Assembly (NCBI RefSeq): GCF_035084215.1 | Contig: NC_090360.1 | Span: 10,230,001-10,294,000, forward strand | DNA from: Heptranchias perlo | Taxonomy: Eukaryota | Direction: 5' to 3' | DNA: 64,000 nt | Shown here: piece by piece, positions 1 through 64,000 of the stretch | Layout of the letters: every line of letters starts with the position of its first letter | Position numbering within the stretch: the first letter of the stretch is position 1 | Notes under the pieces: generated by a model | Told to the model about the DNA's origin: nothing | What the model saw: the letters and a program-made list of their open reading frames with translations, nothing else | The model's database searches: none | Made by a program: the position numbers and the translations under genes

Positions 1-1054
1 GAAAATACAGATAAGGAATTGTCTGAGGATCAAATGCTGACCATATATTTGCAAAGGATAGCTACAGTGCTAGAAACACATGCCCAAACCATTAATAAAT
101 TAATAAAAGAGGAATATAACGTATCTTAGCAGGCGGCTGCTAATGACATCTGCAGTACATATGGTAACTGGATTGTGGAACAGACATGAGAGAACCTAGC
201 CCAGATACAGGCAGGGGAAGTACCCTTATGAATAACGAATCAACAAACTGAGGGTGTACCTGACCTGTGGGCATGATGGAGGTGGTACCTCCAAGCGGCT
301 GTTAGCAAACAAGAACATCACCCCTTGCCAATTCAGGGCAATGCTGCGGGTGTACCCCATTCAAGTGGAGTGTAAACCTGACGGAGGAGGGCTCCTAGGG
401 TTGGTACTGGTAATACTGGTGATGGCACCCGAAACCCAGGGATGAGAGGTGTAACAAGTACAGAATATTGGGGTAGTGAAGGACGGAATGCACATATCCC
501 ATCACAATATGTTACCATATGCTGAAAAAAAATTAAAGGGAATTTCGCTGGAACAAAATTAAAGGGATGTGTTACTAGACATGTTGTCACTTTATGTCCA
601 CATCGTGTTGCACACAGCCCAGAAGCACAGTGTGGGTTTAACAATACCGGTACCTGTCAGGATATTAACTGTACCATGGAGGCCCTAGAGGCGGATCTAA
701 AACCCACTCAAGTGGCATATGCCGGAGAGGGCGAATACTGTGTTACAACTTCTTTGAAAACGTTTAAATATGCCAATATATTTTAAGTCCAGAGTTCTGC
801 TTCATTCCTGAAGTCCCGGTTCGGATTGGACCCGAGGAACTGGGAGAGATACACCGGCATAACCTCACCACTTTACAAGTTTAATAATAATTGCTTTTTG
901 CTTGGTTATCGGATGTTTTAATGTCTGCTGTAAAGTCATGATGGCTCGAATTGTGCCAGGAGCCAGTGTGGCCACTGAAGAAGAACACCTAATGGGGACA
1001 CCCGAAGACGCCAAGGAAGACGGCAATGATGAGGGAGAAGGAATCTATCTGTAA
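1..1054 (+). pseudogene. Decayed envelope/fusion-glycoprotein-like ORF of an LTR element (partial, continues left of window)
   Basis: Manual translation across stops and frameshifts: heptad-like helix (LTIYLQRIATVLETHAQTINKLIKEEY), Cys-rich segment (GCVTRHVVTLCPH..QCGFNNTGTCQDINC..GEYCV), hydrophobic TM-like LIIIAFCLVIGCFNVCC and acidic tail. Lies just upstream of a PPT and LTR. Confidence 0.55.
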
Positions 1055-1214
1055 CATGTAACCTGTGAATTATGGGTTCGGCATACGCACAGAACATCAC
1101 GGAAGGTAGATACCCGAAAAGGCTGTGTATTGAGTGCCGGACCACCGTTGCAAGTACTCTATCGTTATTGGTCTAGATGATTATTAAGCCATAATCATGA
1201 CCAAAAGGGGGAAT

Positions 1215-1715
1215 TGTTGGAGTAAAAGTAAGATGGTTACCTGGAACAAAATGGACTCTGTGAAACAAAATGGACTCTGTGAAACAAAATGGACTCTGTG
1301 AAAAGACATTAAAATGTGCTGACTTAGGCAACCTTGAGCTACATCCTGTCATTGTATAAAAACTACGGAACAGACAAAAACCAGACCTCCAGATGGTCAG
1401 CTTAAGATAAAGCGGAACCGAAACAATATGTTCTTGATAACAGTTGTTTTTTAAAGGAATGTGATTGGAGGTCAATTGTTGCTGTCGGGGCCTAATTGGC
1501 TAATGTGTAACTAACCAAGGCTGATAATGTAATAACTGCTAAATGTCTGTACTTGTCAACTCTTTGGAATGTATAAAAGAAGCTCAGTGGCCATTTTAAA
1601 ATTGAGAAGTTGACTGTGAGCACTGCGGAGTGCCAAGCACTTCTCCCAAAGCTTTGTTCAATAAACTGCATGTTGAATCTTTAAGTCTGACTCCGAGTGG
1701 TGATTTCCCACAACA
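1215..1715 (+). mobile_element. 3' LTR of an LTR retrotransposon/endogenous retrovirus
   Basis: Polypurine tract AAAAGGGGGAA (1203-1213) before TGTTG; ends CAACA (1711-1715); TATAAAA at 1572 and AATAAA at 1660; internal ~19-bp tandem repeat (aaacaaaatggactctgtg, about x3) at ~1245-1300. Confidence 0.85.
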
Positions 1716-2386
1716 CCCACCATCAACGTCCTGGGGGTCACCATTGACCAGAAACTTAACTGGACCAGCCATATAAATACTGTGGCTATAAGAGCAGGTC
1801 AGAGGCTGGGTATTCTGCGGCGAGTGACTCACCTCCTGACTCCCAAAAGCCTTTCCACCATCTACAAGGCACAAGTTAGGAGTGTGATAGAATACTCTCC
1901 ACTTGCCTGGATGAGTGCAGCTCCAACAACACTCAAGAAGCTCAACACCATCCAGGACAAAGCAGCCCGTTTGATTGACACCCCATCCACCACCCTGAAC
2001 AGTCACTCCCTTCACCACCGGTGCACTGTGGCTGCAGTGTGTACCATCTACAGGATGCACTGCAGCAACTCGCCAAGGCTTCTTCAACAGCATCTCCAAA
2101 ACCCGTGACCTCTACCATCTAGAAGGACAAGGGCAGTAGGCAGATGGGATCAATACCACCTGCACGTTCCCCTCCAAGTCACACACCATCCCGACTTGGA
2201 AAAGTATTGCCGTTCCTTCATCGTTGCTGGGTCAAAATCCTGGAACTCCCTACCTAACAGCAGAGTGGGAGAACCTTCACCACACGGACTGCAGCGGTTC
2301 AAGAAGGCGACTCATCACCACCTTCTCAAGGGCAATTAGGGATGGGCAATAAATGCTGGCCTTGCCAGCGATGCCCACATCCCATC
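1716..2386 (+). mobile_element. 3' part of a CR1/L2-superfamily LINE (RT C-terminus + 3' tail), interrupted by the LTR element
   Basis: ORF 1782-2108 RAGQRLGILRRVTHLL..YKAQVRSVIEYSPLAW is a non-LTR RT C-terminus; a highly similar copy lies at 20705-21597 on the other strand. Confidence 0.85.
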
Positions 2387-3269
2387 AACAATTTTTTTTT
2401 AAAAGCCCCACCGTAACAGAATAATGTGCTACGTGGTATAATACAACGTACCATACGTAGTGTGCCATTTCTGTCCTTAAAGAGTGTATCTTCCGACTTA
2501 CCGTGGGCAATACCAAGGGATGTCCGCTGATGTTGAGAAAATTAAAATATATTCTTGAAGTAAAATAATCGTAGCTATGAAACTATTGAAGTGGTTTGCA
2601 TAGTTTTAAAGGTGCAAGAATTCCAGGAGGAATTCCAGATGCAAGTGAAATTAAGCTCAGGCTTCTATCCTTAACAGATAGATACAATTTTGTTCTAAAG
2701 TTCCCTGTGATGGTAATGAACTGACAGTGCCTACATTGTGTGTTCCACAGTGTGATAAAATGCGAGGCCAGGAAGTGCTTCTTAAAGGCAAATTACCTTG
2801 AAAGGCATCCGCATGGATTCTGTGGGCTGATAGGAATATGAAGCGGAAAGTTCAGTGGCATCTATGATTACCACCCACACATTGTAATCATCAGATTTAT
2901 GTACTAAATCGATATGTGGCTTTGATTAGAGGTTTTAAGTTAAATCTGAATTAATTTTCCCATCAACACCATCATTAATGAGATTAAAGTGAGAGCAAAC
3001 TAGAACATCAAACTACAATTGAGCTTCTTTATATGGCGCTCTCATACGTGGTGGAATTAAATGAAACAATGGCGTTCTTAGTTCGCATATGGATTGTTTC
3101 GAAATATGGCCCAGGAAACAGATACAACACCGACCATATCGTTTGCATTTGTGTAAAACACAATGTACTTTCACCTCAAACATTTGCCTGTAGCTCAGGA
3201 GCTAGTTGCATGCCACTGAATGAGAATGAAAGCTTAGACTGTGGTTTTTAGCAGTGCTTTGTATCTGAC

Positions 3270-3447
3270 CTCTCATGATCACTCCCCTGGCCTCTGCCCA
3301 TTCGCTCCTGCCGCCTGATGTGAGCAGTCCAATCGGAGGCACACCTTCTTCCTCGCTCTCTGCCATTTTCACGATCTTTCTCAACTGGGTGAATAAGTCG
3401 GTTTCGTTCAAACGTCTGAAGTTTATGACAACATCCAAAACGAAGAA
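3270..3447 (-). CDS. CHAT: Choline acetyltransferase internal exon (178 bp); last CHAT exon found in the window
   Basis: [59 protein letters not shown]; cag acceptor, gtcaga donor; phase continuous with the previous exon. Confidence 0.95.
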
Positions 3448-3797
3448 CTGGCACAAAGTAAAGAAATGGAAGCAAAGTTAAAGCGAAACTGTTTGGAGTT
3501 GGTGTAAAATATTGAAAAGCGTGGGTTAAATGTAAGAACCACTTTAAATTGTGGGGGAGAGGGGCGATCTATTATTTATACTTTCATTGAAAAAATGTAT
3601 AACCATCACGTTTTCCAGAATTTATGATATTTGAACTCATTCGCTCATTTAGTTACCAGTAATTGGAACAGGCTGGAGGGGCTAAATGCCTACTCTTGTC
3701 CCTAATTGCCACTCTGAATAAAACCATCCTGGCGTCAATTTCCAATCGCATTTAGCTCCACTTGTTCCCCGGTAGAAATTGAAATGTGTTTTCTCAC

Positions 3798-3978
3798 CTG
3801 GTTCTTACAAGCCACGATGACGTGCTCTGGTTCGGGCATGATGCTGCTTTTCTGGGCCGCCAGCGTGTCTTTTCGATGACCTGGGAGACGGTAGGACGAG
3901 AACAGCCTGTAATACTGCTCCATACACAGGGCGTGTCCAGCCAGCTGACCACGGGCAAAATCAACAGGTAACGCACGG
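3798..3978 (-). CDS. CHAT: Choline acetyltransferase internal exon (181 bp)
   Basis: [60 protein letters not shown]; cag/gtgag boundaries. Confidence 0.95.
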
Positions 3979-4639
3979 CTGGAAAAACAGACATGGACTT
4001 AAATGTTGCTTCTAGCATAACAAGCCAGCTTCTCCCTGACCCGTTCCCCTTCAACCTCCAGGTTAGCTATTGTTTAATTTAGGACTCGGTGTAGGCAAAA
4101 ATACACCGATTCTGTAAAAGGAGAAACCTGGATTTTTTTTTTCCTCTACTTAAATTGGTACAATGTCGGAAAAATCTATTCATAATTTATTTTAATATTT
4201 TCGGAACCACCATACAATTTTTCACTGTAAACTAATAAAATGGATGTTTGGACGTCAATACACCAACCAGCAGGAAGCTCTGGTGGATTATAAATGTCCT
4301 GATTGAATAATAGCCAGGTAATGACTCTCCACTGTCATATTTCTAAATACACCATCTACTGTTAATGAATTAAAAGACTGACGACAATTAACAGCAGTGC
4401 AATCGGGCAGTTCATTAAAGAGGTATGAGGTGCGATAGTGAGCATTATGGGAGAATACTAATGTTGGGAAGGGTAAAGAGTTATTTCGCATTTCTAAGAA
4501 TTATAGATGATTCAAAAGCACGGTTTGCGGTAAAATCATATATTTTCTCTATTTCACCCATACTATTGTCCCTGCTTCTCTGGTCAACCCTTTAGTCCCT
4601 TTTAAAGCTCCAAATCCCTATATCCCCAATGTGCTGGAA

Positions 4640-4790
4640 GCAAAACTCATGGCATTCTCTCTCACCCCATCATTCTTTTACACCTTAAATCTATGGAACT
4701 CCATACCTCCCTCAGTCATCCCCTCCTCCTACAATCTCCAGGCTTTAAAAACGAAGTCTGGTCACCTAATCGCTGCCTCTTACATTTGTC
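4640..4790 (+). mobile_element. Old LINE 3'-end fragment
   Basis: Translation SFFYTLNLWNSIPPSVIPSSYNLQALK resembles the LWNSLP..FK C-terminus of jockey/CR1-group RTs. Confidence 0.4.
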
Positions 4791-5149
4791 CACCCCCGTC
4801 CATCCCCTCCTGCAGAGAGGACACAGGCAACTTGGCAGCAATTCTTTCAGACCTTGGCCGTGCGATGCATTAAGGCCCTCGGTCTTGGTTTTCCAATACT
4901 AAAAACCTACTCCATGCATTTTATCAATTGTTCTCGTTTAATATCGAATTTTATATATTAACCAATTAAATTAAGATAAGGCATTTTAGACAAGCAATAT
5001 GTTTTCACTGAATAATCTTAGGTTTGTTGGAGAAACTGTGAAAAAAGAACGGCATAATAGCTCATATTAACTTGAGGTATGGAATTCTTGTGTTGAATGC
5101 CATGATCAAAATTATTCAATGTTTGACTCCCCGAATGGCGATAACTTAC

Positions 5150-5203
5150 GCATCTATTACAACTTTGTAATCCAGTATTCCGGAAATGAGACGTGCAGCA
5201 AAC
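5150..5203 (-). CDS. CHAT: Choline acetyltransferase internal exon (54 bp)
   Basis: FAARLISGILDYKVVID; tttacag acceptor, gtaagt donor; phase 2/2 fits both neighbours. Confidence 0.93.
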
Positions 5204-5902
5204 CTGTAAAGGAAAAATAAACTCGTGATGTTGGCGTCACGGTGAGATTTCTCCAGATGTCATCAATGGGAGTTCGGCGCTACGCAAGGAAGAATCTCAA
5301 AGCATAATTTATTATCCAGGAGAATGATATGTGCCTGTGGTTGGGGAAATAATTACAGAGTGCAGGTTCCACTAGATAACACCCATACCTCACAGCCTCA
5401 ACACCGAAAATGATGCCATTGTTCGCACTAAATTAGACTGCTTTGACATAGTTCATTTTATTCTTACAGCTATTAAGTCCACCAATGTATATAGATGAGA
5501 ATGTGAACTCGTGTTACACCAACCTCATATCACTCTTGCATTAAATATACTTAACACTGACAAAACATTTCCACATACTTTGCCCGATATGCAAAGGGTG
5601 TAGCGAAAGATATTCAAAAATAACCTGCCTTTGAAAACAATTTAAATAGGAACATGTAAGAGTATCCGTGATAGAGCCTTGCCCATGTATTGGGGCACGA
5701 TCCTTAAAACTTCACCAAGAAATGGTCCCAAGTTGATATTTTTGGGCAGGGTTCGCTATATCTCAACCTACATTTTCTGACAACACTGCATCTTTGTGTT
5801 GGAAACATCGAATTGCCATTATCACTATGCATGACAGCTTGTGCACGTTACAGTGCATTTCTGTTGTGCTATATGAAAGTTCAGGGTATGATTTAATTGT
5901 AC

Positions 5903-6021
5903 CTGAGTTGATCACCCTCATCCCGGAAGTTCTGGCGAGGGAAGACCATTCCGGGACTGGAGTTTACCGGAAGTGCAACTCGATTACATAAATACATGTC
6001 ATCCAGCCACCATTCGTAAAT
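5903..6021 (-). CDS. CHAT: Choline acetyltransferase internal exon (119 bp)
   Basis: [40 protein letters not shown] carries the carnitine/choline acyltransferase WLxDMYL..LPVNSSP motif; aag acceptor, gtac donor. Confidence 0.95.
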
Positions 6022-6632
6022 CTTGGGAAGAAAAGGAAAACTTGCTTAATATCTCACTAAATTCAACTGGTTTTCTTAACTTTGGAAATGCCTCTTTTGA
6101 TTGTCTAATTCATTCCTTGGTTTCTATGTAAATATTCAGAAAGTTCAACAAATGCCAGCGAAAGGGAAAGCAGGCAGCTCTAGATTCCATTGTATGTTTC
6201 CCGCATTGAGACGAAACTATACAACACCGGCCTCGCTTTAATTTCTGTCATTGCAGAATTGGCCTATTGAAAGTTATTTGCAGTTTACATTGATCAATCC
6301 GATTAGTAAGGAGCCACATTTTAAATCGCCGTAAGCACATGAAATGATTTATTCTGAATATGTAAAGTCGGTTCAAAATGGGCAGTGAAACCAACGCAAA
6401 AAGAACCCCTTTAGAAACCAATGGAAAGTAATAGATTCATTAGTACTTCATCTGCAAAATAGAGGTTGTGATATATTCCATAAATTTATAAACATATTGC
6501 AGAACTAAATTTACTAGATAACTTCTCTACTTCCTTGCAGACTATCGCTAAGTGTTTTCTAAGGCAGAAAGCAAGGCACGATGAATTAAATATATATATA
6601 GATTATCGGAGGTGCAAAGTGGCGCCATTTAC

Positions 6633-6824
6633 CCAGTTAACTTTATTTTCTCTTCGCTCCATCAACTGTTGCTGCAAAAACTCTCCAATCTCTGCACGGG
6701 CGCCAAACTTTTCTGCGATGGCTTTGGTGATTTTGTACTGATCCTCTGGGACCAGGTGTTTCATGCAGTTCAGATAGATGTCGAGGGTTTTCTGCAGAGG
6801 GGGCACGGGCAGTTTGGGCAGCAC
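6633..6824 (-). CDS. CHAT: Choline acetyltransferase exon (192 bp)
   Basis: VLPKLPVPPLQKTLDIYLNCMKHLVPEDQY...ENKVNW (LPxLPVPxL signature); tag/gtaaat boundaries. Confidence 0.95.
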
Positions 6825-7586
6825 CTACAGCACAGACAGGGTCCAACCGGTTAAAGAAGAATGAAGGGGGGGGGGCGGTGGGTGTCACATGCAACAGTCA
6901 TTTTTGAATAAGAAGCTATTCAGTGAAATAAAACAGAACGGTGAAAACAAGTGAGTAGTGAAGGCCTCCTTATTCCTTTAAGCTAATTTCTGACATGTCC
7001 TCCAATACTGCACCAATGCATTACAAATCCGACCTCGCATGTCTGCAAATGTTCAGCAGTCTTATGACTTGAGACAGGGGATTGATTGCTTGAACCCGGC
7101 TTTCGTTGTAGCTCATGGAAGATGTCTTACACGTCGAAATTATATTGCCATGCATTTTTAGACAATGCTGCATGCACCATTTCAACCCAAGCCCTATGAG
7201 GGAATGCTTTAGAAATATCCATCACTCATTGTTGCTCCGTAATGCTATTAGGACTCTGACAATGCAATCAGTTCAAAAGTCTGCTCTCTCCATAGTGTAT
7301 TGCTTATTAAATCATCCATTAGAGATTTTATAATGGCCGTGACAATTCTTAAAATAACCATCTTCTACATAGGAAACAAAACTGATTGTTTTACGTATTC
7401 AACCCTTAATATTTGACAAGGTTTGATTAGTTACTGTACCCAGCTTAATTTAGATATGTCACTGCGCTAATATTCGATTATCAAGCTGCACAGTTAAATT
7501 ATAAAACTTGCACACATCAAAGGAAACCAGCACTGCCACTTGCACGCCTAGACAAGAATGTAAAGTGAGTATAAAAGTTGTAGTAC

Positions 7587-7649
7587 ATAGCTGTTCCTGC
7601 GAGCTTTGGGTCGGACTGAGTCCTGGGTGGAGTTATTGAGGACAGGCAT
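7587..7649 (-). CDS. CHAT: Probable first coding segment of CHAT (exon probably 7587-7720 including 5' UTR)
   Basis: ATG with A at -3, then MPVLNNSTQDSVRPKARRNSY (21 aa; resembles the mammalian MPIL.. start and length); phase 0 joins VLPKLP; good acceptor tcttcaatccag at 7721; the donor gtacta is weak. Confidence 0.65.
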
Positions 7650-8070
7650 AGTTCTGCCACGATCGCGCACAGCCGATAGAAGAAAGACTCGCACAACCGG
7701 TTCACGGGATCAAAGAACTCCTGGATTGAAGATAGAATGCAAACGGCCTCGTTTAGCTGCGTATTAATTGATTAAGGACTCGATCACAGTGCTATATAAA
7801 AACTCAACAACCTATATACTCTGTCTGTCTGTCCGCCTATCCATTTTTTATATCTGTCTGGTTAACTTTCCTGCATTTAACCTCCTTCATTATTACTGAC
7901 TTGTACATGAAGGCAAGTTAGAATATTCTGGTCATCACTGATCAGCTCTTGAACGTAAGTTGAAAGAGTGGCAGAATAAAATTTACGAAAGAGATACAAA
8001 GCGAGACTATCCTTTGACTAGCACCAAATCCACTCCGGCAAACTAACATACATAAAACAAGATCACATAC

Positions 8071-8080
8071 CTTTGAGTAC
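8071..8080 (-). other. Candidate 10-nt CHAT microexon (GTACTCAAAG)
   Basis: Long polypyrimidine tract plus tag before it and AAG|gtatgt donor after it on the minus strand. Confidence 0.45.
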
Positions 8081-8356
8081 CTATAGAAAGAAATTAAGAG
8101 AAAGAACGAGAATGAAAATTTGATACTACTTCAAATAAAACCGTTTCTATAGGAGAAATGCACAGGAGAATTGGGATCAGTCCCCTCATTTTGGGTAACC
8201 CACAAATCAGGCGTGCATAGGGGATCTAAACCTATTCCTTTATAATCTTGAAGTATTCTGCAATTTACTAATTAAAGGAGCTAACACATTGACAACAATT
8301 CATTTTCAAAATAAGTTTTACACGCCAATCGATAACAAGCTGGTGTTCATACTTAC

Positions 8357-8534
8357 CGAGCTGCCCTCAGCTTCATGAGTTCACATGAAACGAGGGGAAT
8401 GGTGGCTGGATAGAAACTTCCTTTCCAAGCCCATCGTTGAACTAGATTTTGGTTAGATGGAAATCTCTCTCAGTCTGCTCGCAGTTTTGGCTCATTGTCA
8501 CTTCTTCACCCTTGTAACTGGCGTGCCGTGGAAC
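8357..8534 (-). other. Candidate upstream/alternative CHAT exon
   Basis: Strong donor CG|gtaagt at 8356; acceptor ctctccacacatcctgttcag at 8535; contains ATG 8376 (MKLRAAR) and short uORFs. Confidence 0.4.
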
Positions 8535-9825
8535 CTGAACAGGATGTGTGGAGAGCTCTGCTATACTTTCTCTTGATACGACAAACCCCTCCCCCTTTCC
8601 CTATTCGCCGAGCCCGAAGAACGACAACATCATACGCAGCACAATACCCATTGACTTTACATTGTAAACTCAAGCGGCCAGAATTCGCGGGGGAGGGCGT
8701 CTTTGTATGATGTATCTAACGTTTGTATCTAACGTGTGTAATTTTTAGGGGGGTGTGTTTTTTTCATATCTTTTCAACAGTGATCGTTCAGAAGATAATC
8801 TAGACGGAATCTAACGTCAGTAAACGGCCCATTGCTTAACATCCTATTTCTCAGAAAAAAAATAGAGCAGTGTCGAGAGTAAAGTTCACATCGCATTGAG
8901 CATCTTCCGCTTAACATGTAATGACTTGAACTGAGTGATGGTGTGTTCTGCTCGACCAACACATACTTGTTCCGCAAGTTTTCTAAAGGGATCTTCCCAT
9001 TAGATATGTTTATTGTTTGTCGAATGGAAATCTGCAGCACATTAAAGAGGAAGAAGAGGGCTGTACAGTGATAGGTCAAAAATTACGTGCATATTTTATT
9101 GGAATAACATATAACGAGTAAAATTACATAATAACCTTCTTGTTGTTGCCTTAAATCGACAATTTTGTAAAAGTGGTTTGATTTTTCCCCGTGAAAAGTT
9201 TTCTAGAGGATCTGAAATTGGAAGGATTGGAGATTACACAATCGCACATTCTCACGCGTAGTATAAAGTACAGGAGATTTGAAAATCAAATGTAGTGTCT
9301 TGGAAAACTCAAATTTGAAGGCGTTAGTCTGTGCAGCACACAATGGAACGCATGGATAAGTATACTGTCTATCCCTGGGACGTTGTTGGACGATTATTTA
9401 AATGTGTGTTATAAATAATTTCGCGATTAAGAATTATTGATGAGCTGTTCTAGGTTTTAATTAAAGGTTCCATTGTTTCTCGCCGTAAGATGAAGGATCG
9501 CACTGGGAAAGCTGCTCATGACCCAAGGGGCGGCGAGCACTGATTAATTCCAACATTCGTTATACAGAATATGGAGCACAGTCACCAAATGCACAGTATT
9601 AAAATATTTGGCCACACTTATAAACCTTCTGCTTCATAATTGACATAATTTATCGATAGCGTCTATCTCGATTAATTATAATCTCCAGTCAAAAATAGCA
9701 CAGGTAAACTATTTTCGATTATTGCAAGTTTTATTAATTTTTAGTTATACTTTTTAATATTTTTATTTATTTGCCAAGACTTACCCTCAAAGATGGAAAC
9801 AAACAATCTCGTTATGCTAAGATTT

Positions 9826-10021
9826 TATTTTGTGATGAATCCTGATTGTGATTTTATAATGAATATTGATTGTATGTATGATTTTTAACGAATTTCCTTT
9901 ATACGATTTTCTGATGCATTCTGATTGTATGATTTTGTGATGAATTCTGATTATATGATTGTGTGATGCATTTTGATTATATGATTTTGTGATGAGTTCT
10001 GATTACGCGATTTTGCGATGA
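9826..10021. repeat. Degenerate ~26-bp tandem repeat (tgatgaattctgattatatgattttg), about 7 units
   Basis: Repeated units directly visible. Confidence 0.8.
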
Positions 10022-10477
10022 CCAATCAATGCCTTTGTCCGAAGTCTGCTGGTGAAGTAAACGCGGTATCGGTGAAATGTGCACGAATGCGAAGTTACCT
10101 GCGAATATATGCAGATTCTGGGCAGAGGTGAGGTACCAACGGGTTAGTTTGGCGTTTGAAGAGAGGCTTCTTAGCCCTTTAAGTACGTGTCGCAGTAGAA
10201 CGTCGCGACTTCAGACACGTTATTTTTTTACAATGATTTTCTATATTTTCAAAGTGATAGCAGCCTTCAGCTGATATACCTCACGCATTGTACTTTTCTG
10301 CCCATCCAGAAAACCACTGTTTTGTTTTGCTGTTGTAGTATAAAAGTCAGCGGTGTGCATAATCAGCGGTGTACATAATCAACAGACCGTGGAGATTGTT
10401 GGCTATTAAAAGCCAACGTGTAGCATAAACTGAAACTTGTAAAGATGTATTTATTTTGCACGTTGATCATTGCTTGT

Positions 10478-10688
10478 CAAATGTAAGGAATCTTACAACA
10501 CCAGGTTATAGTCCAACTGTTTTATTTGAAAATCACAAGCTTTCGGAGGCTTTCTCCTTCGCTCACCTGACGAAGGAGAAAGCCTCCGAAAGCTTGTGAT
10601 TTTCAAATAAAACAGTTGGACTATAACCTGGTGTTGTAAGATTCCTTACATTTGTCAACCCCAGTCCATCACCGGCATCTCCACATCA
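10478..10688 (+). mobile_element. Fold-back Penelope-like non-autonomous element, family A copy 1
   Basis: Perfect 84-bp inverted arms (10478-10561 / 10571-10654); 3' tail tcaaccccagtccatcaccggcatctccacatca; flanking duplication atcattgcttgt (10466-10477 / 10685-10696). Confidence 0.8.
10563..10599 (+). ncRNA. Minimal type I hammerhead ribozyme motif
   Basis: TCAC-CTGACGA-A-GGAG(aaagc)CTCC-GAAA-GC-T-T-GTGA: CUGANGA and GAAA boxes, stem II, stem I TCAC/GTGA, palindromic AGCT in place of stem III. Confidence 0.65.
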
Positions 10689-11990
10689 TTGCTTGTAATC
10701 ATTATGATTCCAATATATGGACCAAAAAGAACCATCGGGTACTCTCTAACCCTTCAGTGAAAGATTGAGATGAACACATTTTCTCACTTTATAACTATAT
10801 ACAGAACATTCTGATGAATGAGTATTAGAAGTGAGAACCATTTTCAAGGTGTATACAACAGTATTTTTCACCTTATTTCCGCGAACAGCAATGAAAAGTT
10901 AAGAGTTCTTATACCCCAGATCCAAGTAAAATACCCACAGTCTTCTTGTGGTTCAGAGGGGAAGTAGTCACAACGTGTTGTTTCGTGTAAGAATATTTGT
11001 TGAATTAAGATCAATTTTGTTCAAACTGGGACTGCGAGGAAGACGAGAATTTATAGAAAATAGATACGTGGAGGCATGATTTTGTGTGCTCAAAAAGTAA
11101 CATTATGTATGTAGACAAGCAATCTCAGAATTAGTTATTCAAATATGTTGTATCTGAAATAAGTACTTTAACCATATCATTCCCTATATATTTATTCACT
11201 AAGTTGCCAGAAACTGACTTTAGGGTCGATAAGATTTCATAACTCTAATTTGTACGTATTGTACATGAAAGGTGAAAATGCAACCATTTTAAATCAATCC
11301 TTATTACAATGCGTAACTTGGCTAATCTGACGCCTTAAACCTGATATTGTAGCCCAAACCTGAATGTATGAATGTATGAATGGTATGAAAGACCGCTGAT
11401 ACCGATTTATTCAAACTCAGTCATCATCTCTTGATCCAGACTTTAATCTGACATATTGCATTTATAATATAGCAGCACACTTAGGTCAAAATAGTCCTAT
11501 ACAGAGATTCATTCCCAGAGAAAAATACACAATCGATTCTGTTTCAAGTCAAAACATGGGGGCCAATCTAAGGAGCATACAGTATATACAATATTTTTAT
11601 TCCCGCCAGATCCCTGAATAATTAAAATATTTTTTGAATACATATAGCTTTTTTTACACAGATGTACAAACTAAAACTCGCACACACGGATTCAATTCGA
11701 GAAAACTTTGCACTGGACGTCATTTAAATAGATTCGTGATAAATGCAGTTTATTATGAATGTTGGATTTTGGTTGAATGCATGTCGTTACAATTCCATCT
11801 TGATCACATTCTCCATCCACCTAAGACTCATGAAATAAGCAATTACATCAATTATACAAAAGTAATTCACGACAATGATGACATCAAATCTGGGTTATAT
11901 TAGACATCTAGTACATCACGGGCGGCAAAGTTATGTTGCATTTCATTCATTTATGTCCTTGGAAGATTTGGCTGTTGGACGGTTTAGAGT

Positions 11991-13586
11991 CTAAATGTAA
12001 TCACTACCCGATGAATCGTCTTCGGACAGAATCTGTCCAGTTTCTTTTCTCCTGTCGGTGTTGTCCAGGACCCCGGACATGGAATAGTTACCTGCCGAGC
12101 TGCCATGGGCTTTCTTACCCGCCATGCGTTCTTCCATTTTGATGGTGTCGTATAGCCCTTTGGGTCCCTCCTCCAAAAGGATATTTCTCTCAGAAAGCGA
12201 GGGTTTCATTTGGCACACGTTTCTGAGCAACAAGAGGGCAGGGGCATACAGGACGTTGGCACAGCCCATTCCAAGATTGAGCTGCACAAAGCCCAAAGTG
12301 TGGACAATTTGGCCGGCCACGATGGGTCCCAGGGCATAAGCAACAGAATAGGAGATGTCAGCTATAGCATATACACTACCATATACAGATACATGACGAA
12401 CGTCTACCAGGAAGGCAAGGGTAGGCAACAGGGCAGTGTCCACTAGGGCTATCCCAAAACAGAGGGCACACAACGGGATGATAAGTTCTTCAAAATTCCT
12501 GCAAGCTGGGACTGTACACGAGCTAGCACCTATAATAACCATGCCTAATGCCCCGTAGAACCACTGGTAATTGGGATATTTCGCAGCTAGTTTTACAGTG
12601 ATGTATACGCCTAGGATGTGCGGGAAAAATGCCGGCAACCATGTTAGTCCCATTTGCCATTCAGTGGCATTCATTTTCTTTTTCATCCAGGATGATATGG
12701 TAGGTTCTAGGAAAGCTAGTGGGATATTACAAGTGGTAAGAGCCCCGGCTACAACAGCAATATAAGGGTCGATCATAAGTTTATAGATGGGGGTGCCTTG
12801 CGGCATATTTTCACGTGTTCTACTAGTAAAAGGTTTAATGACAGTTAGCAACAAAATACCGTCCATCAGGGAGACAAAGGATAACACTAGGAAGGGGACA
12901 CTCTTGCCCGCGAACTCGTATAATATACCACCAAAGGGGGGCGCCACCAAACTTCCAAAGGAGATGAAAGCCAAGGCGATGCCGAGGGCTGTGCTCCTCT
13001 CCGACTCTTCCGTGTATTTGTCCGCGATCATGGCAATTCCGGAGGTATCTGCAAACGCCGACCCCAACCCTTGGAGGCTTCTGGCTACGAATAGCATGGC
13101 ATAGCTTTCGCCGAAAGCAAAGGTGAGGGTGGAAAAGAACATAATGGTGAGCCCTATGAATAGAGGAATGTCGTACCCCACCCGGTCAATGAAAGTACCA
13201 GTCAATGGGTTAGCAAGCAGCTGAAGGATGGCTTTAGACGCAAAGAGCACCCCGATTTGCAAGTCTTCATTTTCATTGGGGTTCCTGTACAATATGGGTC
13301 TCTGCGTGGAGTTGACAAACGAACCATTGGTTCCGTTGGAAGATGACGTGACATACACCAGTTTATAAGTTCTTATAGTTTCAAGGTAGTTTGGTATGAT
13401 CGGTACAATCACCATATACAGCATGTTGTCCAACAAGAGTGCAATGCATACAATGACCAGCATAATTCTTCGCTGCCGCCGCGGTTCATGCATAGCACCA
13501 CTTATCTGTTTAGTTCTTTCGCCAACCACGTCTGAAATTTTCACCACGGCTGACTTCGCCAGTCCGATCGTCATTTCTGCAGCCAT
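11991..13586 (-). CDS. SLC18A3: Vesicular acetylcholine transporter (VAChT), intronless, 531 aa
   Basis: MFS multi-TM protein with [49 protein letters not shown] and the C-terminal SERNILLEE dileucine motif; closely resembles Torpedo VAChT; upstream of CHAT coding exons on the same strand. Confidence 0.98.
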
Positions 13587-16129
13587 GATTGTCCACTATT
13601 GATCTGAACAAACTTTCTCTCAGCTCAACAGAACGGATTTGGTCTTCTGTCACTCTTGGCTCTCGCAGGCGGATACTGTAACTATTATCTCGACATTGAT
13701 TCCCGAAAACTTTCTGGCTTTACTTCCGATCAGTGAAACCGACAGACACTGATTTCACTAAATCTGTTCTGTGATCTTGGTGCATAGTCCCTGGCCCACG
13801 AGAAGGAGCTCACAGCAACAAGGGGACAGATGTGGCGGTGGAGAGATTTCACTCGTAAACACGCTGAACCAAGAACTCTTCAAGCCTGCTTTGCTGTAAT
13901 TCCTCGTTCAGTCCAGAAAAAAAACACAATTAAGAGATTCTAGTGACTAGCGAGCGGTCACATTACCAGATTCTAGGAGATTTGAGCTTCTGCAGTTCAT
14001 ACTTTTTCCCACCTGTAACATTCAATTCGTCTTCCGCTTGATTCCGGGACACTGGGTATGCTGCCCATTTACACCCATTGAGTCGCATGCTCTCCGACTC
14101 CTCGGTTTTTCGAAAGCTTATGACGCGCTCTTGCTCTGCCCGGTCTAGTTACATCTGAATACGCCCATTATGTTAATTTGACACGTGACCGGGTCTTCTC
14201 CAATTACAGCCAAGACGGGGATTCCTGTCTTCACGAAAGGCGGAGCTCCGAGCGAGCAGTCCAATGTTGGAACAAAGGCGTTAACGGTGCGTCTCCAACA
14301 TTTGCTCAACACATTTTAGGAGAACTCGTCCTATTGCTCTGTTGCTTTGATGTTCACGTAGGACTGGAGACAGGGTGACTTGACAACTTGCAAAATATAC
14401 GATGCGCACAAACTATTTAGCAACTACGAGCATATTGGGACAGAAACTGAATATTTTTAACTGGAATATAGAAATAGACAGTCCGCGTAGTTTATGGACT
14501 GGGTTAATTTCCACAGTCTCTCCAATTGTGTCCCAGTGTTGGTGCCTGGTACTGAATGTTCAGCCTTACACTGTTGCCGCTTGATAATAAAGAGTGCAGT
14601 AAATACCCCACTATTTGTAACAGCGGATTCTTCTGCTGTACGCTCTCTCCACTTTCACCGTTTTTTCGGCAGCGTCACAGTAACTGCAGCCCAGTATTTT
14701 TCAGTGGCGTTAAAATAACATTCTCTCCTCCCACACCCCCATAATTGAAATTACTAATTCCCAATCGCTCTCATCTTTTCCAGTCCAACTGCCTATTTCT
14801 CAGCCAACCAATTGCATTTGTTGGTTGCTCTTATCGAGATTAATCTGTATGTCAGATAAATGTGCATTAGGTTTCTGTCTTTGTGTACTGCAATATCTCG
14901 TTGTCTATCTCTTGTGTGTTCCACTTATATAATGGAACTAAAACATGACAGCGGGACACCATTGAGTCAAAGGACAACATGAGTTGCTGAGTGGGTGAAA
15001 AGGCCTTAACAGAATATTGCATATTCACAGCAACTGGAGGGGCAGCAGTCTAGGTGTGACTCAGACCTTACTAGAATCTTCCTTGAAGTTGCTTCCTCAT
15101 TTAAAACAAAAACAATTTATCTTATCAGTTTTGTCCGGGCTGTGGACTGTGCAAGGGTAATGATTCAGTAATGTTATCCTTTTGAAATTGTTACCCATGT
15201 TCATCAATTAGCAGGCAGCGCTGAAAACAGGCTTCTCGCATGAGTGCTCTCGAACTGATCATGTTTGGCATCCGATTCCAAGGGCATGATCTACTCCGAA
15301 TTAAGCTGCAAACTTGAGTCACTTTTCTATCCCTCGTCAGGTCCATTCACTGTAGATTACCTACTGCCGCAGTGAGAGCTATTTTCAAACGCACGATTGT
15401 TCTCTTATCAATCACTGTTTTGGTAGAAGGGCGCGATAGAGGAACATGAATAACAATTGCTAACCTTTTCTGTTCACTCGGGGTTATAGCTGGAACCCAA
15501 AATGTGTTCCAACGTTTGAAACTCGAGGTTTAACTGCAGTCGGTTTTTGTGTTATAATAACCCGAATTAAAAGGGAAATGGCGAAAGTTTTCACTCCTTT
15601 TGTTGAGTTCTCGACCGTGACCTCAGAGGACACGGACTTTAATTCCCGGTTGAGGTCACTCACTAAAGTTAATTGTCCACTTGGACGGTCAAGAGAGAAA
15701 ATTTTAGTGCAAGGATATAACATTTTTAGGTAATAAATTACACTAGAATCACGACGCTAAGCTTGTCGATGCTGATGCTTTATTATTCCTTCAGCTGGTA
15801 TTTTGGGAGAAAGTGAAACCGATGAGAAAAATATAAATATATAGAATCGCTGAGGTCATACCTCAAAACTCCTTCAAGCGGCAGACTGAAATGACAAGCA
15901 TTCTGGCGCAAAATACGTTGCATCGGCGAGAAACCCTGTCACTGGAGAAAGTGATCAAAGCAAACTGAATCTGACAGATACGCCAAACAACTGGACGGCA
16001 CATAAATGCTGGAAAATGCACTATCTTGGTTTTATTTTAGATATTTCTAATGATTGGCAATCAAATCACAGTACACTACCCACACTGATTAACAGTACGA
16101 ATGGAAAGTCATTCTGGTTAGGAAACTAT

Positions 16130-16558
16130 GTACATTGGTTGGGGACATTCTGAGTCAGAAGATTGTGTGTTGAAGTCCCACTCCAGAGACTTGAGCACAA
16201 AATCGAGGCTGACACTCCAGTGCAGTACTGAGGGAGCGCTGCACTGTGGGAGGTGCCGTTTTTGGAACTGAGAGGTTAAACTGAGGCGTGTCTGCTCTCT
16301 CAGGTGGATGTAAAAGATTCCACGGCACTATTTCAAAGAGCAGGGGAGATCTCCTGGGTGTTCTGGCCAATATTTATCCTTCAACCAACATGGCCAAAAC
16401 AGATTATCTGGCCATTGTCACATTGCTGTTTGTGAGTCCTTGCTGTGCCCAATTTGGCTGATGAGTTTCCTACATTACAACAATGACTACACTTCAGTGG
16501 CTGTAAAGCGCATTGAGAAGCCCCCGGGTCGTGAAAGGCGCTATATAAATGCAAGTCT
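16130..16558 (+). mobile_element. Deu-domain (SacSINE1/AmnSINE-like) SINE
   Basis: tRNA-like head, gacactccagtgcagtactgagggagcgctgcactgt core, L2-like tail gcgctatataaatgcaagt; second copy at ~59330-59768. Confidence 0.75.
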
Positions 16559-19500
16559 TTCCTTCATTTATTGCAATTGACACTTTAGCAAACGCGGTGA
16601 TGTAACTTGAAACTGACCGACAGTGTAAGTGACCAGCGACGGTGTTAAATCAATGGGACACCTTTTTATTAAAGTCAGAAGATTTAACACTTCAAACTGT
16701 TGGTGGGACTTCTAATTCGTGACGGAAACACATCCACCATTTGATACTCGAGTTTCTGAATGGCGGGGAAACCACGTGCGAAGGCGAAAGTGTATGTTTG
16801 TATATTGAGTATGTACATTTATTTGTATTGAATTCACATATGTCCATAGGTTCAAACATTGACCGTATAAATACAGAATCGCGCAGGTATGAACCTATAC
16901 GTTCTTTTGCAAACACTTATACACTAATAGCGCGCACACTTATGCATACCGTTGCAGGCAAACCATTGAAACCACAAAAAACTTAACAAAGTTATCTGAT
17001 ACAGATAAAATAATCTCTATCAACTCTGGTCTCTGATAGGAAACGGTAATGGCCACGGTTACGTTTTATCGGGAGCAATTTACGCGTCTGCGGTTTGGTA
17101 AGATCAATGAGACCTCAGTATGTTTTGATTTTCTGCCTGACTCAATCTAAGCGATATTCAGCTCGAGTTGCGTATCAATTTTAATCAACTATATGGCCAA
17201 TTTACTTTCCAGAATGGACTTTATTGACATCGCAGCTTGCCAAAAGTAAAGTAACTTGAGCTTTTACATTTCTCTGGGGCCAGCACATTATTCTTGGCGT
17301 CAGACTCAGATAGGTCAAGTGTATGTGCATAATTAGTATAGATGTTTCTGGCGGTCATTAAATTGACTCCTTTCATTTTCAAAATGGAATATTTAAAGGT
17401 CTTGGCATTGTGGAAAACACGACATGACTCATAATCATTGGTTGAAATGAATTTCCATTCTTCAAGCCATTGATAACGGGCGATTAAATTATGACAAAGT
17501 GTCTTTTCGTAATTACATTTTTGTATCTATATGTCATTCTGTGGCACGAATAGACCAAGGTATGAGGTAACCACTTGGCAGAAGATTTCATTGCGCAACA
17601 ACATTTTGCGTTTAACCTTGAATACGGGATCTGAGTTTCAAAGCAGCACAAGGATTACTTTCCCCTAACTTGGAGCAAGCAGGCACATCCTACACAAAGG
17701 GATTATCATGAAACTCCAGTTGAAATAAAAATGTTTTAGCATCACTTTTAAATTGGACTTCAATTATACATTTGGAAAATTAGTTCAAAGCCTTCTTGCA
17801 ATTTTCCATCACCTCATCCCGCGCTATTACTAAATAAATATTCCATCAATTATTCCAATTTTTATCAAGACTTTCATCAGACAACAGAAATTGCCCCATT
17901 TACAAAATAAGTAATGTTCATCACTGTCAAACCTCTTATCATAACCTAAGAAAAAGGTAATCCTTTGATAAGGCAATTCCTTCCTCACTTCTAGCTTCCT
18001 GGTCCTTCTATTGTAAGATGTTGTCTTTGTTTTAGAAATATTAATTTGGTCAGTGTTTTATATGAATTTTCTCGTTTTGTGCCTTCCAAGCTGCAAATTT
18101 CATTGCTCCACACGCTCTTCTTCCTCGATATAGTTCCCTCCATGTTGAAATCACATGACGGAGTCTCCTACTTAATTATTTTTCCCCAAGATTTCAAAAC
18201 TGTAGAATTCCTCACGACCTTCAATCTTTCCTTCCTCTTAAAATCTTCAGGGATTTATAATCCAAAATTCGATTCTTCTATTCATTACTTCCTGCTTTTC
18301 CTCCTCTTCTTTCTTATTTTCGGTGGTGTAGTACACCTTGGTTTCTTAATTTTAGGAAATGCTATCAGCTCAAGTTCTGAGGTCATATTACAGTTTCAAT
18401 CTAAATTTATAGCCTGCTGGTAGAATTGTGGGAAGACATGGTTTAGAAATGTGCAACGCCTGAAAATGCAATTTTGTTAGCAGGAATGAAGGCGACCAAT
18501 CACAATCAACTTGTAGTCATCTTTTTATTGGCTAATGAGCCACTCAGCTGGAATAAATTCCAGAAAATTCACTAATGCAGACACGGAACGTGCATCGTTG
18601 TGAGTAATGGATCAATGTTACATTTTGAAAGCCTGATTTACGTGTCCTAGATGCAACGGTGATTGCCGTAATGGAACCATGTGAGCAGATTTTTGGTGCA
18701 AACAAAGCAACAAGTCCATGATTTGGAGAGTCTTGCAGGAAGCCTGGAAGTAGTGATGGGACTTTATAAAAAAAAACATTAAAAAAGCACAAAGGTAAAC
18801 CATGAATATTCTTGTAAAAGCAACACAGTAGATATATAGACATGACATATCTTGGTGTAAGAGTCTGTCACTTTAAAGGGAAGCTACTGACAGCTGCTTC
18901 TGGAGGCTGCAGAGTTTAGATATTATGGTCTGGTAGGCTGTAGGGCGTTTCCAAATCTGAGGATGCTTACCTAATTACTGTGTCCATTTGTGTTCAAAAT
19001 ATTTTACTAATATGTATCTGCAAGAAACGGTAGCTTAATATACTAATGTCTATTAAGTGCAGAGCCGTAGCACTATTTTGTCCAGCAGTGTCCTTGTTAG
19101 CTGTCTGAATAGATTTTAATATCCTGTAATTACAGGGTTGAACTTCCGTGGGTGGTGGAGAGTTCCCTGACCAGCAAACATCATTTTGCATTTGACATCC
19201 TGTGGGTTTTTTTTTTGAAGTATGTTTGATCGGCAGCTCTGTCTGAGTTGGAGAAATATATATTTTAATTCCTTTTTGTTCAGGGATATCTTGAAAGGAA
19301 TTTGGAACTATATCGTGGGTGTATCCCACTAACTTTGCAGTCATTCTGAAGCCAACAGCAATAGTGCAGGGCAGAGATTCCAAAGCAGCAAATCACCGTG
19401 AGATTCAAAGTTTAGTGTTATCACTGAAGCATCTTTGTTACAGCCATATTCTGAGAAGCATGGTCAATTTTGTAATTACTGTAACTCTACTGCTTGTATT

Positions 19501-20704
19501 TAATGCAATAAATGTTCAATGAATCTATCTAGTAGCTCATAGTCTAAACCACAGCCTGTCATGAGTGTTTATTCTTTTGCCTGTTGAAGTTGATGAAAGC
19601 ACATGGTGGTATGTGATGTCTCTATTGAGATGAAACTACATCACAAGGGTTCTCTGTTTGACCCTTTAGGCTTGTTATATTCACCTAAATATTGGGCAAG
19701 TAAAGCACACTCTGGGTCATATGGAGTGATATGGGTCATATGGGGTGGTCTGTAATTTTGAACCAGAGGCAAATATCTAGTGTAAAAACCCAAAAGTGTA
19801 ACACTGCAGCTGTGGTGTACTGTATGTGTTCATTAGTAAGGATGTTGTCAAGTCTTTAATAATAATAAATCATTTTACTCATGTTCACTAATGTAGCAAG
19901 AGTCTTCCAAAGCAAGATGTTTAGAAGAAATTCCAAATCAGTAACATAGTTAAAATACTATATTTGGTTTTCAAAAAAACTTTGGTGATCTTAAGGCTAT
20001 ATTTATGGGGAAACATAGTTCCACTCTGTCAATATTTCACTATTTCTTTCACCACTTCTGTCTTATGAGGAGTGAAATTTCTTGAGCACACATGAGACAG
20101 ATTTCAGAGCAATCAAAAATACAGCATTTCATTTACTCATTTCCAAAATGAGTAAATTTATGTTTTGAATTAAAACCAAAAATAAGTGAGTTTCATGAGG
20201 AAATTAGGACTTGGCTGACTTTCCTGATTAACTGCACAAAATATGGTAGAATGCCACATAATAGAAAATGAGATGGCCTCCACTTCATAGGTAAGTTTAC
20301 TTGGACAGTTGCCTTGAAAACTTTAACACTGTTACCTACCATCATACAGCTCACCCATTCTAGGATCTTTTAGATCTGTGCATGAATGCATCTATGGCAT
20401 GACAGAAATCTTCTCATGATTTTTAGTACTTACATATTGCTGAAAGCTTCTGCGTTTTGCGATGTTCCAAAGTTTTAACTAGCCACCAATGCACAATAAT
20501 GGAGAACGTTGTACAATATTTTTAGCTGGTATTACCAGTTTCTTAGACAAACGACTGTACACTAAACCAATGTAAGTGGGTCTGTAGTTAACTTCAGGAT
20601 ATTCATACATTTTGACAGCTTGTGTATCTATCACTTTGTCAGCCAGCATGCTCTTATGATAGCTGTTAAAGTCCAAATTTCCCATTTTTTCATTTTTAAA
20701 AATT

Positions 20705-21597
20705 TGTTCACGGGATGTGGGCGTCGCTGGCGAGGCCAGCATTTATTGCCCATCCCTAATTGCCCTCGAGAAGGTGGTGGTGAGCCGCCGCCTTGAACCG
20801 CTGCAGTCCGTGTGGTGAAGGTTCTCCCACAGTGCTGTTAGGAAGGGAGTTCCAGGATTTTGACCCAGCGACAATGAAGGAACGGCGATATATTTCCAAG
20901 TCGGGATGGTGTGTGACTTGGAGGGGAACGTGCAGGTGGTGTTGTTCCCATGTGCCTGCTGCTCTTGTCCTTCTAGGTGGTAGAGGTCGCGGGTTTGGGA
21001 GGTGCTGTCGAAGAAGCCTTGGCGAGTTGCTGCAGTGCATCCTGTGGATGGTACGCACTGCAGCCACAGTGCCCCGGTGGTGAAGGGAGTGAATGTTTGT
21101 TTAGGGAGGTGGATGGGGTGCCAATCAAGTGGGCTGCTTTATCCTGGATGGTGTTGAGCTTCTTGAGTGTTGTTGGAGCTGCATTCATCCAAGCAAGTGG
21201 AGAGTATTCCATCACACTCCTGACTTGTGCCTTGTAGATGGTGGAAAGGCTTTGGGGAGTCAGGAGGTGAGTCACTTGCCATAGAATAACCCAGCCTCTG
21301 ACCTGCTCTTGTAGCCACAGTATTTATATGGCTGGTCCAGTTAAGTTTCTGGTCAATGGTGACCCCCAGGATGTTGATGGTGGGGGATTCGGCGATGGTA
21401 ATGCCGTTGAATGTCAAGGGGAGGTGGTTAGACTCTCTCTTGTTGGAGATGGTCATTGCCTGGCACTTATCTGGCGCGAATGTTACTTGCCACTTATGAG
21501 CCCAAGCCTGGATGTTGTCCAGGTCTTGCTGCATGCGGGCTCGGACTGCTTCATTATTTGAGGGGTTGCGAATGGAACTGAACACTGTGCAGTCATC
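20705..21597 (-). mobile_element. CR1/L2-superfamily LINE, 5'-truncated
   Basis: ORFs 21139-21585 (MQQDLDNIQAWAHKWQVTF..ILGVTIDQKLNW) and 20973-21275; same family as 1716-2386. Confidence 0.88.
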
Positions 21598-22541
21598 TGA
21601 GACCAGTCATTGGACGTTTAATGGCATGAATATATTTTTCCTTTCTTCCCACACTTTTTTCACCTACCTCTTTAGCTTCCTTGCCCTGTTCCCTGATCAA
21701 AAAGGAACATTTTTTTTGACTGGCTCGTAAATCTCTTCTGTGGTATTCATGAATCACTCTTTGAGAAGTGAGATTTTGCTGTAGAGAATTTCTATATTAC
21801 CATGGTGATAATGCTTCAGAAACAGTTTCTTAATACACTTTAATATCTAATGTAATTGGAAAAGAGGCTGATCTTTAACAGATTTATTCTACAGATTACC
21901 TCTATAAATGGGAAATAATTGAGGTACCTGTCCAATCCCTGGGTGATCTTTCCAATGTTAGGAATTTTGGCTGCCATTTGATGAATGTCCAAGTTCCAAA
22001 GAACACCTTATTAATGGTGGTTTGTGAGCCAGTTGCCTCCACCTGAGTGAGAAGGCACTTATTTTCCTAACTCAATATGAGGAACTTCCTCATCATCAAA
22101 ATATGATTAGCCAAGAAGCCTAGAATTCAGGATATAGACTTTTCTCTTGAGTAAAGACCTTATTGTGGCTTAGGGTGGCTGTTGAAGATGGGAAGATGCA
22201 CCCCTGTATTGCCAGTTCCTCATATTTGTTCCACACTGGCTTGCTGGCAGCACTGGTAAATATGGTACATCAGGTTTGTGTACCAACATGCTTAAAGGCT
22301 CATGTGTTTGTCTTATCTTTGCATCCCTTGGGTTAGATTGCTGGTAGATTTTGAGTTGATATAATGTTTTTGTGTTTAGTGATAAGGCAATACTTAGTTA
22401 CCACAGGCAAATGAATGGCAGTCACATGAAGGTTACCTTGACTAGTGAGTGAATATATATTTGATAGATTTGGATAGTTATATGAATAAGTGTTGACCTG
22501 TAAAATAAGCTATGACAGGTCCAAAGACCAAGCGAATTACA

Positions 22542-22767
22542 GAAATAAAAACAGAAAATGCTGGAAATACTCCAAGTCAGACAGCATCTGTGGAGAAAGA
22601 AACAGAATTAATATTTCAGGTCGATGACCCTTCATCAGTTCTGACGAAAGGTCATCGACCTGAAATGTTAACTCTCTTTCTCCACAGATGGTGTCTGACT
22701 TGCTGAGTATTTCCACCATTTTCTGTTTTTATTTCAAATTTCCAGCAGCCACAGTATTTTGCTTTTG
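22542..22767 (+). mobile_element. Fold-back Penelope-like non-autonomous element, family B, with central hammerhead motif
   Basis: Imperfect ~95-bp inverted arms (22542-22638 / 22641-22735) plus 3' tail; centre AGTT-CTGACGA-A-AGGTC(atc)GACCT-GAAA-TG-T-T-AACT. Confidence 0.75.
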
Positions 22768-24554
22768 ATTTTAGAAGAGCATTACAGAGCTGCATGCTCA
22801 TGTCTTTTGTCTCATCAGCCCAAATCTCTAGATGGTAATTGAAGTATGATGCCCATCTTTGTATTTTTGCCAAATTCTGCAAGTACAGATATCTGAAGTG
22901 GATTAATGAATTTATGGTTCTGTCAAGATTCAATTTGTGGCAATTAGGAAGTGAAGCTGTCCATGACCCCTCTTCTCTCCCACCTACCAGTAGTGTTAAT
23001 ACTTGCTCTATTCAAGTTAGCCAACAAGGGTTTCTAGAATTGATATATCTATTGTTGCCTTCCTCATTTTATCAACTTTTTAACATAAGGAAATTTAGTT
23101 TGGAGCCATACGGAAAGGTGTAACTTGGTCACATTGAGATGACCTTTATACTCGGAATCTTTCATATGAAAGATTCCAAGATGAACTCACTGAGAGCTGT
23201 TTTCCTTTGGGTTTTTTTAGGCTCTGAATACTGTAAGTTAAGAAATGTACCCTGTTTACAGTTACTTAATTCCAAATATTTAAAAATATTAGAGTTCCAG
23301 ATTATCATCAGATATGTGTCATCCTTATTAAAATAGCTGAAGCCCTTATTTTAGATTGTTATACTGAAAGGTGGTTGAAGACATCAACAATAGGATTGGA
23401 CTTTAAAAGTCTATTTTGTTTTTCTGGCATGGTGCTGTGCTCTTGCAAGATCTGAGATTGTGTTGGAAATTTCAATTCCAGCTGGCAATAGATTAATAAA
23501 AATAAACTGCTGTGTTCTGCAGCAGGTAGAATTATATACTTCAAACAAACTTTCCTGTTCCAGAAGTGTATCAATATTTGCTAGGTGTCCTCCTGCAGAA
23601 AAGTTTGAAACCCCCTGGAATAACCTTTCTGTCATGTCTTTGTCAAATTCCTGGACTCATGGAGTCAGATGTTCTGCTGTCATCCAAGCCTTTTTGCTGA
23701 TTTGTGTGTCATTGGTAGTGTGTGTACATTCTTCAAAAAATAAACGTTTCCCAGATTTGCCATTGTATATTTGGAAGCCTTTTCTCTAACTTGTGCTGCC
23801 CTGTGTTTTTTTTTTCTGCCCTGAACATCTCTCTCCTGTGCAGCCAAGGTCCTTCACAAGAGTTGATAAAGCAAGTCAAACTAGCCTGTGTTTAAATCAT
23901 CCTTTCTACAGTAAACACCTGACAATATATCTGTGGCAACATTCTTCTGTCATCCTGGTGTAACAGAGTTGGCCTCATTCCTAATCATTTGAAACACTAA
24001 AGCACGTGCTGCTTGGAATTCTGTAGCCAGCCAGTGCTATATTTAACAGGCCAGTTATACTAAATGGCATGCACTGATGCAAAATGTTTTATGATATTGA
24101 ATAAGAATAAATGAGTTTGTGTTTTCTTATAATACATTTAACACTTGGAAAATGCAAGACTCACCTATACGTAGCATAGATGGTTCAAAACATAGCAATT
24201 CATACTTTAGTGATATGTTTCAAGTTGTAAAAATACATGTATTCTGTTCTGCAAATCAATTTTTAAAAATTACTTTATATAAAATAACTCAAGTGCAATA
24301 TTTTAAATTTAAAAAAACTTAGATGAACACTTTCAAAATGCACTGCAGTTGTTTATTTTGTATAAACACTGACCTGTTAGAATCAGTCTCCAATGGTCTT
24401 CAGTGGTCCCAAGCTGATGGGTGAACAACCTTGCCTTTACCACAAATAAAACATTGACAGAGTTTCTCCTCATTCCCACTTGATTAAACCACTTTGTTGG
24501 TGCTTTTTTGAATTATGGAAATTGACTTCTCCATTTTATTGTGGAAAAAGCTAC

Positions 24555-26715
24555 AGCAGGACATAGGCTGTCAGGACGGGCAGAGAGGGGGCAGATGCAG
24601 TCCACTGCAGAGAAATGTACAATCATACATTTTGGTAATAAGAATAGGGTAAGGAAGTACATCTTACAAAATTTACAGGCAGGAAATGACCAGCTGGTCC
24701 ATCAAGTCTGCCCTGCATCGTGTACCATCTTGGCTAAACACTTCTTCCACCCTCTGCAGCCATGTAATCCCCTGGGAGAGGCAAAAAAAAACAGGGCCAA
24801 TAAAGGAAAAAATACTCTGTAAAATTTCTCTCCGACCCCCTCGGCCAATCAAAACCTTTTTTATTTCAAAATATACATTATTTCATAAAATTTAAAGATA
24901 GATGCAGTTTACGCAGTTCAAACAGAGGGCATAAGATGCAGCACAGCATTCAAAGCAATACAGTACAGGTCGTATACACTATGATCTCACTGTTACAATT
25001 TTAAAACACAGTACATATTTTCTAATACATTCTGTACAATACAAGGTGGGGTGGTTTTACCCCACAGGGCCTTTGCGTAGTTTGCAGCTCGCTTCAGTGC
25101 ATCCCGCAGCACGTACTCTGGGACCTTGGAGTGTGCCAGTCGGCAACACTCGGTCGTGGACAGCTCCTTCAGCTGGAAGACCAGCAGGTTTTGGGTGGAC
25201 CAAAGGGCCTCCTTCAGAGTTGATGGCCTTCTAGCCGCTGGTGATATCTGTCTCGGTGTGCATCCTGTGTAACTGAACTGTTGGGAATGAACCGGGATAG
25301 ATACCAACGCATCTCTCTCCGCACCCTATGCACGAAGAAGAAGTCCACCAGGAAGTGGATGACATTCTCCTCCCCGCTGCAGCCTCAAGAGCAGCCCACA
25401 GTAGTGCTGAGATTCCGTGAGTGTAGGAAGGACCGCACTGGGAGGGCCTTTCTCACCACCCTCCAGGCTACATCCTGTGCCTGTTGGTCAGTTCCGGCGG
25501 TGAGACGTTCTGCCAAATGGCATCGACCGTCTGATTGGGGAAAAGCCCAATCGAGTCCGCCCTCTCCTTGCAGGACTCTCGGGAGGTTTCGTGTCAACTG
25601 ATGGCTTTGAGGTCGAAGGGGTTCCTCCTCATGAACTTCTGGGGGAGGGGAGGGACGGTCCAGCTAGATGGAATGCCCTGCGCCTGCTCGACCAGCGTGG
25701 CCAGACCCAGCCTTCTCGGTGTGTTGGACAGGTAGAGACTCGGCACGTAGTGACACGTGGTGTTTGTGTACTGGGGCTCTACACATATCCTAAGGCAGCC
25801 ACACAAAAAAGTGGCCATTAGGATCAGAGTGGCATTGAGGACGCTCTTCCCTCCTTTTTGTCTGGGAGCTTGTATGTAGTGACCCTGCAGACACGTTCTA
25901 CCTTGGTCCTCCAGACAAAGTGGAAGAGAACTCGGGAGACCCCTCCAGGCGATTGAAACCAGTCCAGGAGATCACATGGACCAATGGAATATTAAGGTTT
26001 GAAATGGAGTAGAGGGGCAGAGGGACCTTAGGTGCAGACACACAGGTCATTAAAGGTGGAAGTGTAAATAGATAAAGCCATAAAAAGACAAACTGGATCC
26101 CTCATTTTGTATCTAAAGGCATAGAATACAAAAATAAGGAAGTTATGTTGAACTTAATTCAAGCTCTTAATTAGGCCAACTTGAAGTATTGTTTATAGTT
26201 TTGGCACCTCATTATTGGAAGGATATTAGAGCAATGGATAAGATGCAGCATAGATTTATTTGAATGTTGCCAGGGATGAAGGATTACAGTTATGAAGAGA
26301 GATTTGAGAAGCTGTGGGTTTCTTCAGTGAAGTCTGAGATGGTTAAGGTGTTACCTGATCATGGTCTTCAGGATTATGAAAGGCTACAATGAGGTAAATA
26401 GTGATAAACTGTTTCCATAGATCAGTAAGGAGAGGTTTGATCTAAGATAATTTCAAAAAGAATTAAAGGAGAAGTTACAAAATCTTCATTCAGAGTTGGT
26501 TAGAATGTGAAATTTTCTGCCACAAACCATTGTTGAAGTAGAGTACACAAGTACTTTTACAATGGAATTAAATAGCTGCTTGAAAAAGGAGGGACATTTA
26601 AGGGACGAGGAGTGAGCAGCAGAGTGGGATTAGATTAAGAGGCTCACATTGGGGGAAAACACCAGCGCAGACCTGTTGGGCCAAATGGCATGTTTCTGTT
26701 CTGTAACCTATGATT
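24555..26715 (+). mobile_element. CR1 LINE 3' fragment (24555-24670 and 25985-26715) split by nested insertions
   Basis: QMQSTAEKCTIIHFGNKN..Y continues after ~25985 as GVEGQRDLG..; ends with a CR1-type tail gggccaaatggcatgtttctgttctgtaa. Confidence 0.7.
24857..25935 (-). mobile_element. Tx1/L1-clade LINE 3' fragment
   Basis: QDVAWRVVRKALPVRSFLH (RVT zinc-binding-region-like), LKEALWSTQNLLVFQ..AKALWGK; A-rich 3' end near 24857. Confidence 0.7.
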
Positions 26716-28119
26716 GTACAGTGTTTCTTAATTCATTTTTGGAGGAGTAAGAATCAGGTCAACACTGTCAAACAGGGATGAACAGTCTGTATAGTGCTTG
26801 CATTTTGCCATTCTACTCCCGCCTACTCCTTGTTAATAACAGGCATAGGAAATTGTAATCCCTAGTGATTCATCTTCCTTAGTTAGAACAGAGTCTGGGT
26901 CTACAAAAATGTATCTCATAAATACCCAGCTTCTATCTCGCTGGCGTCAGATGGCTTTAGTCCTGGATATCAACAAAACAGTGCTATTTTATACAGTCAC
27001 ATCAGTGATGGAATGAACTGCCCCAGATTTCCACAAAACTATGTGGTGTCCGTGTTGGAAATTAATCTGAGTTGAAGCACAATGTAACAGACAGAGCCTG
27101 TAAAACTCAGACGGCGTTTAACTGAATTTAGACTGTCGAGCTAGATGATCAGACACCTTCTATGCACCGAAGGATGTGACAGTTAAAAGGACATATGCCT
27201 TCATTGCTTATTGAGTAGTTAATGTACAGAAGCTGCCCCATTTCTGCTGCATGCACCCAACATGCCTCATACGGTGATTATGCCATAGCACTCCCGTTAG
27301 AGAGCTTTCATGTGCCAAGGTTATTTCATAAATGTTTTCTGTTTATGAATGATTCTTCATCCATAGGATTAACTTGCCTGTACCCCAAAATATCCATACA
27401 TAAAAGTGCCCCTTACCCAAAACATGAAATATTTCACTTTTATCCAAAGTTGCAATATTTCTATTTTGCTTGCTTTTGTCAAAGAAACATTTTTTTGAGA
27501 AGATATGAATTTTACAATAAAGTACTTATGGTGTATACAGTTTTTTTATCCATACAGTTATATGAATTTTAAAAAGCTGGGGACAAGAAGAAGCTTTTCA
27601 GTCCATTGAAACTCATCACTCTCAACTATATAATTCCTCCATCTTTATATCCAACTGTACTTTGAACATCCCAATGGTTTTGTTTCTCTTACCCTGGCCA
27701 ACAGACTATTCCAAACATTTAGCACTCTGAATAAATTGTTCTTGATGTATTAAATTTACTTTTACCTGATTTTACACTCATTTCCTTTTGAACTAATCCT
27801 TAAATTCTGGCATAAGATAAATATAGGGAGAGATAGCAGAGGAAAAAATCTGATTAATAGGAGGCATTTAGAAAGGAAGCAAAAGGGGAGATTAGGACGA
27901 CAAAGGGAATATGATTGCCAATCAGCCTACAGGGAAATACCATGAACTTTTAGAAAGACATAAATGGAAGACTACTCAAAGAAGGAGTTGGAGATAGAGA
28001 GTTGTCTCATACGTCAGAATGAGGAAATTATGGAGGTGCTTAATAAGTATCTATGTAATAGTAGTCAGATAATCTCCTGCACTGGCTCCTCTTCCACCCC
28101 TGTATCATTATTTCTTGAA

Positions 28120-29050
28120 TCTCAAGGATCTTTCCTTGGCTGCCACCTCTTCCTCATCCACATGCTGCCCCTTGCTGACATTATCTGCAGACATGGTGTC
28201 AGCTTCCATATGTACAGTGATGACACGCAGCTCTTCTTCTCCACCATCTTCCTCAACCCCACCACTGCCTCTGTGTTGTCAAACTGCTTGTCCAAGATCC
28301 AGTCTTGAATGAGCTGAAATTTCCTCCAATTAAACATTAGTAAGACTTAAGCAATTGTCTTTGGCTGCCACCACAAACTCTGAATGCTTGCCATTGATTC
28401 CATAACCTTCACTGACCACTGCCTCAGACTGAACCAGACTGTTTGCAACCTCAGCAACCAATCTTAAATCCTCACCATCACAGAGACCACCTACTTCCAC
28501 CTCTGTATCATCACCTGTCCCCACCCCTTCTTTGTCTTTGTCACCTCACTATTCCAAAGCTCTCCTCGCCAGCCTCCCATGCTCCACCCTCTGTAAACTT
28601 CAGCTCATCCAAAACCCTGCTGCCCATATACTATCCCATCTCAAGTCCTGCTCACCCATCACTCCTGTCCTTGATGACTTGTCTTGGCTCCCAGTTCCCC
28701 AGTGCCTCTAATTAACCCCCTGTTTAAATCTTTTCTTGGCCTTTCCTATCTCTACAACCTCCTTCAGCCCTCTGCCCCCAAACTCTTCATTCCTCTGACT
28801 CTGGCCTTTGGTGCATTCCCCTATCCCATCACCCTATCTCAGCCACGCCTTCAGCCACCTAGACCCCTGCCTGAACTCCTCCACCTCCCCACCTTTAAGA
28901 CGCTCCTTAAAACCCACCTCTGGCCAGAGTTTTAGTCACCCCTCCTAATCCCTCGTTTTTTTGTGTGTTGGAGTCCTTTTACTTTTAATTACTCTGAAGG
29001 GTCTTGGGACGTTTTTCTACGTTAAAGGCATTGTATAAATGCAAGTTGTT
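28120..29050 (+). mobile_element. L2 LINE 3' fragment
   Basis: FHMYSDDTQL (YADD-like), SxMxxNFLQLN, tail gtataaatgcaagttgttgt. Confidence 0.75.
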
Positions 29051-30193
29051 GTAATAACCTTGAATTTCGTGGGTCGTCTTTCTTTGTGCGAAGCATTTAA
29101 ACACCTGTGATACGTTAGCTGAAAAGAATGCAGTGGAACCACACTGTTATCGCTCCTCTGTCCAAAATAAAACACAGAAGGATAAAACCTTTGATGCAGT
29201 GCACAAAAGAAATCAGAAATCAAATCAGTTTGTACTTGGCAGATAATTTCCACAATCTTTTGACCAGAGCCATTCTAAAAGCTTATAAAAACCAGCAACC
29301 CACTTTTCAATTAGTACAACGATGAGATTAAATGTCACATGCATACAGGTGAATCCGCTACTGCAAGAATGTTGGAAGTACTTCATATGTGGGCAGGACT
29401 ACCCATGTCTTAAAGATCATAAAGTCATCATTTAAAAATTAAAACGTGAAAATTTGCACTGAGCACATTAGTATGTGTTTAAAATGCAAGAATTCGCGCA
29501 CATTTATTTGGTTAGATAATATTTTCACTTACACTATTGTGTTCGTTTGCAAACACATAAATGCTTTGTCCATTTTGCTGTTTTGGTAACACAAAATGCA
29601 ATGGTGAATATACAAAATGATTAGAGCTGTGAAGAATTTCAACCAAGTTTTTTTCCCTGTCGTCTACGAAATTCAAGAATAATTTCAAATTAAGGGCAAC
29701 AAAAAGGGGCAATCGGTGCAATGGTTTTCAGCAAAAGTGTGAACAACTTGCCGACAGGAAACTGAGGGGGTTCAAAAAGGATTGGACATGTCCCCTGTTA
29801 GCGGGTAGAATTCAGGGTTATTAGATTCTAGGTTAATTTTGTGGGAAATTGGGTGCGTAGGTTAGATAGTGCAATGACCTAGTCCTGCCTGAAAATAATA
29901 GTTACCGGACAGTCATTAAGGATCACAGCGTATTATAATTTACTGTTTTCTAAAAAAAATGACAGGATTTTAATAGTGTGGTTAAGTCCTAACTGGGGCT
30001 TATTCATCTTCGCGACTAATGTGGTTTCCTTGTGATCCTACTGTTCGCCCCCATTGATCAGCGCAGACACCTCCAAATGCAAATGCTCTAAGTACAAAAT
30101 TAACTTTTCCCTCCCTCTTTCTCTAGATTTAGCACGGGGTTTAAGGTCAAACGCGTTTTCCCCCCATGCACACAATACATCTCATACAGAGTT

Positions 30194-30316
30194 CATTAAT
30201 TGGATAGCAGCAGGCTGATGAATGTACATGGTGCTGTCATAAATCAATTCGTGGCCACTTAAAAAAGGCTACCTCAGCCGAATGAAAATAAGGAAGCACA
30301 ATTAAAAGAATTAGCC
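30194..30316. promoter_or_regulatory. Candidate homeodomain enhancer cluster
   Basis: TGATTTATGACAG (Pbx-Hox + Meis composite, minus, 30234-30246), TTAAGTGG Nkx site (minus, 30255-30262), CATTAATTG and paired AATTA motifs. Confidence 0.4.
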
Positions 30317-31497
30317 CAGGAGTTCGATCAAAATGGTACGATTTGTCACTTTGCTTTTGGTTTGTCATTATGTTACACTTATCAATCTTGTCGCAGTGGG
30401 AATCCTGAGATAACAGAATTGCGCTGCAAGGACCTCCGCATAATCTGCCTGTTTTACTAATTGCAATGATCTCCCCACCAAGTGCTTTAAGATTTTTTGT
30501 TTAGAAATCGTTTCCTTTATTTTGTTTGCAGTACAGACTCCACTGAACTCAGCGAGGTGCAATGAATCGCGACCCTCTGTTATATCAACAAGAATTAACG
30601 AGATCTCAAAACAAAGCAGCATTGGGAGTCTGGGTAGATCCAATTAAAACCCCTCGGTTAAAGATGATTGAACAAAACACTCGGGCCAGGGATTTTACAC
30701 TTGCCTTTGTCTTTGTTCACAGCTTGGAATCCGGCCCCCTGTCCAATGATAAACACATTTCAGCACAAAATATGTCAACAGGATGCTTTTAGCACTTGTT
30801 AGGAAATTCATGTTTTGTTAATTCCGCCGGTTCCATCAAAAATAGAGATCACAGAGGGAGCCCTACATTTTGCTATATTTTTGTGGAAAAAAGAGACACT
30901 TCGAATTAAAATCTACAATATATTTACAGATATATTCAAAGCTATTTGGTCGTTAAGTTTTTAAAAAAAATTTAAAATGTGCATTTTCAAATTACGTAGA
31001 ATTAAATAAAATTTTACAGCACAGAAACAGGCCATTCGGCCCAACACATCTATGCCGGTGTTTATTCTCCACACGAGCCTTCTCCCACCCTACTTCATCT
31101 CACCCTCAACTTAACCTTTAATGTATGATTTATATTAAATATACCCTCATTCAATGCTGCCTCTGTGGCGACCTGATTTGTTGTGGGACAGGCCAGTAAA
31201 ATGTTTCAATAGTTTGAACAATCTGCGAAGAAATTGCGGATTTAAGTGAATACTGTGTATGCAAATAGGTTTCGATTTAAATAATTTAAAAAAAACAAAG
31301 TGCACCATTTACTTGAAATTCGATTGTTAAAGTAAACAAAACTTTTTTTTTTACAAAAGTTTTTTAAGCAACAATATAATCATGGGCATTAAACTATATT
31401 GTTAGATTCCAATACAAATGAACCTCTGGTGAACTTTAAAGGAAAAGGTTGCAGCTGCACAGCCCCGTGTTGTTGATAAATTTGGTACCTGGGCGGA

Positions 31498-31518
31498 TTC
31501 AGCACCATGGAGAGCGCC
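31498..31518 (+). promoter_or_regulatory. RE1/NRSE (REST/NRSF binding site)
   Basis: TTCAGCACCATGGAGAGCGCC versus consensus TTCAGCACCnnGGACAGCGCC (one mismatch); extra right half-site GGACAGCTCT at 31541; upstream of VAChT/CHAT, known REST targets in mammals. Confidence 0.88.
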
Positions 31519-32956
31519 CATTGCCGCTCTGTCAAACGCTGGACAGCTCTGAGGCTTGAGTGCCGCCACGTGGCAAAAGGCGGTAATTCAATTGAAAGCG
31601 TATTCAGTGGCACCAACAGAACCACTCTACGTTATTTCCATTGAAATAACAGTTGTTAATTGAAATTAAAATAATTCTTTCTTTTCAGACTTAGCGTCTC
31701 AATTTTGCACAATTACCAAATCAACCAACTCTAATTGTCCTGTTCAAGTACAGAATTCGCTTTTTGAATCTTTTGAATTTTAGTCAAAGAACCAATGCCC
31801 ACAACACGGGACACTGAAGAGTAAAAGGAAGCAGTGGTTGGGTGATGCCCATCCTGGATTTTAAAAGGCTGCAGTTGAAGGAAGAAGGGTAGACTGAGTG
31901 GAGATGAGGAATTGCACAGTTTATAGGTCCTGGGAAAGAATGAGTTACTGCTGGAAGAGAGTTTTCATTTCAACACAACAAAAACGCACGAAGGACAGGG
32001 TGTGTGTGGTGTATTTGGAGTTGATTAGGAATAAGGAAGGAAAATTAAGAGAACCACAAACTATAATCATGTTGGTGCAGTCGAAAAATGCAAGAAAATT
32101 TGCACTAAAGAAGCAGAGTTTGGAGACTTGGCATGAAAGGAGAGTCAGTTATAATACATCAATCTTTTTCTTGCATTCTGTCAGAGTGCGAAATAATATT
32201 TCAAGTTTTGAACAGACTTGTGAAATAAGCAAGAATACTAATTTTGAGTCTGGATCCTGCAGATTTAAGGTGTGGGCACAGTATTGTATCATTTTTTAAG
32301 TTGCAAAACCAGAGAGCCTTCTAGTAACATATGAAACAAAATAGTGCATGTTAATAAAATTCCCTTGTGATACATTGGTAATATTTCCCTTGAAATACAG
32401 CGATAAAGATGGCACCAATGAGATTAATAGTCTCAGGAGTGTCATCGCTTATAGTACTTAGATACTGGAACTCCTATGTCAGCAAAGAATCCTGTTTGTA
32501 ATTTCTAACCTTTAAAAATGACAAAAGTATATTTTATATAAAATAATATCCAGGGAGCTGGTCTGATACTCCTGCTTAGTCTGGGTGTTCAGATAGCATG
32601 TAGAAACTATAAAATAGTTTCTGATATATTCTAAATTCCTTCTTTAATTTATAGCTTGTAACTCATTCTGTGGCTTCTATTTTATATATAATTTATTATA
32701 AAATTCAATCTTCTGAGTTAAAATATATAGTAATCGAAGAAGGCGATCAATAAATAGCAAATTTGTGTGAAGGATAATTTGCTTTTTTCCTTGGCGCATA
32801 TGTACAATGTCTTTACTTTTTTTTAGCATTTTAAGGGATTAGTTAAATCTTTTTCCCATTTACATTTATTGTCTCTCTCTTAGAGTTCCACATGTCATTT
32901 AGACATCAGGCAGTGATGCAATCTGGTCTCAGGTTCCTACCTGACCTGTTCTTGTC

Positions 32957-33187
32957 TTGTAAACAATTTTACAACACCAAGTTATAGTCCAGCAATTTTA
33001 TTTTAAATTCACAAGCTTTCGGAGGCTTCCTCCTTCGTCAGGTGAACGATGTGAACATCGTTCACCTGACGAAGGAGGAAGCCTCCGAAAGCTTGTGAAT
33101 TTAAAATAAAATTGCTGGACTATAACTTGGTGTTGTAAAATTGTTTACAATTGTCAACCCCAGTCCATCACCGGCATCTCCACATCA
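32957..33187 (+). mobile_element. Fold-back Penelope-like non-autonomous element, family A copy 2
   Basis: Perfect 96-bp arms (32957-33052 / 33055-33150); same 3' tail as copy 1; 13-bp flanking duplication tgttcttgtcttg (32947-32959 / 33188-33200). Confidence 0.82.
33061..33099 (+). ncRNA. Minimal hammerhead ribozyme motif (mirror copy on minus strand at 33008-33046)
   Basis: TTCAC-CTGACGA-A-GGAG(gaagc)CTCC-GAAA-GC-T-T-GTGAA. Confidence 0.65.
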
Positions 33188-35619
33188 TGTTCTTGTCTTG
33201 GCCAATATGAGGTGTGTGAGAAAGTGGCTTGTGGTGATCCTCCCTCTATTGTTCACCCCTGTCAGGAGGAAGGCTTCTCTTCTGTTCCTTCCATTGATAC
33301 ATTCTGAAGAACAGGAACTTGTCCTGTGGGGAAAATTGGGAATATAAAACCATTTCTTATCCCTCCATGACACAGTGTGTTAGACCATAATTGGATAACT
33401 TTACCATTGCACCTTAGTGCTAATGATTTATCTTGGAAGAATTCTAGCAAAGGAATTTTGTTCAGTTCCATTATGAACTATTGGAAACAGAAAACTTGCA
33501 GTATTTACAAGTTGAGCTCAATTTTTTAAAAAAACATGAAAACAGCACCTCTTTTGGGTATGTTAAACTTTCAAGGTGATTGTAATCATTTAATTATTTT
33601 GATGTTGGCCTGTTTTTATGTGTGTGTATTAGCAGCTTTTTCCTATCACATTATAAAATAATTCCGTGAGGACAGCCAATAACCTAAGGAGTCAGTCACT
33701 TCGTTCTCACCCAATAGTCCAAGAAATGAAATGCCAGATACTCAAACACATTTACTGCTGTTTTATAAATTCTATTGCTCTTTGTTCTTGACACTAAATG
33801 CAGGGTTGACTGGGGAGTAACGGAATTGCATTAGTAAGTTAGGACCATGAAAAAGACATTGTCCAGTTCACACATCAATTTGCAGCATGGGGAATAGCTG
33901 TCCTTAGAGGAGAAACATCCATGGGGACACAGTTACATAAAGAAGGTCAGTGGGCTGCAAAAGAAAGGAACATGGTGGGACTAAAAAGTGTGTGTTGGTT
34001 TGTATTTTTCCCTGCCGTATGCAATGTAGAAGCAGGGATGATCTGTTGAGCTTTGGTCAATAAAATTACTAAAGGAATCAGATGTGAAGTTTCCCTCAGT
34101 ACTACACCAAATCAAGATGGTCAAAAATGAATAAATACATTTTCATCACTTAAACCCCTAGGGATATAATTCTATCACTTTTGCTCTGGTGATAACTGTA
34201 TTTAGTGACATGGTATGTGGTGGTGTTTCATTTAATTGCCATTGGTTATTAAAGCTGTTCTGTTTTCCTCCATATTATCCATTATGGTCACTGCTGATTT
34301 TACTACTCCACTGTCCAGAGGTTAGCTTATATTTTTGCATGTGTTCCATCCTGGAAGTGTTGATAGCAGCACACAGATGATGGGATACAGCAGACACTAA
34401 AGTTATTGTTCAATTTGTCCTCATTTTCAGCTCCTCATTGCAATCTACCTCTGCAAACTCCTTCAATCCTACATCCCACCATGTACCCTTCACTTTTCCA
34501 GTTCCGTTCTATTGTGTGTCTTCCCCCTTCCTCTGCTCCATTGTTGGTGACAGAATATTCACCCATTATGTCTGAATTCTCTTCTTACATTTCTCCACCT
34601 TTCTATCTCTTTCCCCATCTTCAAATGCCTTCCCCTTTGGTCATCTCCTGTACCTTCTCTCCTTGCTTGGTGCCCTTTGATCCCCTTGTAAAGTGCCCAT
34701 GGATGTTTTGTTCTGTGAAAGATTTTGTATGTATGTAACAAAAATAAAATTAAGATATTCAACCATGAAAGGACTCTCGTCTTACATTGGATAGGAGTCA
34801 AGAACAGCATCTGATTGTATTTTATAAATTAAAGTCTGGTATAAATTAAAGTTTTAGCAGTGCTGCATGTGTCCATCAGTCCTCACATCCCCACACAATA
34901 TGTAGTGTTGGTGACATGGATGTGTGGACAAATTTGAATTTAGCTCTGCACATTGCAACACATTTACGCCGATTGCTCCATCCAGTGCAGTGCATTTTTT
35001 ATGCTAATGATGAATAGTGGTGGCCTCAGGCCTACGTCCTTATAGAGGAACATGTGCTTTAGTGAGCCTCATGCTAGCATTTAAAGCCTGTGTTTGATAT
35101 ACTTAACAATTACATTTGCTCAAACATATTTGAAGTGAAAATAAGTTGATAAATAGCTTATTGCTGGATGTTACTGCTTCATGTGGCTACATCCATTGAT
35201 GGTCTTATGCCTATACTTCAATGACATTTTGACCAACAATAAGCTCCTTAATAACTAAGCTTCAGAGTCAAAATGTGACTGTGTGGAATCATTATTTGCA
35301 AAAATGAAAAGCATAGAATTGATAGATTCATTCACTTAGTAATATTTCTGTTTGTAGGAATGTTGGCCAACCAAGGAGGCTCTTGAAAAGGTGTCGTGAA
35401 ATGTGTGAATCTTACAGGGTTATGAAATCCCGTAGGAAGGAGTCAGGTGCAGATTAGAATTGATGAAAGTGATGCTGTGGAATGGTCATATTATCAACTG
35501 AAGAAGAGAAAGGGCATTGGATTTTTTTTCTCCAAAATCCATTCGATCATTGGCAAAACTCAACAAAATGGAACTCTGATCATTGAAGCTATGTTCCTAG
35601 TTATTCATTAGCGTGGTGA

Positions 35620-35840
35620 TGTCATTATAAAATTTGTAGACTGACAGGAAAAAAAAATGTCCATGAAAGCTCCTGGCTGTCATTAAAACCCAACTGGTTT
35701 ACTAATGCCCTTCAGAGAAGGGAACCTGCCACCCTACCTAGGTCTGACCTACATGTAACGCCAGACACACATTAGATGCTTGACTCTTAATGGCCTCTAA
35801 AGTGGACTAGCAAGCCACTCAGTTGTAAAAAAACTAATCA
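35620..35840 (+). mobile_element. Partial tRNA-derived SINE (same family as 50270-50680)
   Basis: Shared blocks aacccaactggtt.actaatg.cctt and agcaagccactcagt. Confidence 0.65.
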
Positions 35841-36159
35841 CTACAAGGCTCACATCCCAATGGGAAAATGATTTAAAAGATTTGCCTCCAGCTGTAGAGG
35901 CCTGCTCCCATTCTGCTCCTGACCTTCCCAGATCCAGAAATCCCTGAGCCCGTGCTGCCTGTTCTCCACTAAAGCCCATAACTGGCCTTAACCTAGGAAC
36001 TGGATTTTGAAATGTGGAGGTGGCATTCCCCAGACAGCTTCTCTACAACTTTGGAAAAGCCTCTGTGTTACTTAAACTATAAATGCTTTGAAAAACAAAG
36101 CCTTTCTCACATCTGATGAAGAAAAGGGTACTGAAGATTTAGAGGCTCATTCTGCGCTA

Positions 36160-36780
36160 AACCCACCTATATTGACTGCCCATGTTTTCCCCAACCCCTC
36201 TTTCTGCTTTTAGTACCCGTGTCTTCCTACTTCTCACACTTCCCCCATCTTCTTGCTGTCTCCCACCCCAAGCACACATGGCTTCCAGAGCTTCCCTCCC
36301 ACCTTTTCCTTCTTCCACCCTGAAAGCCCATTCCCTCGTACCACTCCTTCCTACTATCCCCTGCCCCAAGCACCCAAACCTTCCATCCATTCCCAAGCAT
36401 CTTTTGCTACTCCCATCCTGGATGTTCCCACCACTCCCATCTAATGCCTCTTACCCCAAGCGCCCATATATTGCCCTCTTTCTGCCCTCCCCTACTAACC
36501 TTTGCTCCTCCTGTCCTGAATGCGCATCTCTTCCCCCTGACAGTACTGCTAGGCTCCTGCTCCACTCGCCACTACTGACAAACCCATTACCACTCCCCTA
36601 TCATTTCTACCAAATCTAACATGACCCCCTAATACTGCTCCTGTTGTACCAAACCCAGCACCACCAACACTAGAATACTTAAACCCAAGACTTCTCGAGG
36701 ACTGCCAAGCCCCATAAACTGTCCTGCACTCTCAGCCCCCACTACTACTGTACACCTCTTAACCTACCTGGAACTTTGAA
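36160..36780. repeat. C/T-rich low-complexity tract
   Basis: Strong pyrimidine strand bias; no clear repeat unit. Confidence 0.5.
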
Positions 36781-39700
36781 CATCGTTCTACATCTTCCAT
36801 TGTATCCTGGCTTTAAAGAAGTTAGGAGATAAATATTCAATGCACAGGTTAAGGATCATATATTACTAATTTATGGTTATCATGGAAAAATAGTCAGTTG
36901 CCTTAATTTGATTCTGAAAATCAAATTCTGATTGCTGCTGTAATTCCCTAGATACCATGCAATAAAACAGACTTTCACATATTTTGTTTCATTAACAGAA
37001 CTTGTGTAATAAGACTGCCAAGTTGCGAATGAATGATTATTTGTGCTCAGTAGGACCTGGAACCACTAACATTTCAAACTCAGCCAGAGTGCCTTTGATT
37101 AGGTTTTCTAAGCCAGTCAATTTGTAGTTTCACAGATCCATTTTCATGTCAACACTGAGGGATGCAGTTTTGATACTCACATACAAAAGTACCTTTTTGA
37201 AGGATCTGAATGGTTCTTGTTTTTGACACTCGGCAGAGAACCACACACGGCTCTCTCAAAACACATTCACTCACTAGAAAAAGCTCAACTGTAAAGCCAG
37301 TGGATAATGCCTCTCAGTGTGCATTCATACTCCATCAATGGAATCGGAGGGAATGGCTCCCAGGTTTGGAGGTCCCATTCACACAGGCACCTCCAAAGCC
37401 CGATCTTCGCATGTTGGGATTTCTATGGTGGTGATATTGGGCTAGAAATTGCTGCCGCTGAGGATCTCATGGCCAACGATGTTAATTGGACTTTTAGCTC
37501 ACCACTGATATCGCACTATATTTGCGCCATAAATTGCTAGAACATTGATCCGATAACAGTGCAGCGATGTCGATGGCGTATCTGGGACCTCATGAACGTC
37601 ATGCCCAATGGCTTAGCTCCCTGAACAATGAAAGAAAAGTATAGAGAAAGAAACAGAATTAATGACAGCGATGGAAATAGGGTGAACTGGAGACAGGACG
37701 AGAAATAAAGAGGCAGAAAAAAGTTTTAAAAAATTAAAAGGATAAGCAGAAGAAGAGAACATTGTAACCCAGTTGTGTTTGGGAATTGTTGTAATGGTCC
37801 TTGAGAAGTTAACGAGTGAATGGCAGGGTGAGTGTATGAAATGTACAACTATTCTTAACCCATGAAGTATAGAACCAGCGTCCCCATCCATCATGATCAG
37901 AAGCAGAGGAACTGCTTTCATAGAAACATAGTTCTTTTATTCAATTCAGATTTTCTTATGTTCTTATAAAATATCTCACATCTGCTTTCACCTGATGAAT
38001 AGTTTTTTTAAAATGTAGTGATGTGGGTGCTAAAGTATTCAATAGTGCCCATTACTTTATAATTGTAATTCCCACAAATTACCCTCTGTGGAATTTTAAT
38101 GCTGAGTTATGAATGAATATTTTTTTGTTATTAATGACGTGCATGTCTTGAGTTTCATGAGACAAACACAATTCTCATTTATCCCTGACTGTAAAGTAAT
38201 AAGACCTTAATAGCATAATTTTTCAACCAAGATGAGGTAATGAAACTGTGCCAAAACATTTGTTTTTGCATTTGGTTTTGAGAAACAAGTCCCTGGGCTT
38301 TGCCCTACTTCCTTACACTGACTAACTTAGGCTGACATTGTGCCAGGGATAAAGGATTGCAAAGGTTTACTGCTACATTGTGTAATTAAATATCCCTGTT
38401 TAAACCTCAAGGAACCAGAGTATATTAACATTAATCCTTGAATATGGAAACAAAATGCCTTTTGTTATTTTCTATAACAATGTCTGTCTAAACCATGCAC
38501 ACCGGTAAATATACCAAAAGGGTAGACATAAATTGGAGGATCAGTATGTGGCACTTTAGTTTAACAATTTAAAAAAGAGTCAGAGGTCAACAATTTATAG
38601 CTATACTTTCAATTGCTCTGGGGTTTATATAAGTGTTTTGAATAATCTTTTCTAAATTCCATCAGAATGCCTGAACCACTTAGCATGGCATTTCTGTGGA
38701 CTTATGAATGTGTAAAATTAAATTCAACATTAAACCCTTTTCAGCTGAGATGCTTAAAATGGAAAAGTTAAAGTAAAACTCTGCCGAAAAGAGATGGTCA
38801 TTCAGTTTGTGCTGTGAAGGTTAATGAGCATTGTATTTTCTAGAGTTCACTTTAAAAAAAAATGTACAAAGATAGTTGAAAAGGAACTAAGAATATTTGA
38901 AAATAATGTTTACTTTGGTGGAATGCCTCATCCTCGTAACACCTATAATGTAAATGATTTTTTTTTAGCATTTTCTCCAACAACAGCGCAATCTTCAGCC
39001 TGGTTGGGACACCCATTCCAATTTGCACAAGTCAGCAGGCTCCATTTTCATTCCTGAGCGTGCTCAGTAAATTGTATCATTGCCATACTGTGTGGTGGCA
39101 TCCAACTGAGCCGCAAAGTTCAAGTCCACCATGGTCAGGGCTCCTGCGGCAGAGGAATCAAACAGGCAAATCCTCACCTAACATGTTGTAAGATTAGTGG
39201 AACATTTTTTGCACAGAATTCAGGCCACACCTACCACTGTTAAATGGAATGAATATTGCAGTGGTAAGATGATGCCAATACCAGAATATGGACACTTTTT
39301 TTAAAGCTTGAAGACCCTTGATCTCAATAAGATTTAGGATACTTTCTAGCAGATGCCATCAGTGATTGAAAGTGCAAGAAGGTAACCTGTTCTCAAGTTT
39401 GCTCTAATGCTGCTCTCATTGAAGAAAATATCAATTCAATATTTCAAGAAATGGGGAATCTGTGCTCAAATTAGCATCCTCAAGTCAAGTGATGTTTATA
39501 TTAATCTATAAATCTACTTAAAAATGTTATGTCTCTGCACTCTTCCTGTCAACAAACCCTTACTTCCTGTTGTCATGATGTCATCACACTTTTGTGTCAA
39601 CATTGTATAATAAATTCTTATGTCTGCATTTAAAATGGAGTCAGCCTATGTAAAGATCAGGCTGCAATTATGCTGTCCTGCCAATGGTGGTGCCTCAGGT

Positions 39701-40583
39701 TTTCATCCCCCAGCTCCTCAGACTGTACTGCAGAGAAACTCCTACGATCCAAACAACTGTGCTTCCCAAATTGTTGGACGTTTTGCTACTTAACTATGAG
39801 GAATCATTTAAAATCAAAGCATCAAAACGTGTGGCTTTAAAATGGGGACTGAATTATATCTGTGCACCCTGGTCCAATTATCCCCCGCACTCTAATCCCA
39901 CTTCACCTGAAGGTTACATTTGGTCTTGATTTCCTCTGTGCAATGTTATAAAAAATTGATCAGTGTTATATGAAAGCACAAGGAATAAGAGATCACATTT
40001 ATTCTGGCTGGAATTAGGAGTTTTGAAATATTGTTTAACGATAATACATTATGTTTTTAGTCTATTTCACTAATGTACTGTTAGGATTTCCTACACTTTT
40101 CAACAGATTGGATTTTAAAAATGGTGTTGATATACGGTTGTATTAGACATAAACACCACGTCCTCAGATGCAGAATTGAATCTATTTATGTTGCTGTCTT
40201 TACATTCTAATCGTGCATTGCTCCTCTTGTACAAACAAAACATTTTCAATAATTCTTCACCTTTTTATAGGACAGGTGAAATACAACACATCAAAGGGAC
40301 TGGAATACAAAGTGGAATATAGAACATCATTTATTTGTAACTAAGTGTACAGTGGAAATCACTGGAAATGTTTTGGGTTTAAGGCGGTTTGAAGCCAAAA
40401 GCTGTACATGCATATTCAGGTGTTGTGATAAACTACCAGCACATTCATTCTAATCTCTTGGTTTGTACAGGATAGGATATGCTTCCAGTGTGGAAACAAC
40501 TTAGTATACAGGTTAAGTCGATAGTTTCACTCTGCACTTCAGTTCTTGTTCCAATGATTGATCCGTAAACAGCTGTATTTTAT

Positions 40584-40727
40584 TTATTTAACTTTCCCAT
40601 GTGTTTCAATGGGTTCCATTTTTTGTCCGGTTAGGAAGGACCAGATTCCTCCCCTGTAATTCTGATTCCCCAGGGCATAGACAAAGGCATTGGCTATGGG
40701 GGAGGTCTTTGCAAGAATGGCAGGAAG
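40584..40727 (-). CDS. RGR: RGR opsin exon 7 (terminal; retinal-binding Lys255)
   Basis: LPAILAKTSPIANAFVYALGNQNYRGGIWSFLTGQKMEPIETHGKVK*; ttgcag acceptor. Confidence 0.93.
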   Translation of the reverse strand, partial: LPAILAKTSPIANAFVYALGNQNYRGGIWSFLTGQKMEPIETHGKVK

Positions 40728-41100
40728 CTGCAAATATAAAAGTAAATGAAAACTGAATTATAGTGACATTAGTTTTGCAAATTCATTAAACTAAGTAATA
40801 GAAACAGCAAATATCTAGAGACGCCATGTGAATCAATAATCACATGTGTACCCCCCCCCCCAAACCCAAACCCAAAGTATGTTCCAGTTTCCTTGTCAAT
40901 TTTACTACATCTCGCAACAAAAGACCAACATATAAATTTTTCTGGTCGCTGTAATTACTACAATATTTCAAAAATAAACTCAATGAAAGAAATTGCCCTG
41001 GTATATTCTCAGATAAGTTAGTACAATTTGAGTAATGTGACGTATTCTGACGTGTACACCCCTCACCCTTCTTCAAATAACACTAGCTATTGTCACTTAC

Positions 41101-41214
41101 CATTCTCAGTTTTGGAGATAAGACGGTAACATTTTCTATGACTGCGTACATGCACAACAGACTGTAAGGTCCCCAGCAGATCATTAGGGTTTTAACAGGC
41201 AGTCCTGCATTAAA
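41101..41214 (-). CDS. RGR: RGR opsin exon 6 (114 bp)
   Basis: FNAGLPVKTLMICWGPYSLLCMYAVIENVTVLSPKLRM; cag/gtaagt. Confidence 0.93.
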
Positions 41215-43640
41215 CTGACCAGAAACAAAATAATTGAGTTATAATGGTTCAAGTCATGCAATGATTGTATCACCACAAAACTACAGTCGTCATTTTACTT
41301 GCTAAATCAGCTGGTCCCACTGGAAGTATTGCCCATTCTGTGTCTATGATATTCCCCACCCTCCCTTTGCCATCTGCCTCTTCATATATCAGATACCCCA
41401 GTTGAACCCTGTGAAATCCCCACCCTAACCCACTGTCTTTGTCTTACCCCACAGCATTTTTCTACCAGTTTTATCCTTTTTCCCCCTCCTCATTTATAGT
41501 ATTGATTCCTGGCTGGATTATGGTTCCGTGAGTGTTAGTTCCTCTCCCGATCAATTCACTGAGCTATTGAAAGAGCTTCCTAAAACCTGTCCTAGAGGTC
41601 CCCTATGGGTTCAGCTCATTTATCTTGTGAGTAGCTGAGCCGTACAGACCAGGGGGGTTCCAGGTCGCATCTGTATTCAGTTGGTTGACCTCAGAAAGGG
41701 CAGCAGCAGGGATCTAACAATTGGCTTCAGCCATCCCTGGGCTAGGAAGAGCAAAGTAGACCAGGTTCCCACTTCTGATCATTATCCAGTGGTCCCTGTT
41801 GGAACTGGCCATCTGTGCATGTTAAATGATGGCAGGATGATGATTGGCCTTATCTGAAATGCCCTCTCACAACTGGACAATAATCAGAAGTGAGTTGTTT
41901 TTTTTTGGCTGCTTTTTAAAAAATTTTCCTTCTTCAGCTTGGGGACAAAGAGGCAAATTGCAGTGCCCCTATCTTGCACAACTGAGATCAGCTAACAAGA
42001 CACAGACCAGAAATTAAACTACAGACTTTCCTGGTCTGTATCATTCACTAATGCTCTGGTAGTGGATTTACCCACTCAGCCATGAGACCTATCATTGTTG
42101 CTGCCAGGTAGTTTCCATATTGTTCTTGCAGTGACAAAGGGAGTGTGAAATTGGATGGGCTATTCTGCATTCTCGGGACCAGTGAAAGAAAATTTTCCAT
42201 AGAATAGTAGAAATCACAGAACAGATGGAAGCTGTTCCTTGTTCTTTCTATGTATCCTCTTATATTCTTCCTTTACAAATATTAATCCAATTGCCTTTTA
42301 ATGTTGCAATCAGCCTCAGTAGCCACATGTAAGGTATTTTTCTGTTCCAGGAACTCTCCATGAAACAAATTTCTTCTAAGTTATTTTTTTCTTCTTCCTG
42401 AGTTTATGCTCCCTTGTTACCAATTCGCCAACTAGTTGAAGCAAATTTTCATGATTAACCTTTTTTTTGAATATCTCTTAGTCCTCTATATATCCTGCCA
42501 GTAAAAAAAAGTGCCATAATCTTTAAGCCTTTCTTCATAACCATACTTCTCATTCCTGCTATCATTCTGATGAATCTTCACGATACCCTTTTTTAAGGAA
42601 AATGCCCAGTCAATTGCTCAAAATGGAATTTTGGCTTGAAAACTGCCCACTCAAGATGGAGTCAGTGGTTGAACTGAATGCTGGGAAGTGGGTGGAAAGC
42701 AGACTAATTCAAACCAGCAAATCATAAGTTTTTTTTAGCTAACACAAGTTTTCTCAGCTAATCAGGCCATAAAGATTCTAAGTTAATTACACCATGAAAG
42801 CTCGTGTATACAAATAGATACTCCTTACTGATGTCAGAAAGCCATTTTGAAAAATCAGACCCCAGGGAAATACTTAGTGAAACATCAAATTGTCAAAATC
42901 GGGTAGAATGCCTTGATGCCTAAGCTGGGAACAAGAACAAGACACACAGTTTTAAAATCCTCGAGAATCAATGCTTCGCCAATTAAAAGATATCCCCGGG
43001 ACTCTGGGATGTTTCTCCAAGACGTTTTGACATCGAGTGGAACCCTTCCTTTTTGACATGTCACTCAGATTGCAGATGAAAGAGTTTCGCTTTAAAATGA
43101 AGGTATTAAAAATAGAGGGCTTGGCACCTCTCCAGTCAACAGTAGCAGACCTTGTTAGATTCTCTTAGATTCTAGACAGTCTCTCTTTGTCTCTTGGAGA
43201 AATAGTAACAGAAGTAGACTATTTCTTTTGTCTTTCTTAGACTCTCTTAGCTCCTCTTTGTTAATTTGTTTTCTCCAGTCTCCTTCTGTATGTAAATTTT
43301 GCCTACCAGATGTAAAAAGGGTACTTTTACAAGTTTAATGTCCTTCTTATAATGGATCTCTGAGTGCACACAATGGGGGATAAAATTCGATAAGGGCCGT
43401 TTTTGGGCGAGGGTAGCATGATCCGCTAGTACCCCACGCCCGATGGCCCCTACGCCATGCTGCCTGCTACTTACCATGGTATCTCCATGCAGCCAGCGCT
43501 ACCTGCTGAGAGGCTGCACGGAGAATGAGGAAGTTGGAAATGGGGCGTGCACAGCGCACGTTATCAGCAGCCTGCACCTCTTAAAGGTCCAGGTGCACAT
43601 TTCAAATGGCAGGTACACAGCTTAATAGGAGAAGGGAAAA

Positions 43641-45438
43641 ATGGCCACGAGGATAGCAGGACCGGCTCGAGTGAGGGCTCCACGTTTCTCCGATGATGCA
43701 CTGGAGGCCCTGGTGGAAGGGGTGGACGAAAGGAGGGCCAGCATGTACCCGCAGGGTGGCATGAAACCCTCCAGACTGCAGCTCCGCAGGCTGTGGCACA
43801 AGAAATTAATGCCAGGAGAATTTTACCACGCACGTGGATGCAGTGCCGATAGAAGTTCAATGATCTGACGCGAGTGGTCAAGGTAAGCGAATGCAAGTGC
43901 ACATCCTACCCACTGCTCCACGCATCACACTCCCCATCACCCACCCACCAACAAACGCTGCCCATCCATCTGCAATGCTGCACTCGGCATGCTGCATCTC
44001 ATCCGCACACTTGCAGGCTACACAACCACCACTCATAGGTCACACAAATTGGCAGCTATTCGACCACGACAGGCACATCACCCACACACCTTGCAAGATA
44101 CTCACTGACACACCGTCCTCTGTCTTGCAGGAGAAGGTAGCGCGTAACAGCCGGCAGCAGGAGAGACGTGAGGGTGGACGGGGACGCTTACACATCCTCA
44201 CCCCCCCCCCCAAGAGGAGACTGTGCTTCAGATCATTGGGCGGGCCATCGCTGCAGCCGTGACAACATGCCGCGCTGGAGGTCCCGATGAAGGGGGTCTC
44301 TGCATATCTAATGCTCCTTCTCCTTTTCCCAGATCTCCCTCCTCCCGTAATCTTTTCTGACTCACGTGCTGCAGATGCTGTCAGCACGCACGTCTTACCT
44401 GCTCCTCTCCCCACTCCACAGCTCAACCTGTTTCCCTTTGTCATTGCAGATATCCAAGAACACGTGGCAGCACCGAGGAGCAGGAGGAGGGGGACACTGA
44501 AGCCGAACCGTCACTCGATCTGACACTTGCTTCCACCAGCTCAGAGACTGACACTGGGTGTCCTTTAGAGGCTAGGTTAGAGGAGGGATCTGCACGTGGT
44601 GAGACACCGAGCACAAGTGCGCAGGAGCCGGGGTGGGGGGGGGAACGAATACCACAGGTGCCAGCTCACCAGAGGGTGAGGTCGCTCACTAGTTCTGCTG
44701 CAGAGGAGTCAGATGAGGACTTCAATGGGCCGGGTTACAGAAGACGGCTGATGGGCCTACACCACCAAATGCTTGGGGCACTGGAAAGCCTGCCAGAAAA
44801 CCTGCGCACAATGAGAAGGGGCATGGAGGAGTCCAGCTTCAACTTGGCACAGGGCTTTGTGCAGAGCTTGGAGCCCATCCATTTCAACATGGGTGGTCAC
44901 CTCCATCAGCGCACCTGTGGAACCCACCAGGATGCAGCGTCTGATGACTGATGTCACAGCTTCCACTGCAGCACAAACATTTGCCATCCAAGGTCTGACT
45001 GCTGCCTTGGAAGCTCAGACCACTGTGGAAAGGAGCTTCCAGGATATCACAGCACTCCAGCAATCCATTCTCCAGCTGATCACCAGGATTGCTGAGGTGC
45101 CGCCCTGGGAGAGTGGCAGTGGTGCCATGGCAGTTGGACCTGCTGTCCTCTCTCAGGACGATAGCCTTCCTGCTCCCACCCCTACCACTCCACCAGTGCC
45201 CCTGTTGTTGCCTACTGGCCAGTCAGGCCAGACTGCTGCAGCCTATGCTGAGATGGTGCAGTCTGAAGCTGAGCTGTCCCGGCCCAGAGCTGCTCGAGGT
45301 CGTCCTCCAAGGCCATCTGCATGCTCCTCCATTGAAGGCCAGCAACCTCCCACCACCCATGCTCCAGCCACTGGGGAAGCACCTCGTGGGAGCACTAAGA
45401 TAGGTAAAGGCACTAAGGAAATGCACAAGGGTGAATAG
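43641..45438 (+). pseudogene. Harbinger Myb/SANT-like DNA-binding gene (spliced, frameshifted)
   Basis: RAPRFSDDALEALVEGV..W..RTWMQC.KKFNDL-like motif; donor aag|gtaagc at 43882; acceptors ttgcag at 44130 and 44449; AATAAA near 45473. Confidence 0.75.
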
Positions 45439-45639
45439 TTCTGTTATGTTTGCATAATTTCATTTATTCATTAATAAATGCGACTTTGATTTTGCATTTG
45501 GTGGTGGTTTTTATTTATGCAATGATCGGAGAGGGAAACCAATGTGCAATCAGATGGAGGGTGATTTGATTGCCTTGTGGGAGCGGAAAGGTGGGGAGTG
45601 TAGGACTGTTGGTGAGTTGGGGAATGTAATTCACATTAT

Positions 45640-46775
45640 TGATAGCGGGTACGGATCAGGCGAGCATGCAGAGCCCTTGGAGACGAGGCGTGTGGTCCAG
45701 TTGCACCCTTGCTTCTTCCTCCACTTTCTCTTCCACCTCCGCCACCTCTGGCTCAGGGTCTTCTCCAATCATTGGCAGCAAAGGCTGGTCCGTCATGATG
45801 GTGAGGTTGTGCAGCAGACCACCACGAATCTGCCCACCTGCTCAGGGGAGTACAGCAGGACTCCTCCAGACCAGACCAGGCAGTAGAAGCATTGTTTGAG
45901 GAGGCCTATGATGTGCTCCACGATGTTGCATGTGGTAGCATGGCTCTCATTTAAAGGCCTGCTGTGCACGTGTACGTGGGTTGCTGACCAGTGTCATGAG
46001 CCACTGGGTGAGGGGATAGCCCTTGTCGTCCAGTAGCCAGCCTTTGAGTCAGGTGAAAGACAGCTGGCACGTTGGACTGCCGCATGACGAAGGTGTCGTG
46101 ACTGCTTCCAGGGTAGCGGGCATTGACCTCCATGATTCGATGCATGTGGTCGCACACCAGCTGCATGTTGAGGGAGTGGAAGCCCTTTCGGTTGACAAAG
46201 ACGGCTGAGTTGATATGCGGGACACGCAGGGCAATTTGCGTGCTGTCAATGGAACCGTGCACCATGGGGAAGCCAGCAATGCGAGAGAACCCCTGGGCTC
46301 GCTTGTTCTGCTCCTCTCTATGGCGAGGGAAGGTGATGAGCCTGCTCCTCATCTGGTACAGTGCGTCTGTGACCTCCCTTATGTAGCAGTGCACTGCATA
46401 CTGCGAGATGTTGCACATGTCGCCAGCAGAGGCCTGAAATGCTCCTGAGCCGTAGAAATTCAGCACCACTGTGACCTTCACAGCCACAGGCAGTGCTGTC
46501 TCTGCCCTGCTCGGAGGCTGCAGTTGTGGCCGCACCAGTCGACAGATCTCGGTCACAGCTTCCTTGGTGAAACTCGGGCGTCGGATGCAATCCTCCTCCG
46601 TCATGTTGAGATAAGAGAATTGGTCCTGAAAAGCCCTCGTTGGGTAGGGCCTCCTGCTCAGTGCCCTGTGCCTCCTCGTCCTCTGTCTCCTCGCAGCTTG
46701 ACCTGCTATACGTGGCCTCTCTGCATGCTCCCAGTCATGCTCAATGCCCAGCGGGAGCTCTAGCAGACCGCCCAT
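45640..46775 (-). pseudogene. Harbinger transposase (HARBI1-like DDE nuclease), frameshifted
   Basis: GFPMVHGSIDSTQI, NRKGFHSLNMQLVCD, YPGSSHD, then after a frameshift near 46050 GWLLDDKGYP..FNESH..VEHIIGLLKQCF. Confidence 0.88.
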
Positions 46776-47289
46776 GGTTGCCAGGAATGTTGTTCAACCA
46801 CGGTTGTAACTTTCCGAACTGTAAGGCAGTACCTGCCAAACCGCTCTCAAATGTACTCTAGGGACTTTCAGTAAGAATAGGGAGCTTCAAAAAACACTTC
46901 CTATTCCACTTGCAGCCAGAAGCAATAATCCAGCAACTAACCTGCAACACCTGCATGGCCCCTTTAAATAGCGCTGGTGGCGGGGGGGGGGGGGTCCTTC
47001 AGGCGCTGTAAGACACGTTCAGATGGTCGGGGTTAAGACTGCATGGAGTTGAGCGGTAAGGTCCAAAATTGTGTCTGTCACTTTAAATCAGCGTTGCACA
47101 CTGCATGCACTTTCTTCCTACTTTACATGCGCATGTGCTAACTCCTATAACAAGATGGCATCGGGCGCACATCATGCTGGAAATGTGCGTGCGCATCCAA
47201 GACGCCATCTTGGATGGTCAGAGGCCATGTCGCGCCGAAAAACGGGCATTACATGGTCCAATTTAGTGCCCATTATTCCAACTATGGCC

Positions 47290-47700
47290 TAACCAACGTA
47301 CAAATTTAACATCACTGCCTTGCTTTTGTATTCAGTGGCTCGATATTGAATCCCCTTTGGCTTGTTTATGGTCATCACTATCTGTATTCCCACATTTTAA
47401 GATTTATGAATCTGCACCCATAGATCTTTCTGTTCCTCTACTCTTGATGTAGTTGATTTCCCAATCTTTTTTGCCAAACATATTATTTCACATTTCTCTG
47501 CAGTGAGACATCTGTCACCTATCTGTCCACGCTATGAACCTGTCTAAATACTCCTTCAGTCTTCTGTATTCTTTCTCAGTTTGCCATGCCTCATAATTTA
47601 GTATCATCGGCAAACTTCAATATCATTCATTTTATGTCTGTGTCCAAATCATTTATATAACTGGAAACCAAAAGGTCCCAGAACAGATCCCTAGGATGGG
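47290..47700 (-). mobile_element. Old CR1 LINE fragment
   Basis: Reverse complement reads GSVLGPF..YINDLD..KFADDTKL. Confidence 0.65.
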
Positions 47701-47988
47701 ATACTACCCAGCCCACCAATCTGAAAAAAAAATCCAATTATGTTTCATCAGCAATCAAGAAGTGGAGATAACCTCACCCCTGCCCTGCTTATGGGACCTT
47801 GAAAACACTAGCCAAAAACATCACTTCATTTCAGTCCGATAGAATTGAGTTTTATAATGAAAGCATGCAAAGTAAAATCATGGAGCAGACAAGAAAAACT
47901 TTTAAACTGAGAATGTGTTTTACGACAATGAAAAACTCTAAGGATTTTCTGCTGCATTCTTAATGAGATTACTTAACTTATTTTTTAC

Positions 47989-48106
47989 CTTGACTTGTCC
48001 AGTTTTCTTGAATTTATTCGCACAAGATTGGTAAGATGTTAGCAAGATGAATAGTGGAATGACAAATTCAAAAAATGCCACTGAAATGAAGTATGAGACA
48101 AAATTT
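47989..48106 (-). CDS. RGR: RGR opsin exon 5 (118 bp)
   Basis: NFVSYFISVAFFEFVIPLFILLTSYQSCANKFKKTGQVK; ccag/gtaaaa. Confidence 0.93.
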
Positions 48107-48639
48107 CTGGTAAAAATAAATAAAAGTGAAGACAATATTATACATTAGACTCCAATTCATGTTTTGCAAAGCAGAATGATCTTAACAGTTTTCCAAATCT
48201 GCAGTTTGCATTATTCAAGCAGTGGGCTTGTTTGTGAACTTTGACCTGATGCTGCCAATGTGAGCTCAAGAACATGATTCTTCGAGGTATTCTTAAGATC
48301 ACATTGAAGACATCTGCTTAGAATTCAGTGCTCCAAAAGAACAGGAGTCTCTTTAAATTGAATGGATCAAAAGGTGCATTGTACTGCTACTTCAGCTTCA
48401 GTGTGAAGCAGTTTCCACTTTGCACTGGCATTAAACTGGCAATGTAAATCTGGAGTTAGACCTGACTTAGAGTGGTAGTCTCACTCTGCTTCAGTTTGAT
48501 ACTGCATGGACTCTAAATCCAGTGTGGTGTCAAACCAGGTTTGTAAAGTTCTCATGGAGTCCATTGGACCCCCTGGACACTTAGTTCGTCTACCTGACTT
48601 TTGAGAGCAGTGATTCTCCCCTTCCTGCTCTCTGAAGAT

Positions 48640-49180
48640 TAAAATGTTTAACTGTTGCAAGAGTGCTCCTTTACACTACTACAACTTGCATTGATCAAGT
48701 GCCTTTACTGCAGAAAAAGATTCTAAGGGGCTTCACAGATGTGTGATGAAAAATGAAAGTCAAACCAAAGAAGGAAAGATTAGGCGAGGTGAACAAAAGC
48801 CTGGTCAAATAGATGATATGTAAGGAGGGTCTTAAAGGAGGAAACAGAGATAGAGAAATAGAGGGGCTTAGGGAGGGAGGGAGGGAATTCCACTCTGTGG
48901 ACCAAAGGGGCTGAAGGCACGGCTGGCAATGGTGGGGCAGAGGGCGGAGGGAGTAATGCACAAGAGGCCAGAGTCCGAGGGATGGAGAGTTTGGGGGAAG
49001 TTGTAGGGCTAGAGGAGACTGCAGATAGGATGAGGGGAGGCCATGGAGGGATTTAAAGATGAGGACAAGTATTTTAAATTTAAGGCATTGGGAGACTGGG
49101 AGCCAATGCTGGTGAGTGAGACAGGGTTGATGGGTGATTGGGACTTAGTGTGGGACACGATACTTGCAGCAGAGTTTTAA
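48640..49180 (-). mobile_element. L2 LINE 3' fragment
   Basis: Similar to 28120-29050 and 55400-55800 (WNSLP, acaacttgcatt tail). Confidence 0.7.
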
Positions 49181-50269
49181 ATGGAATAGATAAGGTAAAT
49201 GCAGATCATTACTTCAAAGAACACTAAGAAAGTAGGACCAGGGCACATAAATGGAAATGAGTGAAAAATAAATTTAGAACAGATATCGGGACAACCTTCT
49301 TTAGTCAAAGTACAATTGGATGCCACGATGGGAGAATTAGTGTACTGAACAGATAACCTTTTGATGGGCTGAATTGCCTTGATTCACACCTGATTTTTAT
49401 GTTCTTATGAAAAATGGATGATCACACAGAGACTCTCCGAACATTCGTAATATCCAAACACATTACGGATTGATAGAGCCTGCATTCAGATAAACTTCAC
49501 TGAACTACACAGGACAATGAATTAACAAACAATGGGAAGTTACTCCCCTGAAAAGCATGAAAAGTAGAGCAGTGAGGCCATCTAATTTACATATTTAGAC
49601 CGTGCTCCCGGCCCATAGCACGTGAAATATCGAGGTTATGACAGCAGGTTGGAGGGGCACCAGCAGCTGTTAAAGGGCTGTTGGCTGCCTTTAAAGCCAC
49701 GCCTTTTCTGTTTAAATGGCTTTTGTTAAAAAAGTTTGATTCAGTGATCGGGCATTGGAGACCATGATGCAGGAGGTCCTGCCACGAAACGTGGGGATAT
49801 GTTTTGAGAAAAAGGTCACCGACAAACCGATCTTGCAATTTTTCTTTTAAACCTTATCTCCCCGAAGCATCCATTTCAAATGGATTCTGAGCATCTGGAA
49901 TGCCAATGGGGTTTTCCTGAAATGTTCATGAAATTTGGGATCTTAATGAGCCTCTTACATTCTGGGTAGCGTTGCTAAGTATGGTACGCATTGGGGAAAG
50001 AGTAAGCCTTAGGCTTCCTCGCCCAATAATATGGGGCTCTGGTGCTCGAAGTGCAATGGGTACGTCAGGCACCTCTGATTGCATTACTGGTCCTACAGGT
50101 TATGCTGATGAGAAACTCAAACCACTTCAAATTGACACAAATTATGTAGTATAATGGAACAGAGGACTCTAGTGGTGAAGTATTAATGGTTTCAGTCTCT
50201 GATCCTGTTTTATAGTACTGTAAATCTCTAGAGCGATGTTGAAGCTGTTAATATTGCAGAGTACCACAC

Positions 50270-50680
50270 TTCCGAGGGTCTGGTAGTGGTTATGTTACTG
50301 GAACTAGTAATCCAGAGGCCTGGATTAATAATCCAGAGAACATGAGTTCAGATCCCACCATGGCTGTCCGACACTTTGAATTCAGTTCAAAAAATCTGGA
50401 AATTAAATGCTGTTACCAGCAAAAGTGACCATGAAGCTGTTGGATTGTCATAAAAAACCCAACTGGTTCACTAATGTCCTTTAAGGAAGGAAACCTGCCG
50501 TCCTTACCTGGTCTGGCCTATATGTGGCTCCAGTTCCATGGTTGACTCTTAACTGCTCTCTGAAGTGGCTTAGCAAGCCACTCAGTCGTATCAAACTGCT
50601 ACAAAGAAGGAGGTCCACCACCTTCTCAGGGCAACTAGGGATTGGCAATAAATGCCGGCCTTGCCAGCGGCGCCCACATG
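50270..50680 (+). mobile_element. tRNA-derived SINE carrying the 3' tail of the 1716/20705 LINE family
   Basis: Pol III A/B-box-like head (tagtggtta..gagttcagatccc); ends gggcaactagggattggcaataaatgccggccttgccagcg like the LINE tail at 2330-2380. Confidence 0.75.
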
Positions 50681-50712
50681 AATTACATTTTTTTTTAAAG
50701 TCATATACACAC

Positions 50713-50866
50713 CTGTCACCTTTAGAGTAGTCCAAAGTACAGCACGTTCTCAATGGTTCGTAGTCATATTCACCCCAACCCAACAATGGCATAGCAGACC
50801 AGAATCCAGCAAACGCCCAGATAAATAATATAGCAATTATTGCACTGCTCCACTGTAATCTTGATC
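50713..50866 (-). CDS. RGR: RGR opsin exon 4 (154 bp)
   Basis: SRLQWSSAIIAILFIWAFAGFWSAMPLLGWGEYDYEPLRTCCTLDYSKGDR; tag/gtgtgt. Confidence 0.95.
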
Positions 50867-51249
50867 CTATAATAGTTTTAACACATGGATGTCAATTTAT
50901 AGATCAATGAGAGGAAATTTAAGTTACAATATAGTTAAACCAACTCACATATTAAATATAAATACTAGGTACCATTAAGATTACCAGTTAGCATTTTATT
51001 AGTTAATTTACAAAAATATTTAAACTTTAACATCATAGTTTGCCATTGTCATGCTTTATTTTCAGGCCATGGACCAACTATTGTCATAATTCAGGTACCT
51101 TTTTTAAGGATAGATATCTGAGCTCTCCCAATGGCTTGGTGACTTTATTCACCGATCAGCTGAGCCACACAAACTAGCAAGGCCCCAAATTTGAACCTTG
51201 ATATCCAGGGTTAGGTAAGGGGAGGGAGAGGGGGAATTAGCCAGAGTTA

Positions 51250-51715
51250 CATAGGAATATAGGGACAGTATTAGGCCATTCAGCCCCTCGAGCTTGTTCC
51301 ACCATTCAATTAGATGGTGGCTGATCTGTATCTTAACTCCATCTCCCCACCTTGGTTCTGTAACCCTTAATATGCTTGCCTAACAAAAATCTATCAATCT
51401 CAATCTTGAAATTTTCAATTGACCCCCAGCCTCAACAGCTTTTTGGGGGAGAGAGTTCCAGATTTCCACTACCCTTTGTGTGAAGAAGTGCTTCCTTCAT
51501 CACCCCTGAACGGCAGAGTTCTAATTTTAAGGTTATGCCTCTTGTTCTGGACTCCCCCACCAGAGGAAATAGTTTCTCTACCCTATCAAATCATTTAATC
51601 ATCTTAAACATCTCAATTAGATCACCCCTTAATCTTCTATAGTCAGGGGAATATAAACCTAGTCTGCGCAACCTGTCCTCAGAATTTAACCTGTTTAGCC
51701 CCAGTATCATTCTGG
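51250..51715 (-). mobile_element. CR1 LINE 3' fragment
   Basis: Similar to 57795-58255; CR1 tail ggccattcagcccctcgag. Confidence 0.75.
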
Positions 51716-52634
51716 TTCTTACCCCTAATTGTTTTCCAGTGACCTTTTCTAGAAAAAGTGCACATGTGGACAGGATCAGGGTTGGCCTTGATGCCTTCTG
51801 TATAATTAAGTAACTTCATTGCCACAGTTCACATGGGAATTGTGGCGGCTCAGATGCCTGTGGAATTACGGTCCAGCAAGGAGTCAGCATCCTCGGGTTA
51901 GGAAAGGATAAAAAGTAGCAATTTAAGAAAGAAATCAGCTTTAGTAATCAGCTGAGTTAAAGAATGGGATTATTTCCACAGCTTCTTATATAACTGAACA
52001 GCATTCAGACTGTTGGAAATCACATTGCTTGTAATGCTTTGTTAAAGATGAAACTGAAATAAGTAGAACTTCCATCTTCTTGGCAAAAATAAACCCAGAG
52101 ATTATTAGAACAAAGACCACGGCCACAATATGCTATAGTCAGTCTTTCACTCATCCTTAACTTACCCACAAAGGCTGCATTCAAATGAGCCTCTCAGTGA
52201 CGTCCGTTTTAAAAGATTAGCTAGCCACAACATCAATAGGCTTGAAATGGATTGGGAATTCTTCTCTCTGCTTTACATTTCACAGTTTGTTCACATCTCT
52301 GACATTCGGCTAAATAAATATGTTTGTTTTCCGAGATTTGAATGAGGCATGTTACACAAGCCGTCATCTGCAAATGTTTCAAGTGTTTTCTTTACATTTT
52401 AATGTTTCCTTGTGCCTTTCCTAATTTAAATCTCTTGGTAAAATAACAAAAGAAAAAATATTTTGCTACCTTTTTTGAGTAAAAATTATAGTTTTGAAAT
52501 TTCCTGAACTTTTCCTCCCTCAAATTTATTTTTGAAAACACAAACTGGAAATAAAATAAAACATACCCGACTCTTGTCACTAGACAATTTAATCTATGCA
52601 ATTTGTGTTTAGGAATTTGCTTGGAATTACTTAC

Positions 52635-52756
52635 TGCTGCAGTTCAGGTGGTATCTGTCCCAGGCAATGGCTGCACATGCATTAATGCTAGCCAGGGCTG
52701 CCAGAAATCCTTGGAAACCATGAGTCTGGCAACCTTCAGATCCATAAGGCCAGTAC
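52635..52756 (-). CDS. RGR: RGR opsin exon 3 (122 bp)
   Basis: YWPYGSEGCQTHGFQGFLAALASINACAAIAWDRYHLNCS (DRY motif); cag/gtaagt. Confidence 0.95.
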
Positions 52757-52784
52757 CTGTGAGGGAAGCAAGCAAGAGGTGTGT

Positions 52785-53085
52785 CTGGGGGAGACCAAAA
52801 CTCAGGGCCATAAATATAAGATAATCACTAATAAATCCAATAGGGAATTCAGAAGAAACTTCTTCACCCAGAGAGTGGTAAGAATGTGGAACTCGCTACC
52901 ACAAGGAGTAGTTGAGGTGAATAGCATAGATGCACGTAAGTGGGAAGCTAGATAAACAAATAAGGGAGAAAGGATTTGAAGGATATGCTGATGGGGTTAG
53001 ATGAAGAAGGGTGGGAAGAGGCTCACGAGGAGCATAAATACCAGTTGGGCCGAATGGCCTGTTTCTATGCTGTACATTCTATGTA
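52785..53085 (+). mobile_element. CR1 LINE 3' fragment filling most of RGR intron 2
   Basis: EFRRNFFTQRVVRMWNSLP; tail gggccgaatggcctgtttct. Confidence 0.8.
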
Positions 53086-53126
53086 ATTCCATGAAACCAA
53101 ACTGAAAGACTGATAACCATGTATAC

Positions 53127-53283
53127 CTTAAAAAGCTCGAGAATGCAGCAACAAATGCATTCAAGCAGATTCCGGAGTCAGATACAGCCAAGCTGACTAC
53201 TAGGAGATTGCTTGATGTTTGGAGTTCTTTTATCTTATAAAAAGACAAAATCGTTATCCCATTCAGAAGCAGCCCAACGAGAG
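53127..53283 (-). CDS. RGR: RGR opsin exon 2 (157 bp)
   Basis: ALVGLLLNGITILSFYKIKELQTSSNLLVVSLAVSDSGICLNAFVAAFSSFLR; cag/gtatac. Confidence 0.95.
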
Positions 53284-53981
53284 CTGTGGAGCAAATCAGA
53301 GAAACAGAAAACCTGAGGATGGGTTCAAACGGCAAAGCACAAAATACTATTGTTACCTCGGGACTCGATTACAAAGTTGTAATGACACTTTTGTTTTTGC
53401 ATTGATGAGAAGCAGAAACTATTTCAGATCATTGCAGGACAAGTGTACTTTTAACAATGTGTGTATGCAGCACAATGCAAGTAAAATACATATTGGATAA
53501 TGTGGAAACAGAATACGTTTAGTTCTCTTGCATCTGCGCTCTCTCACGTTTGTTATGCAATGGAACAGTAAAATGAATCCAAACCTTATTGCATTGAAAT
53601 ATACAGATTTCCTGCCAACACAGCTTTCAGCCCATATATAAAATATATGCAAATTAACACCAGACATACACAGCAGAAAGTCCCATTGCAGCTATGGAGT
53701 TTTTTTTGGCTGTACCCATCTTTGTGCAGACACAAAAGTCGTGGAAGTAAGCATTCTTTCTCTTTCTACACACACATTCACACACATATGTTACATGCAC
53801 TCACATAACCCTCAAATGTGCATACGTGCATGCATGCAAATATGCTCACACACACAGATGTTCAGGTGCATCACACTGTCACTGTGACTAAAACAATTGA
53901 TCTAATGTACACTCAGGTACATCTTTTACCAGCTTCTGTGAAATCAAACGAGTCTCGGAAATTAACCTCCCGAAGTTTTAC

Positions 53982-54060
53982 CTTCCAGTAACAGAGCAGT
54001 TCCTAATGCGAACACTTCCAGCTCACTGAATCCTTCAATTAAGGGATTGGAAGTTACCAT
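53982..54060 (-). CDS. RGR: RGR opsin exon 1 (79 coding bp)
   Basis: MVTSNPLIEGFSELEVFALGTALLLE; G|gtaaaa donor; the seven exons sum to 888 nt = 295 aa + stop. Confidence 0.93.
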
Positions 54061-55399
54061 CTTTACTCTCTGGCAGCGCAAGAACCCAACTTGTTCCCTT
54101 TAACACTGCTTACCAAAAAAAAAGTCGTTTCTTAAAGGCATTAATCATGCATGGACATATGCCAGTTGTTTACGTAAACTCTGGGCGGGGGGTGAGGGGG
54201 GGAGAGATTTAGCCACTTACTTTGCAATCCTGAAAAGAATGTCTTATGACTGCAGTGTACTTGCAGACTTTGAAATATATTCACTAAGTTACAACAAGGT
54301 CTTTGTGAAGAAGCATAATTCAAAGTTGCTGTGGTGAGGGTTGCAGTCAGAAGTCTGTAGTTCCATTCAGTTACACCACTGCTTTTATACAGAGGCAATC
54401 TTTAGCAGCAATTCTCCCAATTTTGTAAATAATCTTACCCGATAAAGATATTTACTTCAAATACCAACAAGCCTGCTTATCTAAAGGATACATTTAAATG
54501 GTTAATATTGCTTAACGTGTTTAAGATATTCTGTTAGATTGGTTTAGATCCTGTTATATTATCAATAGTGATAGTTGATGAAGAGCCAGCCTGTTTTTGA
54601 AAATTAGCTCCACTCTTGTTTTGTTGTACTTTGTTACAGTCACTTCCCTAATGAATTTTCCAACACATAAGATCCCATAACACTTTCAATAAAGCTAGAG
54701 TTTTACTGCATGTCTCCACTACCAAATTTTGCAATAGTTTTGGCATTTTGTGTGAAGTGTGACACCACCTGGGAGAGGTGGTCCCATACCATCATTGCTG
54801 CCCATCAACTACAGTGTAGCTCGCAGCAAATGCGCACTCTTTCGTAAGTGTGAATAAAGCACCAGGCAGTTGGCCACAGCAATCGTGGGCAACAAAAGGC
54901 CTCAGCTGCATGAGCAAAAAGGACAAATATCTTATTCTCAAATGAAACTGCAAACAGTGAAAGTCTGGGCAAGAAATATTACAATGGAGTCTCATTGAGC
55001 ATGTCAAAACGTATCGAGACAAGTGTATGCACATTGGTTTTGTGCTCCAGTAAACAGGTGAAGGGCTGTAGGAATCAGAATGACGACCTTAATGAAGTGG
55101 TATGAAGTGGACAATACAACTCCACACACTCAACATGCACTGTGTCAAAAATGGTACAGGTATTGTATCAAGAGCAGCAAGAAACAGGTGAAAGAAAATA
55201 AACACATATAGAAATGAATGAATAGATAATAGAGCAGTACAATACTTCTCTATGTAACATAATGTATTCACAATATAACACACACAAGATAATCTATATT
55301 CTATAATACAGATTATATTTTACACTTTTTTGTGTCACAAGGCGTGTCGAGGATCACAACTCCTGAAAACCCTTTTTTTTGTGATCTGCTATAAATAAA

Positions 55400-55800
55400 C
55401 AACAACTTGCATTTATATAGCGCTTTTAATGTTGTAAAGCATCCCAAAGCGCTTCACAGGAGCATAATCAGTCAAAAATTGATACCGAGCCAAAGGAGAC
55501 ACTAGGACAGGTGCCCAAATGCTTGGTCAAAGAGGTTTTATTTTAACAATGTCTTAAAGGAGGAGAGAGAGGTGGAGTGGCAAAGAGGTTTGGGGAGGGA
55601 ATTCGAGAGCTTAGGTCCTAGAAGGCTGAAAGCACGGCTGCAAATGGTGGGGCAAAGGTGGTGGGAGATGCACAAGAGGCCAGAGTTGGTGGAACACAGA
55701 ATTCTCGGAGGGCTGTAGGGATGGAGGAGCTTACAGAGATGAGAAGGAGCGAGGCCATGGAGGGATTTGAACACGAGGATGAGAATTTTAAAATCGATCT
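55400..55800 (-). mobile_element. L2 LINE 3' end
   Basis: FKSLHGLAPSHLCKLL..RAFSLLGPKLSNSLP..FKTLLK; (aac)n tail. Confidence 0.8.
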
Positions 55801-56202
55801 ATTGGGGTACCTGGATAGGAACCAGGCAACGGCAGTCCCACTCAGCTGGACAACACTTTGTGGTTTGCTCCCAGGCTTTCCTTCACGCTGTTGAATTCCC
55901 TGCTCCCCAAGCCCTCCTCTCCTGCGCTCTTCATCTTGGTCCCATCTCATTGCCACTGATTTTTCAGGTAAAGTTGGTGCCTGATTTGTACGACAAAGAG
56001 TGTGTAAAAGTTAGGACCCTTGTAATAATTGCTTTACTTTTAAGTGATTCACATGCGGTCCTGAAAAATGAAGTACAACATTGAATCGAACATAGAGATA
56101 CTCGAGGAATTATGTTTGGGCATTGCTCACAAATCAATCATCTGTTTTTGGCATAAGGTAAGTAGCGTATTTTTTTTCAATGGAACATAAAACAATCAAG
56201 TA

Positions 56203-56372
56203 GGGGTAATTTTGACTTTGTGTGATCGTGTAAAACGGGTGATAACGAATCAGCAGCCTGTTTTACATCTCTCCATTGAAGTCAATGGAAATAAAAAGCA
56301 GGAGAGATGTAAAACAGCTTGCCAATTCGCCCTCGTCCATTTTACACTATCGCACAAAGTCAAAACGACCTC
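56203..56372. mobile_element. Palindromic MITE (Harbinger-like)
   Basis: Long imperfect inverted arms (ttttgactttgtg / cacaaagtcaaaa; gttttacatctctcc / ggagagatgtaaaac) and internal palindrome ccattgaagtcaatgg. Confidence 0.75.
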
Positions 56373-57794
56373 CAATGTTTCTTTGATTAGATGAACCAAC
56401 ATTTGAATCAGTCAGCTATACGTTTTCTACACAATTCCTCTGGTGACTTGATAACAGCTTTCCAGAATGCACGAGCTGCATTTAGTTCAATGTACAACAC
56501 GCCCAGCTTTACTGAGGAAAGAGTTAAAACTAGTGAACTCAGCTTAGTTCAGAATGTTAGTGAATTGTCCTGTAATTAAATGCAATCTAAAGAGTGTTTT
56601 GATTAACTTAAACTAGGTTGGTAGTTTTCATCAGGTTTGATTTTACAGTAAGCATTTGTGAATCACAACAAAAGTGCAAAAGCAACAGATTTGTGGAATG
56701 TCCTTTCATTTGACTTAAAGTCTGCTTGAACTGATTTGTAAGTGAATGATAATGGAAACAATGTTTGTTTATTTAAATGGATTGGACTGGGACAATAAGA
56801 ATAACAACAGGACCAAAGAAAACTGGAAGGCATTTAATGATACAGGATGTGTTGATGTAATAAAGATCCCACAGATCTTTCTCTAATGTCACAACGATTC
56901 TTGCCAATGTTCTGCTCTACATTTGGAGTCAGAGGTGAGCTAGGTTTTTTGTTGCACTGATGCCAACATTGCAGTGTGATACTGGTGGCGCCAGCTTGTA
57001 TTGAAATAGTCCAGACCAGCTCAAAGAATTCGCATTGGACTGTTTTCACATTGCACCAACAACAATGTAACTGCTGCTGGTATGAAGCTAGTTGTTTCTA
57101 AAAACCTCTTAAAACTTAGGTGGCCTTCTGTTTTACTATTCTATTTGTTGCCAGTTAAAATTAGATGTCTTGTCTCCTGGCAATACTTGATGCTGACACT
57201 GGGTGACCAAAATGGAAATTGTGTACTGTTCCCTAGCACTCTTGCTTTGATGAACATAAAATTCATGAAAAATTAAAATGCCAAATAAACTTTTTGTTCT
57301 GTAATTCTTCTACTTATACAAACATATGATAGTGATGGTGAGGAAAAGACCAGCTGGTCCATCGAGTCTACCCTACACAGTCATGATGCCTTTAGCATCA
57401 TGATCCCCAACAACCCCCACCCACCAGCAGCCATGTAATCTCAGCAACACAGCAGTTATAATGCTTGATAATTTTCGAAACCAAGAAAAAAGATTTAGGG
57501 AACATTGTGGAAAGGAAGAAATATTCAAGGGCTCAATAAAGAATCATGCTTTCTTTAAATAAAAGAGGATGGAAACGGTCCCTTCTACTGTTTAATTGTA
57601 TCAGGCTGGTAAAATGGGCTAGGGTTATAGGCCATATATGTTGTAGTCACAAGATCCTCAGACCTTTAGGATTTGCATTTTCAGAGATCATGCAGTGGAT
57701 GAATAGATCAATGAGTATCTTGCTGTTTCTAGAGTGTCCTGGAAGACAGGCAATACTTTTTTAAAAATTCATTACCGGGATGTGGGTGTCATCG

Positions 57795-58255
57795 AACAAA
57801 AGAAAAAAGAGCAGGAGTAGGCCATACGGCCCCTCGAGCCTGCTCTGCCGTTCAATAAGATCATGCCTGATCTTTGACCTCAACTCCACTTTCACGTCCG
57901 ATCCCCATATCCCTTGATTCGCTTAGAGTCCAAAAATCCATCAATCTCAGTCTTGAATGTACTCCAAGACTGAGCATCTACAGCCCTTTGGGGTAGAGAA
58001 TTCCAAAGATTCACCACCCTCTGAGCCAATAAATTCCTCCTCATCTCGGTGCTAAATGGCCGACCCCTTATCCTGAGATTATGCCCCTTAGTTCTAGACT
58101 CTCCAGCCAGGGGAAACAACCTCTCCGCATCTACCCTGTCAAGCCGTCTAAGAATTTTATACGTTTCAATAAAATCACCTCTCATTCTTCTAAACTCCAG
58201 AGAATATAGGCCCATTCTACTCAATCTCTCCTCATCGGACAACCCTCTCATCCCA
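57795..58255 (-). mobile_element. CR1 LINE 3' fragment inserted in a SINE tail
   Basis: ORF 57892-58260 PGMRGLSDEERLSRMGLYSLEFRRMRGDFIETYKIL..WNSLP. Confidence 0.88.
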
Positions 58256-58682
58256 GGCAAGCTAGCAAGACTGATATTTATTGTCCATCCCTTGTTATCC
58301 TGAGAAGGTGGTCGTGGGTCTTCCTTTTGAACTGGTGCAGTCAGTGTTTTATTCTTGTGATTCTTTGTAGGTCACTTCAGAGTCAACCATGTTGGTGTGG
58401 AACTGGAGTCATATTTAGGCCAGACCGGGTAAGAACAGCAGGATTCCTTCCCTAAAGGACATTAGTGAACCAGTTGGGTTTTTACGACAAACCGACAGCT
58501 TCATGGTCACTTTTTACCCATACCAGCTTTTTGTTTCCAGATTTTTATAATTAAATTCAAATTCTCAAACTGCCATGGTAGGATTTGAACTCACGTTTGA
58601 ATCCACATGAACTCAGGTGGATTATTGGTCCAGGCTTCTGAATTACTAGTCCAGTAACATAACCATTACACTACTGTACCCG
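58256..58682 (-). mobile_element. tRNA-derived SINE (family of 50270-50680)
   Basis: Reverse-complement similarity to 50270-50680; its extreme tail appears displaced to ~57770-57793. Confidence 0.75.
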
Positions 58683-59329
58683 TATTCTCAAATCGTAATT
58701 ACAGTATTTAGAAGACTTCTTCTGCGCTTCGAAATGTTAATCGCCCTGCCTCCACTGCCCAGCCCTAATCTTTGGAATTATATAAGACATCTGACAAGCT
58801 TTAATAAAAAAAATTTAGCTAAGGACAGAGAACACTGCAGGCAGATTTAATCAGTACCTTGAATTAATAGTCACTAAAGTATAAATTAAATTTTAGGTCT
58901 AATAAGTAATATTAACAAATATTGGATAAAATGTACTATTTGATGGAGTGTAACTGTGAGCCTTAGCTTAAACAGACCCATTTGCTGCATAAAGTAATTC
59001 CACAACTTAAGGCAGATCAGCACTGAACCAATTCAATAATGTTTTTAAAACCCCTTTTTCCATTTCCCTTTTCCAGAAAATATATTTGATTGCTTAGGAT
59101 GCTCGCCGGGCACTAACTGTCCAATACACTAATGGTGGTAGATGGTAGCATTGACTGACTAAGTACAAATTATATTGTACCTATGCAAGCCTGTTTCTAA
59201 TCATGGCTGCTTCCTGTTTCTGTTTTGACAGTCTTGTTCTCTTATTGTCAGATAACCTGTGAGGATAAAAAAAAGAGAATAAACGAGTTACCTGTTTTAT
59301 TAGGAAAGAAGCAATGAGTAAAGAAAGAG

Positions 59330-59768
59330 AAAGAACTTGCATTAATATAGCACCTTTCAGGACATCCCAAAGCACTTTACAGTCAATGAAATACTTTTGA
59401 AGTGCAGTCACTGTTGTAATGTAGGAAACGTGGCAAATAATATGCACACAGCAAGTTCCCACAAACAGCAATGAGATAAATGACCAGACAATCCATGTTT
59501 TTAATGATGTTGGTTGAGGGATAAATATTGGTCAGGACACCCGGGAGGACTCCCCTGCTTTACTTTGAAATAGTGCGATGGGATCTTTTACATCCACCTT
59601 GGTTTAACGTCTTAATCGAAAGACGCCATCTTCAACCCTGCAGCACTCCCTCAGTACTGCACTGAAGTGCCAGCCTAGATTATGTGCTCAAGTCTCTGGA
59701 TTATGGCTGAAACCCACAACCTTCTGACTCAGAGGCAGGAGTGCCACCACAGAGCCATGGCTGACACC
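59330..59768 (-). mobile_element. Deu-domain SINE, second copy
   Basis: Reverse-complement similarity to 16130-16558. Confidence 0.75.
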
Positions 59769-61404
59769 TCAGTGACAGATGGACGCCTCCCTCAAAAATT
59801 AATGTTACTGCAAGGAAAGTTCAGAGTTAAAATTACAGATGGTACAATTTAACAAGCCACATTTGAAACCTTCACGTCACCATTGGAAGTATTTGGTCTT
59901 TGGTTCCTTGAGTGTAATGATTATACTGTTAAATGCACATGGCACAGCATGTTAGTTTGCCAGCCTACTGTGCTACGTGTAATGGGAAGATTTCCAACTC
60001 ACCTTGTGCAATCAAACTTAGCTTTATTATCAGAGGAGATGTGCAGCAGTCTAGGCACTTCTATCGAAAGAGGAAGGTGGATGGTGGGTTACTTGAAGGT
60101 AATCTTGTGGTTCTCATAGCAGTCAGACCAAAGACAGCAAGGAAGGAGCTTGGATCAAATTGTTATTCACTCAACCAGGAAGTATTGCATGCTGAGAAAC
60201 ATTTCTGTACTATGCAGAAAGTATTAGTATATTTAGGAAGGGAAGGGTAAGCATTTGTACATTTAAAGAACTTGACCTAACTTCTGTTGGCTTGTCCAAT
60301 GTCATTTGCATGTGCATGGTCTGTGATAATTTAACTGTTCTCAGCTGGGGTGGTAGTAATGGGCACTAAAAGTGGCCTCAACACTCCTGGTTTAGGGTAT
60401 GGAAAAATCGCCAGGGTTACGGCTTCTACTGGAACTTTGACCCTTGCTGCAACTATGGATGTGTGGATTTTATGTGAAGGCAAGATCGGGCTGTGTTGAG
60501 ATGTTCCCCATGGTCAATACTTACTGTCAAGACTCATATATGAATAATAGCCATTGGGCCAGTCACCAGTGGAGAGACCAGCCCTAAAGAATTGTGAGGA
60601 GTTGGTGGCTTCAAGAGAGAAGGTAAGTGGAGAAAAATTGCCAGTGATAATAGGCAGCTAAATTAATTTTATAAACTTATGTGCTACACTATTGGCCAAA
60701 GAATGTTTTGATTATTGAAGTGCAACTGGTGTGAACGCTTAAAAAAAAAAATTATTTGCACTGACCAAATGTTTTTTACTGTCAGTCAAACTCTGGGAAT
60801 AATCATATGACCATACCATGTGAATGAGATAATCCATCTCTACACTATATCTCAGTGAAATCAGATTTCATTCAAATAAGTATGCTTTCTATAAATTGCA
60901 AAATAACAGATGTGGACCATCATTTGGTTTGGAATTTCAGATATGACTGAGCAATGGGTCAGATTAAGGAAATCATAACTTGAGATGCAATTTGTGATAG
61001 GAGTCTGTACCATATTTGTAAAACTGATGCAGAACTGCAATCCTTTTACGTACTTTATACCAGCTACATTCATAATCAAAAGTTGCTGAACACAAAATAT
61101 TATTAATCTCTTTGCAGAGGTTAACATCCAGAAGTAAAATCATAACCACCAAGCAAAAAATCATAGACAATAGTCTAGATTGGAGCAAGGCTAGTCTTGA
61201 GGCTAGTTAAGAGAGTAAAACAATTTGTTTAAAAATTTTTTTTTAGTTATTTTACTCTATTTGGTCGATGCAGTAAGTTGGCAAAAGTAGTTACTTCAGA
61301 TAAATAAAGTTAACCAAAGCAAAAGGTAAATTGTGACTTATGAGACAAAACTAGATAGTTTGAGACAGATGAAAAATACTGATGGTTTGGTCTTTGGGAA
61401 CACA

Positions 61405-61650
61405 ATATCAGTATCTGTTGATGACACAAAAGTAGGCAGTTTGGCAAACAGTGAAGAGGACTTCAAGAAGACACAGAAAGGTTAGTGGAATGACCTAACT
61501 AGTGAAAGATGCAATTTAATGCAAAGAAGTATGGGGTGATGCATTTTGGAAGGAAAAACAAGGAAACAGAGTATGCATTCAATAGAAAGATGCAGCCAGG
61601 TGTGCAGGATCAGAAAGATCGAGGGGTGTAAATATTTAGACTCTGAGAAA
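61405..61650 (+). mobile_element. Old CR1 LINE fragment
   Basis: DDTKVG..MQFNAKK..VMHFGRKN motifs. Confidence 0.6.
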
Positions 61651-63159
61651 GTAGGTTACCACAGTCATTTCCAGCTGGGTTTGCCAGGGCCTGCAGCAAT
61701 GCTTTATGGCATCTTGACAGGCGTGGCCAAACAGACACCACTGGCTCCCGATCACACTGGCATGCCATCTTTCATAAAATACCGTGCTATGATTGGGAGG
61801 CTTCTGAAGAACTCTTTAGCACAATGGTTAGACAGGCAGTCACATCTCATTGTGCTGCCACTGGGAGTTCTGCTCATGCAGATATCACTGGGAAGAGGTG
61901 CCTCCACTGACGATGCCCTTCCAAAGTGAGGTTTTTTACTTCTTTGCAGCTGTTGGGTTGTAGGTGCGGACAGAGCACCCCTCGGGAAGCCTGCCCTGCC
62001 TGGCATCCTTCTGCTGATCCGAACAGCTCACTTTGAAAGATTCCTGGTGGCAAACGCTCTGGTGCCAACAAAAGGCACTTTTTCTTTTATTCATTCTCCA
62101 GGAAGGCCGGCATTTATTGCCCATCCCTTGTTGCCCTTGAGACTTGTGGCAAAATAAATAAATAAGTAACAAACTACACCTGGCACTAAGGCTCGTGAAA
62201 GCCTAAATGCCATATGTGAACAAAAAAAACACAAGAAGTGCGTTTAAAAGGCCGAATGCACTTACCTTGAAAGTGTGCGTGCCTTTTAGATGTCCTCCCA
62301 CCTGCAGGTATGCCCGAGGTCTTGTCCTTCACCAGGTTTCACTGGCGTGCTGGATACTTGCCGTCCAGCATGCCCCGGGACCAAATATGACATAGAGCCA
62401 TTCCACACACTCCTTTTAAATATGGTGATAAAGCACTGGCCTGTTTCCAGCAGACGCTTCAGATGCCTGTACTAGGCCCTGACTCAAATATCAAGAATGG
62501 CCCTGACTGAGCGGGAACCTGGGAGAACTCAGTTCCACTGGATTTTCATTCCTCCTCCATCATGCCAAAATAGGAAGTTAACGAGATGAAAATCACCCCC
62601 ACTGTTTCTACTATAATTCCTAAATATATTTTTGTAAAACTTTTGTTCAAGACTATGATGTTAATGAAAACATTGTGTCACTCTTGGACTTGTTTGTTGC
62701 TTTTGTGACTTATAATAAGACGTGAATAGGGCTGCTTGCCAACTATACTACGCACAAGATTTACCTTTGGTTTTGTAGAAGTTGAACTGCCTATGCCATT
62801 TAACTGATACAAATAACGAACAGTGTTTTAAATTAAATATATTTAACATATTGCTTTAGTTTCAGAATCATAGAATGTTACAGAAACAGCCCATCAACTC
62901 TGCACTGATGTTTTGCTCCACGTGAGACACCTAATCTAATCCCGCTCTCCTGCTATAGCATCATTGAATTTCATCTCTGCGTTGAATCATTTCTCTGCAA
63001 TTAAATGTTTATGCCTTTAAAGAGAAGAGAATATGACTGGGACAATTCACACACTTGCATGTTATTTTTTCTCGATATAACATTGTCCAGAACATGTGCC
63101 ATTCCCACGCTTGCAGGAAGCAATAAGCACCTAAGTGAAAATAACTAAAAAGCCCTCCT

Positions 63160-63165
63160 TAATCC
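63160..63165 (+). promoter_or_regulatory. Candidate OTX/CRX site (TAATCC) in the LRIT1 proximal promoter
   Basis: K50 homeodomain motif ~150 bp upstream of the ATG of a retina-expressed gene; the motif is short and could be chance. Confidence 0.35.
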
Positions 63166-63308
63166 ATTTCTATCCTTTTTATCTCAGGATTCGCTCTGTA
63201 GCAGCTGAGCACTGTGGGATTGTGAGCCATGAAGACAGGGAGATGCTGCTGATGTGGAATTAAGCAGGACAGACCTTCAAATCACCAGTGCCGTGACCAG
63301 CAAAGAAA

Positions 63309-63430
63309 ATGTCGCTCAAAGTCTGGTTGCTTTGCTTTTTGTGTTTTGGATATCTAGCTATAGCATTCTCCTTGTGTCCTTCCCAGTGCATCTGTACCTT
63401 CCAGAGTCGCAGTGATGAACTCAAGACAAG
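63309..63430 (+). CDS. LRIT1: LRIT1 first coding exon (signal peptide + LRR N-terminal cap); rest of gene beyond window
   Basis: MSLKVWLLCFLCFGYLAIAFSLCPSQCICTFQSRSDELKTR, donor AG|gtatct; CPSQCxC cap; head-to-head with RGR as in the human CDHR1-LRIT2-LRIT1-RGR cluster. Confidence 0.8.
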
Positions 63431-64000
63431 GTATCTCACCATTTCAAATATGGTCTTAGATTGGGAGGGGCGTATAATTCTTTGACAAATTCATACTGAA
63501 TATTTGTACAGCGGAAATTCTCCTTTGTGAAGCTCCACACACTTTATTTACCATCTCCAATGTTCAACATATTTACTTGCAAAGAGATTCATTTTGGTTG
63601 TGTTCTTTTAATCTGTTTCGAGTGACTATATTTGATTTGGTTCCCGGGATAATGTCAGTGTATATGTATTTTGTACTGTGGTAAATTGTAAACTATCGTT
63701 GTGTATTTCTGGAAATATTTTACAATGCTCAAAAAACACTTTCTCACGAGGACAATTTTGCTGTGTTTCAGTTTCTTAAATCCTCTACAGAATATTTAAT
63801 CTTTACCATTATAAATTTTTTTCAGTACAATTCACTTTGCACCTCATCTGTATTCTTAACAGTATGTGTGATTGTGTGGTGAGACACATTTGGTAGTAAA
63901 GCAAGGTTCTGCCCTTGTTAAAGTTGAAACTTAAATTTGTGAATTTTCTATTTGAGAGTTCCTGACTTTGTATGTTTCTACACAGCTTGTGCTCAAGATG

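What the first reader, a model, noticed from the sequence alone, without database searches (positions are those of the whole stretch)
10466..10696. Perfect 84-bp hairpin with a hammerhead core inside the cholinergic locus
Seen: mismatch-free 84-bp arms, 9-nt loop, unique 3' tail, 8-12 bp TSD. The plus strand has a full minimal hammerhead (10563-10599). The minus strand, sense for CHAT/VAChT, lacks the CTGA box because the left arm is truncated. Established: Penelope-like elements carry minimal hammerheads with a palindromic stem III thought to act as dimers, and often insert with an inverted 5' segment. Inference: a young non-autonomous insertion that would place a long dsRNA (ADAR/Dicer substrate) and an AATAAA in CHAT pre-mRNA or an extended VAChT 3' UTR without cleaving it.
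Basis: partly seen in the sequence, partly recalled or inferred. Interest (0 to 1): 0.7.

Follow-up and report, generated by a model that had tools for sequence, protein, structure and literature searches.

The report
Shark Penelope retrotransposon hairpin stub
This hairpin is a young, very short insertion of a Penelope-type jumping gene that has thousands of copies in this shark genome; its layout is already known, it likely arose when the element's end was copied onto both cut DNA strands at once, and nothing here shows that it affects the neighbouring acetylcholine genes.

Summary
In detail: 84-bp perfect arms, a 9-nt loop and a plus-strand minimal hammerhead. The tail is 35 nt and the target-site duplication (TSD) 12 bp. 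The right arm plus tail is the terminal repeat (pLTR) of an autonomous, Neptune-type Penelope-like element: in full copies it ends at the start codon of an 891-aa RT/GIY-YIG ORF. The hammerhead core has 5,922 exact genomic copies. An inverted arm, a one-sided tail and a TSD are the published Penelope layout, so this is a new member of a known kind, not a separate mobile unit: junctions vary, and this one also occurs mirror-wise. Family statistics favour priming on both cut strands: one tail per pair in 25 of 25, the tailless arm longer in 11 of 80, and arms from different subfamilies in 2 of 46. Arm ends pile up 7.8-fold at the hammerhead's 5' edge, ~30 nt below a TATA-like box, not at the cut site (1 of 101). 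An effect on CHAT/VAChT is unsupported: no RNA contig bridges the insertion. The scan has noted such stubs before (164 notes, at least 16 genomes).

The parts
10466..10477 (.). Left target-site duplication, 12 bp (ATCATTGCTTGT)
   Evidence: family mode 12-13 nt in 47 of 88 insertions
10478..10561 (-). Inverted, tailless pLTR arm; its element-sense 5' end lies inside the hammerhead core, so it lacks CTGA and stem I 5' strand
   Evidence: tailless arms end 0-7 nt beyond the anchor
10559..10561 (.). 3-nt microhomology (TCG) at which the two arms are joined, given the subfamily template ending ACACTCGCT|CACC
   Evidence: sequence; template seen in L066 and in 5 long arms; same seam at 8 genomic places, 3 of them mirror-wise
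10559..10689 (+). Direct, tail-bearing pLTR arm: from the inferred RNA 5' end through the hammerhead to the AT of the ORF start codon
   Evidence: the same unit precedes ATG of the ORF and recurs after the ORF's 3' UTR
10563..10599 (+). Minimal type I hammerhead motif; predicted cut after 10595; activity untested
   Evidence: features as in PMC4209133
10655..10689 (+). 35-nt Penelope 'tail', present on one arm only; last 5 nt shared with the TSD
   Evidence: exactly one tailed arm in 25 of 25 adjacent inverted pairs
10685..10696 (.). Right target-site duplication
10521..10526 (-). AATAAA on the CHAT/VAChT strand (mirror of 10606-10611 on plus); part of the pLTR
11991..13595 (-). Context: VAChT-like single-exon ORF; RNA contigs extend 3' to 11436-11561
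   Evidence: the gene name is from my recall of the sequence and locus, Pfam gives MFS_1
8356..8524 (-). Context: most 5' CHAT exon seen in spliced contigs (then 7585-7719, 6633-6822, 5901-6021, 3798-3978, 3270-3447)
   Evidence: Carn_acyltransf hits

Best explanation
This is a young, 5'-truncated head-to-head insertion of the terminal repeat of an autonomous Penelope-like retrotransposon, likely made when the element's enzyme cut both target strands 12 bp apart and started one reverse transcript on each strand. Shown: both arms are the pLTR end of an RT/GIY-YIG element, flanked by a TSD, with the tail on one arm. Inferred steps: (1) the RNA starts about 30 nt below a TATA-like box, just before hammerhead stem I. 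(2) One cut strand anneals to ...CACAUCAU at the ORF start and primes the tailed arm; the other primes about 35 nt upstream and gives the tailless arm. (3) When priming is in the 5' pLTR, both cDNAs run off the RNA 5' end after about 95-130 nt, like strong-stop DNA. (4) The two like-sense cDNA ends are joined by microhomology, which trims one arm (here the left, removing CTGA). The hammerhead is copied uncut. The copy has no ORF or TATA box and is most likely an inert passenger between VAChT and CHAT.
For: Identity: the unit precedes the ORF ATG in most of 19 loci shown and recurs after the ORF. L230 has an open 891-aa ORF with RVT_1 (E 2e-9), a CX4CxxC linker and a GIY-YIG/CCHH region (sequence); the nearest named protein is from a shark, 95% identical. 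Exact pattern counts are 5,922 and 20,624. Twin priming: exactly one tailed arm in 25 of 25 adjacent inverted pairs. The tailless arm is longer by more than 30 nt in 11 of 80 resolved insertions and the tailed arm in 16 of 80. The two arms carry different loop II subfamily types in 2 of 46 insertions, each under a 14-nt TSD (L037, L167). This seam occurs mirror-wise in 3 of 8 places. In vitro, a lizard Poseidon protein cuts and extends both strands, starts at two sites flanking the tail and uses uncut RNA (PMC11167929). RNA 5' end: 38 of 101 arms end within -10..+11 nt of the hammerhead start, 7.8 times the flanking rate (binomial p 4e-15), and only 1 of 101 ends at the cut site. A TATA-like box lies 31-43 nt upstream in 8 arms of the 12 loci checked.
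Against: Arms are usually near-identical and of similar length: same loop II type in 44 of 46 (about 23 expected by chance), same second marker in 53 of 61, and lengths within 30 nt in 53 of 80, including long pairs such as 697/697 and 1057/1044. Fold-back predicts this as well, so twin priming needs coupled synthesis from one source. Two extra tests of the RNA-start idea were inconclusive. Samples are the first 100 exact matches of two patterns on one contig, biased to young subfamilies. The in vitro work is on another clade. No raw reads were available.
Confidence: 0.6

Rival explanations
1. Same Penelope origin, but the second arm is made by self-priming: one cDNA folds back near its 3' end and copies itself, and the endonuclease trims the copy about 35 nt short, which leaves the tail.
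For: Arms match in subfamily type in 44 of 46 and in length in 53 of 80. Self-priming was proposed for head-to-head Penelope junctions in PMC3846280 (passages), and EN-mediated resolution for the tail in PMC8557442.
Against: A copy of a tailless cDNA cannot gain a tail, yet the tailless arm is the longer one in 11 of 80 (up to 1223 vs 147 nt). 2 of 46 pairs have arms of different subfamilies. An antisense-template version was not tested.
Confidence: 0.25
2. The hairpin is a non-autonomous mini-element that is transcribed and retrotransposed as a unit.
For: L001-L007 share this seam and are 99-100% identical over the element.
Against: Only 8 exact seam matches genome-wide against 5,922 cores. 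Three of the 8 (same places as L016, L026, L030) are mirror forms with the tail on the trimmed arm, which one master cannot give. Left ends differ by up to 4 nt and abut each TSD without donor flank. The centres of most other copies differ. Arm lengths run continuously up to kilobases.
Confidence: 0.07
3. The insertion has a regulatory effect at the cholinergic locus (dsRNA/ADAR substrate or premature poly(A) site in a CHAT or VAChT transcript).
For: It sits between VAChT and CHAT coding exons; a transcript across it would fold into an 84-bp duplex (about -160 kcal/mol). In mammals an upstream (R-type) CHAT exon makes this interval intronic (recalled, not from a call).
Against: It is one of thousands of like insertions (about 3,300 short palindromes by extrapolating 16 pairs per 100 matches to 20,624), and a second one lies in the same window. 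Its perfect arms and TSD mean it is young. AATAAA-type hexamers are common here (14 in 4 kb).
Confidence: 0.05

Closest known systems
Inverted-pLTR insertions of endonuclease-positive Penelope-like elements (Pen2a_Av, PMC3846280; general layout, PMC8557442; D. virilis Penelope, PMC2377424)
   Same: 5'-truncated inverted pLTR, 30-40-nt tail on one arm, TSD, short overlap at the junction, TATA-like box upstream of an initiator-like TCACT motif.
   Different: Here both arms are cut down to the last ~90-130 nt with no ORF. The tail stops at the start codon instead of extending into the ORF. The TSD is 12-13 nt against 8-10. Such stubs are the commonest form sampled (51 of 84).
Neptune/Nematis clades of PLEs
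   Same: [quoted passage not shown]
   Different: No RT tree was built, so Neptune versus Nematis is not settled.
Poseidon from Anolis (PAc), PMC11167929
   Same: Hammerhead in the pLTR, two start sites flanking the tail, uncut RNA as template.
   Different: Different clade; in PAc the ORF starts inside the hammerhead, here about 125 nt downstream of its 5' edge.
Minimal hammerheads of metazoan PLEs (PMC4209133)
   Same: CUGANGA, extra base between 9 and 10.1, G10.1-C11.1, palindromic 15.2-16.2; that paper also saw opposite-strand pairs 100-700 bp apart.
   Different: Stem II is 4 bp rather than 7-8; no shark example in the parts read.
Non-LTR retrozymes (bioRxiv 10.64898/2026.07.22.740005)
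   Same: ORF-less, pLTR-derived, hammerhead-bearing.
   Different: Retrozymes are head-to-tail tandem arrays; this is a single head-to-head pair.

Membership tests
EN+ Penelope-like element (parent family) | Single ORF with RT domain | tested here: met
   L230 891-aa open ORF, RVT_1 E 2e-9; 2 of 15 loci with a start have an uninterrupted ORF
EN+ Penelope-like element (parent family) | C-terminal GIY-YIG endonuclease with CCHH | tested here: met
   Motif read directly (VVY..C...C....YIG..H..H). The local Pfam scan gave no GIY-YIG hit at E<=0.1; some homologues carry PF01541 precomputed
EN+ Penelope-like element (parent family) | pLTR repeated on both sides of the ORF | tested here: met
   L232, L233, L238, L241, L242 show the core before and after the ORF
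EN+ Penelope-like element insertion | Inverted 5'-truncated copy, 30-40-nt tail at one end, TSD | tested here: met
   35-nt tail, 12-bp TSD; 25 of 25 pairs one-tailed; TSD found in 78 of 88
Neptune/Nematis clades | CX2-5CxxC linker motif | tested here: met
   CHGNLCKTC in L230
Neptune/Nematis clades | Placement in the RT phylogeny | not tested
   No reference set with clade labels was at hand
Minimal hammerhead ribozyme | Core and stems conserved across copies | tested here: met
   Of 320 arms: CTGANGA 254, GAAA 303, extra A 318, stem II pairs 311-319; loop II and N7 vary. Arms were picked at >=27 of 35 identity, which favours conservation; no two-sided compensatory change was common
Minimal hammerhead ribozyme | Self-cleavage | not testable with these tools
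   Predicted stem probability is 0 within the whole hairpin and 0.07 (stem II) in arm-only RNA
Non-LTR retrozyme | Head-to-tail tandem hammerhead units | tested here: not met
   Single inverted pair
Non-autonomous element moving as a unit (MITE/SINE-like) | Fixed internal seam and ends shared by many copies | tested here: not met
   8 exact seams, 3 mirror-wise; variable centres
miRNA precursor | Rfam family match at gathering score | tested here: not met
   Best 40.9 bits against a cut-off of 62; generic hairpin matches

The most novel reading that the evidence does not exclude
These thousands of stubs are a genomic record of the unresolved Penelope integration step: a dimeric enzyme primes both cut strands at the two tail-flanking sites, sometimes on two different RNAs, and when it primes in the 5' pLTR both cDNAs run off the RNA 5' end as paired strong-stop products. 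That would explain the inverted arm, the one-sided tail and the TSD in one step.
Probability: 0.45. Interest if true: 0.6.

Novelty: new member of a known kind. Interest (0 to 1): 0.3.

Why it matters
The insertion itself is ordinary. Its family matters because the origin of Penelope inverted/tailed structures is called undefined in PMC8557442, and self-priming was the proposal in PMC3846280. A young, high-copy family with intact ORFs allows twin priming and fold-back to be told apart by counting and by a marked-template assay. The family also seeds a shark genome with thousands of near-perfect ~90-bp hairpins, a possible bulk source of dsRNA (untested).

Tried and rejected
Rfam found no hammerhead family and only sub-threshold miRNA-type hairpin hits. 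No run on record as RNA was listed; all 8 runs are guessed-RNA contigs. In them there was no cover at 8571-10343, apart from one short organism B contig (X6) at 9189-9329, and none at 10906-11372. VAChT contigs stop at 11436-11561 in both studies, near ATTAAA 11442 and AATAAA 11406. No DNA run was laid, so this is at most a weak hint that VAChT mRNA ends about 750 nt before the insertion. Organism B contigs gave no cover on the element; this is not counted as evidence. A-to-I editing could not be assessed, because contigs from thousands of copies pile on the repeat. Test that arm ends track subfamily TATA distance: inconclusive (p 0.54, and some long arms were misclassed). Test for a cap-derived extra G: inconclusive (G 16 of 52, T 24). 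Hammerhead cleavage as the source of arm ends: 1 of 101. The 100-199 bin is an alignment artefact at a CT microsatellite and was not used. Stem II indices were wrong and were redone. There is no genome-wide count of short palindromes; the figure of about 3,300 is an extrapolation. Searches in print listed no paper on twin priming or strong-stop stubs in PLEs, or on shark PLE hairpins; subscription papers and Repbase were not searched, and no supplements were read. The sequence look-up in earlier findings was blank.

Full report
Observation. The arms are perfect over 84 bp (10478-10561 and 10571-10654) around CTCACCTGA. ATCATTGCTTGT is repeated at 10466-10477 and 10685-10696. The plus strand holds a minimal hammerhead: stem I TCAC/GTGA, CUGACGA, an extra A, stem II GGAG/CUCC, GAAA, palindromic AGCU, and a predicted cut after 10595. 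No minus-strand core was found at this place. The tail is 35 nt, and its last five bases are shared with the right TSD. Rfam gave only sub-threshold hairpin hits.

It is a repeat. The window lies on a 3.25-Gb genome. All 40 scored candidates of 152 matched the element, and 30 were fetched. Each has its own flanks and a tail; centres vary, but seven share this one. The 35-nt core has 5,922 exact matches, a 32-nt stretch nearer the 3' end 20,624, and a 25-nt stretch upstream of the core 5,861; reversed-pattern controls gave 0.

Parent element. In longer copies the unit follows an ORF stop and about 260 nt of 3' UTR. In copies holding the ORF's 5' end, the tail runs straight into the start codon (...CACATC-ATG). 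Five of 15 loci with a start show the core on both sides of the ORF, and two have uninterrupted ORFs of 891 and 902 aa (one of 16 loci had no start match). L230 has DKG, an RT (RVT_1, E 2e-9), a CX4CxxC linker and a GIY-YIG/CCHH region read by eye; Pfam did not report the nuclease. By the criteria in PMC8557442 (passages) this is Neptune- or Nematis-type; no tree was built. The nearest named proteins are from sharks (95% Heptranchias perlo, 85% Scyliorhinus torazame), then turtles at about 43-45%.

How the hairpin arises. I sampled the first 100 matches on contig C1 for each of two patterns; this favours young subfamilies. Of 88 insertions with a tailed and an inverted arm, 78 had a TSD, 47 of them 12-13 nt (one mismatch allowed; microhomology inflates lengths). 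Four were tailed on both arms, had no TSD, and were dropped from later counts. Among 101 anchored arms, all 25 adjacent inverted pairs within 4 kb had the tail on exactly one arm. Of 84 insertions, 51 were short. Of the 80 whose arms could be resolved, the tailed arm was longer in 16, the tailless in 11, and 53 were within 30 nt. Arms shared loop II type in 44 of 46 pairs (about 23 expected) and a second marker in 53 of 61 (about 18 expected); L037 and L167 had arms of different loop II types, each under a 14-nt TSD. The exact seam of this copy occurs at 8 places; three are the places of L016, L026 and L030, where the tail is on the trimmed arm. One master hairpin cannot give both forms, so the seam recurs through a 3-nt microhomology. 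A fold-back from one sense-derived cDNA cannot give a long tailless arm with a short tailed one, nor mixed arms. Priming on both cut strands can. It also agrees with the in vitro behaviour of a lizard Poseidon protein, which cuts and extends both strands, starts at two sites flanking the tail and prefers uncut RNA (PMC11167929, main text read). Against it, the strong matching of sequence and length between arms fits fold-back equally well and requires coupled synthesis. Self-priming was the proposal in PMC3846280 (passages).

Why so short. 38 of 101 arms end within -10..+11 nt of the hammerhead start, 7.8 times the rate in the flanking zones (p 4e-15); one ends at the predicted cut. A TATA-like box lies 31-43 nt upstream in 8 arms of the 12 loci checked. 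PMC3846280 describes a similar TATA/TCACT pair, whereas D. virilis Penelope has a TATA-less internal promoter (PMC2377424, passages). I infer that the RNA starts here and that priming in the 5' pLTR yields run-off cDNAs. Two further tests were inconclusive. Stalling or microhomology-rich joining at the ribozyme remains possible.

Ribozyme. Among 320 arms, the core and stems are kept while loop II and N7 vary (selection favours conservation). The features match the minimal hammerheads of PMC4209133 (results and discussion read), which were inactive as monomers and weak as dimers. Within the whole hairpin the predicted probability of the hammerhead stems is zero, so even a plus-strand transcript of this copy is unlikely to cleave.

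Locus. The VAChT-like ORF ends at 11991 and CHAT exons lie below 8524, all on the minus strand. Spliced contigs cover CHAT exons from 8356-8524 downward, and VAChT contigs reach 11436-11561. No listed contig bridges flank and element (contigs only, guessed RNA, tables cut). A regulatory effect is thus neither shown nor excluded, and the prior is low for one young copy among thousands.

Comparison and verdict. The layout is published (PMC8557442, PMC3846280, PMC2377424; passages). It is not a retrozyme, which is tandem (bioRxiv 10.64898/2026.07.22.740005, part 1 of 5 and passages). Seven paper searches listed no account of twin priming or run-off stubs in PLEs. Earlier notes of this scan report the same kind of stub in 164 findings from at least 16 genomes; my reading was recorded before I saw them, and they are not independent support. 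One note from this genome stresses arms starting at the cut site, which was rare in my sample. Verdict: new member of a known kind, interest 0.3; Penelope origin about 0.97, twin-priming mechanism about 0.6.

Noticed in passing
window 32947-33200: A second palindromic insertion of another subfamily: 95-bp perfect arms, 4-nt loop, full hammerhead cores on both strands, 13-bp TSD.
   Followed up: partly
window 4779-4807: 29-nt match (90%) to the arm/tail junction; perhaps a decayed fragment.
   Followed up: no
window 9822-10011: Degenerate 26-bp tandem repeat between the insertion and CHAT.
   Followed up: no
window 22638-22641 (both strands), 33304, 42567, 39721, 38998, 18250, 15340: Other loose CTGANGA...GAAA regex hits; the pair near 22640 is on opposite strands and may be another repeat family.
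   Followed up: no
window 44361-46793: GC-rich ORFs, one resembling a Harbinger/PIF-type nuclease with a partner ORF (resemblance recalled, not tested).
   Followed up: no
window 1596-2111, 21139-21606, 57892-58371: ORF fragments that look like CR1/L2-type LINE pieces (recalled, not tested).
   Followed up: no
L230:529-3204 and L231:469-3177: Two copies with uninterrupted ~890-900-aa ORFs, which suggests the family was active recently.
   Followed up: partly
L099, L222, L032, L065: Long inverted pairs with almost equal arm lengths (697/697, 1057/1044, 793/783, 670/685), implying coupled synthesis of the two arms.
   Followed up: partly
L193: Palindrome centred on the hammerhead's own AAGCTT, the self-complementary stem III stretch next to the predicted cut.
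   Followed up: no
protein P0017: A shark epn2 isoform annotated with a 94%-identical piece of this element's protein, suggesting exonisation or mis-annotation.
   Followed up: no

What the first reader, a model, noticed from the sequence alone, without database searches (positions are those of the whole stretch)
32947..33200. Second family-A hairpin: each copy is perfectly self-symmetric but differs from the other
Seen: 96-bp perfect arms, 2-nt loop, full hammerhead on both strands, identical 3' tail to copy 1, 13-bp TSD. Copies 1 and 2 differ at many arm positions (ccagg/ccaag, aactgtttt/agcaatttt, aaggaatctt/aaacaatttt) while the hammerhead boxes, stem II and tail are invariant and the apex position differs. 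Inference: the inverted arm is made anew from one template at each insertion (or homogenised by conversion), and selection preserves the ribozyme and tail. This points to an active ribozyme-bearing small retroelement system.
Basis: partly seen in the sequence, partly recalled or inferred. Interest (0 to 1): 0.72.

Follow-up and report, generated by a model that had tools for sequence, protein, structure and literature searches.

The report
Head-to-head Penelope retroelement end stub
This 254-base DNA hairpin is real, but it is a short mirror-image stump of a very abundant, known kind of jumping gene (a Penelope-like element), most likely built during insertion from two copies of the start of the element's RNA and predicted to be unable to fold its ribozyme, so it is ordinary in kind though useful as a footprint of how these elements insert.

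Summary
In detail: 96/96-bp arms, 2-nt apex, 37-nt one-sided tail, 13-bp TSD. The sequence is the end (minimal hammerhead + tail) of an abundant endonuclease-bearing Penelope-like element (PLE): 36,854 exact tail matches; the tail stops at the ATG of a 901-aa RT + GIY-YIG ORF in 3,081-bp tandem units. Inverted truncated copy + optional tail + TSD is the published PLE insertion pattern. Of 97 sampled copies, 54 have an inverted arm ending at the tail start, mostly with a 10-14-bp TSD. Arms run from ~40 bp to 3 kb. The two arms of a copy match (1.4% vs 6.9% divergence between copies), and rare mutations are one-sided (39 vs 5), so symmetry is made at insertion, not by conversion. Short ends pile up just downstream of a TATA/Inr-like promoter, not at the ribozyme cut. 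The tail-less arm is often the longer one, which argues against simple fold-back. Best model: both target strands prime on one RNA and the cDNAs join head-to-head. It is not a separate small ribozyme retroelement. The scan already noted this pattern many times, in this and other genomes.

The parts
32947..32959 (.). Left target-site duplication, 13 nt; last 3 nt coincide with the start of the inverted arm
32957..33052 (-). Inverted, tail-less copy of the PLE end (from about 14 nt upstream of the hammerhead core to the tail start)
33013..33041 (-). Minimal hammerhead core of the inverted arm
33053..33054 (.). Apex: head-to-head junction of the two 5' ends, a few nt downstream of the predicted Inr; this exact junction recurs at 69 genomic places
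33055..33150 (+). Direct arm; with the tail it matches long pLTRs of the same subfamily at 132/133 (L044) and 133 identities with one gap (L031 minus copy)
33060..33100 (+). Minimal type-I hammerhead: stem I 33060-65/33095-100, CUGACGA, extra A, stem II, GAAA, AAGCUU; predicted cut between 33094 and 33095
   Evidence: motif as described in PMC4209133
33151..33187 (+). 37-nt one-sided tail; in autonomous copies it ends at the A of the ORF start codon
33188..33200 (.). Right target-site duplication; begins with TG, as does the element sequence after the tail
10466..10696 (+). Copy 1: other subfamily (125/127 to L017), 84-bp perfect arms, 9-nt loop, 12-nt TSD

Best explanation
The hairpin is a stump of an abundant endonuclease-bearing Penelope-like retrotransposon, two head-to-head copies of the element's hammerhead-bearing end between a 13-bp target duplication, most likely made during one insertion when both cut target strands primed reverse transcription on the same RNA, and predicted to be a dead end. 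Shown: identity of the element, architecture, one-template origin of the arms, two fixed 3' ends (tail end and tail start), staggered ~12-bp duplication. Inferred: the GIY-YIG cuts both strands about 12 bp apart. One strand primes at the tail end, just before the AUG, and the other about 36 nt further in. On a transcript that starts at the pLTR TATA/Inr just upstream of the hammerhead, both cDNAs run off the RNA 5' end after 100-140 nt. The two same-sense cDNA ends then join by 0-6-nt self-complementary microhomology or filler and are filled in. Priming at the downstream pLTR of the same kind of RNA gives the long versions. The ribozyme is an inherited passenger, conserved in source elements and not used to define these ends.
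For: Element: tail 36,854x; tail-ORF junction 686x; 901-aa ORF with RVT_1 E=3e-10, GIY-YIG E=3e-4 (just under the Pfam cut-off), DKGG, CX5CxxC and CC within GIY-YIG; a same-subfamily pLTR heads a 901-codon open ORF in L062. Architecture: 54 of 97 copies have an inverted arm ending 27-42 nt before the tail end (35 of 54 at -35 to -38); 44 of 54 have a 10-14-nt TSD; long versions up to 3 kb have 12-14-nt TSDs. One template; arm lengths pair up, 50 short-short, 11 long-long, 0 mixed of 61 vs 18 expected. Two primers rather than fold-back: tail-less arm longer in 28, tail-bearing in 13, equal in 13; L118 has a 3-kb tail-less arm vs a 207-nt tailed arm; the same asymmetric apex has the tail on the left in 5 and on the right in 5 of 10 loci, with four stem-II/N7 variants; near the cut site 39 of the first 50 of 92 apexes are exactly the 6-bp self-complementary AAGCTT with no loop. 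Run-off at a start site: of 120 short ends, 0 lie at TATA -27..+9, 20 at +10..27, 30 at +28..34 and 33 at +35..51; genome-wide in this subfamily 8,579 arms reach -16, 4,383 reach -20 and 3,232 reach -26, a loss of 15% vs 5% per nt across the Inr at -17. Biochemical precedent: a Poseidon PLE protein cuts and extends both strands, starts RT at two internal sites that bound the tail, and does not need ribozyme cleavage (PMC11167929).
Against: No RNA 5' ends were observed, so the start site is a motif prediction. Ends are spread over about 40 nt, and 20 of 120 lie upstream of the predicted start. End calls depend on a 23-copy reference library. [quoted passage not shown] A few copies have arms that differ at subfamily sites (L028 three, L089 four; L106 mosaic), so the template is not always one molecule. 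Some apexes carry long filler that needs repair synthesis. The sample is 97 young copies from the first 8.1 Mb of one contig, chosen by exact tail.
Confidence: 0.62

Rival explanations
1. Same element and same dead-end status, but the mirror arm arises by self-priming: the first cDNA folds back (or, as proposed in PMC3846280, an antisense RNA self-primes) and copies itself.
For: Explains at once why arms are near-identical and why lengths pair up. Proposed in print for palindromes at PLE inverted junctions (PMC3846280). The antisense version predicts the tail-less arm to be longer, which is the majority (28 vs 13, p=0.03).
Against: Each single version predicts one fixed asymmetry, but both occur, and one apex carries the tail on either side 5:5. 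Loop-less AAGCTT apexes suit intermolecular annealing better. Occasional two-subfamily arms cannot come from one strand.
Confidence: 0.24
2. The hairpins are a non-autonomous ribozyme mini-element (retrozyme- or MITE-like) copied as whole units, with the ribozyme cutting unit-length RNAs.
For: The exact apex of this copy occurs 69 times at unrelated sites with their own TSDs. The core is conserved across subfamilies. Head-to-head sources with tails on both sides exist (L124, L125). One array of 404-bp tandem units containing the tail-ORF junction is listed on C2.
Against: 69 of 1,948 apexes (3.5%) is the same rate as other simple junctions, which recur 2-3 times in the first 50 loci. Two distinctive filler apexes are single-copy. 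Same-apex copies carry different symmetric variants. Ends are not enriched at the cut: 3 of 150 within +27..+31, and none of 50 listed apexes is blunt at the cut. The stem II closing pair has probability 0.0 in read-through transcripts of either strand vs 0.99 in the leader alone. No tandem head-to-tail arrangement here.
Confidence: 0.07
3. Arms were inserted independently or diverged and are kept identical by gene conversion or cruciform repair.
For: 5 rare alleles in 4 census copies are present in both arms; copy 1 carries a variant in both arms relative to L017.
Against: 39 rare alleles are one-sided; older copies keep 3-6 mismatches; an older hairpin of another family at 22598-22681 is 88% complementary.
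Confidence: 0.04
4. Assembly artefact (fold-back reads).
For: No listed read-derived piece spans the apex.
Against: 13-bp TSD, one-sided tail, fixed arm end at the tail start in 54 of 97 copies; unitigs cross both outer junctions unchanged; opposite-strand joints are also seen in read-derived contigs of the long element.
Confidence: 0.02

Closest known systems
EN+ PLE insertions with an inverted 5'-truncated pLTR, optional 30-40-bp tail and TSD (Adineta vaga Pen2a/Pen3a, PMC3846280, passages; overview PMC8557442, passages)
   Same: Head-to-head inverted copy lacking the tail, one-sided 37-nt tail, TSD, TATA/Inr-like motifs in the pLTR, partial tandems of full-length units.
   Different: Here the direct copy is itself only about 133 nt, with no ORF between the repeats. 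Such stubs are the commonest form (49 of 97). The tail ends at the start codon rather than inside the ORF.
Poseidon of Anolis carolinensis, PAc (PMC11167929, parts 1-2 of 4 read)
   Same: Two element 3' ends bounding the tail; hammerhead upstream; ends not set by the ribozyme cut.
   Different: This element has the CX5CxxC linker (Neptune/Nematis type), which is absent in Poseidon. Its ORF starts after the tail, not in stem II. That paper does not explain inverted copies in the parts read.
Minimal hammerheads of metazoan PLEs (PMC4209133, parts 1-2 of 4 read)
   Same: Extra nucleotide between 9 and 10.1, G10.1-C11.1 pair, palindromic residual helix III; that paper already reports pairs about 100-700 bp apart on opposite strands and attributes single motifs to truncated PLEs.
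   Different: Cleavage was not tested here; the opposed cores are 25 nt apart.
Non-LTR retrozymes (10.64898/2026.07.22.740005, part 1 of 5 and passages)
   Same: Short, non-coding, PLE-pLTR-derived, with a type-I hammerhead.
   Different: Retrozymes are head-to-tail tandems of two or more ribozyme units; this is head-to-head, with no sign of unit copying.

Membership tests
EN+ Penelope-like element (parent) | Single ORF with RT and C-terminal GIY-YIG | tested here: met
   901 aa; RVT_1 E=3e-10; GIY-YIG E=2.7e-4, 21.6 bits vs cut-off 22.6
EN+ Penelope-like element (parent) | DKG motif; two cysteines between GIY and YIG | tested here: met
   DKGG at 296; C..C inside the VVY...YIG stretch at 790; definitions from PMC8557442
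EN+ Penelope-like element (parent) | Tandem or partial-tandem units forming pLTRs | tested here: met
   3,081-bp tandem in L045; partial tandem in L123
EN+ Penelope-like element (parent) | Hammerhead motif in the pLTR | tested here: met
   Rfam models do not reach the threshold
EN+ Penelope-like element (this insertion) | Inverted 5'-truncated copy, 30-40-bp one-sided tail, TSD | tested here: met
Neptune/Nematis clades | CX2-5CxxC linker between RT and EN | tested here: met
   CX5CxxC at 753
Neptune versus Nematis | RT phylogeny with named references | not tested
   No named reference sequences among the 120 listed homologues. Only Neptune and Poseidon were reported from vertebrates in the retrozyme preprint, so Neptune is likely.
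Non-LTR retrozyme | Head-to-tail tandem with at least two ribozyme units | tested here: not met
   Head-to-head single hairpin
Non-LTR retrozyme | Ends defined by ribozyme cleavage | tested here: not met
Non-LTR retrozyme | Unit-length or circular RNA, self-cleavage | not testable with these tools
   Only contigs of guessed-RNA runs were available
MITE / foldback DNA transposon | Terminal inverted repeats, fixed unit and fixed TSD | tested here: not met
   One-sided tail; variable apex, length and TSD

The most novel reading that the evidence does not exclude
The thousands of short hairpins are a fossil read-out of the unresolved Penelope insertion cycle: both target strands prime internally on one uncleaved transcript, run off its 5' end at the pLTR promoter, and the two cDNAs anneal head-to-head. 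Apex positions would then map the element's transcription start in vivo, and show that the ribozyme does not process the template.
Probability: 0.55. Interest if true: 0.5.

Novelty: new member of a known kind. Interest (0 to 1): 0.24.

Why it matters
As an object it is ordinary: one of tens of thousands of PLE stubs. It matters only as evidence on mechanism. PMC8557442 names the formation of tandem/inverted PLE structures as unresolved, and the counts here give testable predictions: two primers, one template, run-off at a TATA/Inr start, joining at self-complementary words. Practically, such stubs should be annotated as PLE ends, not as MITEs, retrozymes or functional ribozymes. They would yield ~100-bp double-stranded RNA if transcribed.

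Tried and rejected
Rfam scan of the window: 0 hits. DNA search of the own genome: no candidates because common words are skipped, so patterns were used instead. An early idea that the apex G is a copy of the RNA cap was dropped: the apex is explained by templated sequence plus 1 nt of microhomology. Ribozyme cut as template end: rejected. Unit copying of hairpins: no support in two tests; only two apexes were tested. PDB sequence search with the ORF gave one weak RT hit, E=0.84. Sequencing runs: no RNA holder listed; all 7 runs are contigs of one sample. Guessed-RNA contigs cover the element but cannot show strand, start or level, and no splice joint stood out among those shown. No empty-site joint was among the joints shown; 118 were not shown. 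A genome-wide count of arms reaching the TATA box was not obtained; the count stops at -26. Literature searches listed no paper whose title or abstract start states the run-off plus dual-priming reading. Arkhipova 2006, Evgen'ev and Arkhipova 2005 and the Xena paper were not read, and no supplements were opened (Fig. S2 of PMC11167929 bears on genomic ends), so absence from print is not established.

Full report
Observation. The hairpin is as described: arms 32957-33052 and 33055-33150 are fully complementary, a 37-nt tail follows the right arm, and 13 nt are duplicated at 32947 and 33188. Copy 1 has 84 perfect pairs, a 9-nt loop and a 12-nt duplication, and is 90.8% identical over 131 nt. The ribozyme motif is the minimal type-I form: the leader folds stems I and II, stem III is one pair inside AAGCUU, and Rfam finds nothing. 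PMC4209133 (parts 1-2 of 4 read) describes this form in PLE pLTRs, reports no monomer cleavage for the one tested, and already notes pairs on opposite strands. Unitigs from the same sample cross both outer junctions without differences.

What it is. The 30-nt tail has 36,854 exact matches in the 3.25-Gb genome. In long copies the sequence upstream runs into a 3' UTR and an ORF end. In 686 places the tail continues directly into ATG. L045 holds a 3,081-bp tandem unit with a 901-aa ORF carrying RVT_1, a C-terminal GIY-YIG, DKGG and a CX5CxxC linker. By the definitions in PMC8557442 (passages) this is an EN+ PLE of Neptune/Nematis type. Its closest named homologues are shark proteins at 80-94% identity. 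The hairpin's direct arm plus tail matches long pLTRs at 132/133 (L044), and a pLTR of the same subfamily heads an open 901-codon ORF in L062. The inverted truncated copy, the optional 30-40-bp tail and the TSD are the published PLE pattern (PMC3846280 and PMC8557442, passages; PMC8969392, passages).

Census. I fetched the first 98 of the 100 listed tail sites on contig C1 and dropped one tandem duplicate, leaving 97. The sample is biased to young copies. 54 have an inverted arm ending at the tail start, 12 have other inverted matches (long arms cut by the fetch limit, head-to-head ORFs, a few spurious) and 31 have none nearby. TSDs among the 54 peak at 12 nt. Wider fetches of 16 long loci show the same build with arms to 3 kb and 12-14-nt TSDs in several; others are partial, interrupted or lack a called TSD. 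Divergence between the arms of one copy is 1.4% (42 copies, 24 perfect) against 6.9% between copies. At common diagnostic sites arms disagree in 13 of 576 cells against 219 expected. Rare alleles sit on one arm 39 times and on both 5 times, so symmetry is made at birth and then decays. Shared variants avoid the catalytic core (0 of 12 columns vs 12 of 29 other ribozyme columns, p=0.008; vs 22 of 86 of all non-core columns, p=0.06), while rare mutations hit core and spacer alike. Selection therefore acts on source elements, not on the stubs.

Is the hairpin a unit? Its exact apex recurs 69 times, which first looked like unit copying. But the subfamily has 1,948 head-to-head apexes of many kinds, several recurring at a similar rate. 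Ten same-apex loci carry four symmetric variants and have the tail on either side, 5 and 5. Two distinctive filler apexes are single-copy. A transcript through the hairpin is predicted to lose stem II entirely. Recurrence is better explained by a narrow range of end points.

Where the ends fall. Long pLTRs have a TATA-like box 36-47 nt upstream of the core, and in this subfamily an Inr-like TCATTT whose A is 30th counted from the first T of the box. Of 120 ends within 100 nt upstream of the core or downstream of it, none lies at TATA -27..+9, and 83 lie at +10..+51. Genome-wide counts fall 15% per nt across the Inr and 5% per nt beyond it. After dropping 5 duplicate or spurious rows, 50 copies have both arms short, 11 both long and none mixed. 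The ribozyme cut is not an end hot spot: 3 of 150 ends lie within +27..+31. Of the first 50 of 92 apexes near the cut, 39 are exactly AAGCTT, which lies 5' of the scissile bond; none is blunt at the cut, and at most 7 could have one arm ending there.

Mechanism. Shown: two fixed 3' ends, a ~12-bp duplication, a single template in most copies, and either arm can be the longer (tail-less 28, tailed 13, equal 13). From PMC11167929: a PLE protein cuts and extends both strands, starts internally at two sites bounding the tail, and does not need ribozyme cleavage. Inferred: both strands prime on one RNA, the cDNAs run off at the start site, and they join at short self-complementary words. Fold-back or antisense self-priming (proposed in PMC3846280) remains the main rival. 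It fits arm identity but not the two-way asymmetry, the loop-less AAGCTT joints or the few mixed-subfamily arms. Confidence that this is a PLE insertion stub is about 0.97; confidence in the detailed mechanism is about 0.6.

Context and prior notes. The window holds an intronless ORF most similar to the vesicular acetylcholine transporter; this copy lies about 19 kb upstream of it, and nothing tested suggests a function. The scan's own unchecked notes reach the same reading many times: 40 findings in at least 11 genomes, and 87 notes fitting the look-up in this genome. I formed my reading before opening them. One note from another genome says apexes also mark the ribozyme cut, and another that hairpins are copied as units; neither held in my tests on this genome.

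Verdict. Real feature, known kind, new member; modest value as mechanistic evidence. Interest 0.24.

Noticed in passing
window 22555-22730: Older hairpin of another family with a hammerhead-like core on both strands (arms 22598-22638/22641-22681, 88% complementary; flanking sequence also looks inverted); probably a decayed stub of a second PLE family.
   Followed up: partly
window 11991-13595 (-): Intronless 534-codon ORF matching the vesicular acetylcholine transporter (E=3e-211); copy 1 lies about 1.3 kb beyond its stop. Nesting in the ChAT locus is recalled, not tested.
   Followed up: partly
window 45951-46793 (-) and 44361-45438 (+): DDE_Tnp_4 ORF (E=1e-11) facing G+C-rich ORFs without a Pfam hit; likely a decayed Harbinger-type transposon (family name recalled).
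   Followed up: partly
G000:C2:21273033-21276294: Nine tail-ORF junctions spaced exactly 404 bp apart: a head-to-tail array of a pLTR-derived unit, the best retrozyme-like candidate seen.
   Followed up: no
L124 (1744-8032) and L125 (4377-8104): Head-to-head insertions with more-than-unit-length arms and 12-bp TSDs; in L124 one arm is a full unit plus 148 nt, ending near the predicted start site.
   Followed up: partly
L106:1500-1600; L028; L089: Hairpins whose arms differ at subfamily-diagnostic sites or switch subfamily inside stem II, suggesting occasional use of two RNAs or template switching.
   Followed up: partly
census loci L001-L090: In 74 of 90 copies the base after the tail is T and in 42 it is TG, as in the AUG that follows in the element; suggests 1-2-nt primer pairing or a cut preference.
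   Followed up: partly
window 56205-56370: Imperfect 70-bp inverted repeat (80%) with a 26-nt spacer and no hammerhead core; MITE-like.
   Followed up: no
window 9822-10011: 26-bp-period minisatellite.
   Followed up: no
window 1716-2397 and 20698-21384: Two LINE-like 3' fragments in opposite orientation, 91-98% complementary, about 18 kb apart.
   Followed up: no
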